Origin: Candidatus Latescibacterota bacterium | Lineage (GTDB): Bacteria; Latescibacterota; UBA2968; UBA8231 | Length of the DNA stretch: 64,000 nucleotides | Reading direction: 5' to 3' | Assembly: GCA_965243025.1 (NCBI GenBank) | Contig: CBDETY010000003.1 | Span: forward strand, 1,248,001-1,312,000 | Shown: positions 1 to 64,000 of the stretch, piece after piece | How the letters are laid out: the number at the start of each line of letters is the position of its first letter | Numbering within the stretch: position 1 is the first letter of the stretch | Made by a program: the position numbers and the translations under genes | Notes under the pieces: model-generated | Told to the model about the DNA's origin: nothing | The model's input: the letters and a program-made list of their open reading frames with translations, nothing else | Databases searched by the model: none

Positions 1-199
1 TCTCCTGGCGCCGGAGGATCTCGCCGAAGACGGCGGTGCCGTCGGCGAGCTCGAGCCGGGCGACGTCCCGGGGCCAGAAGAACCCCAGGCCGTTGACGGC
101 GACGACGGCGACGAGCCCGGCGACGATCAGCAGGCAGAAGGCCAGCGCACTTCCCGCCAGCCAGATGAAGGGGTCGCCGCTGCGCAGGAAGGCTTTCAT
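1..199 (-). CDS. pstA: Phosphate ABC transporter permease PstA, 5' part (runs off window)
   Basis: Manual translation MKAFLRSGDPFIWLAGSALAFCLLIVAGLVAVVAVNGLGFFWP...; ATG overlaps pstC stop (ATGA); position after pstS-pstC. Confidence 0.8.
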   Translation of the reverse strand, partial: MKAFLRSGDPFIWLAGSALAFCLLIVAGLVAVVAVNGLGFFWPRDVARLELADGTAVFGEILRRQE

Positions 200-2457
200 A
201 CCCGCCTGTACCTCTCCCGGAGGCGCTGGCGCACCCCTTCCGCCGCGGTGTTGAGCAGGAAGGTGACGGCGAACAGCAGCAGGCCGCTGAGGAACAGCAC
301 GCGGTAGAGGGAGCCCTCGTGGGGGGCCTCCGGCAACTCGACGGCGATGTTGGCCGAGATCGTGCGCATGCCGTTGAAGATCGACCAGTCCATGATCGGG
401 GTGTTTCCGGTGGCCATCAGCACGATCATGGTCTCTCCCACGGCGCGACCGAAGCCGATCATGGTCGCCGAGAAGAGACCCGGCAGCGCCATCGGCAGGA
501 CCACCCGGGTCGCGGTCTGCCAGCGGGTCGCCCCCAGCGCCAGGGAGCCTGCCCGCAAGTCCCGGGGGACGCTGGAGAGGGAGTCCTCGCAGATCGTGAA
601 GATCAGGGGGATTACCGCGAAGCCCATGGCGAAGCCGATGACGATGGCGTTGCGCTGGTCGTAGCGCACCCCGGTATCCCTGAGCCAGTGCTGGAATCCG
701 CCGTCGAAAAGCATGTTCTCGAAAGCCGGGCCGGCGGTCAGGGCGATGGCCGATCCGGCGGCGGTCACCGCTGTCAGAACCGCGAACTCGGCGTGAACCG
801 GCACCAGACGGCGCAGGCCGGGGGTGGAGTGCAACAGCCAGGAGGTCCCCGCTGCCGCCAGGGGCACGGTGCACAACAGGGCGGCGACACCGATTACGTG
901 GTGCTGCAGCAGGGGGGCGAGCCACAGTCCGGCGAGAAAACCGAGGATCACGCTCGGCAGCGAGGCCATGATCTCCACCGCCGGCTTGACGACGTTGCGG
1001 ATCCCGGGACGGGCGAACTCGGCGGTGTAGATGGCGGCGAGCACGGCCAGCGGCAGGGCGAAGAGCAGGGCGTATACCGTTCCTTTCACGGTGCCGAAGA
1101 CCAGCGGCACCATGCTGAGCTTCGGCTCGAACTCGTCGGTGCCCCCGGTCGACTGCCAGACGTATTCCGGTTCCGGGTAGCCTTCGTACCAGACTTTGCC
1201 GAACAGCGACCGCAGGCTGATCTCCGGGTGGGGATTCGAAAGCTCGAACAGGCTCACCTCACGGGTACCGCCGGCGAGGAAACCATCCGCTTTCGGGGCG
1301 CAGGAAATGGAGGCGACCGGGCCTGCCCCGGAGTCGATGTCGAAGAAGGTCTGTTCCGAAGTGGCGTGGTGCAGGGCGACCCGCCCGGATCTGGAGCCGG
1401 TGAGAAACTGCCTGTCCCGGGCGGAGGGAGCGATGCAGGTGATGGCGCTTTCCCGGGCCGGGAAGGTGTGGATCCGCCGGTACCTCCTCGCCCCGGACTC
1501 CCCGGGCTCGGGCACTTCGAACCAGACGCTCAACCCCCCCGAGGCGTCGCCGACGGCAAGCGACAGGTCGCCCAGCAGGAATTCGAGCGCCGTAACCGGG
1601 TGCTCCGAGACGCTCAGGGTCCGGGAATACCGCGGTGGGGTTCGGGGGCCTTCCAGGGACCACTCGATGATTTCCCCCGAGGCGGTCCCGGCCAGCAGCT
1701 GGCGCCCCGATCCGTCGACGACGACGCTGCTGGCGGGTGCCGGCAGCTGCCGGGTCAGGTCGTGAACTCCCCGGTCAACCACCTCGCCACGACCGGGGGG
1801 GCTGCGTCTCCAGGCGCTGATCACGGCCTGCAGTTCGCCCGCCGCGGAGATGCTGGCAAGCACCGATCTCGAGTCGCCGTCGCCGCGGTAGGAAAGCCGC
1901 AAGGGCGGGTCTCCGACTTCGTGCACCTGCAGCGGCGGGGAGAAGGAGACCTCCGGGGTAACGACGCGCCGGCCGTCGACGAACCCGATTTCGAAGCGGA
2001 TGGTTCCGGTCTGGACGCTCCCGTCGGACAGTCCGAGGGCGATCTGCCCGCCGCGGTGGCAGGCCGCGGTGACCAGCACCTTGCCGCTGTCGCGGGGGGC
2101 GACCCGGCGCTCGACCCTTCCGGAAGGAAGGCTCCGGAACTCCAATCCGTTCGGGACCACCGCGAAGGCGATTTCCCGGTAGGGATCGAGCCCCACCGCC
2201 AGCGGCGCTCCTGCCGGGGCCGGGATCGATCCGGTGCGGGCGATTTCCGCATCGCCGAAGAGCGGGTAGGTCTCCCGGGCGACGAACACGAAGATCCCCA
2301 GGACCGCGGCGATGATTCCGATGCCCCCGCCGGCAATGAGGCAGCCTCCGAGGCGGTCGAGAAGCCTGGCGCGTCGACCGACCCTCCCCCGGGACCCCGG
2401 CCCCCCGGGAGGGGACAGGGGACCCCGCGCCGGGTTATTTGGAGCCGGCTGTTTCAA
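196..2457 (-). CDS. pstC: Phosphate ABC transporter permease PstC with large beta-propeller-like insertion
   Basis: KPAVEIMASLPSV, GSLALGATRWQT, GRAVGETMIVLMATGN motifs; WYEGYPEPEYVWQSTGG typical of long PstC. Confidence 0.9.
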   Translation of the reverse strand: MKQPAPNNPARGPLSPPGGPGSRGRVGRRARLLDRLGGCLIAGGGIGIIAAVLGIFVFVARETYPLFGDAEIARTGSIPAPAGAPLAVGLDPYREIAFAVVPNGLEFRSLPSGRVERRVAPRDSGKVLVTAACHRGGQIALGLSDGSVQTGTIRFEIGFVDGRRVVTPEVSFSPPLQVHEVGDPPLRLSYRGDGDSRSVLASISAAGELQAVISAWRRSPPGRGEVVDRGVHDLTRQLPAPASSVVVDGSGRQLLAGTASGEIIEWSLEGPRTPPRYSRTLSVSEHPVTALEFLLGDLSLAVGDASGGLSVWFEVPEPGESGARRYRRIHTFPARESAITCIAPSARDRQFLTGSRSGRVALHHATSEQTFFDIDSGAGPVASISCAPKADGFLAGGTREVSLFELSNPHPEISLRSLFGKVWYEGYPEPEYVWQSTGGTDEFEPKLSMVPLVFGTVKGTVYALLFALPLAVLAAIYTAEFARPGIRNVVKPAVEIMASLPSVILGFLAGLWLAPLLQHHVIGVAALLCTVPLAAAGTSWLLHSTPGLRRLVPVHAEFAVLTAVTAAGSAIALTAGPAFENMLFDGGFQHWLRDTGVRYDQRNAIVIGFAMGFAVIPLIFTICEDSLSSVPRDLRAGSLALGATRWQTATRVVLPMALPGLFSATMIGFGRAVGETMIVLMATGNTPIMDWSIFNGMRTISANIAVELPEAPHEGSLYRVLFLSGLLLFAVTFLLNTAAEGVRQRLRERYRRV

Positions 2458-3415
2458 TCTTGGCCAATTCCTCCAGGAGGACTTCCAGGGGAATCGGCAT
2501 GTAGCCGTCCTTGACGACGATTTCCTGGCCTTCCCTGGAAAAAACGAAGCGGCAGAACTCGCGGATCATCGGGTCGAGCGGCTCGCCCGGCCGCCGGTTG
2601 ATGTAGAGGAACAGGTACCGACCCAGGGGGTAGGTTCCATCCAGGACGTTCTCGTAGGTCGCCTCCCTGAAGGGACCCTCTTCCCCGGCAAGGGGCACCA
2701 CCCTTACCCCGGAGGTGCGGTATCCGATCCCGCTGTATCCGATTGCGCTCAGCTCTTCGGTCACCCCCTGGACGACCGACGCGGACCCGGGCTGCTCCTT
2801 TACCGTGTCTTTGTAATCCCCCTCGGAGAGGGCGACTTTCTTGAAATACCCGTAGGTTCCCGAGGCGGAGTTGCGGCCGTAGAGGCTGATGGGCGCCCGG
2901 GCCCAGGAGCCCCCCAGGCCGAGCTGTCCCCAGCTGCTGATCTCGTCGGCAAGCCCTCCGCGCCTGGTTTTCGAGAAGATGGCGTCGACCTCGGCAAGGG
3001 TGAGCCCGGCGACCGGGTTGTCCTTGTTGACGAAGAGGGCGACGGCATCGAGGGAGGTGCGCAGGGGAGTCGGTTCGTACCCGTACTTCGCCTCGAATCT
3101 GTCGACCTCGGTCGGCTTCATGGCTCGCGACATCGGCGCGAACTGGGCGGTGCCCTCGATAAGGGCCGGGGGAGCGGTACTGCTGCCCTTTCCTTCGATC
3201 TGAATGGTGACCGAAGGGTAGTATCTGCGGAAACCCTCGAGCCACAGGGCCATCAGGTTGTTCATCGTGTCCGAGCCGATGCTGCCGGCGCTTCCCGAGA
3301 TACCTCTGGCCTTCTCGTACGGTCCTACCCCGGAATCGATCTGGATGGTGCCCGACAGGGAGGCCTGTGCCCCGACAAGCAGAAGCAACGCCGCCGGAAG
3401 GGATCTCCGTAACAT
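2435..3415 (-). CDS. pstS: Phosphate-binding periplasmic protein PstS
   Basis: Signal peptide from ATG 3415 (GAGGGG RBS); GSDTM, GKGSSTAPPAL, YGRNSASGTYGYF, YPLGRYLFLY motifs. Confidence 0.93.
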   Translation of the reverse strand: MLRRSLPAALLLLVGAQASLSGTIQIDSGVGPYEKARGISGSAGSIGSDTMNNLMALWLEGFRRYYPSVTIQIEGKGSSTAPPALIEGTAQFAPMSRAMKPTEVDRFEAKYGYEPTPLRTSLDAVALFVNKDNPVAGLTLAEVDAIFSKTRRGGLADEISSWGQLGLGGSWARAPISLYGRNSASGTYGYFKKVALSEGDYKDTVKEQPGSASVVQGVTEELSAIGYSGIGYRTSGVRVVPLAGEEGPFREATYENVLDGTYPLGRYLFLYINRRPGEPLDPMIREFCRFVFSREGQEIVVKDGYMPIPLEVLLEELAKIETAGSK

Positions 3416-3460
3416 TGCCCCTCGATCAGAACTGGTTGCAGGAAAGGGAGCTGCGGTCGC

Positions 3461-3510
3461 TGTAACAATCAGAAAGGAATTTGTTACAGAAATGTTACAC
3501 AAATGTTACG
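3461..3510 (-). promoter_or_regulatory. Pho-box-like operator upstream of pstS
   Basis: Three TGTTAC direct repeats at 11-bp period (3482, 3493, 3504) plus an inverted TGTAACA at 3461. Confidence 0.7.
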
Positions 3511-3569
3511 CTTTTTTTAAGGCGCACGGATCCCTTCCGAAAGCCGGGAGCGGGGGGTAAGTCCCCAGA

Positions 3570-6182
3570 TCAGTAGACGACGTGAACGAGCCGGTGGGCA
3601 GTCGTCGCCGTGGCCGATTCGGAATCGGTGTTCACCTCGATGCGGGCGATGTAAGTCCCGGGGGGAGTGACGGTTCCGGAGGCGTCGCGCCCGTTCCACG
3701 TCATCGTGTAACTGCCCCTTGGGTCGGTGCGTTTCTCGATCAGCTCCTCGACGACGGCACCGCGAAGGTCGAAAACGGTGAGCGCGACGGTCTGCACGGC
3801 GCTGATCCGGGTAACGCTGAAGTCGAAACTCACTTCGTCGTGGATGCCGTCTCCGTTCGGGGTCAGCACCCGGTTGCCGGCCTCGAGATCGCGGATTACC
3901 TGGTTGCCCTCCAGGGCCAGCACGGTCGTGGTCTGGCTGTCGACGAGATCGGTGGCGTCTCCGGGGTCGACCCGCTGCCAACCCGGCGAGCGCGAATTCT
4001 GTCCGGCGGCCCTGAATGACGTACTGGTGGAATAGGTGGTCGCCAGAAAGCGCACTTCCACCAGTTCGACGCGGCGGTTCAAAGGTTCGGGAAAGCGAAA
4101 CCGCAGGCTTCCGGGAGGAGAATCGATCACCTCCAGATCCGGCAGTTCGAATACCGTTTCCCCACCGAGCCCGAAGTCCCCGTCGCTTCCGGCGCGCGCC
4201 TCGACGAGCTCGAGGGTTGCGTCCCCACTCGCCTCTATCCTGATCTCGTCGAACACCTGCCGGGAGGAGCCGAAGAAGGGACGCAGGAAGAAGGATAGTT
4301 CTCCGGGCCTGCCCAGCTGGTCGATCAGGGTCGGTGAGACTTCCCCGATCAGCCGGTCGGCGACCGGGTCGGAGAGATTCACCTGGATGGAGTGCAGGCG
4401 GGCGGCCTCATGCGGGTTCCCGGACAGGACCGACGCCCTGATCTGCATGTACTGACGGGGGCTGGGGGAAGTGATTTCAGCTCCCTTCCGCACGTACGGA
4501 ACGCTCCACGGGCTCCAGTCCCCTGACGGCTCGAACCGGGTTTCGATATCTCCCCGCTTCGACTTGGGCAGCCGGTCGTAGCGGCTCCCGGAGATGACGT
4601 TGCCCCCCGAGTCGTAGTAGACGCTGGTCTCGTCCAGGGTGTCGCCCGACCGGGTTCGCAGCTGCACGCTGGTTCCCGGAGGGGTATCGGCCTCCCATTC
4701 CAGCGACAGCAGGTTCTTGCTGCTGTCGAGAAGTATCAGGTCGGAGGTCAGCTCGACGCCGGCCACGAACCCCTCCCCGTATACCAGCATTTCGAGGATG
4801 CCCCACCACAGCTTCCGGTTCATGAAGCGTCCGAAATTTCCGAAGGGAGCCCTGATGTAGCGGGCGGCGACGGGCTCCATCGAGAACTGGAAATACTTCG
4901 CCCTGTTGTCGGCCGCAGGAATCTCCTGCAGGGCGCCGGCGACGCTGTTTCCGGCCACCCGCGTCCAGGCGAGACCGCCGTCCGGGGTGCGCGACCCGTC
5001 GGAGACCTCGACGGAAAGCTCGTCGATGCCCCCTTCGCCGTCGTTGAGGAACTGCACGGTTTCGATCCAGTAGTGGGCCCCGAGGTCCACGAGTATGTGG
5101 TAGACGAGACCGCCGAAAATGGTGCCGTTGTGCCCGGTCGAGTACATCCCGTCGGAAATGGTGTTGCCGAGGTTCTTCGGGGTCGGGGAGTCGATCTCCA
5201 CGGTCGCGAGTCCGCCGCGCCGGGCGAGGCCGAACAGGAGATTGTCGCCAACCGTCCAGGCCTCGACCTCGGCCAGGCGGGGCAGCTCCCTCCGGTAGTA
5301 CCGGATCCGTCCCCGTCTCTCCGGTGCAAGGTCCCCGAATTCCTCCTCGGTTACCGCTGTTTCCCTGCCGGAGGGTTCGCTCCGGAAATACTCGACCGCT
5401 CCTTTGCTGCCGGCGGGCAGCAGCTCGTAGGCTTCGGCCGGCACCTCTTCGGCGCGGTCGAGGTCGCTGTCGGTGACGACCACACGGATCTTCTCGAGGG
5501 CGTCGCCGGCGAAGCCGCCCCTGGTAACGATGGTGCGGTGGCCCACTCCGCCGGACTGGGACCTCGGTGCCGGGAAGTATTCGAAGACCCGCCGATCCTT
5601 GTTGGGGCGGTCCGTCCTGCCGATTTCCCAGTAGTTGGGAACGCTGGTGCCGTCGAGGTAGAAATCGGGAGCCGACACCGGGGGAGGAGTGTGCCAGAGC
5701 AGGACCTTGAACTGGTTGAACGGGTCGCCGTCTCCCTCCCCGGCGAAGCGAAGAACGATCCGGTCGACGACGACGATGCGCCCCAGGTTGACCTCGACCC
5801 ACCAGTTTTCCCGGCCGCTGTCGAGATCGGGGCTCCAGGCGGTGTTCATGTCACCGTCGATGAGGAAGCGCGCATTTCCGGGGTTGGAGCCGGCCGTCGC
5901 TCCGCCCTGGTTGTCCTCGGTCGCGAATTCCGCCGCTTCGAGGGCGGCATTGACGTTCTTGCGAATGAACCGCGGCCCGACGGATCCGGAGGGGGAGATC
6001 TCGACAGTCCCGCCGGCAACCTCCCAGGCACCCCAGTGGGAGCTGCGGTCGACGACGATCCGGTTTCCCGCAACGAGGTGGCCCTGCTGTGCCTGGGAGC
6101 TCCAGGCGCAGAAGAGGCAGAGACAGGCTGCCGCGAATGCAACCGGCAGGCGCGGCAAGCGGGGTGTGCCTGGGTGTGTCAT
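3570..6182 (-). CDS. Large secreted protein with discoidin/F5-8-like modules and C-terminal FlgD-Ig/T9SS-like domain
   Basis: AAGGAGG RBS, signal peptide, LIDGDMNTAW and WWVEVNLG motifs, C-terminus TPNGDG...VFDLRG...WNGRD..G...PGTY. Confidence 0.75.
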   Translation of the reverse strand: MTHPGTPRLPRLPVAFAAACLCLFCAWSSQAQQGHLVAGNRIVVDRSSHWGAWEVAGGTVEISPSGSVGPRFIRKNVNAALEAAEFATEDNQGGATAGSNPGNARFLIDGDMNTAWSPDLDSGRENWWVEVNLGRIVVVDRIVLRFAGEGDGDPFNQFKVLLWHTPPPVSAPDFYLDGTSVPNYWEIGRTDRPNKDRRVFEYFPAPRSQSGGVGHRTIVTRGGFAGDALEKIRVVVTDSDLDRAEEVPAEAYELLPAGSKGAVEYFRSEPSGRETAVTEEEFGDLAPERRGRIRYYRRELPRLAEVEAWTVGDNLLFGLARRGGLATVEIDSPTPKNLGNTISDGMYSTGHNGTIFGGLVYHILVDLGAHYWIETVQFLNDGEGGIDELSVEVSDGSRTPDGGLAWTRVAGNSVAGALQEIPAADNRAKYFQFSMEPVAARYIRAPFGNFGRFMNRKLWWGILEMLVYGEGFVAGVELTSDLILLDSSKNLLSLEWEADTPPGTSVQLRTRSGDTLDETSVYYDSGGNVISGSRYDRLPKSKRGDIETRFEPSGDWSPWSVPYVRKGAEITSPSPRQYMQIRASVLSGNPHEAARLHSIQVNLSDPVADRLIGEVSPTLIDQLGRPGELSFFLRPFFGSSRQVFDEIRIEASGDATLELVEARAGSDGDFGLGGETVFELPDLEVIDSPPGSLRFRFPEPLNRRVELVEVRFLATTYSTSTSFRAAGQNSRSPGWQRVDPGDATDLVDSQTTTVLALEGNQVIRDLEAGNRVLTPNGDGIHDEVSFDFSVTRISAVQTVALTVFDLRGAVVEELIEKRTDPRGSYTMTWNGRDASGTVTPPGTYIARIEVNTDSESATATTAHRLVHVVY

Positions 6183-6369
6183 GTGCCGTCCCTCCTTTCC
6201 CGAGGCCATGGAGCGGGTCCCGGCCTGACGGATCACGCCATGAGGAAGGTTGGACCTTTCATCAACGGAAACGGCCCGGTCCAGGTCGGGAACCGCCCGG
6301 AAGCACCCTCCGGCACATGACCATCTGAAAGAGACTGCTGTTCCAGGTGGCCTGCCGGCGCCGAGGGAT

Positions 6370-7488
6370 TCAGAAATTCCAGGTGAAGTGAAGATCCACC
6401 CTGTTGGCCGTCCCGTCGTCCAGGCCTTTGTACTCGGTTGTCCAGTGCAGGTACTCGACCGCGGCCTGGAAGCTCTTCCAGGGCCGGTAGCGGTTCACCA
6501 GGTAGACTGCGTGATTCCTGGTGCGCCCCCCTTCCGGCACCGCCTCCTCGTCGGGGGTGTCCGTCATCGCTCCCACGTACAGCTTCCAACCCTGGCCCGG
6601 CTTGACCAGAACATGGACCCAGCCTCCGGAGGAGGGGATCTCCTCGCCGGTCTGCGTGTTGACTCCCTGACCGATGCCGCCGCGGATGTCGGAGAGATTG
6701 CTGCCCGTCCAGCCCTCTCCCTCGACGGTCAGCCTGTCGGCCGCCGATACCGAGAAGTCGACGCCTGCCACCGACGAGGTGAAGTCGGAGGAATTGCCGG
6801 CCACCGGGGTGGCTGTCTTCTCCGACCCTCTGTGGGCCCAGGCTCCGGCCTTGAACTTGCCATGCTCAATTCCGACCCTGGCCTGCAGGAACGGCACCGC
6901 CGCCTCCCAGCCGTCGAGAATCCCGTTTTTGTCCAGGTCCTGCTTGTCCACCGCCCCTGTCTGACCGAGGGCGACTGCCGCGGAGAAACCGGTCCCGGGC
7001 TTGTAGGTCAGGCGCGCCTGGGGATGGCGGTCGCCCAGGTTGCCGGTGTTCCACATCATGCCGTCGTTGTTGGCTGCCGGGAACAGGGGGGAGATCAGGT
7101 CCCAGGTCTGGCCGGCCAGGAAGTGCCAATCCCCTTTCTTCAGGTTGAAATACGCCTTGCGCAGGCGCAGAATCTGGCGCGACTCGCTGCCGCCGTTCTG
7201 GAAATCGGCCTCGATGACTCCGCTGATCTCGCTGCCCTCGCCCACTTCGGCCGGCGAAAATCTGGCTCCGACCCGGGTCAGGCGGGGGTAGATGGTCAGG
7301 TTGCCGTTGTTTTCCGCGCCTGGCGGCTCCGATTTCACCCAGTTGGGGTACTGGTGGTGCGACAGCCTCGAGTCGTCGAAGACGGCGTCGAAGCGGACAA
7401 AGCCGTAGGGTGTGATCTCGCCCGCGGACCCAGGCTCCGGTCCACTCATCAGGCAGACGAACACAGATGCGGCAATTGCTTTCTTCAC
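6370..7488 (-). CDS. Outer-membrane porin, DcaP-like
   Basis: GTG start after AAAGGAG; PYGFVRFD, IEADF, LRLRKAY, LAGQTW; C-terminal Phe (HFTWNF). Confidence 0.75.
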   Translation of the reverse strand: MKKAIAASVFVCLMSGPEPGSAGEITPYGFVRFDAVFDDSRLSHHQYPNWVKSEPPGAENNGNLTIYPRLTRVGARFSPAEVGEGSEISGVIEADFQNGGSESRQILRLRKAYFNLKKGDWHFLAGQTWDLISPLFPAANNDGMMWNTGNLGDRHPQARLTYKPGTGFSAAVALGQTGAVDKQDLDKNGILDGWEAAVPFLQARVGIEHGKFKAGAWAHRGSEKTATPVAGNSSDFTSSVAGVDFSVSAADRLTVEGEGWTGSNLSDIRGGIGQGVNTQTGEEIPSSGGWVHVLVKPGQGWKLYVGAMTDTPDEEAVPEGGRTRNHAVYLVNRYRPWKSFQAAVEYLHWTTEYKGLDDGTANRVDLHFTWNF

Positions 7489-7806
7489 GAATCGCTCCTT
7501 TTGAGGTTGATGCGGGCCGGACAGGGCCGGCACCGCTTCCCGACCATGGCAAACCGGATCGATCGATGGCCGGGGGCCCATCCTGTTCCGAGGGGCCGCT
7601 CTTCGGACCGCCGATGTTCTCGAGGTTCCAAACTTCGTCAAAACCATAACGGTGACAAGGTAAAAAAAATGGCAACGACCGGGGGAAACCGGACCAGCCG
7701 ATGCCGGCCGGTTTTTCCCGCCATTCGTCGAGAGTTGCAGACAGGAATCCTGTCTCTATGTTTCCCGGTCGCAATCCAACCCGGAAATGGAAACAGGAGA
7801 AAAACC

Positions 7807-8328
7807 ATGTCGCGCACTGGAGTCGTAACCTTCGCGGGGGGACCGCTGACCCTGGCAGGAGAGGGGTTGAGCGTCGGCGAGCAGGCCCCCGGCTTCGTTC
7901 TGCACTACTTCGAGGACGGCATGCAGACCATTACCCTGGAGGATCTCAAGGGAAAGCCGTCCATCGTCAGCGTGGTGCCTTCCCTCGACACCCCGGTCTG
8001 CGCCGTGCAGACCAGGCGATTCAACGAAGAGCTCTCCTCCCTGGGGGACGGGGTAAACGCCCTGACGGTCAGCTGCGACCTGCCGTTCGCCATGGCCCGC
8101 TTCTGCGGCAGTGAGGGGATCGCGAGCATGCGCACCGGCAGCGATTACCAGGACCGCCGCTTCGGGGAGGACTGGGGGTTGACGATCGAAGAGCTGAAAA
8201 TCCTGACCCGGGCGGTCTTCGTGCTCGACGCGGATGGAACGATCGTCTACTGCCAGGTCGTTCCCGAGGTTACGGACGAACCCGACTACGACGCGGCGTT
8301 GGCCGCACTCCGGGAGTTGTCCGCCTGA
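7807..8328 (+). CDS. tpx: Thiol peroxidase
   Basis: VPSLDTPVC, SCDLPFAMARFC, EVTDEPDYDAAL; AGGAG RBS. Confidence 0.95.
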   Translation: MSRTGVVTFAGGPLTLAGEGLSVGEQAPGFVLHYFEDGMQTITLEDLKGKPSIVSVVPSLDTPVCAVQTRRFNEELSSLGDGVNALTVSCDLPFAMARFCGSEGIASMRTGSDYQDRRFGEDWGLTIEELKILTRAVFVLDADGTIVYCQVVPEVTDEPDYDAALAALRELSA

Positions 8329-8389
8329 ACTGCCCGGATTCGGGACTCGCCACGCCTCCCGGCTGCATGCCGGGTAGCCGGTTCCCGCG

Positions 8390-9547
8390 TCAGCTTCTCA
8401 CGCAGCGCCGGATCCAGTCGAGGTTGGGGCGGGGCATGACGCCGTAGTTGTAGAAGGAGAACTGTTCCCCCCCGCATTCCCCGGCGGCGGCGTAAACGGC
8501 TGCGAGCGTTTCCGCGTCGCCGGCGCACGGGTGGTAGGCCTGCAATCCGACCACCATCCTCCGGGGTTCGATCCTCGCCTGTTCCAGGGCGGCCGCGACC
8601 CTTTCCTCGACGACGGCAGGGCTGTCGGTGTAAACCAGGGCTCCGAGGAGGTCGCACCGGGAAGCGATCTTTTCCGGCCTGATTCCCGCCAGCCAGCGGT
8701 CCCCCATCAACAGGAAGGAGACCTCCGGGGCGCCGCTTTCCGCCTTGATCCGGCCGATCAGCGAGGTCACCAGGTCTTCCCGCATCTCCTGAAAGGCAGC
8801 GAGCTCCGGGTGCGATTCCACGAAAGAGGGAATGTCCCCTTCCAGCGGCCGCCCCGAGGCGAAAACCCGGTCCAGCTGCCCGATGACCCAGGACCTCAGC
8901 CCCTCGGCGTCGATGCCGCGCCGTTCCGCCCCGGCCATGCAACCGGCAGAGAAGCAGAGGCTGTAGAGGTAGTTTCCGACCGTTCCGAGGGGAACGCCGT
9001 TCTTTGTATGGTAATGGGAATGTCCATACCCGCCGTAGTTGCAGGTCTCCAGCTCGACGCGCCGGACTCCGTAGTTCGCCGCCAGATCGGTGCAGAGGGC
9101 GGTGACATAGGCGCGCACCTCATCCTCGCCCGGACACAGGATCCAGCCGAGGTTGTCGCCGTAAGCGGTCTGCTGGGCGTACCGGGGATAGGTCTGCGCC
9201 AGGCGGCTGGTGTGCAGGCACACCGTCCAGCTGATGAGGTCCAGGCCCTGTCCGGAACAGGCTTCGGCCAGCTCCTCCAGCGGGTTTGAGTCGCGGGCCA
9301 GCGGGGCGACGTGGGGCTGTATGGCGGTATCGCTGTAAAAGCGGCCGTCGGGGCGGAAGTAGACGGCGGCGGCGTCGCCCGTGAGCAGCTTCCGCCCCTG
9401 CCGGTGGGGGCGCACCTGCTGGAAGGTGTGGTATGCGGTGGCGACGCTGATCGCGTCGAGGCCGACCTCGTTGCGCAGATAGCGGACCGATTCGGGGATT
9501 CCGTCGTCGCAGAGATCCCACAGATATGCCCATATGGTGTTGTACAT
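8390..9547 (-). CDS. Hypothetical protein, probable TIM-barrel glycoside-hydrolase-like fold
   Basis: 385-aa ORF with natural composition; YLWDL, ATAYH, LCP...VRAY, FYNYG. Confidence 0.6.
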   Translation of the reverse strand: MYNTIWAYLWDLCDDGIPESVRYLRNEVGLDAISVATAYHTFQQVRPHRQGRKLLTGDAAAVYFRPDGRFYSDTAIQPHVAPLARDSNPLEELAEACSGQGLDLISWTVCLHTSRLAQTYPRYAQQTAYGDNLGWILCPGEDEVRAYVTALCTDLAANYGVRRVELETCNYGGYGHSHYHTKNGVPLGTVGNYLYSLCFSAGCMAGAERRGIDAEGLRSWVIGQLDRVFASGRPLEGDIPSFVESHPELAAFQEMREDLVTSLIGRIKAESGAPEVSFLLMGDRWLAGIRPEKIASRCDLLGALVYTDSPAVVEERVAAALEQARIEPRRMVVGLQAYHPCAGDAETLAAVYAAAGECGGEQFSFYNYGVMPRPNLDWIRRCVRS

Positions 9548-9797
9548 GCGTTCGGTGCTCCGTCGGAAACGGTCGGAAAGACCCCGAATGGCTGGGAGAA
9601 AAACCAGAAATCTGCTGCTGCGACAGGCGAATATAAGCCCCTGGGCAAGATAGAAGGTTTTGGTTGCCTGCCAGTCTGGTGGTATGTATCATTAGCGTCA
9701 ACTTGTGACTGGGCAGGCCGAGGTTTTCGCCGCTTCCCCCATCATTTTACTGGCCAGCAGCCGACTGCCCGGCCACGAAAACCAAAGGAGCGAGAAC

Positions 9798-10745
9798 ATG
9801 ACAAGGAGAATGACAGCGGTCCTTGCGACTGCTAGCGCGCTGTTGTTCGCAGGCAGCCTCCTGGCTCAGGAAGTTCCCGAGCGTATAAGGGAGCTGCCGA
9901 AATTCAAGGTGCCGCCGATCATCGACGGCGATCGGTTCTCGGTTGCCGACGAGTGGACCGGAGCAGACGAGCACGAGTGCTCCCCGAGCCAGATTCTCAG
10001 GGAGGGCGCCGAATATGGTTGGCGCGACGTCGAGTTGCAGCGAGGCGAGATCAGCGCCAACCAGCTGAACCAGAGCGAAGGGGAAGACGCGGCCGAAGCC
10101 CTCACTGACGCCGACATCTTCGGGATTTTCTGGACCGGTTGGGACGACGAGGCGCTCTACTACATCGTGGAGGTGGCCGACAATATCCGCGATGTCGAGA
10201 ACAGCGTCGCCACGGCCTGGTGGGAGCGCGACAGCATTTCCCTGTATCTCGACCTGCTCAACGAGGATACTGGCGGGGACATCACCGGTGAATACGTCAA
10301 CCTCAATATCATCAACTTTACCGCCGCCCCGCAGAACTCGAGCGAGACCACGGTCACGTTGACGAGGACCGTTCAGGCTTCCCGGACCTTCGAGCAGGAG
10401 CAGGATATCATTGAAGGGCTCGAGTACGGTTTCATCGATCGAGGCGACGAGTACGGCGGGGAAGCCGACTATTCGCAAGAAGGGAAGATCCCGTGGGCGA
10501 CCATGATCCGCGGCGGAAACCTGCCGGCGGCTCCCGAGGTGGGATCCGAGATGGGCTACTCCTGGATCATCCTCGATCCGGACGGCGACGAAGCGTACGG
10601 CGGCCAGATCCTGTGTGAGGGCTGGGCGAGCGAGGCAGCCAACTACGCCACCCTGTTGTTCACCGACAATCACGTCGGTCCCCAGCCTGGGGAAACTGCT
10701 GTCGAGACGGACAGCTGGGCTCGCATAAAAGCGACTTTTCACTAG
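9798..10745 (+). CDS. Secreted CBM9-like sugar-binding protein with C-terminal TAVE..SW..IK tail
   Basis: AAGGAG RBS, signal peptide, PIIDGD..DEW, WDDEALY, DSISLYLD, EGKIPW. Confidence 0.7.
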   Translation: MTRRMTAVLATASALLFAGSLLAQEVPERIRELPKFKVPPIIDGDRFSVADEWTGADEHECSPSQILREGAEYGWRDVELQRGEISANQLNQSEGEDAAEALTDADIFGIFWTGWDDEALYYIVEVADNIRDVENSVATAWWERDSISLYLDLLNEDTGGDITGEYVNLNIINFTAAPQNSSETTVTLTRTVQASRTFEQEQDIIEGLEYGFIDRGDEYGGEADYSQEGKIPWATMIRGGNLPAAPEVGSEMGYSWIILDPDGDEAYGGQILCEGWASEAANYATLLFTDNHVGPQPGETAVETDSWARIKATFH

Positions 10746-10804
10746 TTTCAAAAGCAACCGGAACCGGGGACGCGGCCATCGGTCGTCGTCCCCGCGAATC
10801 TTTT

Positions 10805-10843
10805 AGAAGGGGCACCCTCGCTGCTGGGTGCCCCTTCTTCTTT
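10805..10843 (+). terminator. Intrinsic terminator hairpin
   Basis: AGAAGGGGCACCC-loop-GGGTGCCCCTTCT followed by TCTTT. Confidence 0.7.
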
Positions 10844-10869
10844 GGCAGGTGCCTGAGGCTATCGGGAAG

Positions 10870-12834
10870 ATGGCGCGAGAAACGAGCGAGTCCACTGGCG
10901 GCCTGACCTGGCGCTCCCTGCTTCTGGGGTGCGGCCTGGTCGTCCTGCTGTCGGTCGGTGGTTCCTACGCGATCTGGACCCTGGGGGCTTCGGAGATCAC
11001 ATGGTCCTTCTTTCCGTCCGGGGTCGGGTTTCCCTTTTTCTGCCTGATCCTTCTCAACATCCTGCTGAAGACGGTAAACCCGGGCTGGGGCATGCGGCCG
11101 GCCGAGTTGATAACCGTCCTGGTAATGGGACTGGTCATCATCGGCGTTCCGGTTTTCCTGGTAGGCTACCTGCTCGCCATTCCCACCACTCCATACTACT
11201 TCGCTTCGGCGGAGAACCAGTGGGGCAGCCTGCTCGTTCCCCACATGCCGGCGTGGCTGTTACCTGGCAACGAGGCCTTCGCCATGACCTGGTTCTTCGA
11301 AGGCTTGCCGTATGGGGAGAGCATGCCCTGGGTCACCCTCCTGAACGCCTGGGTAATGCCGCTGTTCTGGTGGATGAGCTTCATCGGCACCCTGTTCTTC
11401 GTCTGCTTTACGCTCGTCGTCATCATGCGCAAGCAGTGGGTGGAGCGCGAAAGACTGTCGTTTCCCCTGATGCAGGTGCCCCAGGCCCTCGTCGCCGAAG
11501 CCGACCGCAACTCGCGCGTCCCTGCGGTGATGCGCGACAAGCTGTTCTGGATCGGCGCCGCCATTCCGGTGTCGCTGATCTCGTGGAACATCGTCGGGTA
11601 TTTCTTTCACTTCGTACCCAAGATCGAATGGTTCTACCCGGTTCAGGTAGCTTACGGGTTTCCCGCCCTGCACATATATCTCTACCTGCCGGTAATCGGC
11701 TTCATTTACTTCGTCAATCTCAACGTTTCATTCAGTATCTGGCTGTTTTATCTCCTGATTTTCATCGAGGAAGGGATCTTCAACCGCTTCGGGTTGGGAG
11801 TGGTCGAGACCGATGCCTTCGTCTGGAGTTTCCCGTCGACATCCTGGCAGTCCTGGGGGGCCTTCGTGGTCATGGTGCTATGGGGGTTGTGGATGGGGCG
11901 GGGACACATCTCCGGGGTCTGCAGAAAAGCCTGGAATCCCCGTGGAGGCCTCGATGACTCCGGGGAGCTGCTGACTTACCGGACCTCGGTGATCGGACTC
12001 GTCCTGGGGTTTGCCTATATGCTGGCCTGGCTGCACGAGGCCGGCATGCCCCTCCTCGTAGCCGCCTTCTTTCTTGCCGGGGTGCTGATCGCTTATCTCG
12101 GAATCACGCGGCTGGTGATTCAGGCCGGCATCTATTACATAACCACCCCGATCGTTTCCCAGGCGATGACCGTAACGACCTTCGGCACCGGTGTCATTAC
12201 CGCACCGGGGCTCGCAACCCTCGGCCTGACTTATTCCTTCTTCGGCGATGTACAGTCGATTTTCATGGTCGGAGCCGCACATGCGGCCAAACTTCAGGAC
12301 TCCATGCGGATCAGCCGTCGCGGCCTCTGTCTGGCGATTGCCCTCGCCGTTGTCATCGGCCTGACCGTATCTACCGTCAACATCATTCACATGGCGTACG
12401 ATCAGGGAGCGTCCAACTTCAATTCCTGGATATACCGGGTATCGTCCGGAGCCGGGGTCCACTCGTTCGATTACATCGCCGCAAAGATCAAAACCCCTGT
12501 GGAGACGGACGCGAAAAAGCTGACCTACTTCGGTGCAGGAGCGGCGGCAATGTCGATTCTCACCTTTTTTCAGTACCGCTTCCCGTGGTGGCCCCTGCAC
12601 CCCATCGGTTTGACCGTGGCTTCGATCTGGATGATCCGCAGGCAGGTTTTCTCCGTCTTCATCGGCTGGGCGGCCAAGAGTCTGATCATGCGCTTCGGAG
12701 GCATCGAGCTCTATCGCAAGGCATCCCCCTTCTTTATCGGGCTGATCCTGGGCCAGTTCCTCGGGGTGGGCATTTCATTCATCACGGACATGATTTTTTT
12801 CCCGGGCAACGGGCATCGGGTTCTGCACGGTTAA
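10870..12834 (+). CDS. Polytopic membrane protein, DUF6785/DUF6784 (OPT-like transporter)
   Basis: Many TM segments; RKQWVERERLSFPL, RFPWWPLHPIG, GGIELYRKASPFFIGLILG. Confidence 0.75.
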   Translation: MARETSESTGGLTWRSLLLGCGLVVLLSVGGSYAIWTLGASEITWSFFPSGVGFPFFCLILLNILLKTVNPGWGMRPAELITVLVMGLVIIGVPVFLVGYLLAIPTTPYYFASAENQWGSLLVPHMPAWLLPGNEAFAMTWFFEGLPYGESMPWVTLLNAWVMPLFWWMSFIGTLFFVCFTLVVIMRKQWVERERLSFPLMQVPQALVAEADRNSRVPAVMRDKLFWIGAAIPVSLISWNIVGYFFHFVPKIEWFYPVQVAYGFPALHIYLYLPVIGFIYFVNLNVSFSIWLFYLLIFIEEGIFNRFGLGVVETDAFVWSFPSTSWQSWGAFVVMVLWGLWMGRGHISGVCRKAWNPRGGLDDSGELLTYRTSVIGLVLGFAYMLAWLHEAGMPLLVAAFFLAGVLIAYLGITRLVIQAGIYYITTPIVSQAMTVTTFGTGVITAPGLATLGLTYSFFGDVQSIFMVGAAHAAKLQDSMRISRRGLCLAIALAVVIGLTVSTVNIIHMAYDQGASNFNSWIYRVSSGAGVHSFDYIAAKIKTPVETDAKKLTYFGAGAAAMSILTFFQYRFPWWPLHPIGLTVASIWMIRRQVFSVFIGWAAKSLIMRFGGIELYRKASPFFIGLILGQFLGVGISFITDMIFFPGNGHRVLHG

Positions 12835-12960
12835 GGCGAGGGCCAGGCTGGCCTCGCGGCGGAAGCGAACGTCCTGCCGGCCGGGTGTGGCTGTTCGGGG
12901 AGAACGCGGTCTGTCCGCACAGCCGCTCTCGGCAAAGGCAACCCGGCCGCAGCGGCGTCT

Positions 12961-14367
12961 TTACCAGCCGGTTCGGGGGGCGGGGATGTCGCCGTACTCC
13001 CGGTGCCGGGCAATGTCTCGCGGCATGGTTTTGACGTAGTTCCCGCGGATGGCGTAGAGTCGGGCGCTGTCGAGCTCGATCTCCAGGCGCAGGAAGCGGT
13101 CGCTCAGGGCGTCCATTTTCCCGCCATCGTTCCAGACCGGGATCCAGGCGGTGTCGTCGCCGGAGAAGGGGTGGCAGTCCTCGAAGCCGTATCCCTCCAG
13201 GGGTGTTCCCATCTCGTCGGTGACCTGGGCGCGCACCCGGCCTCCCTGGCTGGCGACGTTGAGCTCGACTTCGCCGCCGTTCCAGTAGACCGGACGGATT
13301 CCGACCAGCCCCGGACCGCCGCCGCTCTCCAGGAAACAGAACCCGTCGCGCCGCAGCCGGTACACCACAATCGAGCCGGAGCCGGCAGGGGGGACGCCGT
13401 GCTCGTGGGTGCAGGCCGAGGCGTAGATCAGCAGGGACCCGTCCCCCATGGCGGCGATCGAGCCGGGGTACACGCAGCCAGAATCCGGCTCGCCGGGAGG
13501 GCCGTTGGGGATGAAGGGATCGCGCAGGCCGCGGTGCCAGTGCCAGCCGTTCAGGCTGTAGGCGAGCTGGCAGTCGACGTGGCCTCCCTGGAAGCGGCGG
13601 ATGTTCGGGTCCCAGGGGACCGTGTGGAAGAGCCACAGGAAAGCCAGGTAGTAACCTTCGTAGGGAAACACCGGCATGCCGTACGGCTCCGTCAGGGGGG
13701 CGTCGAGAGCGTCGGGCTGGATGACGAGCTCCGGCGCGGTGTAGTTCCGCCAGTCGGTGGTTTCCACCGCGGCGATGCGCCGATCCAGTACCTCGGGGCG
13801 GGTGAGAACGACATAGCTCCCGCGCACTTCGTTCCAGAAAGCGAAGACCCCGGGGTCCGCCCCCTTTTCGAGCCAGGCTCCCCCTTCCCTGGGAGTCCAG
13901 CGGATGCCGTCCGGCGACGCGAGAAGCACGGCGCGTCCACCGCCGGCGATGCCATGGGGAAAGGAGATCTTGAACGCCTTGAGGCGTTCCTCCGGGCCCG
14001 CGCGTTCATCGACGAAACAGGAAGCCCACTCCGTATGCTCCTCGAGGGTGGCGATCTGGTGCGGAAAACGCCGGTCGGCAAGGTCGATCTCGTCGGTGGT
14101 GTCCTTCAGCTTCCACTCGATCCCGTCCCTGCTTTCCGCCAGGACCTGTGCATGGGGGATCCCGCGACCCTGCCCTGCGTGGATCTGGTAGGCCATCCGC
14201 CAGGTGCGGCTCTCTTCATGGCGGAAAACCGAAGGGTAGCCGAAAGCGGGATTCCCGCAGGGGTCGCGATGGACCGCCTCTGCGATGCGCTCCGGGCGGC
14301 CTGGCTTGCGCACGACGTTGTCAAGCCGGTTGAGTCTCTGGTCGTCGAACAAGAGTGTCGTGGTCAT
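12961..14367 (-). CDS. Five-bladed beta-propeller glycoside-hydrolase-like protein (GH32/43-like)
   Basis: AESRDGIEW, SPDGIRW, YSLNGWHW Asp-box-like repeats; LRRDGF. Confidence 0.65.
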   Translation of the reverse strand: MTTTLLFDDQRLNRLDNVVRKPGRPERIAEAVHRDPCGNPAFGYPSVFRHEESRTWRMAYQIHAGQGRGIPHAQVLAESRDGIEWKLKDTTDEIDLADRRFPHQIATLEEHTEWASCFVDERAGPEERLKAFKISFPHGIAGGGRAVLLASPDGIRWTPREGGAWLEKGADPGVFAFWNEVRGSYVVLTRPEVLDRRIAAVETTDWRNYTAPELVIQPDALDAPLTEPYGMPVFPYEGYYLAFLWLFHTVPWDPNIRRFQGGHVDCQLAYSLNGWHWHRGLRDPFIPNGPPGEPDSGCVYPGSIAAMGDGSLLIYASACTHEHGVPPAGSGSIVVYRLRRDGFCFLESGGGPGLVGIRPVYWNGGEVELNVASQGGRVRAQVTDEMGTPLEGYGFEDCHPFSGDDTAWIPVWNDGGKMDALSDRFLRLEIELDSARLYAIRGNYVKTMPRDIARHREYGDIPAPRTGW

Positions 14368-14606
14368 GGAGGCAGAATTCCGTCAAGTCGTTGGTTCATT
14401 GGAGCGGGAGCATGCTCTGGTCGATATTCGATTTTGCCATTTCGCGACTCACCGGTAAGCCGCCTGCGAGCCTTCCGGAAAGGGCTTTCCGGCGGCAGAC
14501 TGAAATCCCCACGGTCAAATCTCCCGCTGGCGGGAACCGAGGGCCCCGGGCCCGGTTTCGTTTACAATCCGATTTTGTGGGGACACGCCTTCCCGAAGAG
14601 GCAAGA

Positions 14607-15548
14607 ATGATCGATTCAATCGACGTCGACCGCCATTTGCACGAACTGAAGGATTCGGGATACACCGTTGTCGAAGGCCTGCTCGAGGAAGCGGAACTGG
14701 CCGAGTTGAAAGCGGAGACCGACCGCGAGATCGAACAGGCGCTGAACGATCCCTGGGACCCGGGCGATTCGGCTCCGTCCCACCCGGACGACGTGGAGAT
14801 CGAAGCGTTCTTCCGCAGCTCCTACCCGACCTGCCCCGAGGAGGAGTACGGACGCATCATGCGTCTGGTTCGGCATACCCGCCACGAGAATTACGATACG
14901 CCGTTCCCCCTTCCGGTCGCAAAGGTGCTGAAGAACTTCCTGCATCGGCCCGCAATCGAGGACGGCGGCCGCACGGTGTACCTCCATGAGCTGGCGACCC
15001 GTGCCCCGGTCTTCGCCAGGCTGGCCGAAGCCCCGGTGCTGCTTGAGCTGGCCCGGGGTGTTCTGAACGAGGATTGCGTCCTCGCCGACGTCGGCGGCAA
15101 CAGCATAGGCCCCCACACCGATGGCGGCGCCTGGCACGTCGACGTGCCGCTGGGCCAGCTGCCCGAGCCGTTGCCTGAATTCGCGCTGACGACTCAGAAC
15201 GTCTGGATGGTCGACGACTTCACCCCCGGGAACGGGGCCACGAGGGTGGTGCCGGGCAGCCACAGGAGCCGCAGGAAGCCTCCATGGGTGCGCCAGCCCC
15301 TCGACGGCGAGGTTGCGGTGACCGGACCCGCCGGATCGATGGCGATCTGGCTGTCGAGCACCTGGCATCGGCCCGGCCCCAACAGGACCGACCGCGCCCG
15401 TCGCGCCGTGCTCTGCTACTTCTCCCGCTCCTGGATAAAGGGGTGGTCGGACTTCCGGCCGACGGTCAACGCGGAGAAGGCGGAGGAGCTGTCTCCGACT
15501 TTAAGGTACCTGCTCGGCTTTTCGTCGAATCCGATCGTCAGGGGCTGA
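14607..15548 (+). CDS. Phytanoyl-CoA dioxygenase (PhyH) family protein
   Basis: WHVD, DFTPGNGATRVVPGSH, WHR, N.T..R motifs. Confidence 0.9.
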   Translation: MIDSIDVDRHLHELKDSGYTVVEGLLEEAELAELKAETDREIEQALNDPWDPGDSAPSHPDDVEIEAFFRSSYPTCPEEEYGRIMRLVRHTRHENYDTPFPLPVAKVLKNFLHRPAIEDGGRTVYLHELATRAPVFARLAEAPVLLELARGVLNEDCVLADVGGNSIGPHTDGGAWHVDVPLGQLPEPLPEFALTTQNVWMVDDFTPGNGATRVVPGSHRSRRKPPWVRQPLDGEVAVTGPAGSMAIWLSSTWHRPGPNRTDRARRAVLCYFSRSWIKGWSDFRPTVNAEKAEELSPTLRYLLGFSSNPIVRG

Positions 15549-15578
15549 TCCGGCCTGCCCCGGGTACACCGCGGGATT

Positions 15579-17783
15579 TCAGAAATACAGCTTGTGCAGC
15601 ACCCGCAGGTTGCGGCCCGGCTCGGGCAGGATCTCCTTGACCCGGTTGAGGTGGCGGCGATAGACCGCGTTCGTGGCGTTTTCCAGGGTCGCCGAAAAGG
15701 CGTGCAGGCGCCCGCCCCAATTGGCGAGGTACTGCCCGGACAGGTCGAGCACGGCGTAGCCGTCGGTCGGTTTCTCGAACTCGCCGGGACGGTCCTGGTC
15801 CGCGGCGAGGCGAAGCCCGACGGTGCCGCTCAGGGACTCCCGTTCCGCGGTCAGACTGAAGCGCCCCTGCAGCGGAGGCAGGCGGGGAAGCGGCTCGTCG
15901 CCGCGGTCGCTCAACACCCCGCGCACATGGCTGGCGGTGACCGTGGTCTTCAAGCTCCGCCACAGGTCCCAGTCGAGGGCGACCTCGGCGCCGCGCATGT
16001 TGACGCGTTCGCCGACCGTCCGGTAGAGAAACAGGTCGGCGCGCCGCGGGCTGAGCACGCCGGTGTTCCTCGGGAAGATGAAGCCGTCGATGTCGTTGCG
16101 GTAAACGGCGAGACGGAGATGCCCCCGGGTGTGGTGGTAGTCGGCGAAAAGCTCGATCCCCCGTCCGCGCTCGCTGTCGAGGGCCCCGTTTCCGACTTCG
16201 TAGGAGTAGGCGGCCAGGTGCGGCCCCTCCGAGAACAGCTCCTCGATTCCGGGGGCCCGGAAGGTGCGCATCAGGGTGGTGCCGAGGGTCAGAGCTTCCA
16301 CGGGGCGAAACTGAGCGGACAGGCCCCCTGAGAATCCGGCGAAGTCCCGCCGCTGTATGCGCCCGACCTGGTTGGAATGACGCTCCTCCCGCGGCTGGAC
16401 GCGGCGCACGTCGAAGCGGACCGCCCCTTTCGCTGCCCAGTCCCCGCGGATCAACTCCTGGTAGGTGAAGCAGGCGCCGGCGTACTCGGTTGCCGGAGGT
16501 GTGAAGTTGAGGCCCGCGGCAGCGTAGTTCCGGTATTCGTACCAGACCCCGGCGGCCCCCTTCTCGAAAGGACCCACCGGGTTCAGGCGGGCGAGGCTCG
16601 CGAGGTGGTGGGTCAGGAGGCCGAACTCCATGCCCAGCGATCCGCCGGCCTCGAACTCCCCGTGATGGTAGCGGGAGAAGGTGTGGTGCAGCTCGAGTTG
16701 TCTGATCCGGTCGGAAAGGGTGAGGAATTCGGCGCGCGTTTCCAGGTGCTGGCGCTCCAGCAGGATCGACACCCCGGACGGGTGTGAGCCGACCGGGTCG
16801 GGAGGGATGCCGTACTCGGAATCGTAGAGGCTGCCGGATACCCCGAGGTGGCCCCACGGCCGCACCAGGCTGATCCCCAGCGATCCGTTGCCGGTGCGGA
16901 TATCGGTGTTGACCAGGGGGCCGCGCGGGGTCGAGACATCCCCGGCATTGCGCAGGCTGCTGTCGAAGCGCATGGCCAGCGGCCCCAGCGGCTGTTCGAA
17001 CGCCAGCCCCGCCGACAGGCCGCCGGTGACGCTTTCCGCTTGCCAGGTGAAGGAACCGTTGCGCCCCTGCGGCTGCTCGGAAGGGACGTATCCGCGGACG
17101 ACGTTGACGACTCCCCCCAACGCGTTGGAACCGTACAGCAGGGTCCCCGGTCCCCGCACCACCTCGATCCGTTCGGTGGTCATCGGTTCGATCGCCACCG
17201 CGTGGTCCGACGACGACGCCGACAGGTCGCCGGTGCGCTCCCCGTCCTCGAGCACGAGCAGGCGGTCGCCGCTCAGTCCGCGCAGCACGGGACGGGCCGG
17301 CGCCGGTCCCATGGTGCGCTGCGTCACCCCGGGCTCGTAGTCCATGGTCTCGGCGATGGTGCGGCTCAGGTTCTGGCGGAGCTTGCTGCCGCTGAAAACG
17401 ACTTCCGGCTTCTGCAGCGGGGAAAGCGGCCGTTCGTGATCGTCCTCGACCACGGTCTCGTCCATGTGCAGGGGTTCATGGCCGATCCAGAGATCGACGT
17501 GGGTGGTGTCCCCCGGCTCGATCCGCACCTCGAAACGGGCGTCGCGGTATCCGAGGTGCAGCGTCTGCAGGATGTACACCCCCGGGGTCAGGGCGGGAAA
17601 GAGGAAATACCCTCCGGTGTCGCTGACGCGGCCGCGGTTGATCCCCTCGATGACCACGGTGGCCCAGGGCACCGGCTCCCCCGTGTCGGAGTCTACGACG
17701 TGGCCTGCGAGCGCCCCTGTTTCAGCGGCGTACAGGGGCGCGGCCGCCAGGAATGCGGCAAGGGCTGCCGCGCCGAAGATCAA
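15579..17783 (-). CDS. TonB-dependent receptor, probable metal (Zn-type, ZnuD-like) uptake
   Basis: N-terminal carboxypeptidase-like domain, RPVLRGL, DHAVAIEP, RIEVVRGP.TLLYG, ELFSEGPHLA, C-terminal PGRN...YF. Confidence 0.88.
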   Translation of the reverse strand: MIFGAAALAAFLAAAPLYAAETGALAGHVVDSDTGEPVPWATVVIEGINRGRVSDTGGYFLFPALTPGVYILQTLHLGYRDARFEVRIEPGDTTHVDLWIGHEPLHMDETVVEDDHERPLSPLQKPEVVFSGSKLRQNLSRTIAETMDYEPGVTQRTMGPAPARPVLRGLSGDRLLVLEDGERTGDLSASSSDHAVAIEPMTTERIEVVRGPGTLLYGSNALGGVVNVVRGYVPSEQPQGRNGSFTWQAESVTGGLSAGLAFEQPLGPLAMRFDSSLRNAGDVSTPRGPLVNTDIRTGNGSLGISLVRPWGHLGVSGSLYDSEYGIPPDPVGSHPSGVSILLERQHLETRAEFLTLSDRIRQLELHHTFSRYHHGEFEAGGSLGMEFGLLTHHLASLARLNPVGPFEKGAAGVWYEYRNYAAAGLNFTPPATEYAGACFTYQELIRGDWAAKGAVRFDVRRVQPREERHSNQVGRIQRRDFAGFSGGLSAQFRPVEALTLGTTLMRTFRAPGIEELFSEGPHLAAYSYEVGNGALDSERGRGIELFADYHHTRGHLRLAVYRNDIDGFIFPRNTGVLSPRRADLFLYRTVGERVNMRGAEVALDWDLWRSLKTTVTASHVRGVLSDRGDEPLPRLPPLQGRFSLTAERESLSGTVGLRLAADQDRPGEFEKPTDGYAVLDLSGQYLANWGGRLHAFSATLENATNAVYRRHLNRVKEILPEPGRNLRVLHKLYF

Positions 17784-17789
17784 CCCCTT

Positions 17790-18305
17790 CTAGCCTTCCT
17801 CGTCGTGATCCTCGTCGGCGTGGGAGTCCTCGGAGCCCGGGCCCCCTTCTTCGACGTGGATCTCGATATCCTTCGAGACGAAATCGGCGTGGTCGTTGTG
17901 GTTCAGCTTGATCACCAGGGTGGTCTGGCCTTCTTCCAGGCCGGCGATGTGGAAGGCCCAGGGGCCGTCCTCCTCGTGGTGCTCGACTTCGGCGATGCTC
18001 TCGTCGCCGATTTCCCAGTCGAGACCATACCCGTCGTCGGCGTCCGGGGTGAACTCGTCGCCGTCCTCGGCGAGGAAGCGCACCGACAGCAGGGCTGTTT
18101 CCAGGCCGTGCCCGACTTCGATTTCGCCTTCCACCTCGCCGCTTTCCTGGCGGACGAGCTCCTCGCCGCTGCCGAAGATGACCAGGCCGAACGCCTCGGC
18201 GTGCTCTTCCCCCTCATGGGGGTCTACGGGATTGTCGTCGTCGCCGCAGCCGGCAAACAACAGTACGGCGAGAAGGGATGAAATGGTTGAGCTGATCCTG
18301 AGCAT
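17790..18305 (-). CDS. His/acidic-rich lipoprotein, probable metal-binding partner of the receptor
   Basis: Lipobox FAGC; HEGEEHAE, HHEED, HNDHADF, DSHADEDHDEE. Confidence 0.75.
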   Translation of the reverse strand: MLRISSTISSLLAVLLFAGCGDDDNPVDPHEGEEHAEAFGLVIFGSGEELVRQESGEVEGEIEVGHGLETALLSVRFLAEDGDEFTPDADDGYGLDWEIGDESIAEVEHHEEDGPWAFHIAGLEEGQTTLVIKLNHNDHADFVSKDIEIHVEEGGPGSEDSHADEDHDEEG

Positions 18306-18527
18306 GGTACGGTTCTCCGGGTAATGTCTCTGTGACCAGATGGCCCCAGGGAGGGATGTGATGTATATGTGAACCGGACGGGAAGGCTGAGGAGCGATGA
18401 GTCCTTCAGCCTGCTCCGAACGGGGCCGGGAGAACGCATCCGCACGCCGCCGATCCGGGTGGCGCCGAAGCGCCGGGCCTCGACGCCGGGAAGGCGGGAA
18501 TGGACTGCGTGCAGCGGGTGCGGATGC

Positions 18528-18839
18528 TCAGGTGCGGGGTGGGGCGCGGTTTGCGAAGGAGTAGCCGCGGAAGAAAAGCGGCAGAGGGACGGACAAGAGC
18601 CTCCCCCCGCAGATGCGGGTGCCGGCGCTCAAAAAAAGGAGCGGAAGGATGACGACCACGAGCAGCACGAGGCTGCTCTCGATCATGCGGACCGGGCAGT
18701 TCTCCGGCTCGGCTCCCACCTCGTGAAACAGCTGGTGACCGAAGGGAAGCGCCAGGAAGAGTCCGATCAGCAGGGCCCCGAAGCAGAGCACTGCCAGGTT
18801 GGCGGGCCATCGGCGGTCTCTGTTGAATCCGGTCGGCAT
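18528..18839 (-). CDS. DUF2946-like small membrane ORF with C-terminal RAPP motif (CruR-like leader)
   Basis: TM helix, HQLFH...CPVR, second hydrophobic stretch, ends NRAPPRT; upstream of the metal receptor operon. Confidence 0.65.
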   Translation of the reverse strand: MPTGFNRDRRWPANLAVLCFGALLIGLFLALPFGHQLFHEVGAEPENCPVRMIESSLVLLVVVILPLLFLSAGTRICGGRLLSVPLPLFFRGYSFANRAPPRT

Positions 18840-18971
18840 GATCAAAACACTGGGTTCAATGTACTCCTGCTGCGGATGGAGAGTCAAAATCGGTTTCGGG
18901 GTTCACGAGGGATCGCCATGTGAAAGAGATGATGTCGGTTTTTACGTTTCTCGGCGGCAGCGAGGCGGATC

Positions 18972-19887
18972 ATGAAGGGTTGCGGTGTCGTTTCTCTTGC
19001 GGTCCTGGCAGCTTCCCTGTCGACCGCATTTTCCCAGATGCGCTGGGATATTCGGGCGGCGGACCACTACGAATGGACCGGCGGCAGGGCCTTTCTCGTG
19101 AATCATCCCACCTCGACCCGGGATCTGCGCGAAAAGTCCCGGCAAGGCATCGAGGCCCTGGCGCGCCGGTTCGCCCCGGAAGAGGCGATCATGGTGGTCC
19201 ACCACGGACCCTTCGCGAAAAATCCCCTCAATGCAGGGGAGTCCGCCCGCCGCTACTACCTCTCCGGCGACGACGTGGGCCTGATCGTGCGCAGCCCCTC
19301 CGGGGAGCACCCCCTGCAGTTTCCGGAGGGGGCGACGGTCTATCTGGCTGGGGGCGGCTTCCTCCTCTGCCTTTTGCGGGGCGTTCCGGGATGTCCTGCG
19401 CGGAACCTCCGGGGACGCGGCGGCCGTGTTCGTGACCGATGGCATCTATCACACCCTGTCGAGGTTCGCACCTGCTGTCGCGGAGATGACCGAGGAGGAG
19501 TTGGAGGTTGCCCTGGATGCAAGGGTGCCCTTGCTGGGTGATTCTATGCAATTCCTCAGTGGCCTCGGCTTCCTCCGGTTTCTGCGCGAACGCCTGCTCG
19601 GATCGGGCGGCGACAGGGGGATCTGCCCGTTTCAGCCGGAAAGTCCGGGCGACCGCCTCCCGCTTCGAGCGGAGTCGCTCACCTTCCACGTCTTCAACGA
19701 AGCGGGCTACCTCGGTCCGATCGCCGGCGGGGAAAGGGAAATCGCGTTGCATTTTCTGCCCTCCCGGCGGGTTCCCGATCCCGCCCTCGAGGGCGGGGCC
19801 GGCGCCGCTGCCGCAATCCGGCGGCGGACGTGGGGAATCATCAGGGGGACTCGACAGCCGCGGTCCGCAACTGTGCGAGCTCCTTGA
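18972..19887 (+). pseudogene. Secreted hypothetical protein with one frameshift near 19380
   Basis: Signal peptide ORF 18972 continues into the 19426 ORF frame if one G is removed from GCGGGGC. Confidence 0.5.
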
Positions 19888-20505
19888 TGGCGGCGTTGCC
19901 GGGGTCGTCCCCGCTATTCCGGCGGCTCTCCCATTCGGCCAGGGCAACCTCGACAGCTGCCTCGTCGCCGCGGCGCCAGATCGTCACGGTGGGGCGGTCG
20001 AACGCCGTCATCGTCGGTTCGTCGTACGCTCTGGGGAACCCCACCGGTCCCGCCGGGGGGCCCCTGCCGGACAAGCGGGGGAACATCCTCGACCTCGACG
20101 GCCGGCCGTGCCTGCACCAAAAAGAACCGGGCCGAGTTCCCGGGGTCGGCGGCGGGTGTCCCCCATTTCGCGGAACCCCTGCGCAGATTGGGTCGTCACA
20201 CCGTTCTCCGGCCGGGCCCGCGCCGGCAGCCGTGGCCTGAACGACATCGGTTCCCCGGACCGTTACAGGAGCCGGCACCGTCGATCGCGCTCATTCCCGA
20301 TGGGCTCCCGGCGGTGCCGATGGGATTCCCGATCCATCCGGCAGGGTCCCGGACAAGCAGGGACCGGTCCACGGTCTCCCGGTCTCCAGACCGTGACCGG
20401 ACAGCGTCACACGACCGGATGAACCTTCACCTTCCCTTAACAAGGCACCCTTTTTTTCGAAAGTAGCGGGAGCCGCTCCCCGCCTCACCGACAGTCCTTC
20501 CCCGA

Positions 20506-21327
20506 ATGCCCCAGACCTTCACGGTCCTGATACCGTACTACAACGAGGAGGCATTCCTCGAGCGGACGCTTGCCTCATGGAGAGCGCAGACACGGCCCCC
20601 GGAAAGGATCGTCGCCGTCGACAATGGCTCGACGGACAGGTCGCAACAGGTCTGCCGCTCCACCCTGGCCGGCTGGGACGTGCCCGAGGTCATTCACCTG
20701 ACGGAAAACAGGCCCGGAAAGATCCACGCGCTGCAGGCAGGGTGCGCCCACCTGGCCGGGACGTTCGTGGTTCTGGCAGACGCCGATACCTGGTACCCGC
20801 CGCATTATCTCGCCTTGTGCGAAAAGCTCGCGGACGACCAATCCGAAAGCGCCGTCTCCCTGATGGCGCTGCCGGCGGCTGACGCGGACACGGTGCCGTC
20901 GCGGCTCCGCAGGAGGGCGGTGGTGATGCTTGCCAGGCTGTTCCGCCGCCAGGGGTTCGTGGGGGGGTACGGCCAGATCCTGAGGAGGGACGTCCTGCAG
21001 CGAGCGGGGGGATTCTCGACGCGCTACTGGAGCTACGTCCTTCTCGATCACGAGATCCTCAACCGCGTGTTTCGGTACGGGTACGCCTTGCATCACGTCG
21101 ACCTGTGGTGCCGGCCTTCCAGGCGGCGGGGAAACCGCAGCAGGGTGCGCTGGAACCTGTTCGAGCGCACCCTCTACCACCTCGTCCCCTACCGCCTTCA
21201 CGACTGGTACTTCTACGATTTCCTCGATTTCCTCGCCCCGAGGCTGGCGGACAGGGGCCTCGATCAGTTGAAGCTGCGCGAGCAGCCCTGGCAACGGCAG
21301 CCGGTCCAGGAGGGGAGGGAGATCTGA
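20506..21327 (+). CDS. Glycosyltransferase family 2
   Basis: VLIPYYNEE, VDNGSTD, GKIHAL, DAD motifs. Confidence 0.92.
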   Translation: MPQTFTVLIPYYNEEAFLERTLASWRAQTRPPERIVAVDNGSTDRSQQVCRSTLAGWDVPEVIHLTENRPGKIHALQAGCAHLAGTFVVLADADTWYPPHYLALCEKLADDQSESAVSLMALPAADADTVPSRLRRRAVVMLARLFRRQGFVGGYGQILRRDVLQRAGGFSTRYWSYVLLDHEILNRVFRYGYALHHVDLWCRPSRRRGNRSRVRWNLFERTLYHLVPYRLHDWYFYDFLDFLAPRLADRGLDQLKLREQPWQRQPVQEGREI

Positions 21328-22106
21328 AAGCGTCCCGTCCCGCGTTGCCGCGGCGGGGCAGGCGGGGACCTGGCGCCCCGGGCCTGTACGGGAAGCTGTT
21401 CTGGGCCGGGGTGGCGGTCTGCATTCCTGCCGACGACGGCGCCAGGGCGGAGCGGGACCGGGGATCTCCACTGCCGATCGTTGTGGCCGACTTCGAGTCG
21501 CAGACACCGGGCGTGCATCCTGTCGGGTGGAAGTACCTGCACGAGCGCCGGCTGGTTCCGTTCGGGCCGAGGTTCAACCGCCCCGACGAACGCTTTCTGG
21601 TCGCCAGGAACGGCGGCGACACCTTTGTCAGCTCCCGCACTTCGGGGGAGGCGATCCGCATCATCCTGCCCAACGGGGATGGATACCGCTGGCGTCTCGA
21701 GACCCACCCACGCCTGCAGTGGAGCTGGAGGGCGCGCGTTCTGCCCCAGGGGGCCCGGGAGGACCGCCGCGAACGCAACGATACCGGCGCCGCCCTGTAT
21801 GTCACGATGTCGCGGGACTGGCTGGGACGCCCGCGGACGATCAAGTACTCCTACAGCTCGACCCTCCCTGTCGGATCGACCGCTTCGTACGGCAACCTGA
21901 AGGTCCTGGTGGTGGCGAGCGCCCGTGACGGAGTGGGGGTCTGGCAGACCGTGGTCCGCGACGTCGTCGAGGACTACCGGTCCCTGTTCGGAGGGAGACC
22001 GCCCCCGGAGCCGGCCGCCATCGCCCTCTGGAACGACTCCGACTCCACGCAGCTGGCCGCGGAAAGCGATTTCGACGACATCCTGCTGCTGCCTTCCGGG
22101 CGCTGA
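21324..22106 (+). CDS. DUF3047-like protein (start uncertain)
   Basis: PRLQWSWR, D.GAALYV, IKYSYSS.LPVG, W..V.RDVVEDYR.LFG, DSDST. Confidence 0.75.
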   Translation: MKASRPALPRRGRRGPGAPGLYGKLFWAGVAVCIPADDGARAERDRGSPLPIVVADFESQTPGVHPVGWKYLHERRLVPFGPRFNRPDERFLVARNGGDTFVSSRTSGEAIRIILPNGDGYRWRLETHPRLQWSWRARVLPQGAREDRRERNDTGAALYVTMSRDWLGRPRTIKYSYSSTLPVGSTASYGNLKVLVVASARDGVGVWQTVVRDVVEDYRSLFGGRPPPEPAAIALWNDSDSTQLAAESDFDDILLLPSGR

Positions 22107-22109
22107 CCC

Positions 22110-23161
22110 GTGCTGACTCCGCTCTTCGGGCGCCTGCGGCCCTTCGTCCGCTGCATCGGGACCCACGGACACGCGGTACTGGCGGGCGCCCTCCTGCTGA
22201 CGCTGGCCTGTACCCCGCTGGCCCTGCGCCTGGAGATCGACGCCGAGCTCTCCAACCTGCTGCCCCCGGATTACCCCACCATCCAGGCGCTCGAGCGCCT
22301 GCGCGAGACCATCGGCGGCGGGGAGGACGTCGCCGTTGCCGTATCGAGCCCGGATTTCGCCGCCAACCGCGCCTTCGCCGAGACCCTGATTGAGGCCGCC
22401 ATGAGGCTGCGCTCACCCGAAGGCGAGCCCTGCTTCAGCCGCTTCGAGTACCGCCGCGACACCGGGTTCCTCGAGCGCAACGCCCTCTACTTCGCGACCG
22501 GCGAAGAGCTCGATGCCCTGGAGGAGTATCTCGACGTGCGGCTGGCGCGGGCGCGGCTCGAATCCAGCCCCCTCTACTTCGACCTGGAGGAGGGTGGAAA
22601 GTCCGGGGAGGACTCCCTGGCGCGGCGCCTGGAGAGTACCTACGGCCGCCTCGTCCCCGGGGAGTACCCGGTTTCGCCGGACAGCACGGTGCTGGCGGTG
22701 AGGTTTCACCCCTCGGTGTCCCAGACCGACTTCGAGCAGATCCGGCAGGTTTACGCCGCCCTCGACTCGCTGGCCGCCGCCCTTGAGCCGGAAACCTTTC
22801 ACCCCGCCATGGAGGTCACCACCGCCGGCCGCCTGCTGCGGCGGCTGCACGAGATCAGGGCGATCTCCAGCGATGTCGGACGTTCGTTCGGGGCCGGGGT
22901 GCTCGCCGTCCTGGTTGCCGTGGTGCTCTACTTCTCCTGCAAGTCGTATGCGCCCTCGCCGGGGAGGTCCCGCGCCGCCAGCCTTGCCGCCATTGTCGGG
23001 CGAATGCCGGTATTGGCGGTCGTAATCGGTCTGCCCTTCCTGATGAGCCTGAGCTGGACCTTTGCGGTTACCTACCTGTGGCTGGGCGGGCTCAACCTGA
23101 TGACTTCGACACTGGCGCTGCTTCTGTTCGGGCTGGGAATCGACTACGGGATACACTTTTA
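22110..23161 (+). pseudogene. MMPL/RND lipid exporter, 5' half (interrupted by IS1595 element)
   Basis: Ends at LLFGLGIDYGIHF exactly at the target duplication. Confidence 0.9.
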
Positions 23162-23185
23162 GGAACTTATACCGGTGGGTTACGG
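23162..23185 (+). repeat. Terminal inverted repeat (left in window)
   Basis: GGAACTTATACCGGTGGGTTACGG. Confidence 0.95.
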
Positions 23186-23269
23186 AAGCTGATTTCTTAG
23201 CTTTCAGCTTCCCGGCGTGAGAGCCGAAAAAAAGGGCCTCAGGGAAACACTTTGAAGGGGAGATGTCCT

Positions 23270-23569
23270 ATGGCCGCTTACCAGACATTTCATCAGGCAT
23301 ATGATGAAGCCATTCTGAGAATCGGATGGAAACAGATACAGAATGGAGCAGCCGCATTTCAGGAGGTGGAATTAGAGATAGAGTCCGTATTAGTTTCAGA
23401 ACTACGATCTCATAAGAAGGCTCGTTTTATCGAGGTCAATAATGCGTTAATGATTCAGCTGACTGATGACGGGAAAAACGCCTTTATTGCATTGGCAATG
23501 GAGCGGAAACAATCAGCTGATCAGTACACAGAAAAGAGCTTGATGGAGGCTCTCTTACTCACCTCCTGA
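23270..23569 (+). CDS. Hypothetical passenger protein
   Basis: AT-richer ORF with GGGGAG upstream. Confidence 0.55.
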   Translation: MAAYQTFHQAYDEAILRIGWKQIQNGAAAFQEVELEIESVLVSELRSHKKARFIEVNNALMIQLTDDGKNAFIALAMERKQSADQYTEKSLMEALLLTS

Positions 23570-23767
23570 TTCTTCCTCACCTTCCGTGCCGCTTCTGTCA
23601 CCTTGTATCCGCTCGATCTCTAACAGCTTCAAGCAGAGATCGATACGTTGATTAAGACAGTTACTCGGATCCGCGATGAACTTTTTCAGATCCATCTTTA
23701 GGCTGAGTACTGCCGCATCTGTGCTGAGTGACGGTTGTTCTTTTTTGCTGGTTTCCACTTGAATCAT
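23555..23767 (-). CDS. Hypothetical passenger protein (70 aa)
   Basis: AAGGAG RBS before ATG. Confidence 0.55.
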   Translation of the reverse strand: MIQVETSKKEQPSLSTDAAVLSLKMDLKKFIADPSNCLNQRIDLCLKLLEIERIQGDRSGTEGEEESGGE

Positions 23768-23781
23768 TCTCCTTGAGCGTG

Positions 23782-23816
23782 AAAAACGTCCCTCCGCGCA
23801 GGAGCAGAGGGGCGTT
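23782..23816 (-). terminator. Terminator-like hairpin
   Basis: Minus strand AACGCCCCTCTGC-loop-GCGGAGGGACGTT followed by TTT. Confidence 0.5.
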
Positions 23817-23843
23817 GGTGTTTTCGATTCGCGTCAGGTTGAC

Positions 23844-24152
23844 CTATTTCAGGCGCCGGTAGAAGCCATCCTGAATCATCTCGATTTTACCCTGACGTGG
23901 AAGTTGTCGAGTCAAAACTTCTGAAAGAGAATTATATGGGTTCTCTGCTCTTGATTTTGTCTTTTTCAAAATCCTGTCAAACCGAACCCTGACCTTGAGA
24001 TCGGCAGCATAGAAAGTGCACCCGCAGGGTACGAAACTCACGATTTCATCCCATACGGCTTGTTTCCATGAGATTCTCTTTTCAGACTGGCTCATCTTGC
24101 TCGGTTCCGCCTCCTTCCCGGTTCCGGTTCGGCGAATCCGCTCACCGGTCAT
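23844..24152 (-). CDS. Hypothetical basic passenger protein, possible winged-helix
   Basis: SWKQAVWDEI...NSLSEVL.RQL..QGKIE....G.YR pattern. Confidence 0.5.
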   Translation of the reverse strand: MTGERIRRTGTGKEAEPSKMSQSEKRISWKQAVWDEIVSFVPCGCTFYAADLKVRVRFDRILKKTKSRAENPYNSLSEVLTRQLPRQGKIEMIQDGFYRRLK

Positions 24153-24193
24153 GACCGGTCAGGGATCGCCAGCAAGCCGGTGGGGTTCCCCCT

Positions 24194-24433
24194 CTATGTA
24201 GATATGGATACGGAAAGGAATGATCCAGATCGGCTTGGATGTATTATCAATAAATTTGCTTCATGCGGTTTTCGATCTATGTGATGATTCCACTCATCGA
24301 TTCCGGACTTGATGGTGGCCGGGGTCAGGAGGCGCCAGCTTTTCTGGTCAGCCACCATCTCGCGGAGGGAATTGCTCTTCCTTGACTTGAAATCTTCCCC
24401 TCCTACCAGAATTTCAGCATAACAAAGGTCCAT
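24194..24433 (-). CDS. Hypothetical passenger protein (79 aa)
   Basis: Part of tightly packed minus-strand ORF run. Confidence 0.4.
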   Translation of the reverse strand: MDLCYAEILVGGEDFKSRKSNSLREMVADQKSWRLLTPATIKSGIDEWNHHIDRKPHEANLLIIHPSRSGSFLSVSIST

Positions 24434-24738
24434 CTAAGCCACTCGGATAGGGATTTTCGTCTAGAAAGACGTGGGTTAGGGGATAGTATGTTAGGTTCCT
24501 CGCATAGCCTACGGATAAGACTCATGTCTTTTGTGATCGTCTCATTGAGGAGGTGTAATGATTCCCTAGGCATACCCGATCCATTATCTTCCGAAGCTAG
24601 GCCAATGGTGTTTCTAAGGTGAGATTGGATGTCCTCAGTTGACATGCCTCTGCTCTTAAAGTCTCTGGCACACATTAGAGCAACGATAATTCTAAGAGAG
24701 TATATGTGTGCCAGTAGCTGATGTTCTTGACATGACAT
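24403..24738 (-). CDS. Hypothetical passenger protein (111 aa)
   Basis: Starts 3 bp after upstream ORF stop; GAGG upstream. Confidence 0.5.
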   Translation of the reverse strand: MSCQEHQLLAHIYSLRIIVALMCARDFKSRGMSTEDIQSHLRNTIGLASEDNGSGMPRESLHLLNETITKDMSLIRRLCEEPNILSPNPRLSRRKSLSEWLRWTFVMLKFW

Positions 24739-24741
24739 ATA

Positions 24742-24996
24742 TCATACCTCTGGTATGTTAAATTCATCCACTATATTCTGTACTGGAATGTCTCTGTTAA
24801 TACACCACTCAACGGCCGATTGCGTTGTGAAAAGAACTTTCCAACTATTCGTCCTATCTTGAGTCAAATAATAGATGTTTCCTCTGGATCGGTACCGAAA
24901 TAGCTTTTCGAGTTTGGTGGAACATGTGTCTATGGGTTCCGCATTCTCGGTGTTAAAAGCCATCTGTCCGTCAATAGTCTCTCCGATTATTTTCAT
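24742..24996 (-). CDS. Hypothetical passenger protein (84 aa)
   Basis: GAGGGAG RBS before ATG. Confidence 0.6.
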   Translation of the reverse strand: MKIIGETIDGQMAFNTENAEPIDTCSTKLEKLFRYRSRGNIYYLTQDRTNSWKVLFTTQSAVEWCINRDIPVQNIVDEFNIPEV

Positions 24997-25005
24997 AATA
25001 CTCCC

Positions 25006-25287
25006 TCAGTCTCGTAGATCCGGGACCACAGCGGCGACTCTCGCCGCTATTCCAGTCTGACGGCCCAGAGCGGATAGCTCGCTCAGGGCCTTCTGGCGTT
25101 TCTGCTCCGCCCGATTGCAAGACATGGCTACCTGATGGATTTCTTCATGGTATGGACGCGAGAGGAGATGGGCGAACTCCGGCTTGCGGTTAGTGTCATG
25201 CACAATCCACGACCGCGCTCTTCCAGTTACCCGGTAGCTAACCTGAATCGCCATCAGCCGGTCCTTTCGATCCTTCTGAGGTGTCAT
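25006..25287 (-). CDS. Hypothetical passenger protein
   Basis: Co-oriented; internal ATG preceded by AAGGA is a possible start. Confidence 0.45.
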   Translation of the reverse strand: MTPQKDRKDRLMAIQVSYRVTGRARSWIVHDTNRKPEFAHLLSRPYHEEIHQVAMSCNRAEQKRQKALSELSALGRQTGIAARVAAVVPDLRD

Positions 25288-25441
25288 CTGGCCGATTGGG
25301 CTTACGCAGCGACGGATCTGGCGGGTTGGCGGTGGCGAAGATGGCCTGAGCCAGCTCCTCCGGGGTGCAGTCGATCTTCAGGCGCCACTCAGGGCGGCCC
25401 TTCTGCTTGGCGCTGTCGTCTGAATCTGCGCGGTCAGTCAT
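25238..25441 (-). CDS. Small hypothetical passenger protein
   Basis: LKIDCTPEELAQAIF core; co-oriented with neighbours. Confidence 0.45.
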   Translation of the reverse strand: MTDRADSDDSAKQKGRPEWRLKIDCTPEELAQAIFATANPPDPSLRKPNRPDDTSEGSKGPADGDSG

Positions 25442-25462
25442 GCTCGGAAATTACCCCCCGGC

Positions 25463-26293
25463 TCATTCTGGGTCAATTACGAAAGCGTCGTAGGAGACGG
25501 GCAGGCTGACCCGCTGGCCTACGGCCTGAAGATGCTCTATTCCATTAGAAGGTTCTTCTGTGAATCCGAGCGGCTCCCACATGGCTGCGGAGTCCCGGAC
25601 CATGATGACGGCCCGCCCGTCAGGGGCCAACATCATGTGGATCTTGTCCACGTCCTTTGCGCTCAGGAGTCCGTCATGGCCGTGCAACACGAGGATCTGG
25701 TCGTACGGCTCCGTGGGATACCAGTGACCGAATGAGCAGTTGTGCAGCCGATCTGCGAATAACGGGTTCCTGCTGGCGCACACGCGGAGCATGTTTTCCG
25801 ACAGGTCGATTCCGCAGTAGTTCTGGGGTCGGATGTCCGGGCAGTTTCTCAGTAACCAGCCGGTGCCGCAGCCTACGTCGAGGATGCGCTGGCCGGTCAG
25901 ATCGCCCAACAGGGCCAGGAGGGGCTCGCCTCCGTGGTCATTAACCATTGCCTGATCGTACTGGTGGGCAACCTCATCATATGGCGTCTCGTAGTGCATC
26001 CGGGCGCGATTCAGGATGGTGGTTTTGGCTGGCGGCCATCCCATCGTCCAGTAGTAGTGCCCGTTCAGCGTCAGGCTGCGGTAGTACTGGCGATTACCGT
26101 ACCTGCGCCGGTAGCCGTAGGTCTGGACCATCTCCACGACTTCCTCGAACTCGTCCTCCGGCCAATTCACCCTGACGGTGTAGAAATGAGGTTTTTCGGG
26201 TATCGTCTTGGCGAATCGGAACGAGGCCGCGCCTACCAGCTCGGCCACCCGGAAAAGGCGCTCATGACTAATGGTGGGATCATTATCGAACAT
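25463..26293 (-). CDS. Class I SAM-dependent methyltransferase fused to an unknown N-terminal domain
   Basis: ILDVGCGTG, GIDLSENML, LAPDG; AAGGA RBS. Confidence 0.8.
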   Translation of the reverse strand: MFDNDPTISHERLFRVAELVGAASFRFAKTIPEKPHFYTVRVNWPEDEFEEVVEMVQTYGYRRRYGNRQYYRSLTLNGHYYWTMGWPPAKTTILNRARMHYETPYDEVAHQYDQAMVNDHGGEPLLALLGDLTGQRILDVGCGTGWLLRNCPDIRPQNYCGIDLSENMLRVCASRNPLFADRLHNCSFGHWYPTEPYDQILVLHGHDGLLSAKDVDKIHMMLAPDGRAVIMVRDSAAMWEPLGFTEEPSNGIEHLQAVGQRVSLPVSYDAFVIDPE

Positions 26294-26318
26294 GGCTGAT
26301 TCCTTGATAGGGGAAGGA

Positions 26319-26900
26319 CTACCCGGCCAGCAGAATGCCCAGATAACTGCCGTATCGGATCAGTCCATCGGGGTCCGTGATGACGATCTTGCCATCGGAA
26401 ATTTCACACGTCGGGGCCGTCTGGAAGGACGAGGCGAACAGCTCGCCCCAGGCACCAAACTCCATCCAGTTGGAGCCGCCTACATCGTCGTACCCGGTTA
26501 CGTCGACAATGTCCTCTGAGACCCTGCTGCGTTCCAGATAGACGCCGAGGATATTGTCTTCCGAGAAGTTTTCGTTCGTGATGGTCCAGGATCGGGCCCC
26601 TCGACTGTTCCCGGAACCCGCGTGAAGTCCTACTTCGATGAAGGCGAACAGATTCCCAAAGGTAGTGGTAGTACTGCCGGTATCGACCGCTACGGTGTCG
26701 TAAACCGTGACGGTGTTTGTGTCTGGATTATCGCCTTGGTAGACGACAGTTTCACCGGTGATATTGATCACCACACAGGCGGTGGTATCGGCGGCTTGTT
26801 CGGCGGTGGTCTTGGGAGAGGTGGCCGGGCCCATCGGGCCCTCGGGGCCCTGACAGGCCGACAGCAGGTAGGCGGCGAGCAGGATGGCTGAATACTGCAT
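26319..26900 (-). CDS. Lipoprotein with short collagen-like start
   Basis: Lipobox LSAC then QGPEGPMGPA; AAGGAG RBS. Confidence 0.7.
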   Translation of the reverse strand: MQYSAILLAAYLLSACQGPEGPMGPATSPKTTAEQAADTTACVVINITGETVVYQGDNPDTNTVTVYDTVAVDTGSTTTTFGNLFAFIEVGLHAGSGNSRGARSWTITNENFSEDNILGVYLERSRVSEDIVDVTGYDDVGGSNWMEFGAWGELFASSFQTAPTCEISDGKIVITDPDGLIRYGSYLGILLAG

Positions 26901-27189
26901 GGTCCCTGTCTCCTTGAGGCGGGTGGGTTGACCCCGGCTCCGCTGTGGGGCCGGGCCTTGTCAAGCCTACACGCCAAGAGACAGCGGGAAGGATCCTGCT
27001 ATTCGCCAGCTGAGAGGTAGCTAGCCCCCCAGCTCGGATGGTACGGCTGTTGTATTCACAGGAGACCCGACATCAGGGACCTCCTGACGCATAGACTTGA
27101 CGGGTGGTAATTTGCAGCCTGAGCGGCTGGCCATCAAGTCAATTCTGCGCTAATTGCTTATTCCAGCTTGTGTTAGGTGGTTGATCTCG

Positions 27190-28356
27190 TCAGATCGCGA
27201 TCCCCCGCTCGCCCCCGGTCAGCTCGTCATATCGAAGACGCTTTCCGGTCATACCTCGGGCGAGAACCACCATCATCTCAATCGTGTCCTTGTCGCGGAT
27301 GTTATGACGGCCGGCGAACTCGTTCAGGTATCGCTGCAGGTGCTTGAATGACATACGGAAGAAAGTACCTCCATAAGCCCGTTTCAGCACCGCCCAGTAT
27401 CCCTCGGCGGAGTTGGTATGCGCCATGCCCCGGACGTATTCCCCGACACCGTGATTCACGGACTCATGGTTGGGGAGCCCCTTGTAGCCGTGGTGCTGAT
27501 CGGTGTACTTCTTGGCATTCGGCTTGACGTTCGCCATCACCTGAGCCTGAAGCGTGATGGCCGTCACGTCAGGCACCGTTACGGCCCGGATTTCATTGGT
27601 TTTCCGATCCACGATTGCGACGACCGCCTGTTTGCCCACCGTGCCGCGCCCTTTCCGTAGCTTCTTGCGAGCGTGCTTGTTGGGCTCCTTGCCGCCGAAG
27701 TAGCTCTCGTCAATTTCCACCGGACCTTCCATCAGCTCGCCGGTGTTTTTCACGAATGCTTCCCGGATGCGGTGCATCAGGAACCAGGCACTCTTGTACG
27801 TGATTCCAAGGTGACGGCGTACCTGTATGGCGCTCACACCTCGCAGATGAGTGGTCACCAGAAACAGGCCGATTGCCCACTTCTGGTACCCCAACTTGGA
27901 GCCCTCCATCACGGTACCCTTTTTCACCGAGAAAAACTGATGACAGTCCCGACACCGATACGGCATTTTCGGGTGCTTCGAAACCGAGGTGCTGACCGAT
28001 CCGCAGGCCGGACAATACCGCTGGTCATTTGGCCACCTCTGCTCCTCGAACCATTTCTCCGCCGCCTTGTCGTCAGGGAACATGCGCATCAGTTCAGGGA
28101 GAGTAATCCCCTTGCGGTAGGCCCGTCCGGGTCCCTTGGAGCTATAGTTTGTCGGAAACTTGCTCATATCGGTATATGCTCGCTCATCGTCGTAATAAAT
28201 ATCAGCCATTATCCGCTTTTTGTCAAGGTCTAAGTCGTTGTTTTCAAAGAGTTTAGGCTTAAGGAGACGGTGAGGGATCGCCCTGGTGGGCTCTGGCGGT
28301 ACACCCGGTGAATTGGGCTTGACAACTCGTTTCTTAGTCCTGAACTTAGTACGCAT
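27190..28356 (-). CDS. IS1595-family transposase (alternative start 28167)
   Basis: Zn ribbon CPACG...YRCRDC, HTH KSAWFLMHRIR, catalytic VEIDESY, YTD, HTNSAE; AAGGAGG before ATG 28356. Confidence 0.95.
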   Translation of the reverse strand: MRTKFRTKKRVVKPNSPGVPPEPTRAIPHRLLKPKLFENNDLDLDKKRIMADIYYDDERAYTDMSKFPTNYSSKGPGRAYRKGITLPELMRMFPDDKAAEKWFEEQRWPNDQRYCPACGSVSTSVSKHPKMPYRCRDCHQFFSVKKGTVMEGSKLGYQKWAIGLFLVTTHLRGVSAIQVRRHLGITYKSAWFLMHRIREAFVKNTGELMEGPVEIDESYFGGKEPNKHARKKLRKGRGTVGKQAVVAIVDRKTNEIRAVTVPDVTAITLQAQVMANVKPNAKKYTDQHHGYKGLPNHESVNHGVGEYVRGMAHTNSAEGYWAVLKRAYGGTFFRMSFKHLQRYLNEFAGRHNIRDKDTIEMMVVLARGMTGKRLRYDELTGGERGIAI

Positions 28357-28589
28357 AACGCCCTCCTTACTGTAGGTGGGTGGAGGTCAGCAAAAAGCTC
28401 ATCCCGCGAATCGAGAGTGGCTTTCTGCTGACTGTGGATGCGAGAAGTAACGGAATCAGCCGATCTGGTCGTCGTCAGCGACCTGATCGGCTTTTTTCGT
28501 GCTTCTCGTCGAAATTCACATACAATATACATATCCCGCTGGGTTTCCGCAGGGGGCGGGATACTTCCACATATGACTGGGTACTGAAA

Positions 28590-29063
28590 ATGGATGCTCT
28601 CAAACCCTTTAGCGATGTCCTCGTTTCGCTACTGCCCGAATCCGATTCAGGCAAAATAATCTGGCTGATTGTTTTCGGTCTTTTCGTCTTGATTGTAACT
28701 GGACGTCTGAAATTGGAATGGATTGGACAAGGGATTCTATGGATCGTACAAGTCGTTATACGGATTGCAAAACACTTTTGGAGCCAAGCACAGAACAGGA
28801 AGGAACGAGAACGGATCAGGCGTCAACAGGCACGGGATAGTAGGGAACAACAACGGATCAAGCGTCAATATTGTTCAATTGGAAGACATTTCTTCCAAGG
28901 GATAGAGGGGATTAGGACTGTGACTTTTACTTGTAGATTCTGTCGGATAGAAAAGAAATTTGGCGAAATCGAATTTGATGAAGATTTTGAGTGGTGTTCC
29001 TATGGCCTTGAGGGGTCCGGGTGGGGTACATTGAAAGACCATGATGCCACCAAGGGTAGCTGA
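28590..29063 (+). CDS. Hypothetical membrane protein with coiled coil and C-terminal C...H...CxxC motif
   Basis: Two hydrophobic helices, R/Q/E-rich helix, CSIGRH...CRFC. Confidence 0.55.
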   Translation: MDALKPFSDVLVSLLPESDSGKIIWLIVFGLFVLIVTGRLKLEWIGQGILWIVQVVIRIAKHFWSQAQNRKERERIRRQQARDSREQQRIKRQYCSIGRHFFQGIEGIRTVTFTCRFCRIEKKFGEIEFDEDFEWCSYGLEGSGWGTLKDHDATKGS

Positions 29064-29141
29064 ATACCTGTGGGCTGTTAATCCGGAAAATCGACCATCT
29101 GAGCAGGGTAACATCAAAGCCAAAAGCTAAGAGTCATTCAC

Positions 29142-29165
29142 CCGTAACCCTCCGGTATAAGTTCC
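29142..29165 (-). repeat. Terminal inverted repeat (right in window)
   Basis: Reverse complement GGAACTTATACCGGAGGGTTACGG. Confidence 0.95.
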
Positions 29166-30677
29166 CACTTTTACGCGCGCTATGCCGAGGAGCGGGGCAA
29201 TGGCCTGGACGTGCCGGCCGCCATCGAGGTCACCTTTGCGAGCACGGGGCAGGCGATAGCGGTCGGGGCCATGACCACCGCGGGGGGCCTCGCGGTCCTG
29301 GTGGTGGGGGACTTCAGGGGATTCAGCCACTTCGGGCTGATTGCCGCGGTCGGAATCGGGTTCGCCCTGCTGGCGATGATCGTCGTGATGCCGGCGCTGG
29401 TGGCGGTCTGCGAGCAGCTGGGGCTGTTGTCCCTTGGCCTCCGCGCCCGGGACCAGGCCCGGGTACCGGGAAACAGCCGCTTTCCCCTGGCCGGCCTGGT
29501 GACCGCGGCGGCCCTCGTCTCGGTCCTGGTTGGAATCCTGGCGTTTCCGAGAACCGAGTTCGAGTACCGGTTCGGCGAGCTGGAGCCGGTATACGGCGAA
29601 TACAACAAACGGCGGGACAGGGTTCGGCAGGTATTCCCGCCCGCAGGGACACGCAACCAGGCCTACATCATCGCCGATTCCCCTGCGCAGGCGGCCGCCG
29701 CCGCCGCGGCCGTGAGGGAGCGCGCGGCGGCCGACACCCTGACACCGACCATCGCCGGGGTCGCCACCCTGCAGGACCGCTTTCCCGTGGAGGCCGCCGA
29801 ACAGCAGCGGAAACTGCGGCGCATCGCCGCCATCAGGGAGCGGCTCGAGGAGCCGTTGCTGCGGGCCGCCGGCGGTGAGCAGCTGCGCCGCCTGCGCGTC
29901 GCCGCCCAGACCCGGACCCCGCTGTCCTCCGACGACCTTCCCGCCTCCCTGAAGGACCCCTTTCTGACCAGGACCGGGGAGATCGGACACTTCGTGCGCA
30001 TCTCCCCGTCCGTGGGACTTTCGGACGGCCGCAACTCCATCGCCTTTCTCGAGGATGCCGGGACGGTGCGGAGCGCCGACGGAACGGTCTTCCACGCCGG
30101 CTCCCCCGCCCTCGCTGCGGCCGCGATCCTCCGGCGCGTGCGCGGCGAGTCCCCCTGGATGGTGGCCGCCTCGGCGATCCTGGTGACGCTGCTGATGTGG
30201 CTGAACTTCACCTCGCTGCGCTGGGCGGCGGTCGCCCTTTTGCCCCTTCTGGTAGGCGTCCTGTGGATGGTGACCGCCATGGCCGTTTTCGGCCTGCGCC
30301 TGAACTTCTACAACATGATCGTGCTGCCGGCGGTCCTCGGGATCGGCAACGACGCCGGGGCCCATCTCGCCCACCGCTACCGGGAGGAAGGCCCCGGCTC
30401 CATCCGGCGGGTGCTCGCCTCCACGGGGGAACACATCAGCGTCGGCTCGCTGACGACGGCGATCGCCTTTGCCGGCCCCCTGCTGAGCTTCCACCCCGGT
30501 CTTCGAACCATCGGAGTGCTGGCGATTACCGGCCTGGCGGCGACCTGGCTGGCCGCCCTCGTGGTGACCCCGGCGGTCCTGCAGTTCCTGTCCGACCGCG
30601 GGCAGTTGCCCGGGTTCAACCCGCGGAGGGAACCCGGTTCGGACGGCTCCCCGGACGCGGCCGGGAATCCCGCCTGA
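29166..30677 (+). pseudogene. MMPL/RND lipid exporter, 3' half
   Basis: Resumes in frame HFYARYAEE...TGQAI..GAMTT...FRGFSHFG; second repeat LGIGND.GAH. Confidence 0.9.
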
Positions 30678-31849
30678 GATCGTGCACCAGCTGCGCCATC
30701 AGGCGGACGTGACAGTCGGCGATCACCGGCCAGCGGAACTGGCGCGTCTTGTCGGAGGCGCGGACGCGAGCCGCGTCGAGCCCACCCGGGTCCGTGTAGT
30801 AACGGAGTATGGCGTCGCGGAATTCCCCGGGGTGGCCGCTGCGGACGAGATGCCCGTTCTCCTCCTCGGTGATGACGTCCTGGATGCCCTCGAGCCGCGA
30901 GGCGATCGTCGGCAGTCCGCACAGCCCCGCCTCGAGCATTACGACCCCGAACCCCTCCATGGTGCCCGGAACCGGCACGTTGGGCATGATGAACAGGTCG
31001 GATCCGCGGTAGAGGCTGTGGAGGTGTTCGTCGGGCACGGCTCCGAGAAGGCGGACGCGATCCTCCAGGCCGCGGCGCGATGCCGCTTCCCGGATGTTTC
31101 CCGCTTCCGGCCCGGAGCCGGCCAGCCAGTAGTGGATGCTGTCCGGCAGCTCGGGCATCACCGCGTCGACGAACCAGCCGAACCCCTTGCGCTCCACCTG
31201 CCTGCCGACGCTGCAGAGCAGGAAGGCGTCCCCCCCCCGGCGGAGAGCCGAAGGGGCGCAACAGCTCCCGGCGCGGAACCTGGTGCCCGGCAGGCGGGGA
31301 AGGAGCGCCGGCAAAGCGGTCCTCGCGGATCCCGTTGGGGATGACGTGGAGCCTGGAGGGGGGCAACCCCCTGGCGACGCACTCCTCGCCGGTTGCCCGG
31401 CTGACCGCGGCGACTCCGTCGAGCGCCTCGAAGGCGTGCTCCAGAACGCGGCGGTAGGGAGCGAACGGCCAGGTGACGTCCTGACCGTGGGCTATCGCCA
31501 GGGTCGCGACCCCGGTATCGCGCAGCAGGCCCCGCAGGGGGGCGGCGAGGGCGGCGGGGATCATCGAGGAGAACAGCACGACGTCGACTGCCCCGGAACG
31601 GGCGGCCTCCTCGATGGCGCGGTATGCCCGCACCAGGTAGGGCGGGGTGCGCATGTAGATCCAGCGCCAGGAACTGCGCAGCACGACATCGCGAAGGGCG
31701 ACCTCGGGGTGCCGCGTCAGGGCACCGTGCAGATCGACGGCGACCCGCTGCATGCCGCCGACGTTGGCCAGCGGCCGGTCCGCAGGGGGAAAGGTGTGGG
31801 ACACGAAGAGCACTCCGAGCTGGCGGCGTTCGTTCTCTTCTGCAGGCAT
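30616..31849 (-). pseudogene. Glycosyltransferase family 4, frameshifted at a G9 tract
   Basis: N-half FPP...GGMQ, AHGQD; C-half VGRQVERKG, EGFGVVMLEA; frames join at 31230-31238. Confidence 0.85.
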
Positions 31850-31954
31850 TGGGGCTCCGTTGGCGGGGAGTTGTGGGTGAGGCGGTCGTGGATCGCCGCA
31901 GCCGCGGTCGGATCCCGGGAAACGCCCCGGGAACCGGGAAATGGTTGGAAAACC

Positions 31955-33133
31955 TCAGGGGTGCGCAGCAACCTGGCCGGTTCCGCCCCCGGCTGTTTCC
32001 GCTTCGAGGTCCCGTGCGGGAAACCGCGAGGCGGCCTGCCCGGGATGCGGTCGCGGCTTCGAAACGGGAATAGCCAGGGCGAACCAGGCGACGAGGTTCG
32101 CCGCGCGGTCGAGGAGTACCGTGGTCAGCAGGACGCTGGCGACCACCGCCGAGGCGATTTCGACGTGACCGGACAGGAAAACTCCGGCACTGGCGAACAG
32201 GAGGTCCCGGGCAGGTATGAAGGGAATCCGGGCGACGACTATCTGCACGGCGAGCAGCGAGATCCAGGATTCGAGGGGAACCCCGGGGTCGGCGGACACC
32301 CACAACAGCAGCTGCAGGGCGTGAACGAGAATCAGCCTGAGGGCGTGGATGCCGAACACCGCCGTCGCCTGGCCTCGGCCGAGGCTGAGAAACCGGCGGC
32401 AGAGGAGGAGCGAGAGGCCCGCGGTGACGGCGACGGCTGCGGCCGCCTCGAACAGGGAGGGCTTCCAGCCAGGCCAGGGCAAGGCGACCGTTCCGGTACC
32501 CAGAAGCAGCCCCAGGATGACGGCGGCGAACAGGGTCGAGGCGATGGAGGAGAGAAGGATGTTGTCCTTAAGCGTGCGCAGGATGTCGGCACCCGGAATT
32601 GCGGTCCTTCGCCTTGCCCAGACGTAGGCGTACGCCTCTCCGGAATAGTCGAGAACCTGGCTGCTGAATATCCGGCGGCGCACCGCCGCCGGAGCGAGCT
32701 GACGTACCGGCAGTCCCCACAGGATCCGGAAGATCCAGACCTCGCACGCCGGAAGGGCAGCGAACATCGCCGCGAAGACGGCGTAGAAGGCGACCGAATC
32801 CGGCAGCGACGCGATCACCTCCACAGCGCCGATTTCCAGTACCTGGTAGAGCAGCAGGCACCCCATCGAAAGGGTGAGGAGGATGTTCAGCGGCCGGAGC
32901 AACAGCGGCAGACGGCGGCGGAGGGCGTCGATGGAGCTGCGCCAGGAGGTGGTGAACCCGGGAATCACCGTTGCGCCGTTGGCATGGAGGAACCGGGGGA
33001 TCTTTCCGATCCGTATATATCGCCGCCGCGTTGCCGGGTCGTGGCGGGTAGTTGACAATGGCGATTTCGTCACACCCCCCGGGGCGGGGGCGTTCGGGGC
33101 TGCTTCTTCTGCTGGTTCTGTATGACCTGACAT
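31955..33133 (-). CDS. Membrane protein, LPG-synthase-TM/flippase-like (start uncertain)
   Basis: About 8 TM helices; YSGEAYAYVWAR, LKDNILLS, RIPFIP. Confidence 0.6.
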   Translation of the reverse strand: MSGHTEPAEEAAPNAPAPGGVTKSPLSTTRHDPATRRRYIRIGKIPRFLHANGATVIPGFTTSWRSSIDALRRRLPLLLRPLNILLTLSMGCLLLYQVLEIGAVEVIASLPDSVAFYAVFAAMFAALPACEVWIFRILWGLPVRQLAPAAVRRRIFSSQVLDYSGEAYAYVWARRRTAIPGADILRTLKDNILLSSIASTLFAAVILGLLLGTGTVALPWPGWKPSLFEAAAAVAVTAGLSLLLCRRFLSLGRGQATAVFGIHALRLILVHALQLLLWVSADPGVPLESWISLLAVQIVVARIPFIPARDLLFASAGVFLSGHVEIASAVVASVLLTTVLLDRAANLVAWFALAIPVSKPRPHPGQAASRFPARDLEAETAGGGTGQVAAHP

Positions 33134-33754
33134 GCGCGGCTCACGACCGGAACGCGGAGAGCGTCGGCGGACCGGCGTCGGTGTTCGCGGCAGTGGATCT
33201 CGAGGGAAGCAACCCTGATGTGTACCGGGTTGTGGGCCGCATCGCCGGCGGAGCTCCCGGGGTCTCGACGACTCCGTCATTTGTCTTACCGCGGACGGGG
33301 CGTTGCTGAATCGGAAGCGGGAGGCGGGGCCGATGCGGACTGAGTGGTGGAAACCCGTAATCTTCGATTTCCATACAGACGAAACCGCGGGAGAAAGGTT
33401 CCGCTGCCGCATACTGGAGCTCCCCGTCGCCGGCCGGGCTTGCTGGTTCGCGTTGAGCCTCGGCCTCTACGTACCGAGGATCGAAGCGGCGGTTCTTCCC
33501 CTGGGAATCGCCCGCTGCGACGACCTCTCCTTCTGGTCGGACAACGGCCTGTCGCTGCGGAACGCCGCGGCCATCACCTCCCTGTGCGCCGTCGCCATGC
33601 ACCTCGGGGTCACCGCGGTCATGGGCATCCGCTTCGACGCCTCCGTCCTCATCCTGCTTCCGCTCTGGAATCCCGTGCCGGCGCCGCTCGAAAGAGTGAG
33701 GTCGGCGGGATTCGACCGGGGGCGGCCGCGGGCCGAACCCCAGTCGCAGCCGCC

Positions 33755-34902
33755 TTGCGAATACTGCTGGTAACCCAGGACTACCCCCCGGCGGTCGGGG
33801 GCATTCAGACCTTTGCCCGCGAGCTTGCCTCCAGGCTGGGGGTCCGGTGTACCGGCCTGAGGGTGATGGCCCCGGCCCATCCCGGCGCCGGAACCTTCGA
33901 CAACGGCAGCGGCGTGGCGGCGACGCGAGTCCGCTGCCGCCCGGAGTGGCTCGCCATCGCCCTTCTCCCGGCGCTGGTCCGGCACGCCGTCTTCCGGCGC
34001 GCCGACGTCGCCGTCCACATGCAGTGGCAGGTCGCAGTCCCTTCGCTGCTGATCCGGGCCATCTGCGGGCGCCCCGGGGGGATCGTGGTCATGGCGCATG
34101 GGAGGGAGCTTCTCCACGATCCGGTCCCCGGCAGGGTCGCCGGGAGGATCTACGGGCTGCTGCGCCGCTGGACCCTGAAGAACAGCGACCGTCTCTGCGC
34201 CAACAGCAGGTTCACCGCCGGGCTCCTCGAAGCCGGGGGAGCGGCGGCAGGGCGCATCGCCGTCGTCGGCTGCGGCACCGATCCCGACCGCTACCGTCCG
34301 GGGGACCGCGGCGCGCCGGCGCCTCAATCTCCCGGGCGGGCGCATCCTCTTCACCCTCTGCCGGCTGACCCCCCACAAGGGAATCGATACCGCCATCCGA
34401 GCCGTGGCCGGGCTAGGGGATTTCGGGACCTCCTCTGTCTGGTGGGGGGAACCGGGCGGGACCGTGAACGTCTGGCAACCCTGGCGGGGAAACTCGGAGT
34501 GGGGGAGCGGGTGCGCTTCCTCGGCGAGGTCGAAGAGGAGGAGTTGGCGGACTACTACAGGGCCTGCGACCTGTTCGCGATGCTGTCGAGGAGGGACGGA
34601 GCGGACGTCGAAGGCCTGGGGATCGCCTTTCTCGACGCCGCGGCCTGCGGCAGACCGGTGCTGGGCACCCTGTCGGGAGGAATTCCGGACGCCGTCGAGC
34701 ACGGCCGCACCGGTCTCCTCGTCGAACCCGGAAACGCAGATGCGGCAGCGGCGGCCATGCGCAGGCTGCTGAACGATCGCGGCTGCGCGGACCGGCTCGG
34801 CCGGCAGGGCAGGTCGAGGGTGGAGGAGAGTTTCACCTGGGAACTGGTCTGCCGGCGGGTGCACGGGTACTGGTGGAAGCAACCGAATCGCAACCGGTAT
34901 GA
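33755..34902 (+). pseudogene. Glycosyltransferase family 4 (PimB-like) with three frameshifts
   Basis: TQDYPPAVGGIQ, AHGRE, EGLGIAFLDAAACG; core ILFTLCRLTPHKGID lies in another frame (about 34305-34420); end shifts near 34868. Confidence 0.8.
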
Positions 34903-35183
34903 CTCATTTACAGCTGGATGCTGCCGGAACCCGTTCCGCTCTCGGCTGTCACACAACGTTGACGAGTTCGAAGCCGTATTCCCGGCTCGTGGTGCTGAAC
35001 CGCATGGTGTCGAAAGTGCGGCGCATTCCCGGCATGGAATACCGGTCCCTCGCCGACGGCGTCAAACGCCGCACCGGAAGCGTCAACGACGCGGTCGAAC
35101 GCTTCAAGGAGGAGCTGTGCTCCCTCGCCCGGCACCGGGGATGCGACGCCATCCTCGCCGGGGCTGGCTTGAAACGAATATGA
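34899..35183 (+). CDS. Small hypothetical protein
   Basis: Fills the gap with ATGA overlaps on both sides. Confidence 0.45.
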   Translation: MTHLQLDAAGTRSALGCHTTLTSSKPYSRLVVLNRMVSKVRRIPGMEYRSLADGVKRRTGSVNDAVERFKEELCSLARHRGCDAILAGAGLKRI

Positions 35184-36361
35184 AGATCGCCCTGTTCACC
35201 GAGACCTTTCTGCCGAAGATCGACGGTGTGGTCAACACCCTCTGCCAGCTCCTGCGGCATCTGGAAAGACGCGGGCACGAGGCGGTCGTCGTCGCCCCGG
35301 GGAAGGGCCCGGAAACATTCGCTTCCGCCAGGGTGATCTACCACCGGGGAGCCGGACTTCCGATGTACCCCGAACTGCGGGTTGTCTCCCCCTTCACCGA
35401 TGTCGGTGCATCCCTGCGCGGTTTCAGGCCCGATCTCGTACACGTGGCCAACCCGGTCTTCCTCGGCGTAGCCGGAACGAGGTGGGCGGAGAGGTCGGGT
35501 TTTCCCGTCATCGCCTCGTATCACACCGACGTGCCGGGGTACGCCCGCACCTACGGATTCCCCGCCCTGGCCCGTCCTCTGTGGGGCTACCTGCGATGGG
35601 TTCACGACAAGGCGAGGCTGAACCTGTGTCCCTCCAGGGCGACCCTGGCCGAGCTCGAGTCGCGGGGTTTCTCCAATCTCAAGCTCTGGACGCGGGGGGT
35701 CGACGCGGACCGCTTCTCCCCGGACAAGGCCTCGCAGGAATGGCGCCACCGCCTGACGGGCGGCGATCCGCAGGCGCCGCTGCTGCTGTACGTCGGCAGA
35801 CTGGCACCCGAGAAGCGCGTGGACTGGCTGCGCCCCTTGCTGGAAGAACTTCCCGGAGCCCGGATGGCCATCGTCGGCGGAGGCCCGTCCCGCGGGGAGC
35901 TCGAGCGGCTCTTTGCTGGCACGGCCACGGTGTTCGCCGGATACCTGCAGGGGGAGGACCTCGCCGGCGCCTACGCCAGCGCCGACATCTTCGCTTTTCC
36001 TTCGGCCAGCGAGACCTTCGGCAACGTCGTTCTCGAAGCCGCCGCCTCCGGGCTTCCGGCCGTGGCTCCGAGAGCCGGGGGGGTCGTCGACATCGTCCGC
36101 GACGGCGAAACCGGTTTCCTGTTCGAAGCGCACAGCCGCAAGGCGTTCAGCGACAGCGTTCGCCGACTGGTGCACGACCTCGGGAAACGCCGGGAGATGT
36201 CGGCGAAGGCGCGCTCGCTGGCGGAGGGACGCAGCTGGGAAGCGGTGCTGGACGGTCTGCTCGAGGAGTACCACCGGGTCGCCGGTTTCCCGCCGCGGAG
36301 ATCCCGGACAGCGGCCCGCTCCGGGAACGAGTTTGGTCTGTTGGCGGCCGGCCCGCGGTGA
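35180..36361 (+). CDS. Glycosyltransferase family 4 (MgtA/SqdX-like)
   Basis: MKIALFTETFLPKIDGV, SYHT, RGVD, YVGRLAPEK, ETFGNVVLEA. Confidence 0.92.
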   Translation: MKIALFTETFLPKIDGVVNTLCQLLRHLERRGHEAVVVAPGKGPETFASARVIYHRGAGLPMYPELRVVSPFTDVGASLRGFRPDLVHVANPVFLGVAGTRWAERSGFPVIASYHTDVPGYARTYGFPALARPLWGYLRWVHDKARLNLCPSRATLAELESRGFSNLKLWTRGVDADRFSPDKASQEWRHRLTGGDPQAPLLLYVGRLAPEKRVDWLRPLLEELPGARMAIVGGGPSRGELERLFAGTATVFAGYLQGEDLAGAYASADIFAFPSASETFGNVVLEAAASGLPAVAPRAGGVVDIVRDGETGFLFEAHSRKAFSDSVRRLVHDLGKRREMSAKARSLAEGRSWEAVLDGLLEEYHRVAGFPPRRSRTAARSGNEFGLLAAGPR

Positions 36362-36777
36362 GAACGGCAGGCCGTGGGAGCGCATGCGCTGCCCGCCCTG
36401 CCGGCGACCTCGCCGGGTTCCCGGCCGTCTTCGGACTGTCGGGATCCATCGAGGCGGCGCCAGCGGGTGCGACACCTGGAAATCGGCAATGCCGTACCCG
36501 AGGTCGCCATCCCCGCGCCAAGCGGGGATGCCCCGGCGATCGAGGTGAGGACATACAACCTCGACCACCTGTGCCGGGGAAACGACAACGATGTGGCGGC
36601 GGCTGGCTGGTCCTGTCCAGGCAGCACGAAGGAGCTGTCCCCCCGGGTCGACCCGGCAAAGCGAAGGCCGCTGCCCGGAACGAGGCATGGCCCCGGACAG
36701 AGAGTGGAGACCCGGAATCTTCCTCCATTCGAATTCAGGTCCAAAGCAGTCGGAGCTCAGCGACAACGGAATCCGGC

Positions 36778-37530
36778 CTACGACACTCGCTTTCCCCCCC
36801 GCAGCACCGGCAGGCGATCCCCCCAGGGCTCGCCGGTGCGCACCAGGATCAGGTCGGGCACGTGGTACTGGGGAACGTAGGCCCGCCGCGGCCGGTCCCT
36901 GGAGGTATTGGGGCCGCTGCGATGCAGCAGCAGCGAGGAGAAGACGGCCACCTGTCCGGCGCGCATCTCCACGGGAATGGCCCCGTCGTCCTCTACCTGG
37001 GCCTTTTTTCCGGCATAGCGATGCTCGTCCTCCTCTTCGGGTACATGCTCCAGCACACCGCGCCTGTGAGATCCGGGAATGACCCATATGCAGCCGTTCT
37101 CCAGGTCGGAGTCGGAGATCGCCGTCCAGCAGGTGATGTACTCCAGCGGCTCGGTGGTCGTATATCCCGAGTCCTGGTGCCAGTCGAAAACCTTGCCGCG
37201 GCCTTCCGGCATCTTCGTCGTCGCCTGGTTGTAGTAGAGATCGGCATCCTCCCCGATGAGTAGACGGCAGGCTTCCAGGTATATCGGCTTCCTGAGGAAA
37301 TCGAGCGCCACCGGGCTCAAGGTGTGGAACTGGCTGAAGGCGCGCCTCCCGCGGGCGCTTTCCACCGCCTCGGTGTCGCCGCCGGCCTCGACCTCGCGCA
37401 CGTGCCCGGCGTATACCCGGTCCATCTCCGCCGCCATCCGCTGGAGCTCTTCCCCAGAGAAAACCACGCCGGTGACGAAATAACCCAGGTCGCGAAACTG
37501 CTGCACCTCTTCAGTGCTGATCAGTGTCAT
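36778..37530 (-). CDS. PhyH-family dioxygenase
   Basis: WHQDSGY, ENGCIWVIPGSH, LHRSGPN.S. Confidence 0.92.
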   Translation of the reverse strand: MTLISTEEVQQFRDLGYFVTGVVFSGEELQRMAAEMDRVYAGHVREVEAGGDTEAVESARGRRAFSQFHTLSPVALDFLRKPIYLEACRLLIGEDADLYYNQATTKMPEGRGKVFDWHQDSGYTTTEPLEYITCWTAISDSDLENGCIWVIPGSHRRGVLEHVPEEEDEHRYAGKKAQVEDDGAIPVEMRAGQVAVFSSLLLHRSGPNTSRDRPRRAYVPQYHVPDLILVRTGEPWGDRLPVLRGGKRVS

Positions 37531-37895
37531 GGAGACCCACCTGTTCGGAGGCCCTGCCGGCGATCTGCCGCCAGGGTGCCGGGAGGAGAAGCGGTCAGCC
37601 GTCCGCCTCCGGAAGGTGAAGGAAAAACCCCTCGAGGGGGACGGCCAGCACCCACGGCAGACCGGGGATGCACAGACCTGCCGATGGCACCGCAAGCCAC
37701 TGCAGCGATGCCTGGCCGCGCCGGTGCCGCCCATCCCGGGAACTCTCGGTCCGGCCCACATCCGGAACAGGGAATACAGGGCGGCCACCGCAGCGGTCAG
37801 GTTGGGGTCCCGGGGCCGGGGTGTCAAGATTCCGGCGCGGCCGGCACCGGTTCCCGGGACTCGCGGTCAACGCTTGCGAGCAGGGCCCGCACATG

Positions 37896-37933
37896 AAAAA
37901 AGGCCTGTCCCGGTATGAAGCCCGGGACAGGCC
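37896..37933 (-). terminator. Intrinsic terminator
   Basis: GGCCTGTCCCGG/CCGGGACAGGCC 12-bp stem then T6 on minus strand. Confidence 0.85.
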
Positions 37934-38100
37934 GTACCGGATTCCTCCTTGAGGGGAGGACCCTCCGGGGAAGGAGAGGAATTGAGGCGGAGTCAGGGGA
38001 TTGTGACGATTTTGTGCCGCCAGGGGACCTGCGCATCCCTGAGAGCGCAAGGGTGGCTGCCAATCGTGACCGATCGCAGCGAGGAGCGGAAGCCGACCCT

Positions 38101-40089
38101 TCAATAGACCAGCGGAAACGGGGCCAGGGCGGTATCGGTCCCCGAGTCCGCCTCCACGGCCAGGCGCAGCAGGTACAGGCCCGGAGGCAGGAGTTCTCCG
38201 CCGGTTCGGCCGTCCCAGGAAGCAGAGAACCGGCCGCTGCCCCAGCCGGCCGTTTCCAGGATGGCGACCTGCCGGCCCGTCAGGTCCAGCACATCGAGGA
38301 CCACCGGTACCTTCCCGCCCAGATTCACCAGTTCGTAGCTGACTTCGAGAGTCTCGTTGACGCCGTCTCCGTCCGGGGTGATTGCCGAGACGGCGAGTTT
38401 CTGGATCGAACGGGCTTCCAGGTTCGGCGCCCTGACAGTCAGGCCGCGTCCATCCGTACGTGGATCGACGTCTCCCGGAGCGATCCGATGGCGGACCTCC
38501 TCCGGCCGGGTGCTGTCGAACGCCCTGCCGGAGAACAGGGTGGATGCCTGGAAGACCTCCGCCCGGAAGTCGATCTCGATCGGTTCACCGGAGAGCTGTA
38601 TGTCGATGAAGGGAAGACGTACGACTGTGTAGCGCCCGTTCCAGGGTTCCACCTCGTACTCGTCGTTGCCGAGAGTTCTCGCTCCGATTCTCACCCCATC
38701 GAAATAAGGGGCGGCCGGGGTATCGATCTGAATGCTGTCGAAGCCGGAGTCCTCTTCAGAAACGACGGCAAACAGTTTGTAGGTGAAGGAAGTCACCTCC
38801 CCGAGGCGGGTTTCGGGTGGGTTGATTTCGGCGATGAGGAGCGAAGCTATCGGGGGTTGAGTGATGTGGAACTGGATGTAGTCCAGTCTGCTGCCGGCGT
38901 TGCCGGTCGAGCTGAATTCGACGGCAAACTGAGCGAACCGGTGTGGCCGGGTGGCGGTGAGATCCAGCCCGCCCGAAGCAAGCTCCGAGGGAGCGGTCCA
39001 GAAATCCCAGTTCTCGCTGTCCGGGGTGATTCCCGCCGCCTCCCCTCCTTCGAGCCGGTGGTAGGAGCGGCGCGTCAATTCCTCCCCGTCCGCACCGAAA
39101 CGCGATTTCCGATCTCCTTTGAAAGTGTTGCGCCAGTATTGGTTGGGGTCTTCGTCGCCGCCGCTGCGGGCGCTGACCCTGACGCTGGCCCCGGGAGATG
39201 CGTCTCCGCTCCAGGACAACTCCTCGAGGCTTGCGCGGCCGCCCAGGTCGACTATTCCCGAGATGAAACCGGCTTCCGGGACGTACCCGTCGCCGTAGAT
39301 CTCGAACTCGGCGATCTCCCACAGCTCCAACGGGGCGGCGAACACGACCGCCTGAACGGGGCGATCGACGGTCAGGTCGAACTCCGACCTCGTATTCTCG
39401 AAATCCTCGTGCAGGACGTCGAACTCGAGATGCCCGACCTGAAGCGGGAGTTCCCGCGTGGACCCGCCGAACTTGAACCGGTTCAACAGTCGCGGGATCC
39501 ACCCCGGGCGTACGGGATCGCCGCCCGCCACACCCAATGTCAGCTCGGGTATGAAGCGGTCGAGAGCGTGATCCGGCCGGGTACCGAAACGGATGCGGCT
39601 GATGTTGTAGGGATTGCCGAGATTGAAGACGAGGATCTTGTAGTCGACATCGCAGTCGCAGCCGGGATCGTACAGGGCCAGGGCGTTGTAGCTGCCCGAT
39701 TGCCCCTCTGACGACCTCTTGCCCGCTGAGCCTTCGTACACAGTCGCGGGATCGCCATCGAGCAGATTGTCAATCTGGGGTTCGTTCTGCAGACGTCCCG
39801 CCGTGGTGGAAACGCGGACCGAACCGCCTTTGTCCCGTATCGAGGGGGTCAGGTTTTCCTCGGGGGAGGCGAAAACCGGGGCGATGGCGCCGTTTTCGAA
39901 AACGATCAGTCGGGTGGAACCGAAATCACCCGCGGCCGCTTCCTCCCAGGTCAGCTGAACCAGTCTGGCGTCCTTCGGGGCAGGCAGCCCCTGCCCGCCG
40001 ATGCGGACAATCGTCAGGGCCCCTGGTTCCCGGGATGCCGAAATGCAGACCGAGAGTGCGGCGACGACTGCAATTCCCCGGTGTTTCAA
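38101..40089 (-). CDS. Large secreted protein with C-terminal FlgD-Ig/T9SS-like domain, paralog of 3570-6182
   Basis: TTG start after GAGGTG; LLDGD, EFEIYGDGY, TPDGDGVNE...LDLTGR...WDGR...PPGLY. Confidence 0.75.
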   Translation of the reverse strand: MKHRGIAVVAALSVCISASREPGALTIVRIGGQGLPAPKDARLVQLTWEEAAAGDFGSTRLIVFENGAIAPVFASPEENLTPSIRDKGGSVRVSTTAGRLQNEPQIDNLLDGDPATVYEGSAGKRSSEGQSGSYNALALYDPGCDCDVDYKILVFNLGNPYNISRIRFGTRPDHALDRFIPELTLGVAGGDPVRPGWIPRLLNRFKFGGSTRELPLQVGHLEFDVLHEDFENTRSEFDLTVDRPVQAVVFAAPLELWEIAEFEIYGDGYVPEAGFISGIVDLGGRASLEELSWSGDASPGASVRVSARSGGDEDPNQYWRNTFKGDRKSRFGADGEELTRRSYHRLEGGEAAGITPDSENWDFWTAPSELASGGLDLTATRPHRFAQFAVEFSSTGNAGSRLDYIQFHITQPPIASLLIAEINPPETRLGEVTSFTYKLFAVVSEEDSGFDSIQIDTPAAPYFDGVRIGARTLGNDEYEVEPWNGRYTVVRLPFIDIQLSGEPIEIDFRAEVFQASTLFSGRAFDSTRPEEVRHRIAPGDVDPRTDGRGLTVRAPNLEARSIQKLAVSAITPDGDGVNETLEVSYELVNLGGKVPVVLDVLDLTGRQVAILETAGWGSGRFSASWDGRTGGELLPPGLYLLRLAVEADSGTDTALAPFPLVY

Positions 40090-40172
40090 TCTCACCTCGC
40101 ACGTTTCGGGAAAACCCCGTGTGCACAGCACCCTTGCAGGTGCGGGGTACCCGGTGGCTGCCGGTCCGGATG

Positions 40173-41918
40173 CTATTCGTACAGTTCGACCGCCGTCTCC
40201 CCGCGGGCAAAGCGCTGTGCCGTTTGCGCCGCCGACTGCGAGCCGATGCTGCGGCGGGTATCGGTTGCCCACCGGGCCAGACCGACCAGGAGTTGCCCCC
40301 GGGCCGGATGCCCCGCGCAGTGTTCCCACTCGTCGAACACGGAGCGCAGGGTGTTGAGCAGCGACCAGCCGTTGTCGTCCTTGAGAATGGTCAGGCCCAG
40401 TTCGGACAGAAGCCGGTCCCCCGAAAACCCGCTGTTGAGGTAGTCGCGGGTCATGCGGCCTATCTCGCGAATCCGGATCGACTCGACCGCCTCGAGGATG
40501 TCCCGCAGCGCACCTTCGCCCGCGGCGCTCTCTCCCCGTACCTGTGGGGACAGGCGTCCGGGGAGGTCGGTGAGTTTCCTGGTCGAGATGTTGAGCCAGC
40601 GGTCGTCGAAGAAGCGCCAGGCGGCGTGATAGCAGGCGCGGGCGGCAACGGCAAACCCGGCCTGTTTCTCCACCGCCCGGAGGTTCGAACCCAGAGCCAG
40701 TTCCCAGCCCAGATCGTGCCAGCCAGGGCTCATTCCGACGGGAGTGCGCGCCATGCGGTCAGCCGCCAGCAGCACCATGGTGGTGGCGATCTGTCCGATC
40801 GACGCTCCCTGCCGCAAGGATTCGGAAACGGCCCCGAAGGTCGTGGCGATGTCGCCGCTGACGAGGGCTTCGGTCAAACCGTTTTCGTCGTATTTCCCAC
40901 TCTGTCCCCGGTTCGCCGAAGCCTCCTCGATCACGGCTTCGGCATCGGTGAACAGGTCCATGGCCTCGCGCAGCACGTCCATCGGAACCGGCCGGCCGCG
41001 GCCCAGCATCTTTCCGGCGAGGTTGCAGACCAGCTCCTCGCTCAGGTCCCATCCGAACTCGTCGAGCAGCTCGGCGAGATGGACCAGGTTCCTCAGGTTG
41101 TCCTGTTGGCCCAGGAAGTGGGGCTGAACCGCGCACTCCAGAAGCAGGGGGACGATGTCGCCGTCGCGGTCCCCCAGGCGGCGGGCGGTTATCAGGCACT
41201 TTTCGATCCCCTCCGACATCTTGTCGGCGGCGAAGTAGCGTACCCATCCTGCGAGCCTGGGCCAGTCGACGGGCGGGGGCAGCGGTTCCACCGGGGGGCG
41301 GTCCCCGGCGGTTCCCGCCGCGGCCGAGGCCGCCATCATCAGCGGGATCAGGCGGTCCTCCGGCTGGTAGCGCCGCGCCAGGTTCAACCCGTTGACGAAC
41401 TGGGCGACGTCGTGGCCCCCGTTCTCGTGCCGGTGCGTGGCGATGTGCCTGCCCATGTGGCGGACGATCGACTCCAGGGTTTCCCTCTCCGAAACCCCCT
41501 TTGCCAGCAGAATGGCGATCGCCTTCGAAAGCGTCCAGCTGTCGCCGTTGTTGAGCCCCTCCTGCAGCAGCAGGAAATGGGCGTCGTGGCGTTTCGAGCC
41601 GCCGCTCGCCACGTCGACGAAAACGCCCCCGTCCCGCACCCGGACCGGAAAGGTATCGAGATCGTCGCAGCCTCCGGTAAAGCAGCCGCCGCCGGCCATG
41701 TCGTAGCTGTACCCGTGCCAGTCGCAGGTGAGGACGCCGCCGCGGACTATCCCCCTGGTGAGGGGGTATCCCATGTGGGGGCACTGGTTGTCCGTCGCAT
41801 ACAGTTCGCCGTCGTGGAGGAACAGGGCGACGCTGTGGCCTTCCACGCGCACTGCTTTCGGCTTTCCCTCCTCGACCTCGGCGAGGTCGGCGACCCGCAC
41901 GAAGCTGTCCGTCGTCAT
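40173..41918 (-). CDS. Rieske [2Fe-2S] domain protein with long helical C-terminal region (copy 2)
   Basis: CPHMGYPL...TCDWHG; GGGGAG RBS. Confidence 0.88.
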   Translation of the reverse strand: MTTDSFVRVADLAEVEEGKPKAVRVEGHSVALFLHDGELYATDNQCPHMGYPLTRGIVRGGVLTCDWHGYSYDMAGGGCFTGGCDDLDTFPVRVRDGGVFVDVASGGSKRHDAHFLLLQEGLNNGDSWTLSKAIAILLAKGVSERETLESIVRHMGRHIATHRHENGGHDVAQFVNGLNLARRYQPEDRLIPLMMAASAAAGTAGDRPPVEPLPPPVDWPRLAGWVRYFAADKMSEGIEKCLITARRLGDRDGDIVPLLLECAVQPHFLGQQDNLRNLVHLAELLDEFGWDLSEELVCNLAGKMLGRGRPVPMDVLREAMDLFTDAEAVIEEASANRGQSGKYDENGLTEALVSGDIATTFGAVSESLRQGASIGQIATTMVLLAADRMARTPVGMSPGWHDLGWELALGSNLRAVEKQAGFAVAARACYHAAWRFFDDRWLNISTRKLTDLPGRLSPQVRGESAAGEGALRDILEAVESIRIREIGRMTRDYLNSGFSGDRLLSELGLTILKDDNGWSLLNTLRSVFDEWEHCAGHPARGQLLVGLARWATDTRRSIGSQSAAQTAQRFARGETAVELYE

Positions 41919-41928
41919 GGTCTCCCCT

Positions 41929-43695
41929 TCAATCGTCGAAGACGTCCACGGTGGTGCGGCCCTCGGCGAAACGCATCGCCGTGGTCGTCGCCGATCCGCT
42001 TTCCGCGTTGGTGCGGATGTCGGTGGCGTAGCGGGCGAGGGCGACCAGCAGTTGAGCACGGGAGGGATGTCCGGCCCCGGCCGCCGCATCACCGGATCCG
42101 CCGGCTTCCCACTCTTCCCAGATGGTTCCCAGGGTCGGCAGCAGCTCCGGCCCGGTATCGTTCCAGAGGATCAGGCGTCCGAGCTCATGGAGAAGCCGGT
42201 TGCCGTCGCAGCCGGCCCGCAGACAGGCGAGGACCTGGTCTCCGACATCGGCGACCTGCAGGGTCTCGACCGACCTCGAGATGGCAGCGATGCCTTCCCC
42301 CTCGTTTCTCCAGATGTGCTCACGGGCATATTCGGGAGCCTGGCCGAGGGGGCGCGCGGGTATGTTGAGCCAGCGGTCGTCGAACAGCTGCCAGGCGAGG
42401 TGAAACAGTCCCATGACGGCGACGCGGTCCCCGGCTTGGGCACGGGCAGCCCTCAGCGACCGGGCGAGATTCAGCTCCCGGGTCAGGCACTCCCAGCCGG
42501 CGTCGACGTTGACGGGGGTGCGTGCCATGCGGTCCGCCGCGAGCAGGACGAAGGTAGTTATCAACCGTTCCAGGCGGACCCCGGAGGCCAGGGCGGCGGC
42601 GATGGCGTCGAAGGAGCGGTCGATGTCCACGCTCGACACCGCGTCGACGAGGGCGTCTTCGTCGTATTCGTCCCGGGTGCCCTCCGTTTGCGCGGCCCTG
42701 TCGATCTCCGGCCTCAGGGAGATCATCTTTTCGATGGCGTCCCGTCTGAACAGCTGCGGCTCCCCCCGCCGCTGGCCGACGGTCTTGGCGCCGAGATTCA
42801 GGGTGAGCTCGGAGGCATGCTCCCAGCCGAAGGACCGCGTCAGCTCGGCGAGGTATCCCAGGGTCTGGAAATTGCCGCTGAACCCGAGAAAACCGGGCTG
42901 CGCCGCGCATTCGTACAGCAGGGGGAGGATACCGCCCTCTTCCCCCTTTGCCCTCGCCGTGAACAGGCACCTCTCGATCCGGTTTTCCTGGCCGTTGCGG
43001 GAGAAGAGCCGCACCCATCCGGCAATGCGGTCCCAGGCGACCGGTTCGGGCAGGGTGACCACCTCGAGGCGTTCGGCCGCCTCTCCGGCGGCGCTGGTCG
43101 CCGCGGTTGCCAGTGCCATCAGGCGGTCCTCGCCCCCGTAGCGCCGTCCGATGGCGATCCCGTTGACGAAGCGGGCGAGATCGACCCCGGCGCCGGCGTC
43201 CCGCGAGCTCGCCACGTGCCTGCCGAAATGCCTGAGGATGACGGCGACGATGTCGCTTTCCGGCACCTCCCCGCGCAGCATCAGGGCGATCGCCTTTGAA
43301 ATCGTCCAGCGGTCCTCGTGCAGGAGCCCTTCCCGCAACAGCCGCAGGTGCTGCTCCCGGCGGCGGTAGGCGCCGTCTCCCGGGCGTATCCAGATCTCCT
43401 CGCCGCGCAGCTCCACCGGGAAGACCTCGAGATCGTCGCACATGTTGTTGAAACAGCCGCCCCCCTCGAGGTCGAAGCGGCGGCCGTGCCAGTCGCAGGT
43501 CAGCACGCCGTTGCGGACAACTCCGCGAGTCAGGGGGTATCCCATGTGGGGACACTGGTTGTCGGTGGCGAAAATGCGGCCGTCGACGTTGAAAAGGGCG
43601 ATGCTGCGCCCTTCACCGACCCGGACCGCCTTCGCATCTCCCGGCTCCAGCTCTTCGAGGGTTGCTACCTTGTTCCAGCCGTCTGTCGTTTCCAT
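41929..43695 (-). CDS. Rieske [2Fe-2S] domain protein with long helical C-terminal region (copy 1)
   Basis: CPHMGYPL...TCDWHG; full-length similarity to neighbour. Confidence 0.88.
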   Translation of the reverse strand: METTDGWNKVATLEELEPGDAKAVRVGEGRSIALFNVDGRIFATDNQCPHMGYPLTRGVVRNGVLTCDWHGRRFDLEGGGCFNNMCDDLEVFPVELRGEEIWIRPGDGAYRRREQHLRLLREGLLHEDRWTISKAIALMLRGEVPESDIVAVILRHFGRHVASSRDAGAGVDLARFVNGIAIGRRYGGEDRLMALATAATSAAGEAAERLEVVTLPEPVAWDRIAGWVRLFSRNGQENRIERCLFTARAKGEEGGILPLLYECAAQPGFLGFSGNFQTLGYLAELTRSFGWEHASELTLNLGAKTVGQRRGEPQLFRRDAIEKMISLRPEIDRAAQTEGTRDEYDEDALVDAVSSVDIDRSFDAIAAALASGVRLERLITTFVLLAADRMARTPVNVDAGWECLTRELNLARSLRAARAQAGDRVAVMGLFHLAWQLFDDRWLNIPARPLGQAPEYAREHIWRNEGEGIAAISRSVETLQVADVGDQVLACLRAGCDGNRLLHELGRLILWNDTGPELLPTLGTIWEEWEAGGSGDAAAGAGHPSRAQLLVALARYATDIRTNAESGSATTTAMRFAEGRTTVDVFDD

Positions 43696-43746
43696 TCCCT
43701 TCTTTCGAGCCCGGCCGATGGCGGCGCGGGATGGCGTGCGGAGGAA

Positions 43747-44655
43747 TTACCTGGCCGCCTTGACCCCGGGCATGGCCGGAAGGTAGGACTGGCGGCGGCG
43801 GTTTCCCGTCGTCCACGCCGCATCGGCGGGGCGGTGCTCCTCGAGCCAGTCGCGCAGCGGGGCTTCTCCCTGTTCCGGCGCGTACGTGCTGTTGTTGCTC
43901 GGGTTGTCGCGGAGCAGCTGCCCCCGGATCGGGTCGAGACCTTGGTAGAGGTGTTCGACGGTCATGTTGTCCTTGGGCAGCAGCCAGCGGTAGCTGTAGC
44001 CCATCATCAGCATCTTGCGCGTCTCGTGCCAGCTGTTGAAGCTGCGGCTGTGCCAGATGCGGCGGTCGATGATGACGGAGGTGCCGGGAGGCACGCACAG
44101 GGGAATCGCACCGTCGGGGCTGGATCGGCCGTCCTCGGGAACGTCGATTTCGTCGTGCAGGTGAGATCCCGGGACGATGAGAGTGTTGCCGCGGCCGGTC
44201 TCCGACATGTCGCTGATGAAAAAGAACACCTTGAGCGAAAGGCGGGGGCGCGGTGTCGCCTCGATTTCGTCGTTCACCCTCATGCTGTCCTGGTGCCAGG
44301 CAACGGTGGCAGCCGATGGCGGCCGTTCCGGATCGCCCGGCGGGGTCATCAACAGGCCGGAATGGTAGATGCAGATGTTCCAGCCGAGTATTCCCCAGAC
44401 CTTGGGGAAGGTGGTCTCCCAGTCGACGAGTTCGAGAAACAGCGGGTCCTGGCCGATGATGTCGGGAATGTCGACGGGATCGTGGGGTCCGAACCCGTGG
44501 TGGCGCCGCTTCTCGGCGATCAGGCGGTCGCAGGCGTGCCTCAGGGCCTCGGTGCGGTCGGGCGGCAGGGCTTCGGGAATGACGAGGTACCCCTGTTCCT
44601 CGAACCGGGTGCGCTCCGCATCGGTGAGGCAATGGGCCAGGCAGGAGGAATTCAT
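43747..44655 (-). CDS. PhyH-family dioxygenase
   Basis: FEEQGYLVI, WHQD, GNTLIVPGSH, IWH. Confidence 0.9.
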   Translation of the reverse strand: MNSSCLAHCLTDAERTRFEEQGYLVIPEALPPDRTEALRHACDRLIAEKRRHHGFGPHDPVDIPDIIGQDPLFLELVDWETTFPKVWGILGWNICIYHSGLLMTPPGDPERPPSAATVAWHQDSMRVNDEIEATPRPRLSLKVFFFISDMSETGRGNTLIVPGSHLHDEIDVPEDGRSSPDGAIPLCVPPGTSVIIDRRIWHSRSFNSWHETRKMLMMGYSYRWLLPKDNMTVEHLYQGLDPIRGQLLRDNPSNNSTYAPEQGEAPLRDWLEEHRPADAAWTTGNRRRQSYLPAMPGVKAAR

Positions 44656-44970
44656 GAGCAGGAAAATAGAACCTTTGAAGGGCAATCCAAAAGGCGTCCC
44701 GCGAGCGCGGCCGCCGCGGTTGGAAAAAAGTGGTTCAGTTCCCCCGCGGGTTCCACTCGTTCGTCCCGGGGGGGAGGTGCGGTCCATGCACCGGCCGCCC
44801 GCGGGTGCCTCCGACTGCGGCTGCCGGGGGCCAACAGCCGTCGGAAACGACCTCTGCCGGGGTCAGCCCCGGCTCGCTCCAGCAGATTGCGAAGAGGATT
44901 TTCCTTGGAATTGGCGCGAAACAGTGGTACCGTTGACACAGATGGTATCCTCTCTTCAAGGAGGTGTCTC

Positions 44971-45456
44971 ATGAAGAAGCGGATGCTGATGGCAGGCGTC
45001 GCTCTCGCTTTCGCGAGCGCGGCTTGGGGGCAGTGCCCGAGCTCCGACGTTCCGGCGCCCTCTCAGGCCACCGTCCAACCCTACGGAAGCCACCAAGAGC
45101 AGTTCATGCTGGTTTCGTGGGAGTCGGTCGAAGACGCGACGCGTTACACGATCTACTGGGAGGTTCCCGTCGACTACCAGGTCGATCCCAGTGGAGAGGT
45201 CGTCGAGCTCGACGAGCCGCGGGTTTCCTTCGTGCCGCTGGGCACGGTGGACGCCCTGCTCGACAGCGAGACGCAGAGCGCGGTCTTCGAGACCGGGGAT
45301 TCCGAGGCCACGGGCTGGGGCGTCACCGCCGACGTCGATGTCCACGGCCGTTGGGTTTCGTCCTCGATGACGACCGCCGCCTTGATCGCTCCGGAGACCA
45401 CCACCGCTGTCGAGGCGGTGAGCTGGGCCGAGGTCAAGGCAACGGCCTCCGAGTAG
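44971..45456 (+). CDS. Small secreted protein with C-terminal TAVE..SW..VK tail
   Basis: AAGGAGG RBS, MKKRMLMAGVALAFASAAWG signal peptide, terminator follows. Confidence 0.75.
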   Translation: MKKRMLMAGVALAFASAAWGQCPSSDVPAPSQATVQPYGSHQEQFMLVSWESVEDATRYTIYWEVPVDYQVDPSGEVVELDEPRVSFVPLGTVDALLDSETQSAVFETGDSEATGWGVTADVDVHGRWVSSSMTTAALIAPETTTAVEAVSWAEVKATASE

Positions 45457-45478
45457 GCCTGCCACATCTGAAGCAGCG

Positions 45479-45513
45479 ACCCCGTCGAGCCCGGCTCGGC
45501 GGGGTTTTTTTTT
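45479..45513 (+). terminator. Intrinsic terminator
   Basis: CCCCGTCGAGC-ccg-GCTCGGCGGGG then T9. Confidence 0.85.
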
Positions 45514-47316
45514 ACAGGCCGAGCGACCTGCTGCCGGTCCGGGTGAGGCGAGCCGCCGTCCACCCCGGTTCCCAGGTAAAGTCGACGATGCACTCGCGAA
45601 CCCCGTCCACCGCGAGCACGCGGTCGCGGATGGGGTTGCCGATGAACCGGTATTTCGGGCGGCCGCGGTGGGGCATCGTCATCAGGATGCGGACCACTCC
45701 GCCGTCGACGCGCAGATCGTAGATGTACCCCATGTCGACCACGTTGCTGTCGATCCTCCCGAGCTGGTCGTCTTCCACCTGGCGCAAAGCATCCCATACG
45801 GAGCGTTTGAGCGCGAGGTCGGCGGCCCCGGCAGGGGTCAGGCCGGTCTCTCCGGGGCGCCCCAACCTCCCGTTCGCAGCCGCCTCGACCTCCGGCAGTT
45901 CTCCTTCCGAAACCAGGAGGGGATTCAGCAGTCGTCGGCGCAGATCCTGAACGATCTCGCGTCCGTTTTGCTCTGGATAATGCGAGGCGAAGTAGGCGTT
46001 CTTCTGAAAGAGCGCCGATCCCTCTCTCATCTCCGTCCTGCCCTGGATGGCGGCGCGGCACCAGATCTGGCCGCGGCCGAAATAGCTGAGGTTGGGAGGG
46101 CCGCCGTGGTTCAGGGGGCCGCAGTTTTCCGACCGGTGCTCCAGCCACAGGGCAATGAAGGCGTCGCGGCTTTCGCGGCGGAAGAATCCGGCGCCCCACT
46201 GGTCGTTCTCGCGGGAAGCCGGAACCTCCCCTTCGTGCAGATTGCCCTCGCCGTCGATCCAGACCGAGTCGCTGAAAGGCATCCCGTAGAACAGCCATTC
46301 GTCGTCGCGCACCACGTTGGTCTCGAAGGGCCCCAGCGCATCCATGCGGCTCTCCTTGAGGAACCAGGGAAGCCCGGCGTAGAAGGTGTAGGTCAGGTCC
46401 ATGTGCAGCCGGCTCGGGGTGAACACCGGGTGCAGGGGAGACCGGGGGAACCCCCAGCGTCGAACCTGCACGCACAAAGGGCCGCCGATGACCTCGTAGT
46501 TGGGGCAGCGGGACCAGCCGGTGACGCGGAACTTCTGGTAGTTGCCGGAAGCCATGTAGTCGTGACCCCAGTCGATTCCCGGTGGCTCCCCATGCCCTTC
46601 TCCTCCGGTGTTCAGCTCCAGCGGGCGCCGTAGGGCACGGTGCCGAAACCGCGCCTGAACTGCAACCGCTGCAACTGCCCGTTCTGGGGGGAGAGGTGAG
46701 CGGTGAAGTGGTTGCTGGCGATGCTGAGGCCGAACTCCTCGCCGCTGACCGAAAGGTCGGATGGGTACTCCGGCAACTCGGCGTCCGGGTTGCCGTACAG
46801 AACCAGGAACCGGACGCGGCCGTTGGCCGGCGTATCGACCTGGAGCAGCAGCCGGCAGCTTCGCAGCCCGCCATCGAGAGCCTCCCGGCAGACCTGGCTC
46901 GGAACTTCGCCCAGGGTTGCGCTTTCGTCGTCGATCCTGGCGACGCGAAGCTCGCGGCGCAGATCGGTAACCTGGTCCGCGGCAAACTCGACGACGGTTT
47001 CGACAGGCTCCCTCGATCTGCCCAGGCCGGCGCTCTCGACGATCTCCAGCACCTTGTAGAAAGCCCAACCCCGGGCCCAGTCCGCCCAGGGGCCAGGCAG
47101 CTCGGCTACGCGCCCGAAGTTCGGGGCCGGGGACGAGACCGCTTCGCTGGCGCCGTGACCGGACACGCGCCGCTGGCGTTCGAAGCCGACGGTATCCTTG
47201 ATCGACTCCGCCAGCGACATGGCGACGTCGAGATTCCCCTCGCGGTGAGCCGTCGCCAGGAGCCTGATCTTCCCCTCGACGCTGTCGGTGCGGTGGCGGT
47301 ATTCGGTCTCCTGCAT
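45512..47316 (-). pseudogene. Hypothetical protein with C-terminal DUF59/SufT-like domain, one frameshift near 46625
   Basis: GGAGG RBS; adding one C joins ...VPYGA to PLELNTGG...; C-terminus NVVDMGYIYD...TWEPGW. Confidence 0.65.
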
Positions 47317-47430
47317 TCCTCTGCCTCCTGGTCTGGATCTCCGGCCCGAAGGTGCTTCGGCACCCCTGAACCAGGCGTTTCAACGCGGGTGGTGGAATCG
47401 AAGGATCGAACCGACCCGGTCTCGGGCAGG

Positions 47431-48462
47431 CTACGAATTAATGCAGGACTCTGCTTCGGCCACGTCGTCGGCGCTGCCGATAATCAGCGGAGTCCGCTGG
47501 TGCAGGCTCTCCGGAACGAGATCGAGTATGCGCGTTGTTCCGGTCGAGGCCCGTCCCCCGGCCTGCTCGACGACGAACGCGAGCGGCGCCGCCTCGTACA
47601 GCAGCCGCAGCTTGCCGTTTTCCGATTCCCGATCCCCGGGATAGAGGAAGACCCCCCCCTTGAGCAGGTTGCGATGGAAATCCGATACCAGGGAACCTAT
47701 GTAGCGCGCCGAGTAGGGGCGGCCCCTCGACTTGTCATTCGCCTTCAGACTGCTGACGTAGTTGCGGACTCCGGGAAACCACTTGTCGGCGTTTCCCTCG
47801 TTGACGCTGTAGATCTTGCCGCGGGAGGGGATGCGGATGTTCTGGTGTGAGAGCAGGAACTCGCCCAGGGTCGGGTCCAGGGTGAATCCGTGGGTGCCCC
47901 GCCCGGTCGTGTACACCAGCATCGTGCTCGAGCCGTAGATGATGTAGCCGGCGCACACCTGGTCGGTGCCGCGTCTCAGGAAGTCCTTTTCGATGGGGCG
48001 CCGCCTTCTTCCCAGGCGCTTGTGGCGGTAGATGGAGAAGATGGTCCCGATACTGACGTTGACGTCGATGTTGGAGGAGCCGTCGACAGGATCGAAAACG
48101 AGGAGGTAATCGCCGCTGGGATGCCTGGCGGGGATGGTGTAGACGTCGTCCATCTCCTCGGACGCCATCCCGGCGAGGTGGCCGGTGTGGTCGGTGGCAT
48201 GGATAATCGTGGAATTGGCGAATTCGTCCATTTGCTGGACTTCCTCGCCGTGGACGTTGACCCTCCCGGTCAGGCCCATCACCTGCGCCAGCCCCGCCTT
48301 GTTGACCTCCCGGGCGATCAGTTTTCCGGCTATGGCCAGGGCCTGCAACAACTCGGAGAATCCTCCCCTGGCCTCGGGAAACCGGTGCTGCTCTTCGGTA
48401 ATGAACCTGTGGAGAGTGGTTCCCCTTTCCATTCCCGGGAGCGGCTGGGGTGAAGTCGCCAT
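47431..48462 (-). CDS. fbp: Fructose-1,6-bisphosphatase class 1
   Basis: SEE, FDPVDGSSNID, YSVNEGN, RYIGSLVSDFHR, GKLRLLYEA. Confidence 0.97.
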   Translation of the reverse strand: MATSPQPLPGMERGTTLHRFITEEQHRFPEARGGFSELLQALAIAGKLIAREVNKAGLAQVMGLTGRVNVHGEEVQQMDEFANSTIIHATDHTGHLAGMASEEMDDVYTIPARHPSGDYLLVFDPVDGSSNIDVNVSIGTIFSIYRHKRLGRRRRPIEKDFLRRGTDQVCAGYIIYGSSTMLVYTTGRGTHGFTLDPTLGEFLLSHQNIRIPSRGKIYSVNEGNADKWFPGVRNYVSSLKANDKSRGRPYSARYIGSLVSDFHRNLLKGGVFLYPGDRESENGKLRLLYEAAPLAFVVEQAGGRASTGTTRILDLVPESLHQRTPLIIGSADDVAEAESCINS

Positions 48463-48574
48463 ATGTCAGGATCCCTTCCGGGCGAACAAGAAACGGTCGG
48501 AGCAGACGGGGTCAAGGCAGACCCCGGTGGAAGCCGGTTCCCTCTCAAACTTCAGCGAGCGCGGCCTCCCCGGG

Positions 48575-49588
48575 TCAAAGCTCCGCGGCGAGAACCCACA
48601 TCGGTTTCTCTCCCACCTCGTAGCTTTCGAGAAAGGTGAGAATCCCGGAACCTCGGTCGATTCCATAAGCCGACATCCTGCCGCTGTCGACGCCTGCGGC
48701 GAAGACGAACTTTCCCTGCGGGTCCACGTCGAAACCGCGCACGTGGGGTTCGGTGGCCGCTCTGCCGATGAGGGTGAGCTTCCCGGAAGCCGGGTCGATG
48801 GCGAAGCAGGCGACCGTATCGTGGCCGCGGTTCGGGGCGTAGAGGAATTCTCCCGAAGGGTGAACGCGCAGCTGGGCGGTGGTGTTCCCGGCCGGGTCGA
48901 AATCCGGGGGCAACGTCGAGACCGTCTGGAAGGGCGGGGACAGACGGCCGTCCCCGGCGACCCGGTACGCCGAAATGCTGTTCCCCTGCTCATCGGTCGT
49001 GTACATCACGTCGAGGCCGGGATGGAAGCGGATGTGCCGCGGGCCTGTCCGCGTGGGAGGGACAAGGATTCCGAGATCCTGCAGGGCGAATTCGCCGGTC
49101 TCCCCATCGTAGGCGTACTGGAAGATGGCGTTCTGGGTTATGCAGTGGGGCACGTACACCCAGCGGTTGCCGGGATGTACCTGGACGGAATGCGCTCCCC
49201 GGATCGTATGGACCGTACAGGCCGCGGGGGCGACGAGGGCCCCGTCATCGCCGACGCGGTAGCTGCTGGCGCGGGCGCCCCCGTTGCTCGAGGTGAGCAT
49301 GAACCTGCCGGTGGCGTCGGAAGTCGCGTACACGGAATCCGACTCTTCCCGGATCGTCCCGAGAAGATCCAGGGAGCCGTCGCCCCGGTCGATGGCAAGG
49401 CTCGCCAGCCGGCCGGCCCTGCGCAGGACCACGTAGAGGAACCGTTTCCCCGGCGCGATGGCGATGGCGGCAGGTCCACCTTCAATGGGAGTCCGACGGG
49501 CGAGGCGGAGGGCGCCGGTTTCACTGTCCAGGGAGTAGACGTCTACCCTGTCCTCATCCATGATCGAGACGTATACGTAGCAGGCCAT
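48575..49588 (-). CDS. pgl: 6-phosphogluconolactonase-family lactonase
   Basis: GPRHIRFHP, LYAPNRGHD, beta-propeller repeats. Confidence 0.8.
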   Translation of the reverse strand: MACYVYVSIMDEDRVDVYSLDSETGALRLARRTPIEGGPAAIAIAPGKRFLYVVLRRAGRLASLAIDRGDGSLDLLGTIREESDSVYATSDATGRFMLTSSNGGARASSYRVGDDGALVAPAACTVHTIRGAHSVQVHPGNRWVYVPHCITQNAIFQYAYDGETGEFALQDLGILVPPTRTGPRHIRFHPGLDVMYTTDEQGNSISAYRVAGDGRLSPPFQTVSTLPPDFDPAGNTTAQLRVHPSGEFLYAPNRGHDTVACFAIDPASGKLTLIGRAATEPHVRGFDVDPQGKFVFAAGVDSGRMSAYGIDRGSGILTFLESYEVGEKPMWVLAAEL

Positions 49589-49800
49589 CCTGTCTCCTGT
49601 GTTTCGGGGTTGTCGTCGGCGAGCAACCTACGGGAAACCTCGTCAAGGAACCAACGCGGCAGGCTGAGCCTCGACACGAGTTCACGGGGAAGCCGGCCGG
49701 AAAGGGATTCGGCTCCATTTCCATTCCATCCCGGATGGGTTGCAACCACGGGCGCACATGAGGTTTTTTCAAAGCAACCCGAAACTGAACGGAAGGTGAG

Positions 49801-50985
49801 ATGAAAAAAGAAACATACAGGGTCGCCGTCCTCGGGTGCCGGGGCCGGGGCGGGGCAGCTGCGCGCGCCTACTTCGCGCATCCGCGCACCGAACTGGTCG
49901 GCCTTTGCGACCTGGTGGCGGAACGCCGCGATCGACTGGGAGAGGAGCTGGGAGTCGGGGCCCGCTACGAGGACCTCGACGCCATGATCGGGGAGACTTC
50001 CCCCGACATCGTCGCCATTCCGACGGGAACCGAGTTCCACCACGACCTCGCAATGCGGGTGCTCGACCACGGCGTCCACATCGATATCGAGAAGCCGTTG
50101 TGCGTCGACCTGGAAGAGGGGGACGAGGTTGTCGCCAGGGCCGCCGAAAAGGGGGTGCGAACAGCGGTACACCACCAGGGCCGGACCGGAGCAACCATGC
50201 GCGCCATCGCCAACGCCCTTGCGGAAGGGCGCATAGGGGAGGTGCAGCACCTGCACGGATACGGCAAGGGGTACTACGGCGGCTACGGGCTGATGAACAT
50301 CGGCACCCACATGATCAACATGACCCTGAAGGTGGCCGGGCACTGCCGGGCCGTCTCCGCGGCGGCGATGACGGGCGGAAGCCCGATCGCTCCCGAGGAC
50401 GTGCTGCGCTCCCCCCTCGGCATGGGCGTGATTGCCGGGGAACGTCTGAGCGCCATCCTCGAATTCGACCGCGGGGTTACCGCGACCCTGCTCCACCACC
50501 GCTACCCGGAACGGGTAACCCCGATGATCGAAATCGCCGGGAGCGAAGGCCGCCTGATGGTCGAGAGCCTGCTGTACAGGAAGGACCGCCGGAACGCCCT
50601 CTGCCTGGCGGCGCGGTACTTCACTCCCGGCCTCCATGAATGGGAAGAACTCGAACCGGTGCTGCCTCCCGGATTCGACCCGGACGGGCCCGCCGATACC
50701 GAGGATTTCTGGTTCGTGGAGGAGTACGTGTCAGCCCTCGACGAGGGGCGCGACCACGAATGCAGCGGCGCCGAGGGGCTGCACGTACTGGAGGTCATGA
50801 TGGGGCTGTTCGAGTCGGCCGCGTACGGCCGCCGGATCGAGATTCCCCAGGAAGACCGGAGTCATCCCCTGCTGCGCTGGCGCCGGGAACACGGCCTCGA
50901 GGACCCCGGCCCCATGCCTAGGGACTACGGGGAATGGCTGGCGGCCGAAGACGAGCGGCTCGCCCGCAGGGACTCTGTCGCGTAA
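49801..50985 (+). CDS. Gfo/Idh/MocA oxidoreductase
   Basis: VAVLGCRGRG, IEKPL, GTH. Confidence 0.9.
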   Translation: MKKETYRVAVLGCRGRGGAAARAYFAHPRTELVGLCDLVAERRDRLGEELGVGARYEDLDAMIGETSPDIVAIPTGTEFHHDLAMRVLDHGVHIDIEKPLCVDLEEGDEVVARAAEKGVRTAVHHQGRTGATMRAIANALAEGRIGEVQHLHGYGKGYYGGYGLMNIGTHMINMTLKVAGHCRAVSAAAMTGGSPIAPEDVLRSPLGMGVIAGERLSAILEFDRGVTATLLHHRYPERVTPMIEIAGSEGRLMVESLLYRKDRRNALCLAARYFTPGLHEWEELEPVLPPGFDPDGPADTEDFWFVEEYVSALDEGRDHECSGAEGLHVLEVMMGLFESAAYGRRIEIPQEDRSHPLLRWRREHGLEDPGPMPRDYGEWLAAEDERLARRDSVA

Positions 50986-51073
50986 ACCCGGGTGGCAACC
51001 AGGCCGTGGATGGCGGACGGCAACGGCCGGATCAACTGCAGATCGCCGCCCGCAGGTACGGATGGCCGGGGGA

Positions 51074-51940
51074 TCAGGCCGCTTCGGGCAGGTTCTCCGG
51101 CATGTTCTCCAGCCTCGTCAGCCAGTAGTGGGCGTCGAAGTTCCCGTCGCCCGTCAGAAACCTCCACAGCTTGATCCTGTTGACGATCTCGAGGCGCCCG
51201 TCGGCCGCCTCGAACCAGGGTTCCTGCCGGTTGAGGATCGTCGGGATGCTGTCTTCCTCGTGGCTCGAGCCGCCGTAGATGATCTCCGGCGCCCCCCCTT
51301 CGTCAAGGTCGTCGGTGTTCCACAGCCGCAGCTGCCTCACCGCGGGGTTCAGGCGGATCTTGAACATGTAGCGGACCCGTTCGGTCCTGTTCTGGCGCCC
51401 GCAGTGCCAGATGCCGTGGTGGACGACCGCGAGGGTGCCGGCCCCGCACACCATCGGCAGCTGCCCGAGGAAGTTCTGGTAGCGGCCGACGTCGAGCTCG
51501 TTGACGCGGCGGAAGTGGCTTCCCGGCAGCAGCATGGTTCCCCCCATTTCCAGCGGCACGTCGTGCGGGAAGTACATCAGCTGGATGTCGAAGTGCATGC
51601 GCATGTCGATGATGGAGTCGCCGTGCAGTCCCTGGGCATGGCCTTCGTTCGGTTGGCGGACGTGAACGGCCTGATGGTCGAACAGGGGATCGGCCCCGAC
51701 CAGGCTCTGGATGATTCCGTGTATTTCCGGCATCCTCAGCATCTTCCCGACCGGAGAAGGGTCGGGGTAGCAATTCGACAACGGCGTGCCGGCGGGCTGG
51801 CTGGCAATGCCGCCCCCGTCGATCTCGGCGATCACCGCCCGGTTGATCTCGTCCGGTACGATTTCGTCGAACTGAAGCACCCCGCGGGCCGCGAATTCGG
51901 CCATCTGTTTCGAGTTGAGCAGGTACTGTTTGCCGGCCAT
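51074..51940 (-). CDS. PhyH-family dioxygenase
   Basis: LHGD, GGTMLLPGSH, IWHC, N.T..RYM. Confidence 0.85.
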   Translation of the reverse strand: MAGKQYLLNSKQMAEFAARGVLQFDEIVPDEINRAVIAEIDGGGIASQPAGTPLSNCYPDPSPVGKMLRMPEIHGIIQSLVGADPLFDHQAVHVRQPNEGHAQGLHGDSIIDMRMHFDIQLMYFPHDVPLEMGGTMLLPGSHFRRVNELDVGRYQNFLGQLPMVCGAGTLAVVHHGIWHCGRQNRTERVRYMFKIRLNPAVRQLRLWNTDDLDEGGAPEIIYGGSSHEEDSIPTILNRQEPWFEAADGRLEIVNRIKLWRFLTGDGNFDAHYWLTRLENMPENLPEAA

Positions 51941-52230
51941 CAGTCGATCTCCTCCAGTTTCTCGAAAATGAACTCGTTCTTTTGAAACGACGTGGTGTAC
52001 TCGGTGCCGGGGTAGGGGGGGATGAGCTGCGGGAACTGGATCACCCTCCACCCGTCGAGCAGGGCGTCGAGTCCGGTCTCGTACGGGGGTTCGGTGCTGT
52101 CGCCGGTGGTGTGGTGTCCCTTGCCCGTACCGTCGTAAAAAGTCCATCCCTTGACCGGGCTGTCGAGCGCCGAGTAGGACAAGTAGAGAATCATCACCTT
52201 CTGTCTGCGCTCCGGCATCTCCTTCTCCAT
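51940..52230 (-). CDS. Small hypothetical protein coupled to the PhyH gene
   Basis: Stop overlaps PhyH ATG; PYETGLDALLDGWRVIQFP, EFIFEKL. Confidence 0.7.
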   Translation of the reverse strand: MEKEMPERRQKVMILYLSYSALDSPVKGWTFYDGTGKGHHTTGDSTEPPYETGLDALLDGWRVIQFPQLIPPYPGTEYTTSFQKNEFIFEKLEEID

Positions 52231-52300
52231 CCCCCAACTGGTTGGGATCCAGCGGTCCGTCTCCTGTTCCCTAAATGATAAGCACTCCCGGTCAGGGCCG

Positions 52301-53506
52301 TCAGGCCGATGCGGGGGCAGCCGGAAGGCTGCCGGGGGCGCGGTCCCGGATCGGCAGGTGGACGATTGCGGCCACGACTCCGAGCGCGATGGCGCCCACC
52401 CAGACAGCGTCGTAGGAACCGGTGGCGTCGTAGATGCGGCCGCCGAGCCAGACCCCGAGGAAGGCGCCGACCTGGTGGCTGAAAAAGACGATCCCGTAGA
52501 GCGAGGAGAGCCTGGCGGGACCGAATATCTGGGCGACGGTACCGCTGGTCAGCGGCACTGTCGCCAACCAGAGGAACCCGATGGCGCAGGCGAAGACCAG
52601 GGCTGTCGCGGTGGTGACGGGCACCACCAGAAAGCCGCTGATGACCAGGGCCCGGGCGAAGTAGAGGAAGCTGAGGAGGTATTTCTTGCGGTAGCGGTCG
52701 CCGAGCCGGCCGAAGAGATAAGATCCCCCCATGTTGAACAGCCCGATCAGGGCGAGGGCGGCCGCCGCGGCCATCTCGGGGAGCCCGTGATCCCCGAGGT
52801 AGGCCGGCAGATGGGTGGCTATGAAAGCGACGTGAAAACCGCACACGAAGAAGCCGGCGTTGAGCAGGAGGTAGCCGGAATGCCGGCCCGCCCGGGAGAG
52901 CATGCGGGAGAAGCCTTCCTCGATGTCGGAGGTTTGGCCCCCTTCTCCTTGCCTCGGCGCCGGAGGGAATCCGGTTGCGAACAGGCCGATGGCGGCCACG
53001 ACCGCCGCGGCGTACAGGAGGGTAGCCTGCCAGGATACCGTGTCGATCAGCCACTGGATCAGCGGGACGACGGCGAAGGTGCCGAACGAACCGGCAGCGG
53101 TTACGATGCCGAAGGAAGTCGCCCTTTTTTCGGCGGGTACCACCCGGGCGACGGCGCCGAGAAGGACGACGTAGGAGGTGGCGCTGAGAGCGAACCCGAT
53201 CAGGGCTCCCAGAGAGAGGAAGGTCAGCCAGGGAGCGGCAGCAAGGGCGAGCAGGACGAAGCCGGCCGCGTACAGGAAGGCGCCGGCGGCCACCACCCGG
53301 CGCGGCCCCACGCGGTCGGCGAGCATGCCCGCGAGCGGCAGCCCGAACAGGAGGTTCTGTAGGGCCATGGCCAGGCTGAAGGTCTCCCGGCCGGTCGACA
53401 GCGCCTCCGTCACCGGCTGCAGGAACAGTCCGAACGACTGCCTTGCCCCCATGGAGATGGCGACGATGACCGCACTGACCAGGATGACGAGGGTGGACTT
53501 TTTCAA
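52301..53506 (-). CDS. MFS transporter
   Basis: 12 TM pattern, G.LADRVGPR, GFFVCGFH, SHQVGAFLG. Confidence 0.92.
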   Translation of the reverse strand: MKKSTLVILVSAVIVAISMGARQSFGLFLQPVTEALSTGRETFSLAMALQNLLFGLPLAGMLADRVGPRRVVAAGAFLYAAGFVLLALAAAPWLTFLSLGALIGFALSATSYVVLLGAVARVVPAEKRATSFGIVTAAGSFGTFAVVPLIQWLIDTVSWQATLLYAAAVVAAIGLFATGFPPAPRQGEGGQTSDIEEGFSRMLSRAGRHSGYLLLNAGFFVCGFHVAFIATHLPAYLGDHGLPEMAAAAALALIGLFNMGGSYLFGRLGDRYRKKYLLSFLYFARALVISGFLVVPVTTATALVFACAIGFLWLATVPLTSGTVAQIFGPARLSSLYGIVFFSHQVGAFLGVWLGGRIYDATGSYDAVWVGAIALGVVAAIVHLPIRDRAPGSLPAAPASA

Positions 53507-53732
53507 AGCCGGGGGATCCGGAAGGACTCAGCAGTGCGTTGCGGCCTGTAACCGGAAACCGGCGAACGCCGCAACAATCTCGGGCGGATGTCGACAGAAC
53601 CCGGATTCGGCAAGGAACCTCGTCAACTCGGGGAGGTGAGGGGTGGGGGCTTGGGGCTTGGAAGGGCGCCGGACAGGGGGGCAGCCTTCAGACATGCCCC
53701 CGGGGGGCTGCCTCCTGCCGGCTTCTCTACGG

Positions 53733-54602
53733 TCAGGCGAAATACATCTCGCCGGTAAATGGCAGGGGCTCGGAAGGCCGTTCGTAATGGATCTGCTTCG
53801 GAGTCCTTTCGATTGCCGCCGCCCACTGGTCGCGCCAGTCCTCGTAGCGGGTCTCCAATGCCGGGTCGCTGCGGCTGCGAACCACGCTGCTGGGCCACTC
53901 CGGCCGCGGTGACGGCTCCCCCGTCTTCTGGTAACGCAGGTCCATGCTCCAGCGCACCGCGTCGGTGTTGTTGGGGCCGGAGCCGTGCGGGGTCAGCTTG
54001 TGCACGAACAGCACGTCTCCCTTTTTCATCGGCAGCGTCACCTTTTCGACGTCGGGGAGGTCGCGGTTGTAGGTCCAGTAGACCACGCGGTTGCGGTGCA
54101 CCCGCGGCAGGACCTGCAGGCAGCCGTTCTCCTCGGTGGCGTCGACCAGCGGCACCCAGACCGTCACCTGCAGGATGCCCGCCGCTTCCCGGGTGGTGAA
54201 TACGGCGTCCTGGTGGAAGACGACGTCGGTCGAGGGCATCTTCGGGCGCACGTGGGACACCGCGTTGCAGCTGATTTCCGGACCGATGAAGGGCTCGATG
54301 AGATCGACGAGGTTGTCGTTTCGCAGGAACTCGAAGGTGGCGCGGCGGCGCGTTACGCCGATATCGGGGCAGCCGTTGACCTGGTCGCAGTCGTCGGCCA
54401 GCCTGGCGAGGCGGGTTTCGAAGGGCTCGTCCTCGTGGAGGTCGTCGATCTCGCCGCGGTCGTGGAGACCGCGGGCGATCTCGTCGACGATGGCGTCGTG
54501 GTCCTGAATCAGGGGCTCGAGATCGGCGTCTGTGAGTCCTCCTTCGACGATGACGTACCCTTCTTCCTTGAAGAAGTCGATATGTTGAGCGGTGGTCTGC
54601 AT
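53733..54602 (-). CDS. PhyH-family dioxygenase
   Basis: FHQD, DATEENGCLQVLP, HGSGPN, RWSMDLRY. Confidence 0.9.
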   Translation of the reverse strand: MQTTAQHIDFFKEEGYVIVEGGLTDADLEPLIQDHDAIVDEIARGLHDRGEIDDLHEDEPFETRLARLADDCDQVNGCPDIGVTRRRATFEFLRNDNLVDLIEPFIGPEISCNAVSHVRPKMPSTDVVFHQDAVFTTREAAGILQVTVWVPLVDATEENGCLQVLPRVHRNRVVYWTYNRDLPDVEKVTLPMKKGDVLFVHKLTPHGSGPNNTDAVRWSMDLRYQKTGEPSPRPEWPSSVVRSRSDPALETRYEDWRDQWAAAIERTPKQIHYERPSEPLPFTGEMYFA

Positions 54603-54715
54603 GTCGGCTCCGGGGTTTACGTGACTTTTTTCAATTCGCAGGCCTGCGTTTGTCCGCAGGCCACCTGAAGATAGCGAAATAGCGATCCGCCCCACCAAAA
54701 CCGAAGGAGCATACG

Positions 54716-55501
54716 ATGCCCGATCCACACTCCCTGGAAGGGAAGAAAGCACTGGTGACCGGAGGCAAGCGCCGCATCGGCAGGGGGATCGCCCTGTCGC
54801 TGGCGGAGGCCGGCTGCGATGTCGGCATCAACGACCTCGTAGAAGACGCCGACGCCGGGGAGACCCTGCGCCTGATCGGAGAGCGCGGCCGCGAGGCGGC
54901 GTTCTTTGCCGCCGACATCTCCGACAGCGCCCAGGTCGAGAGCATGTTCACCGGGTTCCTCGCGCGCTTCGGCCGCATCGACATCCTCGTGAACAACCCC
55001 TACGGCGGCACCGGACAGCAGTTTCTCGAGCTCACCGAGGAGAACTGGGACGCCAATCTCGATGTCGGCCTGAAGGGGTTCTTCCTGTGCAGCCAGCAGG
55101 CCGCCCGGGCCATGGTCGATCAGGGGGAGGGGGGCTGCATCGTCAGCACCTCCTCCGTTCACGCGGAGCGCGCCTGGAGGGGAGACACCGCTTACGGCGC
55201 CGCCAAGGCTGGAGTCCTTCGCCTTACCGAGAGCATGGCCGTCGACCTCGGCGTGCACGGCATCCGCTGCAACGCCGTCATGCCCGGCCACATGAACACC
55301 GACCACGTGATTGGGACGCCGCCTCCGGAAAGGGGGAGCATCGGTGAGAGCCTGTTCTCTTCAGTGCCCCTGCGGCGCCGCGGCACCCCGGAGGACATCG
55401 GCCGGGCGGTCGCCTTTCTCTGCTCGCCTGCCGCGGGCTGCATTACCGGGGTATCGCTGGCCGTCGACGGCGGCCTGCTGGCAACGGGGCCGGGGGACTA
55501 G
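54716..55501 (+). CDS. Short-chain dehydrogenase/reductase
   Basis: ALVTGG.RRIG, DILVNN, YGAAK, ITG..L.VDGG. Confidence 0.93.
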   Translation: MPDPHSLEGKKALVTGGKRRIGRGIALSLAEAGCDVGINDLVEDADAGETLRLIGERGREAAFFAADISDSAQVESMFTGFLARFGRIDILVNNPYGGTGQQFLELTEENWDANLDVGLKGFFLCSQQAARAMVDQGEGGCIVSTSSVHAERAWRGDTAYGAAKAGVLRLTESMAVDLGVHGIRCNAVMPGHMNTDHVIGTPPPERGSIGESLFSSVPLRRRGTPEDIGRAVAFLCSPAAGCITGVSLAVDGGLLATGPGD

Positions 55502-55662
55502 TGCCCCGTCGCAGAGATAGATTGACAAAATTGGGATGCCGAGGCGCCCGGCTCACAAGGCGCCTGAGCGAGTCGTACCGAGGGTGTACGGCGAGCGAAG
55601 GCAACGCCGTGAGCCGGGATGGATCGGCGTCCCAATGTCGAGATATTTCTGCGCCGGGGCAC
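55501..55662. mobile_element. 162-bp palindromic MITE with IS630-like ends
   Basis: Nested inverted repeats across its length; TA on left; end nearly identical to the IS630 end at 60915. Confidence 0.75.
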
Positions 55663-55679
55663 TTGGCAGGAGTCAGGCC

Positions 55680-56693
55680 GTGACCGCGGAAAACACCTGG
55701 ATGCAGCTGCGCAGCAGGAACAAGGACTGCGGGGCGGTATTCGACAAACCGTTTCCCGTCGGCACCGAGTACTACCGGCCGCCGACGCCGGCGCCGGAGT
55801 TCTGGGACGGCGATTTCCGCCGCATCAGCGCCGCCGGCATGAGCATCGTGCGCGTCTGGTACAGCTGGAACTGGGTCGAGACCCTGCCAAACCGCTACGA
55901 GTTCGACGACCTCGACCTGCTGTTCGACACCGCGGCGAAACACCGGCTCAAGGTGTGGCTCGACACCCCGCTTGGAACCCATATGGCCGCTCCGGCCTGG
56001 ATGCTGCGCGAGCACCCCGACATGCGCGCCGTCTGGCGGGACGGCAGCGTGCAGCAGGACCTGGCCGGGGACTTTTCCCCCCATGGCAGCATGACCCACA
56101 ACTTCGACCACCCGATGTGGCGGGTGTACGTCGAGCGCTACCTGCGCCAGCTGGTGCCCCGTTACAGGGACCACGAGGCGATGGGGATCTGGGGCACCTG
56201 GGACGGGATCAGCTACGCCGCCGCCTGGACCGCGTCCGAGCCGTACCCACCCTACAACGACTACACCATCGCCAGGTACAAGGACTGGCTGTACCGGCGT
56301 TTCACCCTCGACGAGCTGAACGCGAAACTGCTGCGCCGCTACCGCTCCTGGGAGGACGTGCAGCCGCCGCGCAGCAACGCCGCCATCGTCGAGATGCTCC
56401 TGTACCGGCAGTTCCACTTCGAGAACATGGCGGACCATCTCGGCTGGATGGCCGACCTCGTCGACCGACTCGACGGCCGCCACGAGCAGCGCTCGCACGG
56501 GGGCTCCTATCCGATGCCTCACAACGAGACGGTGAGCCCGGTGATCGACAGCTGGGGCCTGTCCCACCACTCCGGCGACCGCCTGACGAGCGGCGATCCG
56601 TACAGCCTTGCCTGCGAGGCCTACGGCTTTCACTGGTGCCGGGCAATGGGGCGGAACGGCCGCTGGTGGAACGAGGGGGAATTATCTAGATAA
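55680..56693 (+). pseudogene. Beta-galactosidase (GH42-like), 3'-truncated
   Basis: GTEYY, W..D...I..AG...VR..SW..VE...YEFD.LD, P.WM..EHPD; sequence turns AT-rich right after WWNE. Confidence 0.8.
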
Positions 56694-56700
56694 CTGCGCA
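56677..56700 (+). repeat. Probable IS1595 terminal repeat (partner not in window)
   Basis: GGGAATTAT at the truncation point resembles the GGAACTTAT end of the first element. Confidence 0.5.
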
Positions 56701-56872
56701 AGGTAATTTTAGTGATCTCATCCGCGAATTTAAAGAAAATCTGGTATAATATAATAGAGAAAATGCAGAGAACCGGACATCCCCCTGTCCCCCTGCTTTA
56801 ACCGGGAGATGGGGGATGTCGGCAGGCTGACCATTCCGGGATGATTCCGTGCTGATCCAGAAGCCTGCCAGA

Positions 56873-57290
56873 TTGGCACCCTGAATCGGAAGGCCACCGC
56901 CCTGATCGTGGAGGGATGCGCGGATTCCCCCTGAGTTTCGCAAAGCCGTCGTCGTCGAGGTGAGGAGGGCATCATTCGGTTTGGTCGATAAGATGGCAAG
57001 GCCGGCTGGATCTCATTCCTGGATCGAAAGGCCGGGATCTGATCGAGGAGGGAACCGGGACTCCTGCCTGATCTGAGTCGGCGACTCGCAACCGCATATC
57101 ATGGCGTTCTCATAGTCAGGCAGTCTGCATCCGGACTCGTACGCACGTCCCCCCGGGAAGTCGGCACCGTGGATCGGAGGTGGCCACCACTCTGATCGAG
57201 GAGGGGGATGCCCGAACTCCCCTGAGTCTGCAAATCCGTCGTCGCCGAGGTGAGGAGGAAGTCATCCCGTTTGGTCGACAAGATGGCAAG
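56873..57290. repeat. Imperfect about 130-bp direct repeat (56873-57000, 57161-57290) plus partial copy at 57020-57075
   Basis: Shared GGCCACC...CTGATCG.GGAGGG...CCGTCGTCG.CGAGGTGAGGAGG...GTTTGGTCGA.AAGATGGCAAG. Confidence 0.85.
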
Positions 57291-57479
57291 CAGGTGACGG
57301 AGGATTCTCGGGATTCAGGCTGAGCTTCAGGCGCAACAGGGGAGGCAGCCGGCAGGGATGTCGCCTTGCCGACCATTTGGCATGATTCGCCGCTTCCCTC
57401 CACCAGATGAGAATCGATTCCCGTTCCGCCGGCAATGCGCAAGACGGCAGGCACCGGCAGCGGGATGTCGCCTTGCTGA

Positions 57480-58475
57480 CTATTCGAACAGCTTCGCCCT
57501 TTCCTTCGACCGGTGATGAGTGTAGGGAGTCGGAGGAACCTCCGTCGCCAGCAGATCCCGGTAGGTCAGCCGCTTCCGCATCATCCGCGCGGTCAGGTAC
57601 CTCATCTGCTCGTCGGGGTCCAGGTTGCGGATGTTGTGCCTGCCTGTGATCTCCTTGAGGTATCGGGGCAGATACTTGGGAGACACGTGGTGGTGGGTCC
57701 CGTATATCGTTCGCTTCGCCTTGGCCCAGAACGATTCCATGCCGTTGGTGTGAACATCCCCTCGGACGTATTCATCCTTGTGGTTGACGGTTTCGTGTCT
57801 TCCCCGCCATCCGAAATTATCGCGAAAGACCGGGGCATTGTCGCTGAAAAGGGTGCCCTCCGGGCGTACGTTTTCCTCGGCGAAGGGGAACACGGTCTCG
57901 CGTGTCTCATCAGGAACCACCTTGGCGGCCACGTCGCCGGTTTCCCGGCACCACATTCCGCTCACCGGGGTACTGCCATACCTCCATTTCCAGTGAAACT
58001 TCTTGTCGGCGTGCCTGTTTTTATCGTCTCCGGCGAACCAGGCTTGATCTATCTCGGCTACCCTGCTGCGCAGCGGTTCGGGATCCGGCCAGGCTTCCCG
58101 GATGCGGTGCAGCAGGAACGAGGCCGACGGATACGCCAGATTCAGGTCGCGGCTCAGCTGCCTGGCGCTGATTCCCTTCGGGTGGGACAGGTGCAGGTAG
58201 ACGGCGGTTGCCCATTTCTCCAAGGGGATCTTGGAGTGCGACATGACCGTTCCGGTGCGCACGCTGAAGCGCTTGCGGCAGCCGCCGCACCAGTAGGGCA
58301 TGGGTTTGCGGCCGGGACATTCCGAGACCCCGCCGGAGCGGCCGCAGCGCGGACAGCGTATGGATTCGGCCAGGCCGTCTGAGGTCTTTCCCAATATGAG
58401 CTGTTCGAACCATTCTTCTGCCGTCGTATTGCCTGAAAAGTTTACCGATAACCAGATACCATTGTCATTATCCAT
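57480..58475 (-). CDS. IS1595-family transposase (divergent)
   Basis: CPRCG...YWCGGC, KGISARQLSRDL, EIDQAW, FSD, HTNGMESFW. Confidence 0.92.
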   Translation of the reverse strand: MDNDNGIWLSVNFSGNTTAEEWFEQLILGKTSDGLAESIRCPRCGRSGGVSECPGRKPMPYWCGGCRKRFSVRTGTVMSHSKIPLEKWATAVYLHLSHPKGISARQLSRDLNLAYPSASFLLHRIREAWPDPEPLRSRVAEIDQAWFAGDDKNRHADKKFHWKWRYGSTPVSGMWCRETGDVAAKVVPDETRETVFPFAEENVRPEGTLFSDNAPVFRDNFGWRGRHETVNHKDEYVRGDVHTNGMESFWAKAKRTIYGTHHHVSPKYLPRYLKEITGRHNIRNLDPDEQMRYLTARMMRKRLTYRDLLATEVPPTPYTHHRSKERAKLFE

Positions 58476-59136
58476 TCCGATTGCCTTCGGGCCGTGGAAT
58501 ACCGTACTGGAGACCTGCGGCCCTTACCAAAAAGTGTGATTCACGCTCCCATGGCTGTCCTTTCGGTTTCAGTGGGATGGTGACTCTGCCGGAATGTCAC
58601 CGACAGATGGGACTGGGGAGCGGCAGTGAATCCTGCCGGCTTCCCGTTGCATGTGCCTCTAGTGTATTCCGGAAAAATTAAAAAAGCAAATCGACTCCCG
58701 AGTTTTTTCGAAAGAGCTCGTAATAACGGCGGAGAACTTTAGTTTCTGAAGGCGGAGGATGGGGCGGCAGGACAGGGGGAGGGAAGAGGTCGGCGGGGAG
58801 GTGCAGGAAGGCTCGATTCAAGGGGACTGAAGCCGGGGTGCGGCGGTCCCCGGCAGCTGGCGAAAACCGAAAGTCGCGCTGCGATCCCGAGGCGGAAAAA
58901 CACGGGTCTGCGGATAATCGAGAGGACGCGGAGGGGCAAATTCTGAAGCGGCCATCGCCGGGGAATCCGGGAGATTTCAGGAACGGCGCGTCGAGGCGCT
59001 GGCTACGGAATTGCGATGGGAGGGTAGCCCGGAAGCTGACGAACCGGCATGGCCGTGAGTGCTCCCTGGCATGGTCTTTTCTGAGGCCCAAGACCGGCAG
59101 GCTCCATCGGAGCATTTCCCGGTTTCCCGGCTGGAA

Positions 59137-59235
59137 CTAAATCCGTTCGGGGGGCCACAGAAGCCGCACCAATAGGGCATGGGCACTGCGAGGTCTGCCC
59201 CGAAAATCCGCAAGCTGGGCAAAGTTCTGCAAGGA
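59137..59235 (-). pseudogene. Remnant of an IS1595 transposase Zn ribbon
   Basis: CPACG and MPYWCGFC in different frames, matching the 57480-58475 N-terminus. Confidence 0.55.
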
Positions 59236-59284
59236 TCGACCTGATGGCCTGTTCTTTGATGACAAGTGCGTCCCCCGGGAGCAT

Positions 59285-59831
59285 TCAAAAGAGGAGCACC
59301 CTGACGGTTCTTTTCGTCTCCGGATGGATGAACTCGCTGTCCTCTCCAGGGGGTTGCGGCGGTGTCCGAGATGGGAGGCGATCATGTCCAGCCGCGGGTC
59401 GAATATGTTGAACACGAGGCGGCCCTCGTAGGCAAATGTTCGCGAATGCGGCCCAGGGCCTGGCGCTGGTCGGCCGGGGTTAGAAGGTGCAGGAACGACC
59501 GGAAGGGGGATGATGACGAGGTTCGGAACTCAGGTCGGAGCGCATGTCCCCTCGACCAGCTCGATGGCTGCCGCGTCGCTTCCCGGAGCCGGGCGACCTT
59601 CTTCCGGGCCGCGGAGGGCATTGCCGGCGAGCTGTCAAGGCCCACCACCGGCACCCCGGCATGGGAAATCGGTATCAGGACTCGCCCCGTGCCTCAGCCC
59701 ACCTCCAGGACCGGCGACCGGGTCTGCCCGGCCTCCTCCACGTAGAAGGCCACGTCGCCGCGCACACCCTCCTGCCCGGCCCACCCGAAGGTGCGGTCGT
59801 AGAGGTCTGCGGCGGCCTCGTAGAAGTCCAT
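59285..59831 (-). pseudogene. Class I SAM methyltransferase pseudogene
   Basis: MDFYEAAADLYD...DVAFY...VLEVG*GTGRV...GLDSSPAM; in-frame TGA at 59694-59696 and several frameshifts. Confidence 0.8.
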
Positions 59832-59940
59832 GGGAGGGGCTGCTGAGCGCGCTTGCCTAAGGCGACGAAAGTGGGGGGAAAAAGGAAGGATCCTCTGCCT
59901 CGCTGCTCAGAGACGCATTCTGTCGAACCGGAAGGGGCCA

Positions 59941-60858
59941 CTATCCGAGAATATCGTGAAGGCGAAGATAGATATCCCCTGTCTGCGAAGCGTGTCTCCT
60001 CTTCCTGAGCAGGAGCTCCACAAGCTCTATGCGACCCTCCAGTACCGCCATTAGATCACTACCATCCATAAGAACCATGAGGCGCCTCCCGCTGGAGTGC
60101 TTTCTTACTGCGTCTTCTGAGAAACCGTTTATCGATAGGAATAGACCGAGTGTGTTTTCCAGTTTCGCGCGAAGCTTCTCGCTAAATACGCTGAGGTCAG
60201 GGGACCCTGACTGCTCGTCACGCCACTTGGCTTCGAATAGGAAATCCACTCCCTCGAAAGAGAATGCCCCGTCGAGTTGCTCACCTATGATTCTGAACGC
60301 AGCTTTCGGATCCAAGTCGAAGAGATCAAACAGTCCGAGCATTAGACGTTCGAGGGCGTAACCACGTTCGGTAGGAGTTTGGCTAAGCAGTTTGTAGTAC
60401 TCCTGTCGCAACTCTCCCAGTCGTTTGCTTACGCCTTCATTCCTGAGCCGTTTTTCTAGGCTTCTCCTTCGCCTTTCTTCGATCCGTTCCTGCTCATCTA
60501 CAAGCGCATGGTGGGCTTCCGACAGTTTGGCTAGTGCTTCGACAGCCTCCTTCGCTCGGCTCTCTTTGACTGCTCCGTCCTCAAGTTGTCGCAGGTGAGT
60601 GAAATCTCTTATTCGCGTGACTTCGGAAATGAGCCGAAGTAAGTCGCCCTGATGCTTGTCTTGATCTCGTGCTAGGAACTCGACAAGCGTCGTGACGATA
60701 TTTCGTTTATAGTCTTCCCAATTCAGGCTGGAGAGTATAGCGGGATTGCTGATAGCATTTAGGAGAAAACTCCGGAGATCAGACTTATACCAGTATACAT
60801 GCGTTAGAGCGTGTTTCAGCGCATTGATAGCTGCGGGAGAAATCAATTTGCGTTCCAT
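59941..60858 (-). CDS. Mrr-like PD-(D/E)xK restriction endonuclease with helical N-terminal domain
   Basis: RGYALE, GEQLDG, LFEAKW, GLFLSINGFS. Confidence 0.85.
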   Translation of the reverse strand: MERKLISPAAINALKHALTHVYWYKSDLRSFLLNAISNPAILSSLNWEDYKRNIVTTLVEFLARDQDKHQGDLLRLISEVTRIRDFTHLRQLEDGAVKESRAKEAVEALAKLSEAHHALVDEQERIEERRRRSLEKRLRNEGVSKRLGELRQEYYKLLSQTPTERGYALERLMLGLFDLFDLDPKAAFRIIGEQLDGAFSFEGVDFLFEAKWRDEQSGSPDLSVFSEKLRAKLENTLGLFLSINGFSEDAVRKHSSGRRLMVLMDGSDLMAVLEGRIELVELLLRKRRHASQTGDIYLRLHDILG

Positions 60859-60913
60859 TTAGATCTTTCTGAGTCCTATCGCTACTTGACCTGCCGAAGG
60901 CATGATGTACCTG

Positions 60914-62000
60914 CTAGTGTCCCGTCGCATTAATTCGTTCACAAATCTCTTGATCTTAGCGAGGATGGAATCAGCCGTGGCCGTCCATACGAAGGGGTGG
61001 GCCTTTTGGTTCCAATGGTCTGTGAAGTGCTCAATGCGACGGATCCATTCCTTCACCTTCCTGAAGGAGCCGCGTGGAATCGCCCGCCGCGTGAGGATGC
61101 CGAACCAGATCTCCACCTGGTTTAGCCAGCACGCATAGGTCGGGGTGAAATGGAGGTGGAAGCGGGGGTGTCGAGCCAGCCACTGCTTTACTTTGGCGTG
61201 TTTGTGGGTAGCGTAGTTATCGACTACCAGATGAAGGTCCAGATCCGCCGGCACCTGGTCCTCGATGTGGCGCAGAAACTGGAGAAATTCCTGATGCCGA
61301 TGGCGGGGCTTGCACTGCGCCATGACCTCTCCGCTCTCGATGTCGAGCGCCGCAAACAGGGTGGTCGTGCCATGGCGCTTGTAGTCGTGGGTTACCCCTT
61401 CCACATAGCCCAGACCCAAAGGCAGCAACGGCTGGCTGCGCTCCAGGGCCTGGATCTGGCTCTTCTCGTCTACGCACAACACCAGGGCGTGCTCGGGAGG
61501 GTTCAGATACAGACCGACGATGTCGCGCACTTTCTCCACGAAGAACGGATCGGTGGACAGTTTGAAGGTCTTCTGCCGATGGGGCTGTAAGCCGAAGGTG
61601 CGCCAGATGCGATGCACCGTGTCCTTGGACATCCCCGACGCGGCCGCCATGGAGCGCACCGTCCACTGGGTCTGGTGTTCGGGCTTCTCGTTGAGCGTCT
61701 TGTATACGACCGCCGCCACCTGCTCGTCATCAATGGAGCGGGGCGTCCCCGGACGCAGCCGTCATACAGGCCCATGAGACCTTGCTCCACAAAGCGCTTG
61801 CGCCACTTTCCAACGGTCGCCGGCGAGGTGGACAACCTGCGGGCAATGGCTTGGTTGGGCCACCCGTCGGCGGCCAGCAGAACAATCTCTGCACGACGGA
61901 CGAGACCGTGGGGCGTAGAGCGTGAGCTGGCTAGAGATTGCAATTGCTTTCGAGTCGATTCACTCAATTCGAACGGAGCCAACGGGCGTCCGGATCGCAT
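60914..62000 (-). pseudogene. IS630 transposase with frameshifts near 61762 and 60945
   Basis: HTH N-terminus, CVDEKSQIQAL, HDYKRHGT, VDNYATH, WLNQVEIWF; shifted end CERINATGH* uses the target TA. Confidence 0.9.
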
Positions 62001-62082
62001 CGTGTCTCTCCTTTGGAAAAGGTCCTTGGAGAAGGATACCTACGACGCGGGTATTATGCTAGTAATTTCTGAGACTATACAC
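60917..62082 (-). mobile_element. IS630-family insertion sequence
   Basis: TA duplication at 60915-16 and 62083-84 (CTAG target); imperfect GTGT...GTC.CA..AATT ends. Confidence 0.9.
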
Positions 62083-62149
62083 TAGTACCACCTACCCATG
62101 GCCTATAGCATCACGGGGATAGAACTGCAAAATGGCTCCCCCCGGACTT

Positions 62150-63256
62150 CTAGGACGAATCAACAATTCTGACTTGTAGGTTATTGCGACGTTCTGCGTT
62201 TGAAATGGTAGCTACGGTCGCCGAAAGTTGCCCCAGATCGAGAGCCCACCGATCCCCTGTCCCGGAGCTGTAGGGTGGCTTGAAGCCCTTGGGAGAAGGA
62301 TACTCAACCTGTATGTCAGGGTACAATGCCTTCGCGAAGTAGCAGCCGATAGCCTGCAATTTACTGCCGGCGGGGGCCAACAAGATTCGGTGGTTAACAG
62401 ACAAATCCCAGTACAAGCGGGAGACAACTTCCACCGTCTCCCGATAGTCCAACGTGGAGACAACACGCTTTGGTAGTACGGCATTGTGTGTGCCCGAAAC
62501 TACTGGATTATCACCCTCCCACTCTCGTCGAACTTGGTCATGAATCCAGGCGGTAGCCTCCTCACGCCACCTATGGTAGGGAGGTCGACTGTTGATCAGA
62601 AGAAGCCGGCTTGGGTAGACCGTATTCAGGAGAACCTGGGTGAGGGCATCATTGAACGACATGAACACGATCGCCGCGGTCGGCTGCCCCTGCATTGCGA
62701 CACTGGACAGAGAATCAACTCGCACCACACCATGGACCCCGGTAAAAACCGAAACGCTAGGCTGATGAAGCCTCCCCCTCCTCTTCGCGTCCTCGAACTC
62801 CTCTTGGTTGGGCCCATACGCCTCAGCCTCAGCGTACACGATAAATACCTCAACCTGCAATCTGCAACAAACGTTCAAGACAAGGATAATCGCTAGCTTG
62901 GACATAGTTGACACGTCAAGAATCACCCTCCGGGCCCGGCTTCCCTGCAACTTGGCATGCAGACGCGTCTCGAAATCTCCTGGTTCGAAACGGTTGTACT
63001 GAAGGACATCACTGTCTGTAATGGCAACGCCCCGTGCGGCAAGTCGGCCTCGCACCTCCACCAGTCGGTTTCTAGGGTCCTTCGGAACGTAGTCTAACAG
63101 AATCCCCTTCGCGTTCCTTGCGCTGTCCCCGAACATCTCAGGAATTGCCAGCGCTCGATCCTCGAATCCGGGGGCATGAACCAGAACATCCCCATCAAAG
63201 CACTCAACGCTCTTGCATGCCTGAAGGGGGGGCAACAAATCAGCAATTCTGTTCAT
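62150..63256 (-). CDS. Hypothetical protein, probable tandem CARF-like Rossmann folds (ORC/CDC6-associated type)
   Basis: GFEDRA, ILDVSTMSK, YAEAEAY, LAPAGSKLQAIG; GGAGG upstream; lower GC. Confidence 0.6.
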   Translation of the reverse strand: MNRIADLLPPLQACKSVECFDGDVLVHAPGFEDRALAIPEMFGDSARNAKGILLDYVPKDPRNRLVEVRGRLAARGVAITDSDVLQYNRFEPGDFETRLHAKLQGSRARRVILDVSTMSKLAIILVLNVCCRLQVEVFIVYAEAEAYGPNQEEFEDAKRRGRLHQPSVSVFTGVHGVVRVDSLSSVAMQGQPTAAIVFMSFNDALTQVLLNTVYPSRLLLINSRPPYHRWREEATAWIHDQVRREWEGDNPVVSGTHNAVLPKRVVSTLDYRETVEVVSRLYWDLSVNHRILLAPAGSKLQAIGCYFAKALYPDIQVEYPSPKGFKPPYSSGTGDRWALDLGQLSATVATISNAERRNNLQVRIVDSS

Positions 63257-63307
63257 CGCGCTCTCTCATCTGGTAATTCTCACGGACACACCACCTCCTT
63301 CAATGCT

Positions 63308-64000
63308 CTATAATCCCTCTCCGTCAGCCCCTTCTTGCAGGTCATCGTATGCGGCATCATGCTCACTCGCCTGCAGGAAGGGCATCACCAACTGGCTTTC
63401 GGGAGTACTAGAGTCCGAACGCCTACTGAAGATGGCATCTTTGAATCGGTCCGGCTCCAACAACAGTTTGATGAAGTCGTCACACTTCAGTTGAACGCTG
63501 TCACGCTTGGACAAAGCAAGCGAACAAAAGGGGAGCAAGAGCCGCCGCAAATACAGGCGGGGGACGAAGGCTCCACGGACACTCTTCCCCCTACTGTCGC
63601 GCATAAAAAGGCCGTACCTCACCAAGTCCACATATACCTCTTGTGCAAGTCCACTAATGCGAAAGTCATCGACGATTTCCATTCGAAACGCCATCCGGGG
63701 CACCTCTCTGTCCAAGGAGCCCTCGGAGATTTGGTATGTGGGCCCGAGCAATAGTTCTCTGGCCGCCGCGACGAAGGCCTCGACAACAGCTTTGAGATGC
63801 TCGCCGTAGGCACCGGCCAGCTGGAAATCGGCCTTGTCCTGCTGGAGAGCTGCTAATGTGTGCTCAACGCGGTTCGGATTGGTCGGTTCGTTGCGAGTTT
63901 GGGAGTCAAGCCACTGGCCTCCACGATTACGGAAGATTCGATCCTGAGTCTCGTCCGGGACAGGTAGGTCAACCTGGGAGGTCTGCTCGTTGTTCGTCTT
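63308..64000 (-). CDS. C-terminal part of a large protein, probably an ORC/CDC6-like AAA ATPase (runs off window)
   Basis: Open frame to window edge; PVP.ETQD.IFR...GEHL..VV.AF...LYLRRLLLP...KR...L...F..LL; ATPase motifs not visible. Confidence 0.55.
   Translation of the reverse strand, partial: KTNNEQTSQVDLPVPDETQDRIFRNRGGQWLDSQTRNEPTNPNRVEHTLAALQQDKADFQLAGAYGEHLKAVVEAFVAAARELLLGPTYQISEGSLDREVPRMAFRMEIVDDFRISGLAQEVYVDLVRYGLFMRDSRGKSVRGAFVPRLYLRRLLLPFCSLALSKRDSVQLKCDDFIKLLLEPDRFKDAIFSRRSDSSTPESQLVMPFLQASEHDAAYDDLQEGADGEGL

Follow-up and report, generated by a model that had tools for sequence, protein, structure and literature searches.

A probable transporter IS of the IS1595 family with cargo in three places in a Latescibacterota-type genome

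The window analysed here is a 64,000-nucleotide stretch from a Candidatus Latescibacterota bacterium, and at 23162-29165 it contains a 6004-bp element with a single IS1595-family transposase, lying within an MMPL-family gene. The features of the locus, with strand and the basis of each reading in brackets, are as follows.

22110-23161, plus strand: 5' part of the interrupted MMPL-family gene (restored frame; orthologue in the sister species G001)
23154-23161: left copy of the target duplication, CACTTTTA (single copy in the uninterrupted G001 orthologue)
23162-23210, plus strand: left end, with the 24-bp terminal inverted repeat (IRL) at 23162-23185 and subterminal TCTTAGCTTT at 23195-23204 (repeat search)
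23270-23569, plus strand: 99-aa orphan ORF, GC 44%, convergent with the rest (ORF list)
23555-23767, minus strand: 70-aa ORF, doubtful as a gene (no library match, no tblastn homologue)
23844-24152, minus strand: 102-aa ORF, whose product is probably 83 aa long, starting at the Met at 24095 (one homologue)
24194-24433, minus strand: 79-aa ORF, doubtful, overlapping the next ORF by 31 nt (no NCBIfam, PHROG, PADLOC or tblastn match)
24403-24738, minus strand: 111-aa orphan ORF, GC 44% (no Pfam, NCBIfam, PHROG or PADLOC family)
24742-24996, minus strand: 84-aa orphan ORF, GC 40%, closing the low-GC left block (GC step at about 25000)
25006-25287, minus strand: 93-aa orphan ORF, GC 58%, overlapping the tail of the backbone small gene (ORF list, profile and tblastn searches)
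25238-25441, minus strand: 67-aa backbone protein with the motif [KR]GRP..R.I.ID.TPEE.A.AIF..PDPSLRK (its gene stands last in relatives, ahead of the transposase-distal inverted repeat)
25463-26293, minus strand: class I SAM-dependent methyltransferase, 276 aa (Pfam Methyltransf_23/25)
26319-26900, minus strand: predicted lipoprotein, 193 aa (N-terminus MQYSAILLAAYLLSAC read as signal peptide and lipobox)
27190-28356, minus strand: IS1595-family transposase, 388 aa (Pfam/NCBIfam profiles; AAGGAGG 6 nt before the ATG)
28443-28512, plus strand: long hairpin with a U6 run, conserved, lying between the start of the transposase gene and the right cassette (folding)
28518-29117, plus strand: right variable cassette, GC 45%, with a 157-aa ORF at 28590-29063 (homology break against the G001 element)
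29117-29165, minus strand: right end, with subterminal motif and 24-bp terminal inverted repeat (IRR) at 29142-29165 (83% identical to the G001 element end)
29166-29173: right copy of CACTTTTA (8-mer comparison)
29172-30677, plus strand: 3' part of the interrupted MMPL-family gene (Pfam MMPL; restored frame)

The two terminal repeats agree at 23 of 24 positions and TCTTAGCTTT occupies positions 34-43 counted from either tip, in accordance with the first-pass annotation, which had reported 24-bp repeats with one mismatch and a shared motif further in. The 8-bp duplication it described is likewise present on both sides of the element, and in silico deletion of 23162-29173 gave the predicted single open frame of 851 aa, containing GIDYGIHFYARYAEE. 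The C-terminal half of the interrupted gene matches Pfam MMPL (8.6e-21), and the N-terminal half alone matched no Pfam family. A scan with the 24-bp inverted repeat for relic internal ends, allowing up to 8 mismatches, found, besides the genuine ends, only two chance matches with 8 mismatches.

The genome contains a second full copy at G000:C3:666353-672356, 100% identical across all 6004 bp and ending at the same bases. It is located in an intergenic spacer, 605 kb from the MMPL copy, and is flanked by its own, different 8-bp repeat, AAAAAATA; an identical second copy with a different duplication means that the element is not a chance arrangement. In a genome-wide search with the 14-nt repeat tip (at most 3 mismatches) the only full ends among the matches listed were the four of these two copies; solo ends may occur as well. 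Segmental duplication could in principle also give two identical copies, against which speak the different 8-bp direct repeats at the two sites.

Empty sites, for which a search had been suggested, were found in two sources. The flanks of the MMPL orthologue in G001 abut at one shared 8-mer, and in run X6, from another study, two contigs skip exactly 6012 bp, from 23153 to 29166, one of them matching the window sequence over 353 nt except for 1 letter and 1 gap. At the second insertion site no element was found in G001 or G002. The earlier view of a recent insertion stands, as the identity of the copies (0 differences) and the empty sites in G001 and X6 indicate that the element entered the MMPL gene recently; it evidently moves whole as one unit, cargo included.

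In the short-read runs X1, X4 and X5 (three runs, two studies) the element was recovered as its own unitig, 23160-29165, with 0 differences. Flank unitigs in these runs enter the element by 28-30 nt only, short of the 31-nt bridging rule, so short-read support for the junctions is indirect. These data bear on a reading of the 6 kb as an assembly artefact, or as a compact tIS into which separate mobile elements have nested, which would suit the sharply uneven composition, with GC steps at about 25000 and 28518. We regard it as very improbable: the two genomic copies are identical to the same end bases, the unitigs reproduce the element in all three runs, and the low-GC blocks have no bounding inverted or direct repeats, with no second transposase or integrase inside.

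The transposase gene lies 809 bp inside the right end with ORFs on both sides, consistent with the earlier description of one intact transposase about 1 kb from one end. Its product matches PF12762 DDE_Tnp_IS1595 (3.4e-33, 115 bits; cut-off 27), PF12760 Zn_ribbon_IS1595 (9.3e-08, 32.4 bits; cut-off 25.4; residues 94-139) and NCBIfam NF033547 (174 bits; cut-off 75). C115, C118, C135 and C138 are invariant among 13 transposase homologues, and D216, D286, N315 and K325/R326 are invariant in the transposase alignment. The DDE domain, zinc ribbon, 8-bp duplication and short terminal repeats by which the IS1595 family is recognised are all present, as are the two marks of a transporter IS (tIS), namely passengers inside the inverted repeats and transposition of the whole unit.

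The IS1595 subgroups have names including ISNha5, ISNwi1+ and ISPna2+, and the largest group reaches about 7.9 kb. Other IS1595 subfamilies also occur in the same genome. The tIS of this family were reportedly described by Siguier, Gagnevin and Chandler in 2009. In passages of three later texts (PMC3129680; bioRxiv 10.1101/2021.05.26.445724; PMC11891212) passenger-carrying IS1595 elements figure as a described category, for which all three cite Siguier et al. 2009; since such tIS are already described, calling the cargo element unusual was overstated. The window element resembles them in its one IS1595-type DDE transposase, short terminal repeats, 8-bp duplication and passengers that move along inside the inverted repeats. 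It differs in having three cargo regions, distributed to either side of the transposase, with 11 extra ORFs, and in its transposase, which is 38-58% identical to the homologues found, with the exception of a same-genus copy at 75%.

Composite and Tn3-family transposons share with it the passenger genes and target duplications. A composite transposon, already dismissed in the first-pass annotation, does not fit one transposase gene moving as one unit between ends that are 24-bp repeats, with no flanking IS pair or long terminal repeats; for a Tn3-type transposon, no large TnpA, resolvase or 5-bp duplication was found. Whole-element blastn against plasmid records gave only 61-91-nt matches within IS1595 transposase genes, in 31 records. 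We consider the window element very probably an autonomous, currently active IS1595-family tIS built on a cargo-swapping backbone in a Latescibacterota-type genome; an element with the same cargo may already be named in ISfinder. It is a clean and datable case, from an uncultured phylum, in which an element with one transposase moves 5 kb of genes unrelated to transposition, and the filled and empty sites are both available.

At the level of sequence comparison, the backbone is demonstrably conserved across relatives: an inverted repeat, the transposase, a cargo slot, a basic protein of about 55 aa with a GRP motif, belonging to no known family, and the other inverted repeat follow in constant order. 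This arrangement is common to relatives of 2.5-3.1 kb in several phyla. L036, L039, L041 and L040 (2458-2977 bp) have inverted repeats and perfect 8-bp duplications, the latter being present in four of the five relatives with both ends located, and in L036, L039, L040 and L042 the small gene stops 30-60 bp short of the distal repeat. The 67-aa ORF at 25238-25441, formerly counted as a passenger, has to be reassigned, the relatives showing it to be a conserved backbone gene.

The family of the small protein comprises 95 clusters, none with a Pfam domain. When it was used as a query, an IS1595 transposase was found upstream on the same strand at two of three metagenome loci (the third contig being too short) and at six of 13 places in the phylum's genomes (three full length, three fragments). 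At the other seven places no transposase lies upstream on the same strand within about 6 kb: five have none at all, one has a convergent full-length gene and one a weak opposite-strand fragment. The small gene was not detected in L035, L037, L038 or L041, the L035 contig ending 1.6 kb past the transposase; given these deviating elements and the seven places, not every member of the clade has the backbone.

Pairwise identities of small protein and transposase are correlated (r = 0.88; 21 non-independent pairs from 7 elements). The structure model of the small protein is one helix with pLDDT 70.8 and so gives no fold-based support for DNA binding; a predicted complex with the transposase scored 0.14, the mark for giving an answer being 0.32. 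We infer that the small protein is an accessory or regulator of transposition and not cargo. The IS1595 family is not known to need more than its transposase, and the small protein, if a transposition factor, would be an added component for the family.

Comparison of close relatives shows clean replacement of the contents of the cargo slot. Two blocks alone are common to L070 and L072, that of the transposase (1044 bp, 91%) and that of the small gene (134 bp, 91%); the intervening 1.4-1.8 kb is unrelated even by tblastx. The window element and that of G001 have the end and transposase region in common and differ in their right cassettes, homology breaking off at 28517 and restarting at 29118. 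Restriction-modification genes often occupy the slot: pairs of DNA methyltransferase and restriction genes occur in relatives whose transposases are 46-58% identical, and a SocA/Panacea module occurs in the same-genus copy (75% transposase identity). The relatives offer a testable tIS layout, with a conserved module at each end and an exchangeable middle, and connect this IS1595 clade with the spread of genes for restriction-modification and toxin-antitoxin systems.

Compact restriction-modification units with imperfect inverted repeats and 8-bp duplications, including one in Neisseria that contains a gene with a transposase motif, are described by Furuta, Abe and Kobayashi 2010 (PMC2853133). 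L039, L042, L040 and L072 are of the same type, with an IS1595 transposase. The window element differs in having no recognisable restriction-modification genes, and the paper assigns its units to no backbone with a conserved small gene.

A wider reading is possible, if rather doubtful: the GRP-motif protein would be an undescribed accessory or regulator at the adjacent inverted repeat and would define cross-phylum IS1595 plug-in carriers, in which fixed transposase and small-gene/repeat modules enclose a slot that takes up one set of genes after another, be they restriction-modification, toxin-antitoxin or others. On this reading the element would be an expanded form with two extra cargo sites opened beside its ends, and its low-GC six-ORF block a new, as yet unrecognised conflict or defence module.

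The cargo of the window element falls into three regions: the usual slot, with the lipoprotein and the class I methyltransferase; a low-GC right cassette of 600 bp adjoining the right end; and a low-GC left block of 1.8 kb with six orphan ORFs adjoining the left end. GC per ORF is 40-49% in both end blocks and 56-62% in the core, the host standing at 65-68%. No repeats or recombination sites were found at the edges of the low-GC blocks, and blastn of the left one against phage records matched nothing. The earlier count of about ten unknown passengers holds roughly, there being 11 non-transposase ORFs of at least 67 aa; among these are one recognisable methyltransferase, the backbone gene, and the 70-aa and 79-aa ORFs, which lack support as genes. 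In searches of Pfam, NCBIfam, PHROGs and PADLOC the passengers yielded the methyltransferase domain only.

The methyltransferase matches only Methyltransf_23/25/11/12 in Pfam, and its 85 relatives, five of them close, bear generic names only. It has a conserved N-terminal domain of about 100 aa without known family in profile and fold searches. Its structure model (pLDDT 90.6) has small-molecule and lipid methyltransferases as nearest folds, headed in Foldseek by phosphatidylethanolamine N-methyltransferase 8ys9_B (E 3.5e-08, TM 0.50/0.65), the others being natural-product methyltransferases; the fold comparison once proposed for the passengers gave matches that are generic for class I and did not help with the N-terminal domain. 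The neighbouring lipoprotein has no family in Pfam, NCBIfam, PHROG or PADLOC.

Our best guess for this pair is that it acts on a small molecule or a lipid of the envelope; in a fuller reading the 157-aa membrane protein may take part, the modification confers a niche advantage and the orphan block hitch-hikes. The lipoprotein signal and the top fold agree with such a role, as does retention of the pair in the corresponding place of the G001 element (57% amino-acid identity for the lipoprotein, 86% for the methyltransferase) and of the methyltransferase in G002 (82%). We nevertheless find it unlikely, considering that the generic fold matches name no substrate, that the N-terminal domain has no known relative, and that the copies of the pair in both relatives are broken by other IS, which argues against strong selection for it.

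A role as an anti-phage or addiction module driving the spread of the element draws its support from relatives. Among 11 elements with a transposase (or fragment) and the small gene whose slot was examined, the window one included, five have a Pfam DNA-modification gene there (L039, L042, L040, L043, L072), four of them together with a restriction endonuclease (ThaI, MvaI/BcnI, PvuII-like, EcoRI-like); L041 has a methyltransferase-HNH fusion. In the same-genus element, which has a Cas3 gene 286 bp away, a gene with a SocA/Panacea antitoxin domain is accompanied by a 168-aa partner that stands where the window element has the 157-aa ORF. For the window element itself this role is improbable. 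None of ten scanned proteins (67-aa and 70-aa ORFs left out) matches a PADLOC defence model, the sole match below 0.001 being the generic methyltransferase-domain mad2 (1e-08), so a defence role of its own cargo is not supported. The methyltransferase has no readable DNA amino-methyltransferase motif and its nearest folds lie elsewhere, as noted; Pfam, NCBIfam and PHROG profiles revealed no nuclease, ATPase or toxin-like domains, and type II restriction-modification cargo (N6_N4_Mtase/N6_Mtase plus endonuclease) was not found by profiles. The suggestion of a vehicle for accessory or defence genes is therefore borne out for the clade, with its restriction pairs and SocA/Panacea module, and not for this element's own passengers.

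In the mechanism we propose for the tIS, a single DDE transposase, with zinc ribbon and IS1595 catalytic domain, would recognise both 24-bp inverted ends and insert the unit, all 6004 bp of it, at AT-rich targets of 8 bp that become duplicated. One such insertion split the MMPL transporter gene and another gave the identical intergenic copy 605 kb off. Cargo blocks would be exchanged between conserved backbone segments, most simply by homologous recombination among related elements; the lipoprotein-methyltransferase pair in the usual slot is old in the genus, and two lower-GC, apparently foreign blocks have been added, one beside each end.

The orphan genes are candidates for new accessory functions. 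The 99-aa ORF has no significant Pfam, NCBIfam or PHROG match, and its tblastn matches are the two copies only; Atlas recognition of the 111-aa ORF stayed under its mark, with nothing usable. Judging by one match (P0181) in 1.84 billion representatives (59% identity over residues 26-102, E 4.8e-18), the 102-aa ORF evidently encodes a real, very rare small protein, possibly a winged-helix one; an Atlas look-up of 0.88 to a DpnI_C HTH cluster is a lead, not evidence. For the 157-aa ORF, with its predicted membrane helices, no homologue was found among 12 candidates at E <= 0.001. Promoter and terminator scans gave site numbers not above those of shuffled sequences, and the Rfam search had no match at E <= 0.1. 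The right cassette contains a 42-nt tandem duplication (repeat D1), and the hairpin at 28443-28512 folds at -44.7 kcal/mol (z -7.8) and is kept in the G001 element.

An IS1595-family element of 6004 bp occupies positions 23162-29165 and splits a gene of the MMPL family. Its features are listed below, the end repeats having been checked by script.

Features of the element (window positions)
23154-23161 and 29166-29173: the 8-mer CACTTTTA, flanking the element on each side
23162-23185: left end, GGAACTTATACCGGTGGGTTACGG, matching the reverse complement of 29142-29165 at 23/24 positions
Positions 34-43 from the tip, both ends: TCTTAGCTTT
Plus strand: 99-aa ORF, converging from the left end
25238-25441, minus strand: 67-aa ORF
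25463-26293, minus strand: methyltransferase, 276 aa
26319-26900, minus strand: predicted lipoprotein, 193 aa
27190-28356, minus strand: transposase, 388 aa, the sole transposase gene of the element, with AAGGAGG 6 nt before the ATG
28443-28512: long hairpin of 26 pairs with a U6 run (-44.7 kcal/mol, z -7.8), situated between the start of the transposase and the right cassette
28590-29063, plus strand: 157-aa ORF, pointing to the right end and divergent from the transposase

The first-pass annotation had described near-identical 24-bp terminal repeats with an 8-bp duplication, and had claimed that removal of the element restores an 851-aa MMPL frame. Both descriptions hold: CACTTTTA stands on either flank, and in silico excision of the element with one copy of the 8-mer leaves a single open frame of 851 aa with a Pfam MMPL match (8.6e-21) in its C-terminal half.

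The transposase matches PF12762 (3.4e-33), PF12760 (9.3e-08) and NCBIfam NF033547 (174 bits, cut-off 75), and its four zinc-ribbon cysteines, D216, D286 and N315 are invariant across 13 homologues. The short inverted repeats and the 8-bp duplication are consistent with IS1595, and all testable features of IS1595 elements and of transporter IS (tIS) were found in the element. Classification as a composite transposon was tried and rejected, as the element fails the tests for that class. Passenger-bearing IS1595 elements form an established category, the transporter IS, according to passages of PMC3129680, bioRxiv 10.1101/2021.05.26.445724 and PMC11891212, and the kind of element is thus already known. 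What appears to go beyond the textbook picture is a layout of backbone plus slot, together with a small protein and a hairpin that are both conserved; the small gene may have been described before.

Two copies of the element are present in its own genome, each 100% identical over positions 1-6004 (blastn). The second (G000:C3:666353-672356) lies within an intergenic spacer and carries its own flanking repeat, AAAAAATA, on either side, so the 6 kb is mobile as a single unit. Both targets are AT-rich (A/T at 6/8 and 8/8 positions) in a genome of 65% GC. In G001, a genome of the same genus, the orthologue of the MMPL gene is uninterrupted, with 85% nucleotide identity; there the left flank runs up to L077:1501 and the right one, including the 8-mer, begins at 1508, and the flanks therefore overlap by one single 8-mer. 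The second insertion site is without the element in G001 and in G002, another genome of the genus, its spacer being diverged in both.

Sequencing runs were looked at as assembled contigs. In X1, X4 and X5, which come from two studies, a separate element unitig covers 23160-29165 with 0 differences (in two pieces in X5), and the flank unitigs extend 28-30 nt into the element, just short of the 31 nt required for bridging. A de Bruijn graph yields an overlap of this size when one repeat has two distinct flanks. These three runs gave no empty-site contig, which says little, since contigs lose rare variants. Empty-site junctions, which the first-pass annotation had suggested looking for, were found in X6, from a third study: the element is almost uncovered, and two contigs join 23153 to 29166, skipping exactly 6012 bp. 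One departs from the window by just 1 other letter and 1 gap in 353 nt, and the second, with 32 other letters, has diverged further; a near-identical, element-free population therefore exists. With 0 differences between the two copies over 6004 bp, the last transposition event is very recent, and the MMPL site, empty in G001 and in the X6 contigs, bears out the earlier reading of a recent insertion. The element contig of X5 (6043 nt) runs 214 nt past the right end into off-window sequence, which is compatible with the known second site or with some further insertion in that sample.

All except two of the ORFs form a single tight array on the minus strand, in the order transposase, 193-aa, 276-aa, 67-aa and 93-aa ORFs, then ORFs of 84, 111, 79, 102 and 70 aa. 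The element has 53% GC, its flanks 67-68% and the main contig 65%, and within the element GC falls into three blocks: 40-49% from 23162 to about 25000, 56-62% over 25006-28517 and 45% in the 157-aa ORF, which occupies most of 28518-29117. This ORF contains a 42-nt tandem duplication (28785-28868, copies 79% identical) encoding a repeated basic segment.

The division into backbone and slot is seen in related elements. L070 and L072 share a transposase block (1044 bp, 91%) and a small-gene block (134 bp, 91%), and the intervening 1.4-1.8 kb is unrelated at the DNA and translated levels; L069 shares these blocks alone with each of them. The slots have the following contents by Pfam.

Slot contents of related elements (Pfam)
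L039: N6_N4 methyltransferase and ThaI
L040: Mom and a PvuII-like gene
L041: methyltransferase-HNH fusion
L042: methyltransferase and MvaI/BcnI
L043: methyltransferase and an unknown gene
L072: N6_Mtase and an EcoRI-like gene

Pfam gave no informative families in the slots of L036, L047, L048, L065, L069 and L070. Judged by its Pfam-recognised slot contents, the clade often carries restriction-modification genes. This agrees with PMC2853133, which reports transposon-like restriction-modification units that have 8-bp duplications. In L040, a 2.46-kb element, the Mom-family DNA-modification gene (7.4e-14) stands beside an opposite-strand PvuII-like endonuclease gene (L040:10936-12115).

The 67-aa ORF matched by tblastn loci that had been chosen for the transposase alone (transposases 46-58% identical), in MAGs labelled Acidobacteriota, Dadabacteria, Burkholderiales, Albidovulum and 'bacterium'. 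Both ends were located in five relatives (L036, 2699 bp; L039, 2780 bp; L041, 2977 bp; L040, 2458 bp; L043, 3090 bp), all except L043 with perfect 8-bp duplications. In L036, L039, L040 and L042 the small gene comes last, ending 30-60 bp before the transposase-distal inverted repeat; the L043 copy has a stop codon, and L041 showed none. Members of the family have the motif [KR]GRP..R.I.ID.TPEE.A.AIF..PDPSLRK. A profile search gave 95 clusters of 43-95 aa, with no Pfam domain among them, the few named ones being annotated as hypothetical. When metagenome loci were searched for the small protein first, a same-strand upstream transposase was found in two of three, the third contig being too short to tell. 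Within the phylum, matches came from 11 of 168 genomes, counting G000, with 13 places outside G000: six have a same-strand upstream transposase (3 full length, 3 fragments), one a convergent transposase, one a weak opposite-strand fragment and five none. Small-protein and transposase identities correlate at r = 0.88 (21 pairs, 7 elements), a value driven by one close trio among pairs that are not independent. The monomer is modelled as a single helix within an extended chain (pLDDT 70.8). Because of its position, its orientation toward the inverted repeat and the way it varies together with the transposase as the cargo is replaced, we infer that the small protein belongs to the transposition backbone and is not a passenger.

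As to the element's own cargo, the methyltransferase is of class I (Methyltransf_23/25), with 85 relatives bearing generic names only. Its conserved N-terminal domain (~100 aa) has no match in Pfam or PDB; the model is confident (pLDDT 90.6), and the predicted fold is closest to lipid and small-molecule methyltransferases. The remaining ORFs fell into no family in Pfam, NCBIfam, PHROGs or PADLOC searches. A search of 1.84 billion representatives gave a single homologue, with 59% identity, for the 102-aa ORF, which is therefore a real gene; profile and homologue searches gave no support to the 70-aa and 79-aa ORFs as genes, and the homologue search detected none for the 157-aa ORF. PADLOC recognised no known defence system among the ten proteins of the element that were scanned. 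By analogy, a defence role for this cargo is possible.

When 61 genomes, among them G000, were searched at the DNA level, matches outside the transposase were confined to G001 and G002. The G001 element (L034), with a transposase 75% identical to that of the window, is homologous over element positions 2608-3132, 3258-3311, 3519-5356 and 5957-6004, and shares the lipoprotein (57% aa) and the methyltransferase (86% aa over residues 1-184), within which it is interrupted by an rve-type IS, the remainder missing. G002 keeps the methyltransferase (82% aa) and what is left of the 67-aa gene, into which an IS66-family element has inserted. The lipoprotein-methyltransferase core thus goes back a long way within the genus. 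The cassette between right end and transposase differs: where the window element has its 157-aa ORF, G001 carries a SocA/Panacea-domain gene (2.2e-15) together with a 168-aa neighbour. The hairpin is conserved in G001 above its surroundings, and homology ends directly after it; its possible roles are those of insulator or terminator, antisense-RNA element and recombination boundary. No counterparts of the two low-GC blocks were found by the 61-genome DNA search, by tblastn or, for the left block, against phage records. The truncated G001 element is separated by 286 bp from a Cas3 gene (Cas3_HD 4.5e-33), and an SNF2-family helicase gene follows (L034:5491-8103, L034:12472-13416). The G002 remnant (L044:6004-9290) adjoins a DDE_Tnp_1 transposase.

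Elsewhere in G000, tblastn gave 25 further matches to IS1595-type transposases, including 57546-58439 (minus strand) of the window and more than 20 other places on G000:C3, mostly 38-51% identical to the transposase of the element. One of their subfamilies has no inverted repeat evident just upstream of the transposase gene. The subfamilies have common blocks of 1.2-4.4 kb, with 85-96% nucleotide identity, which are longer than a bare IS.
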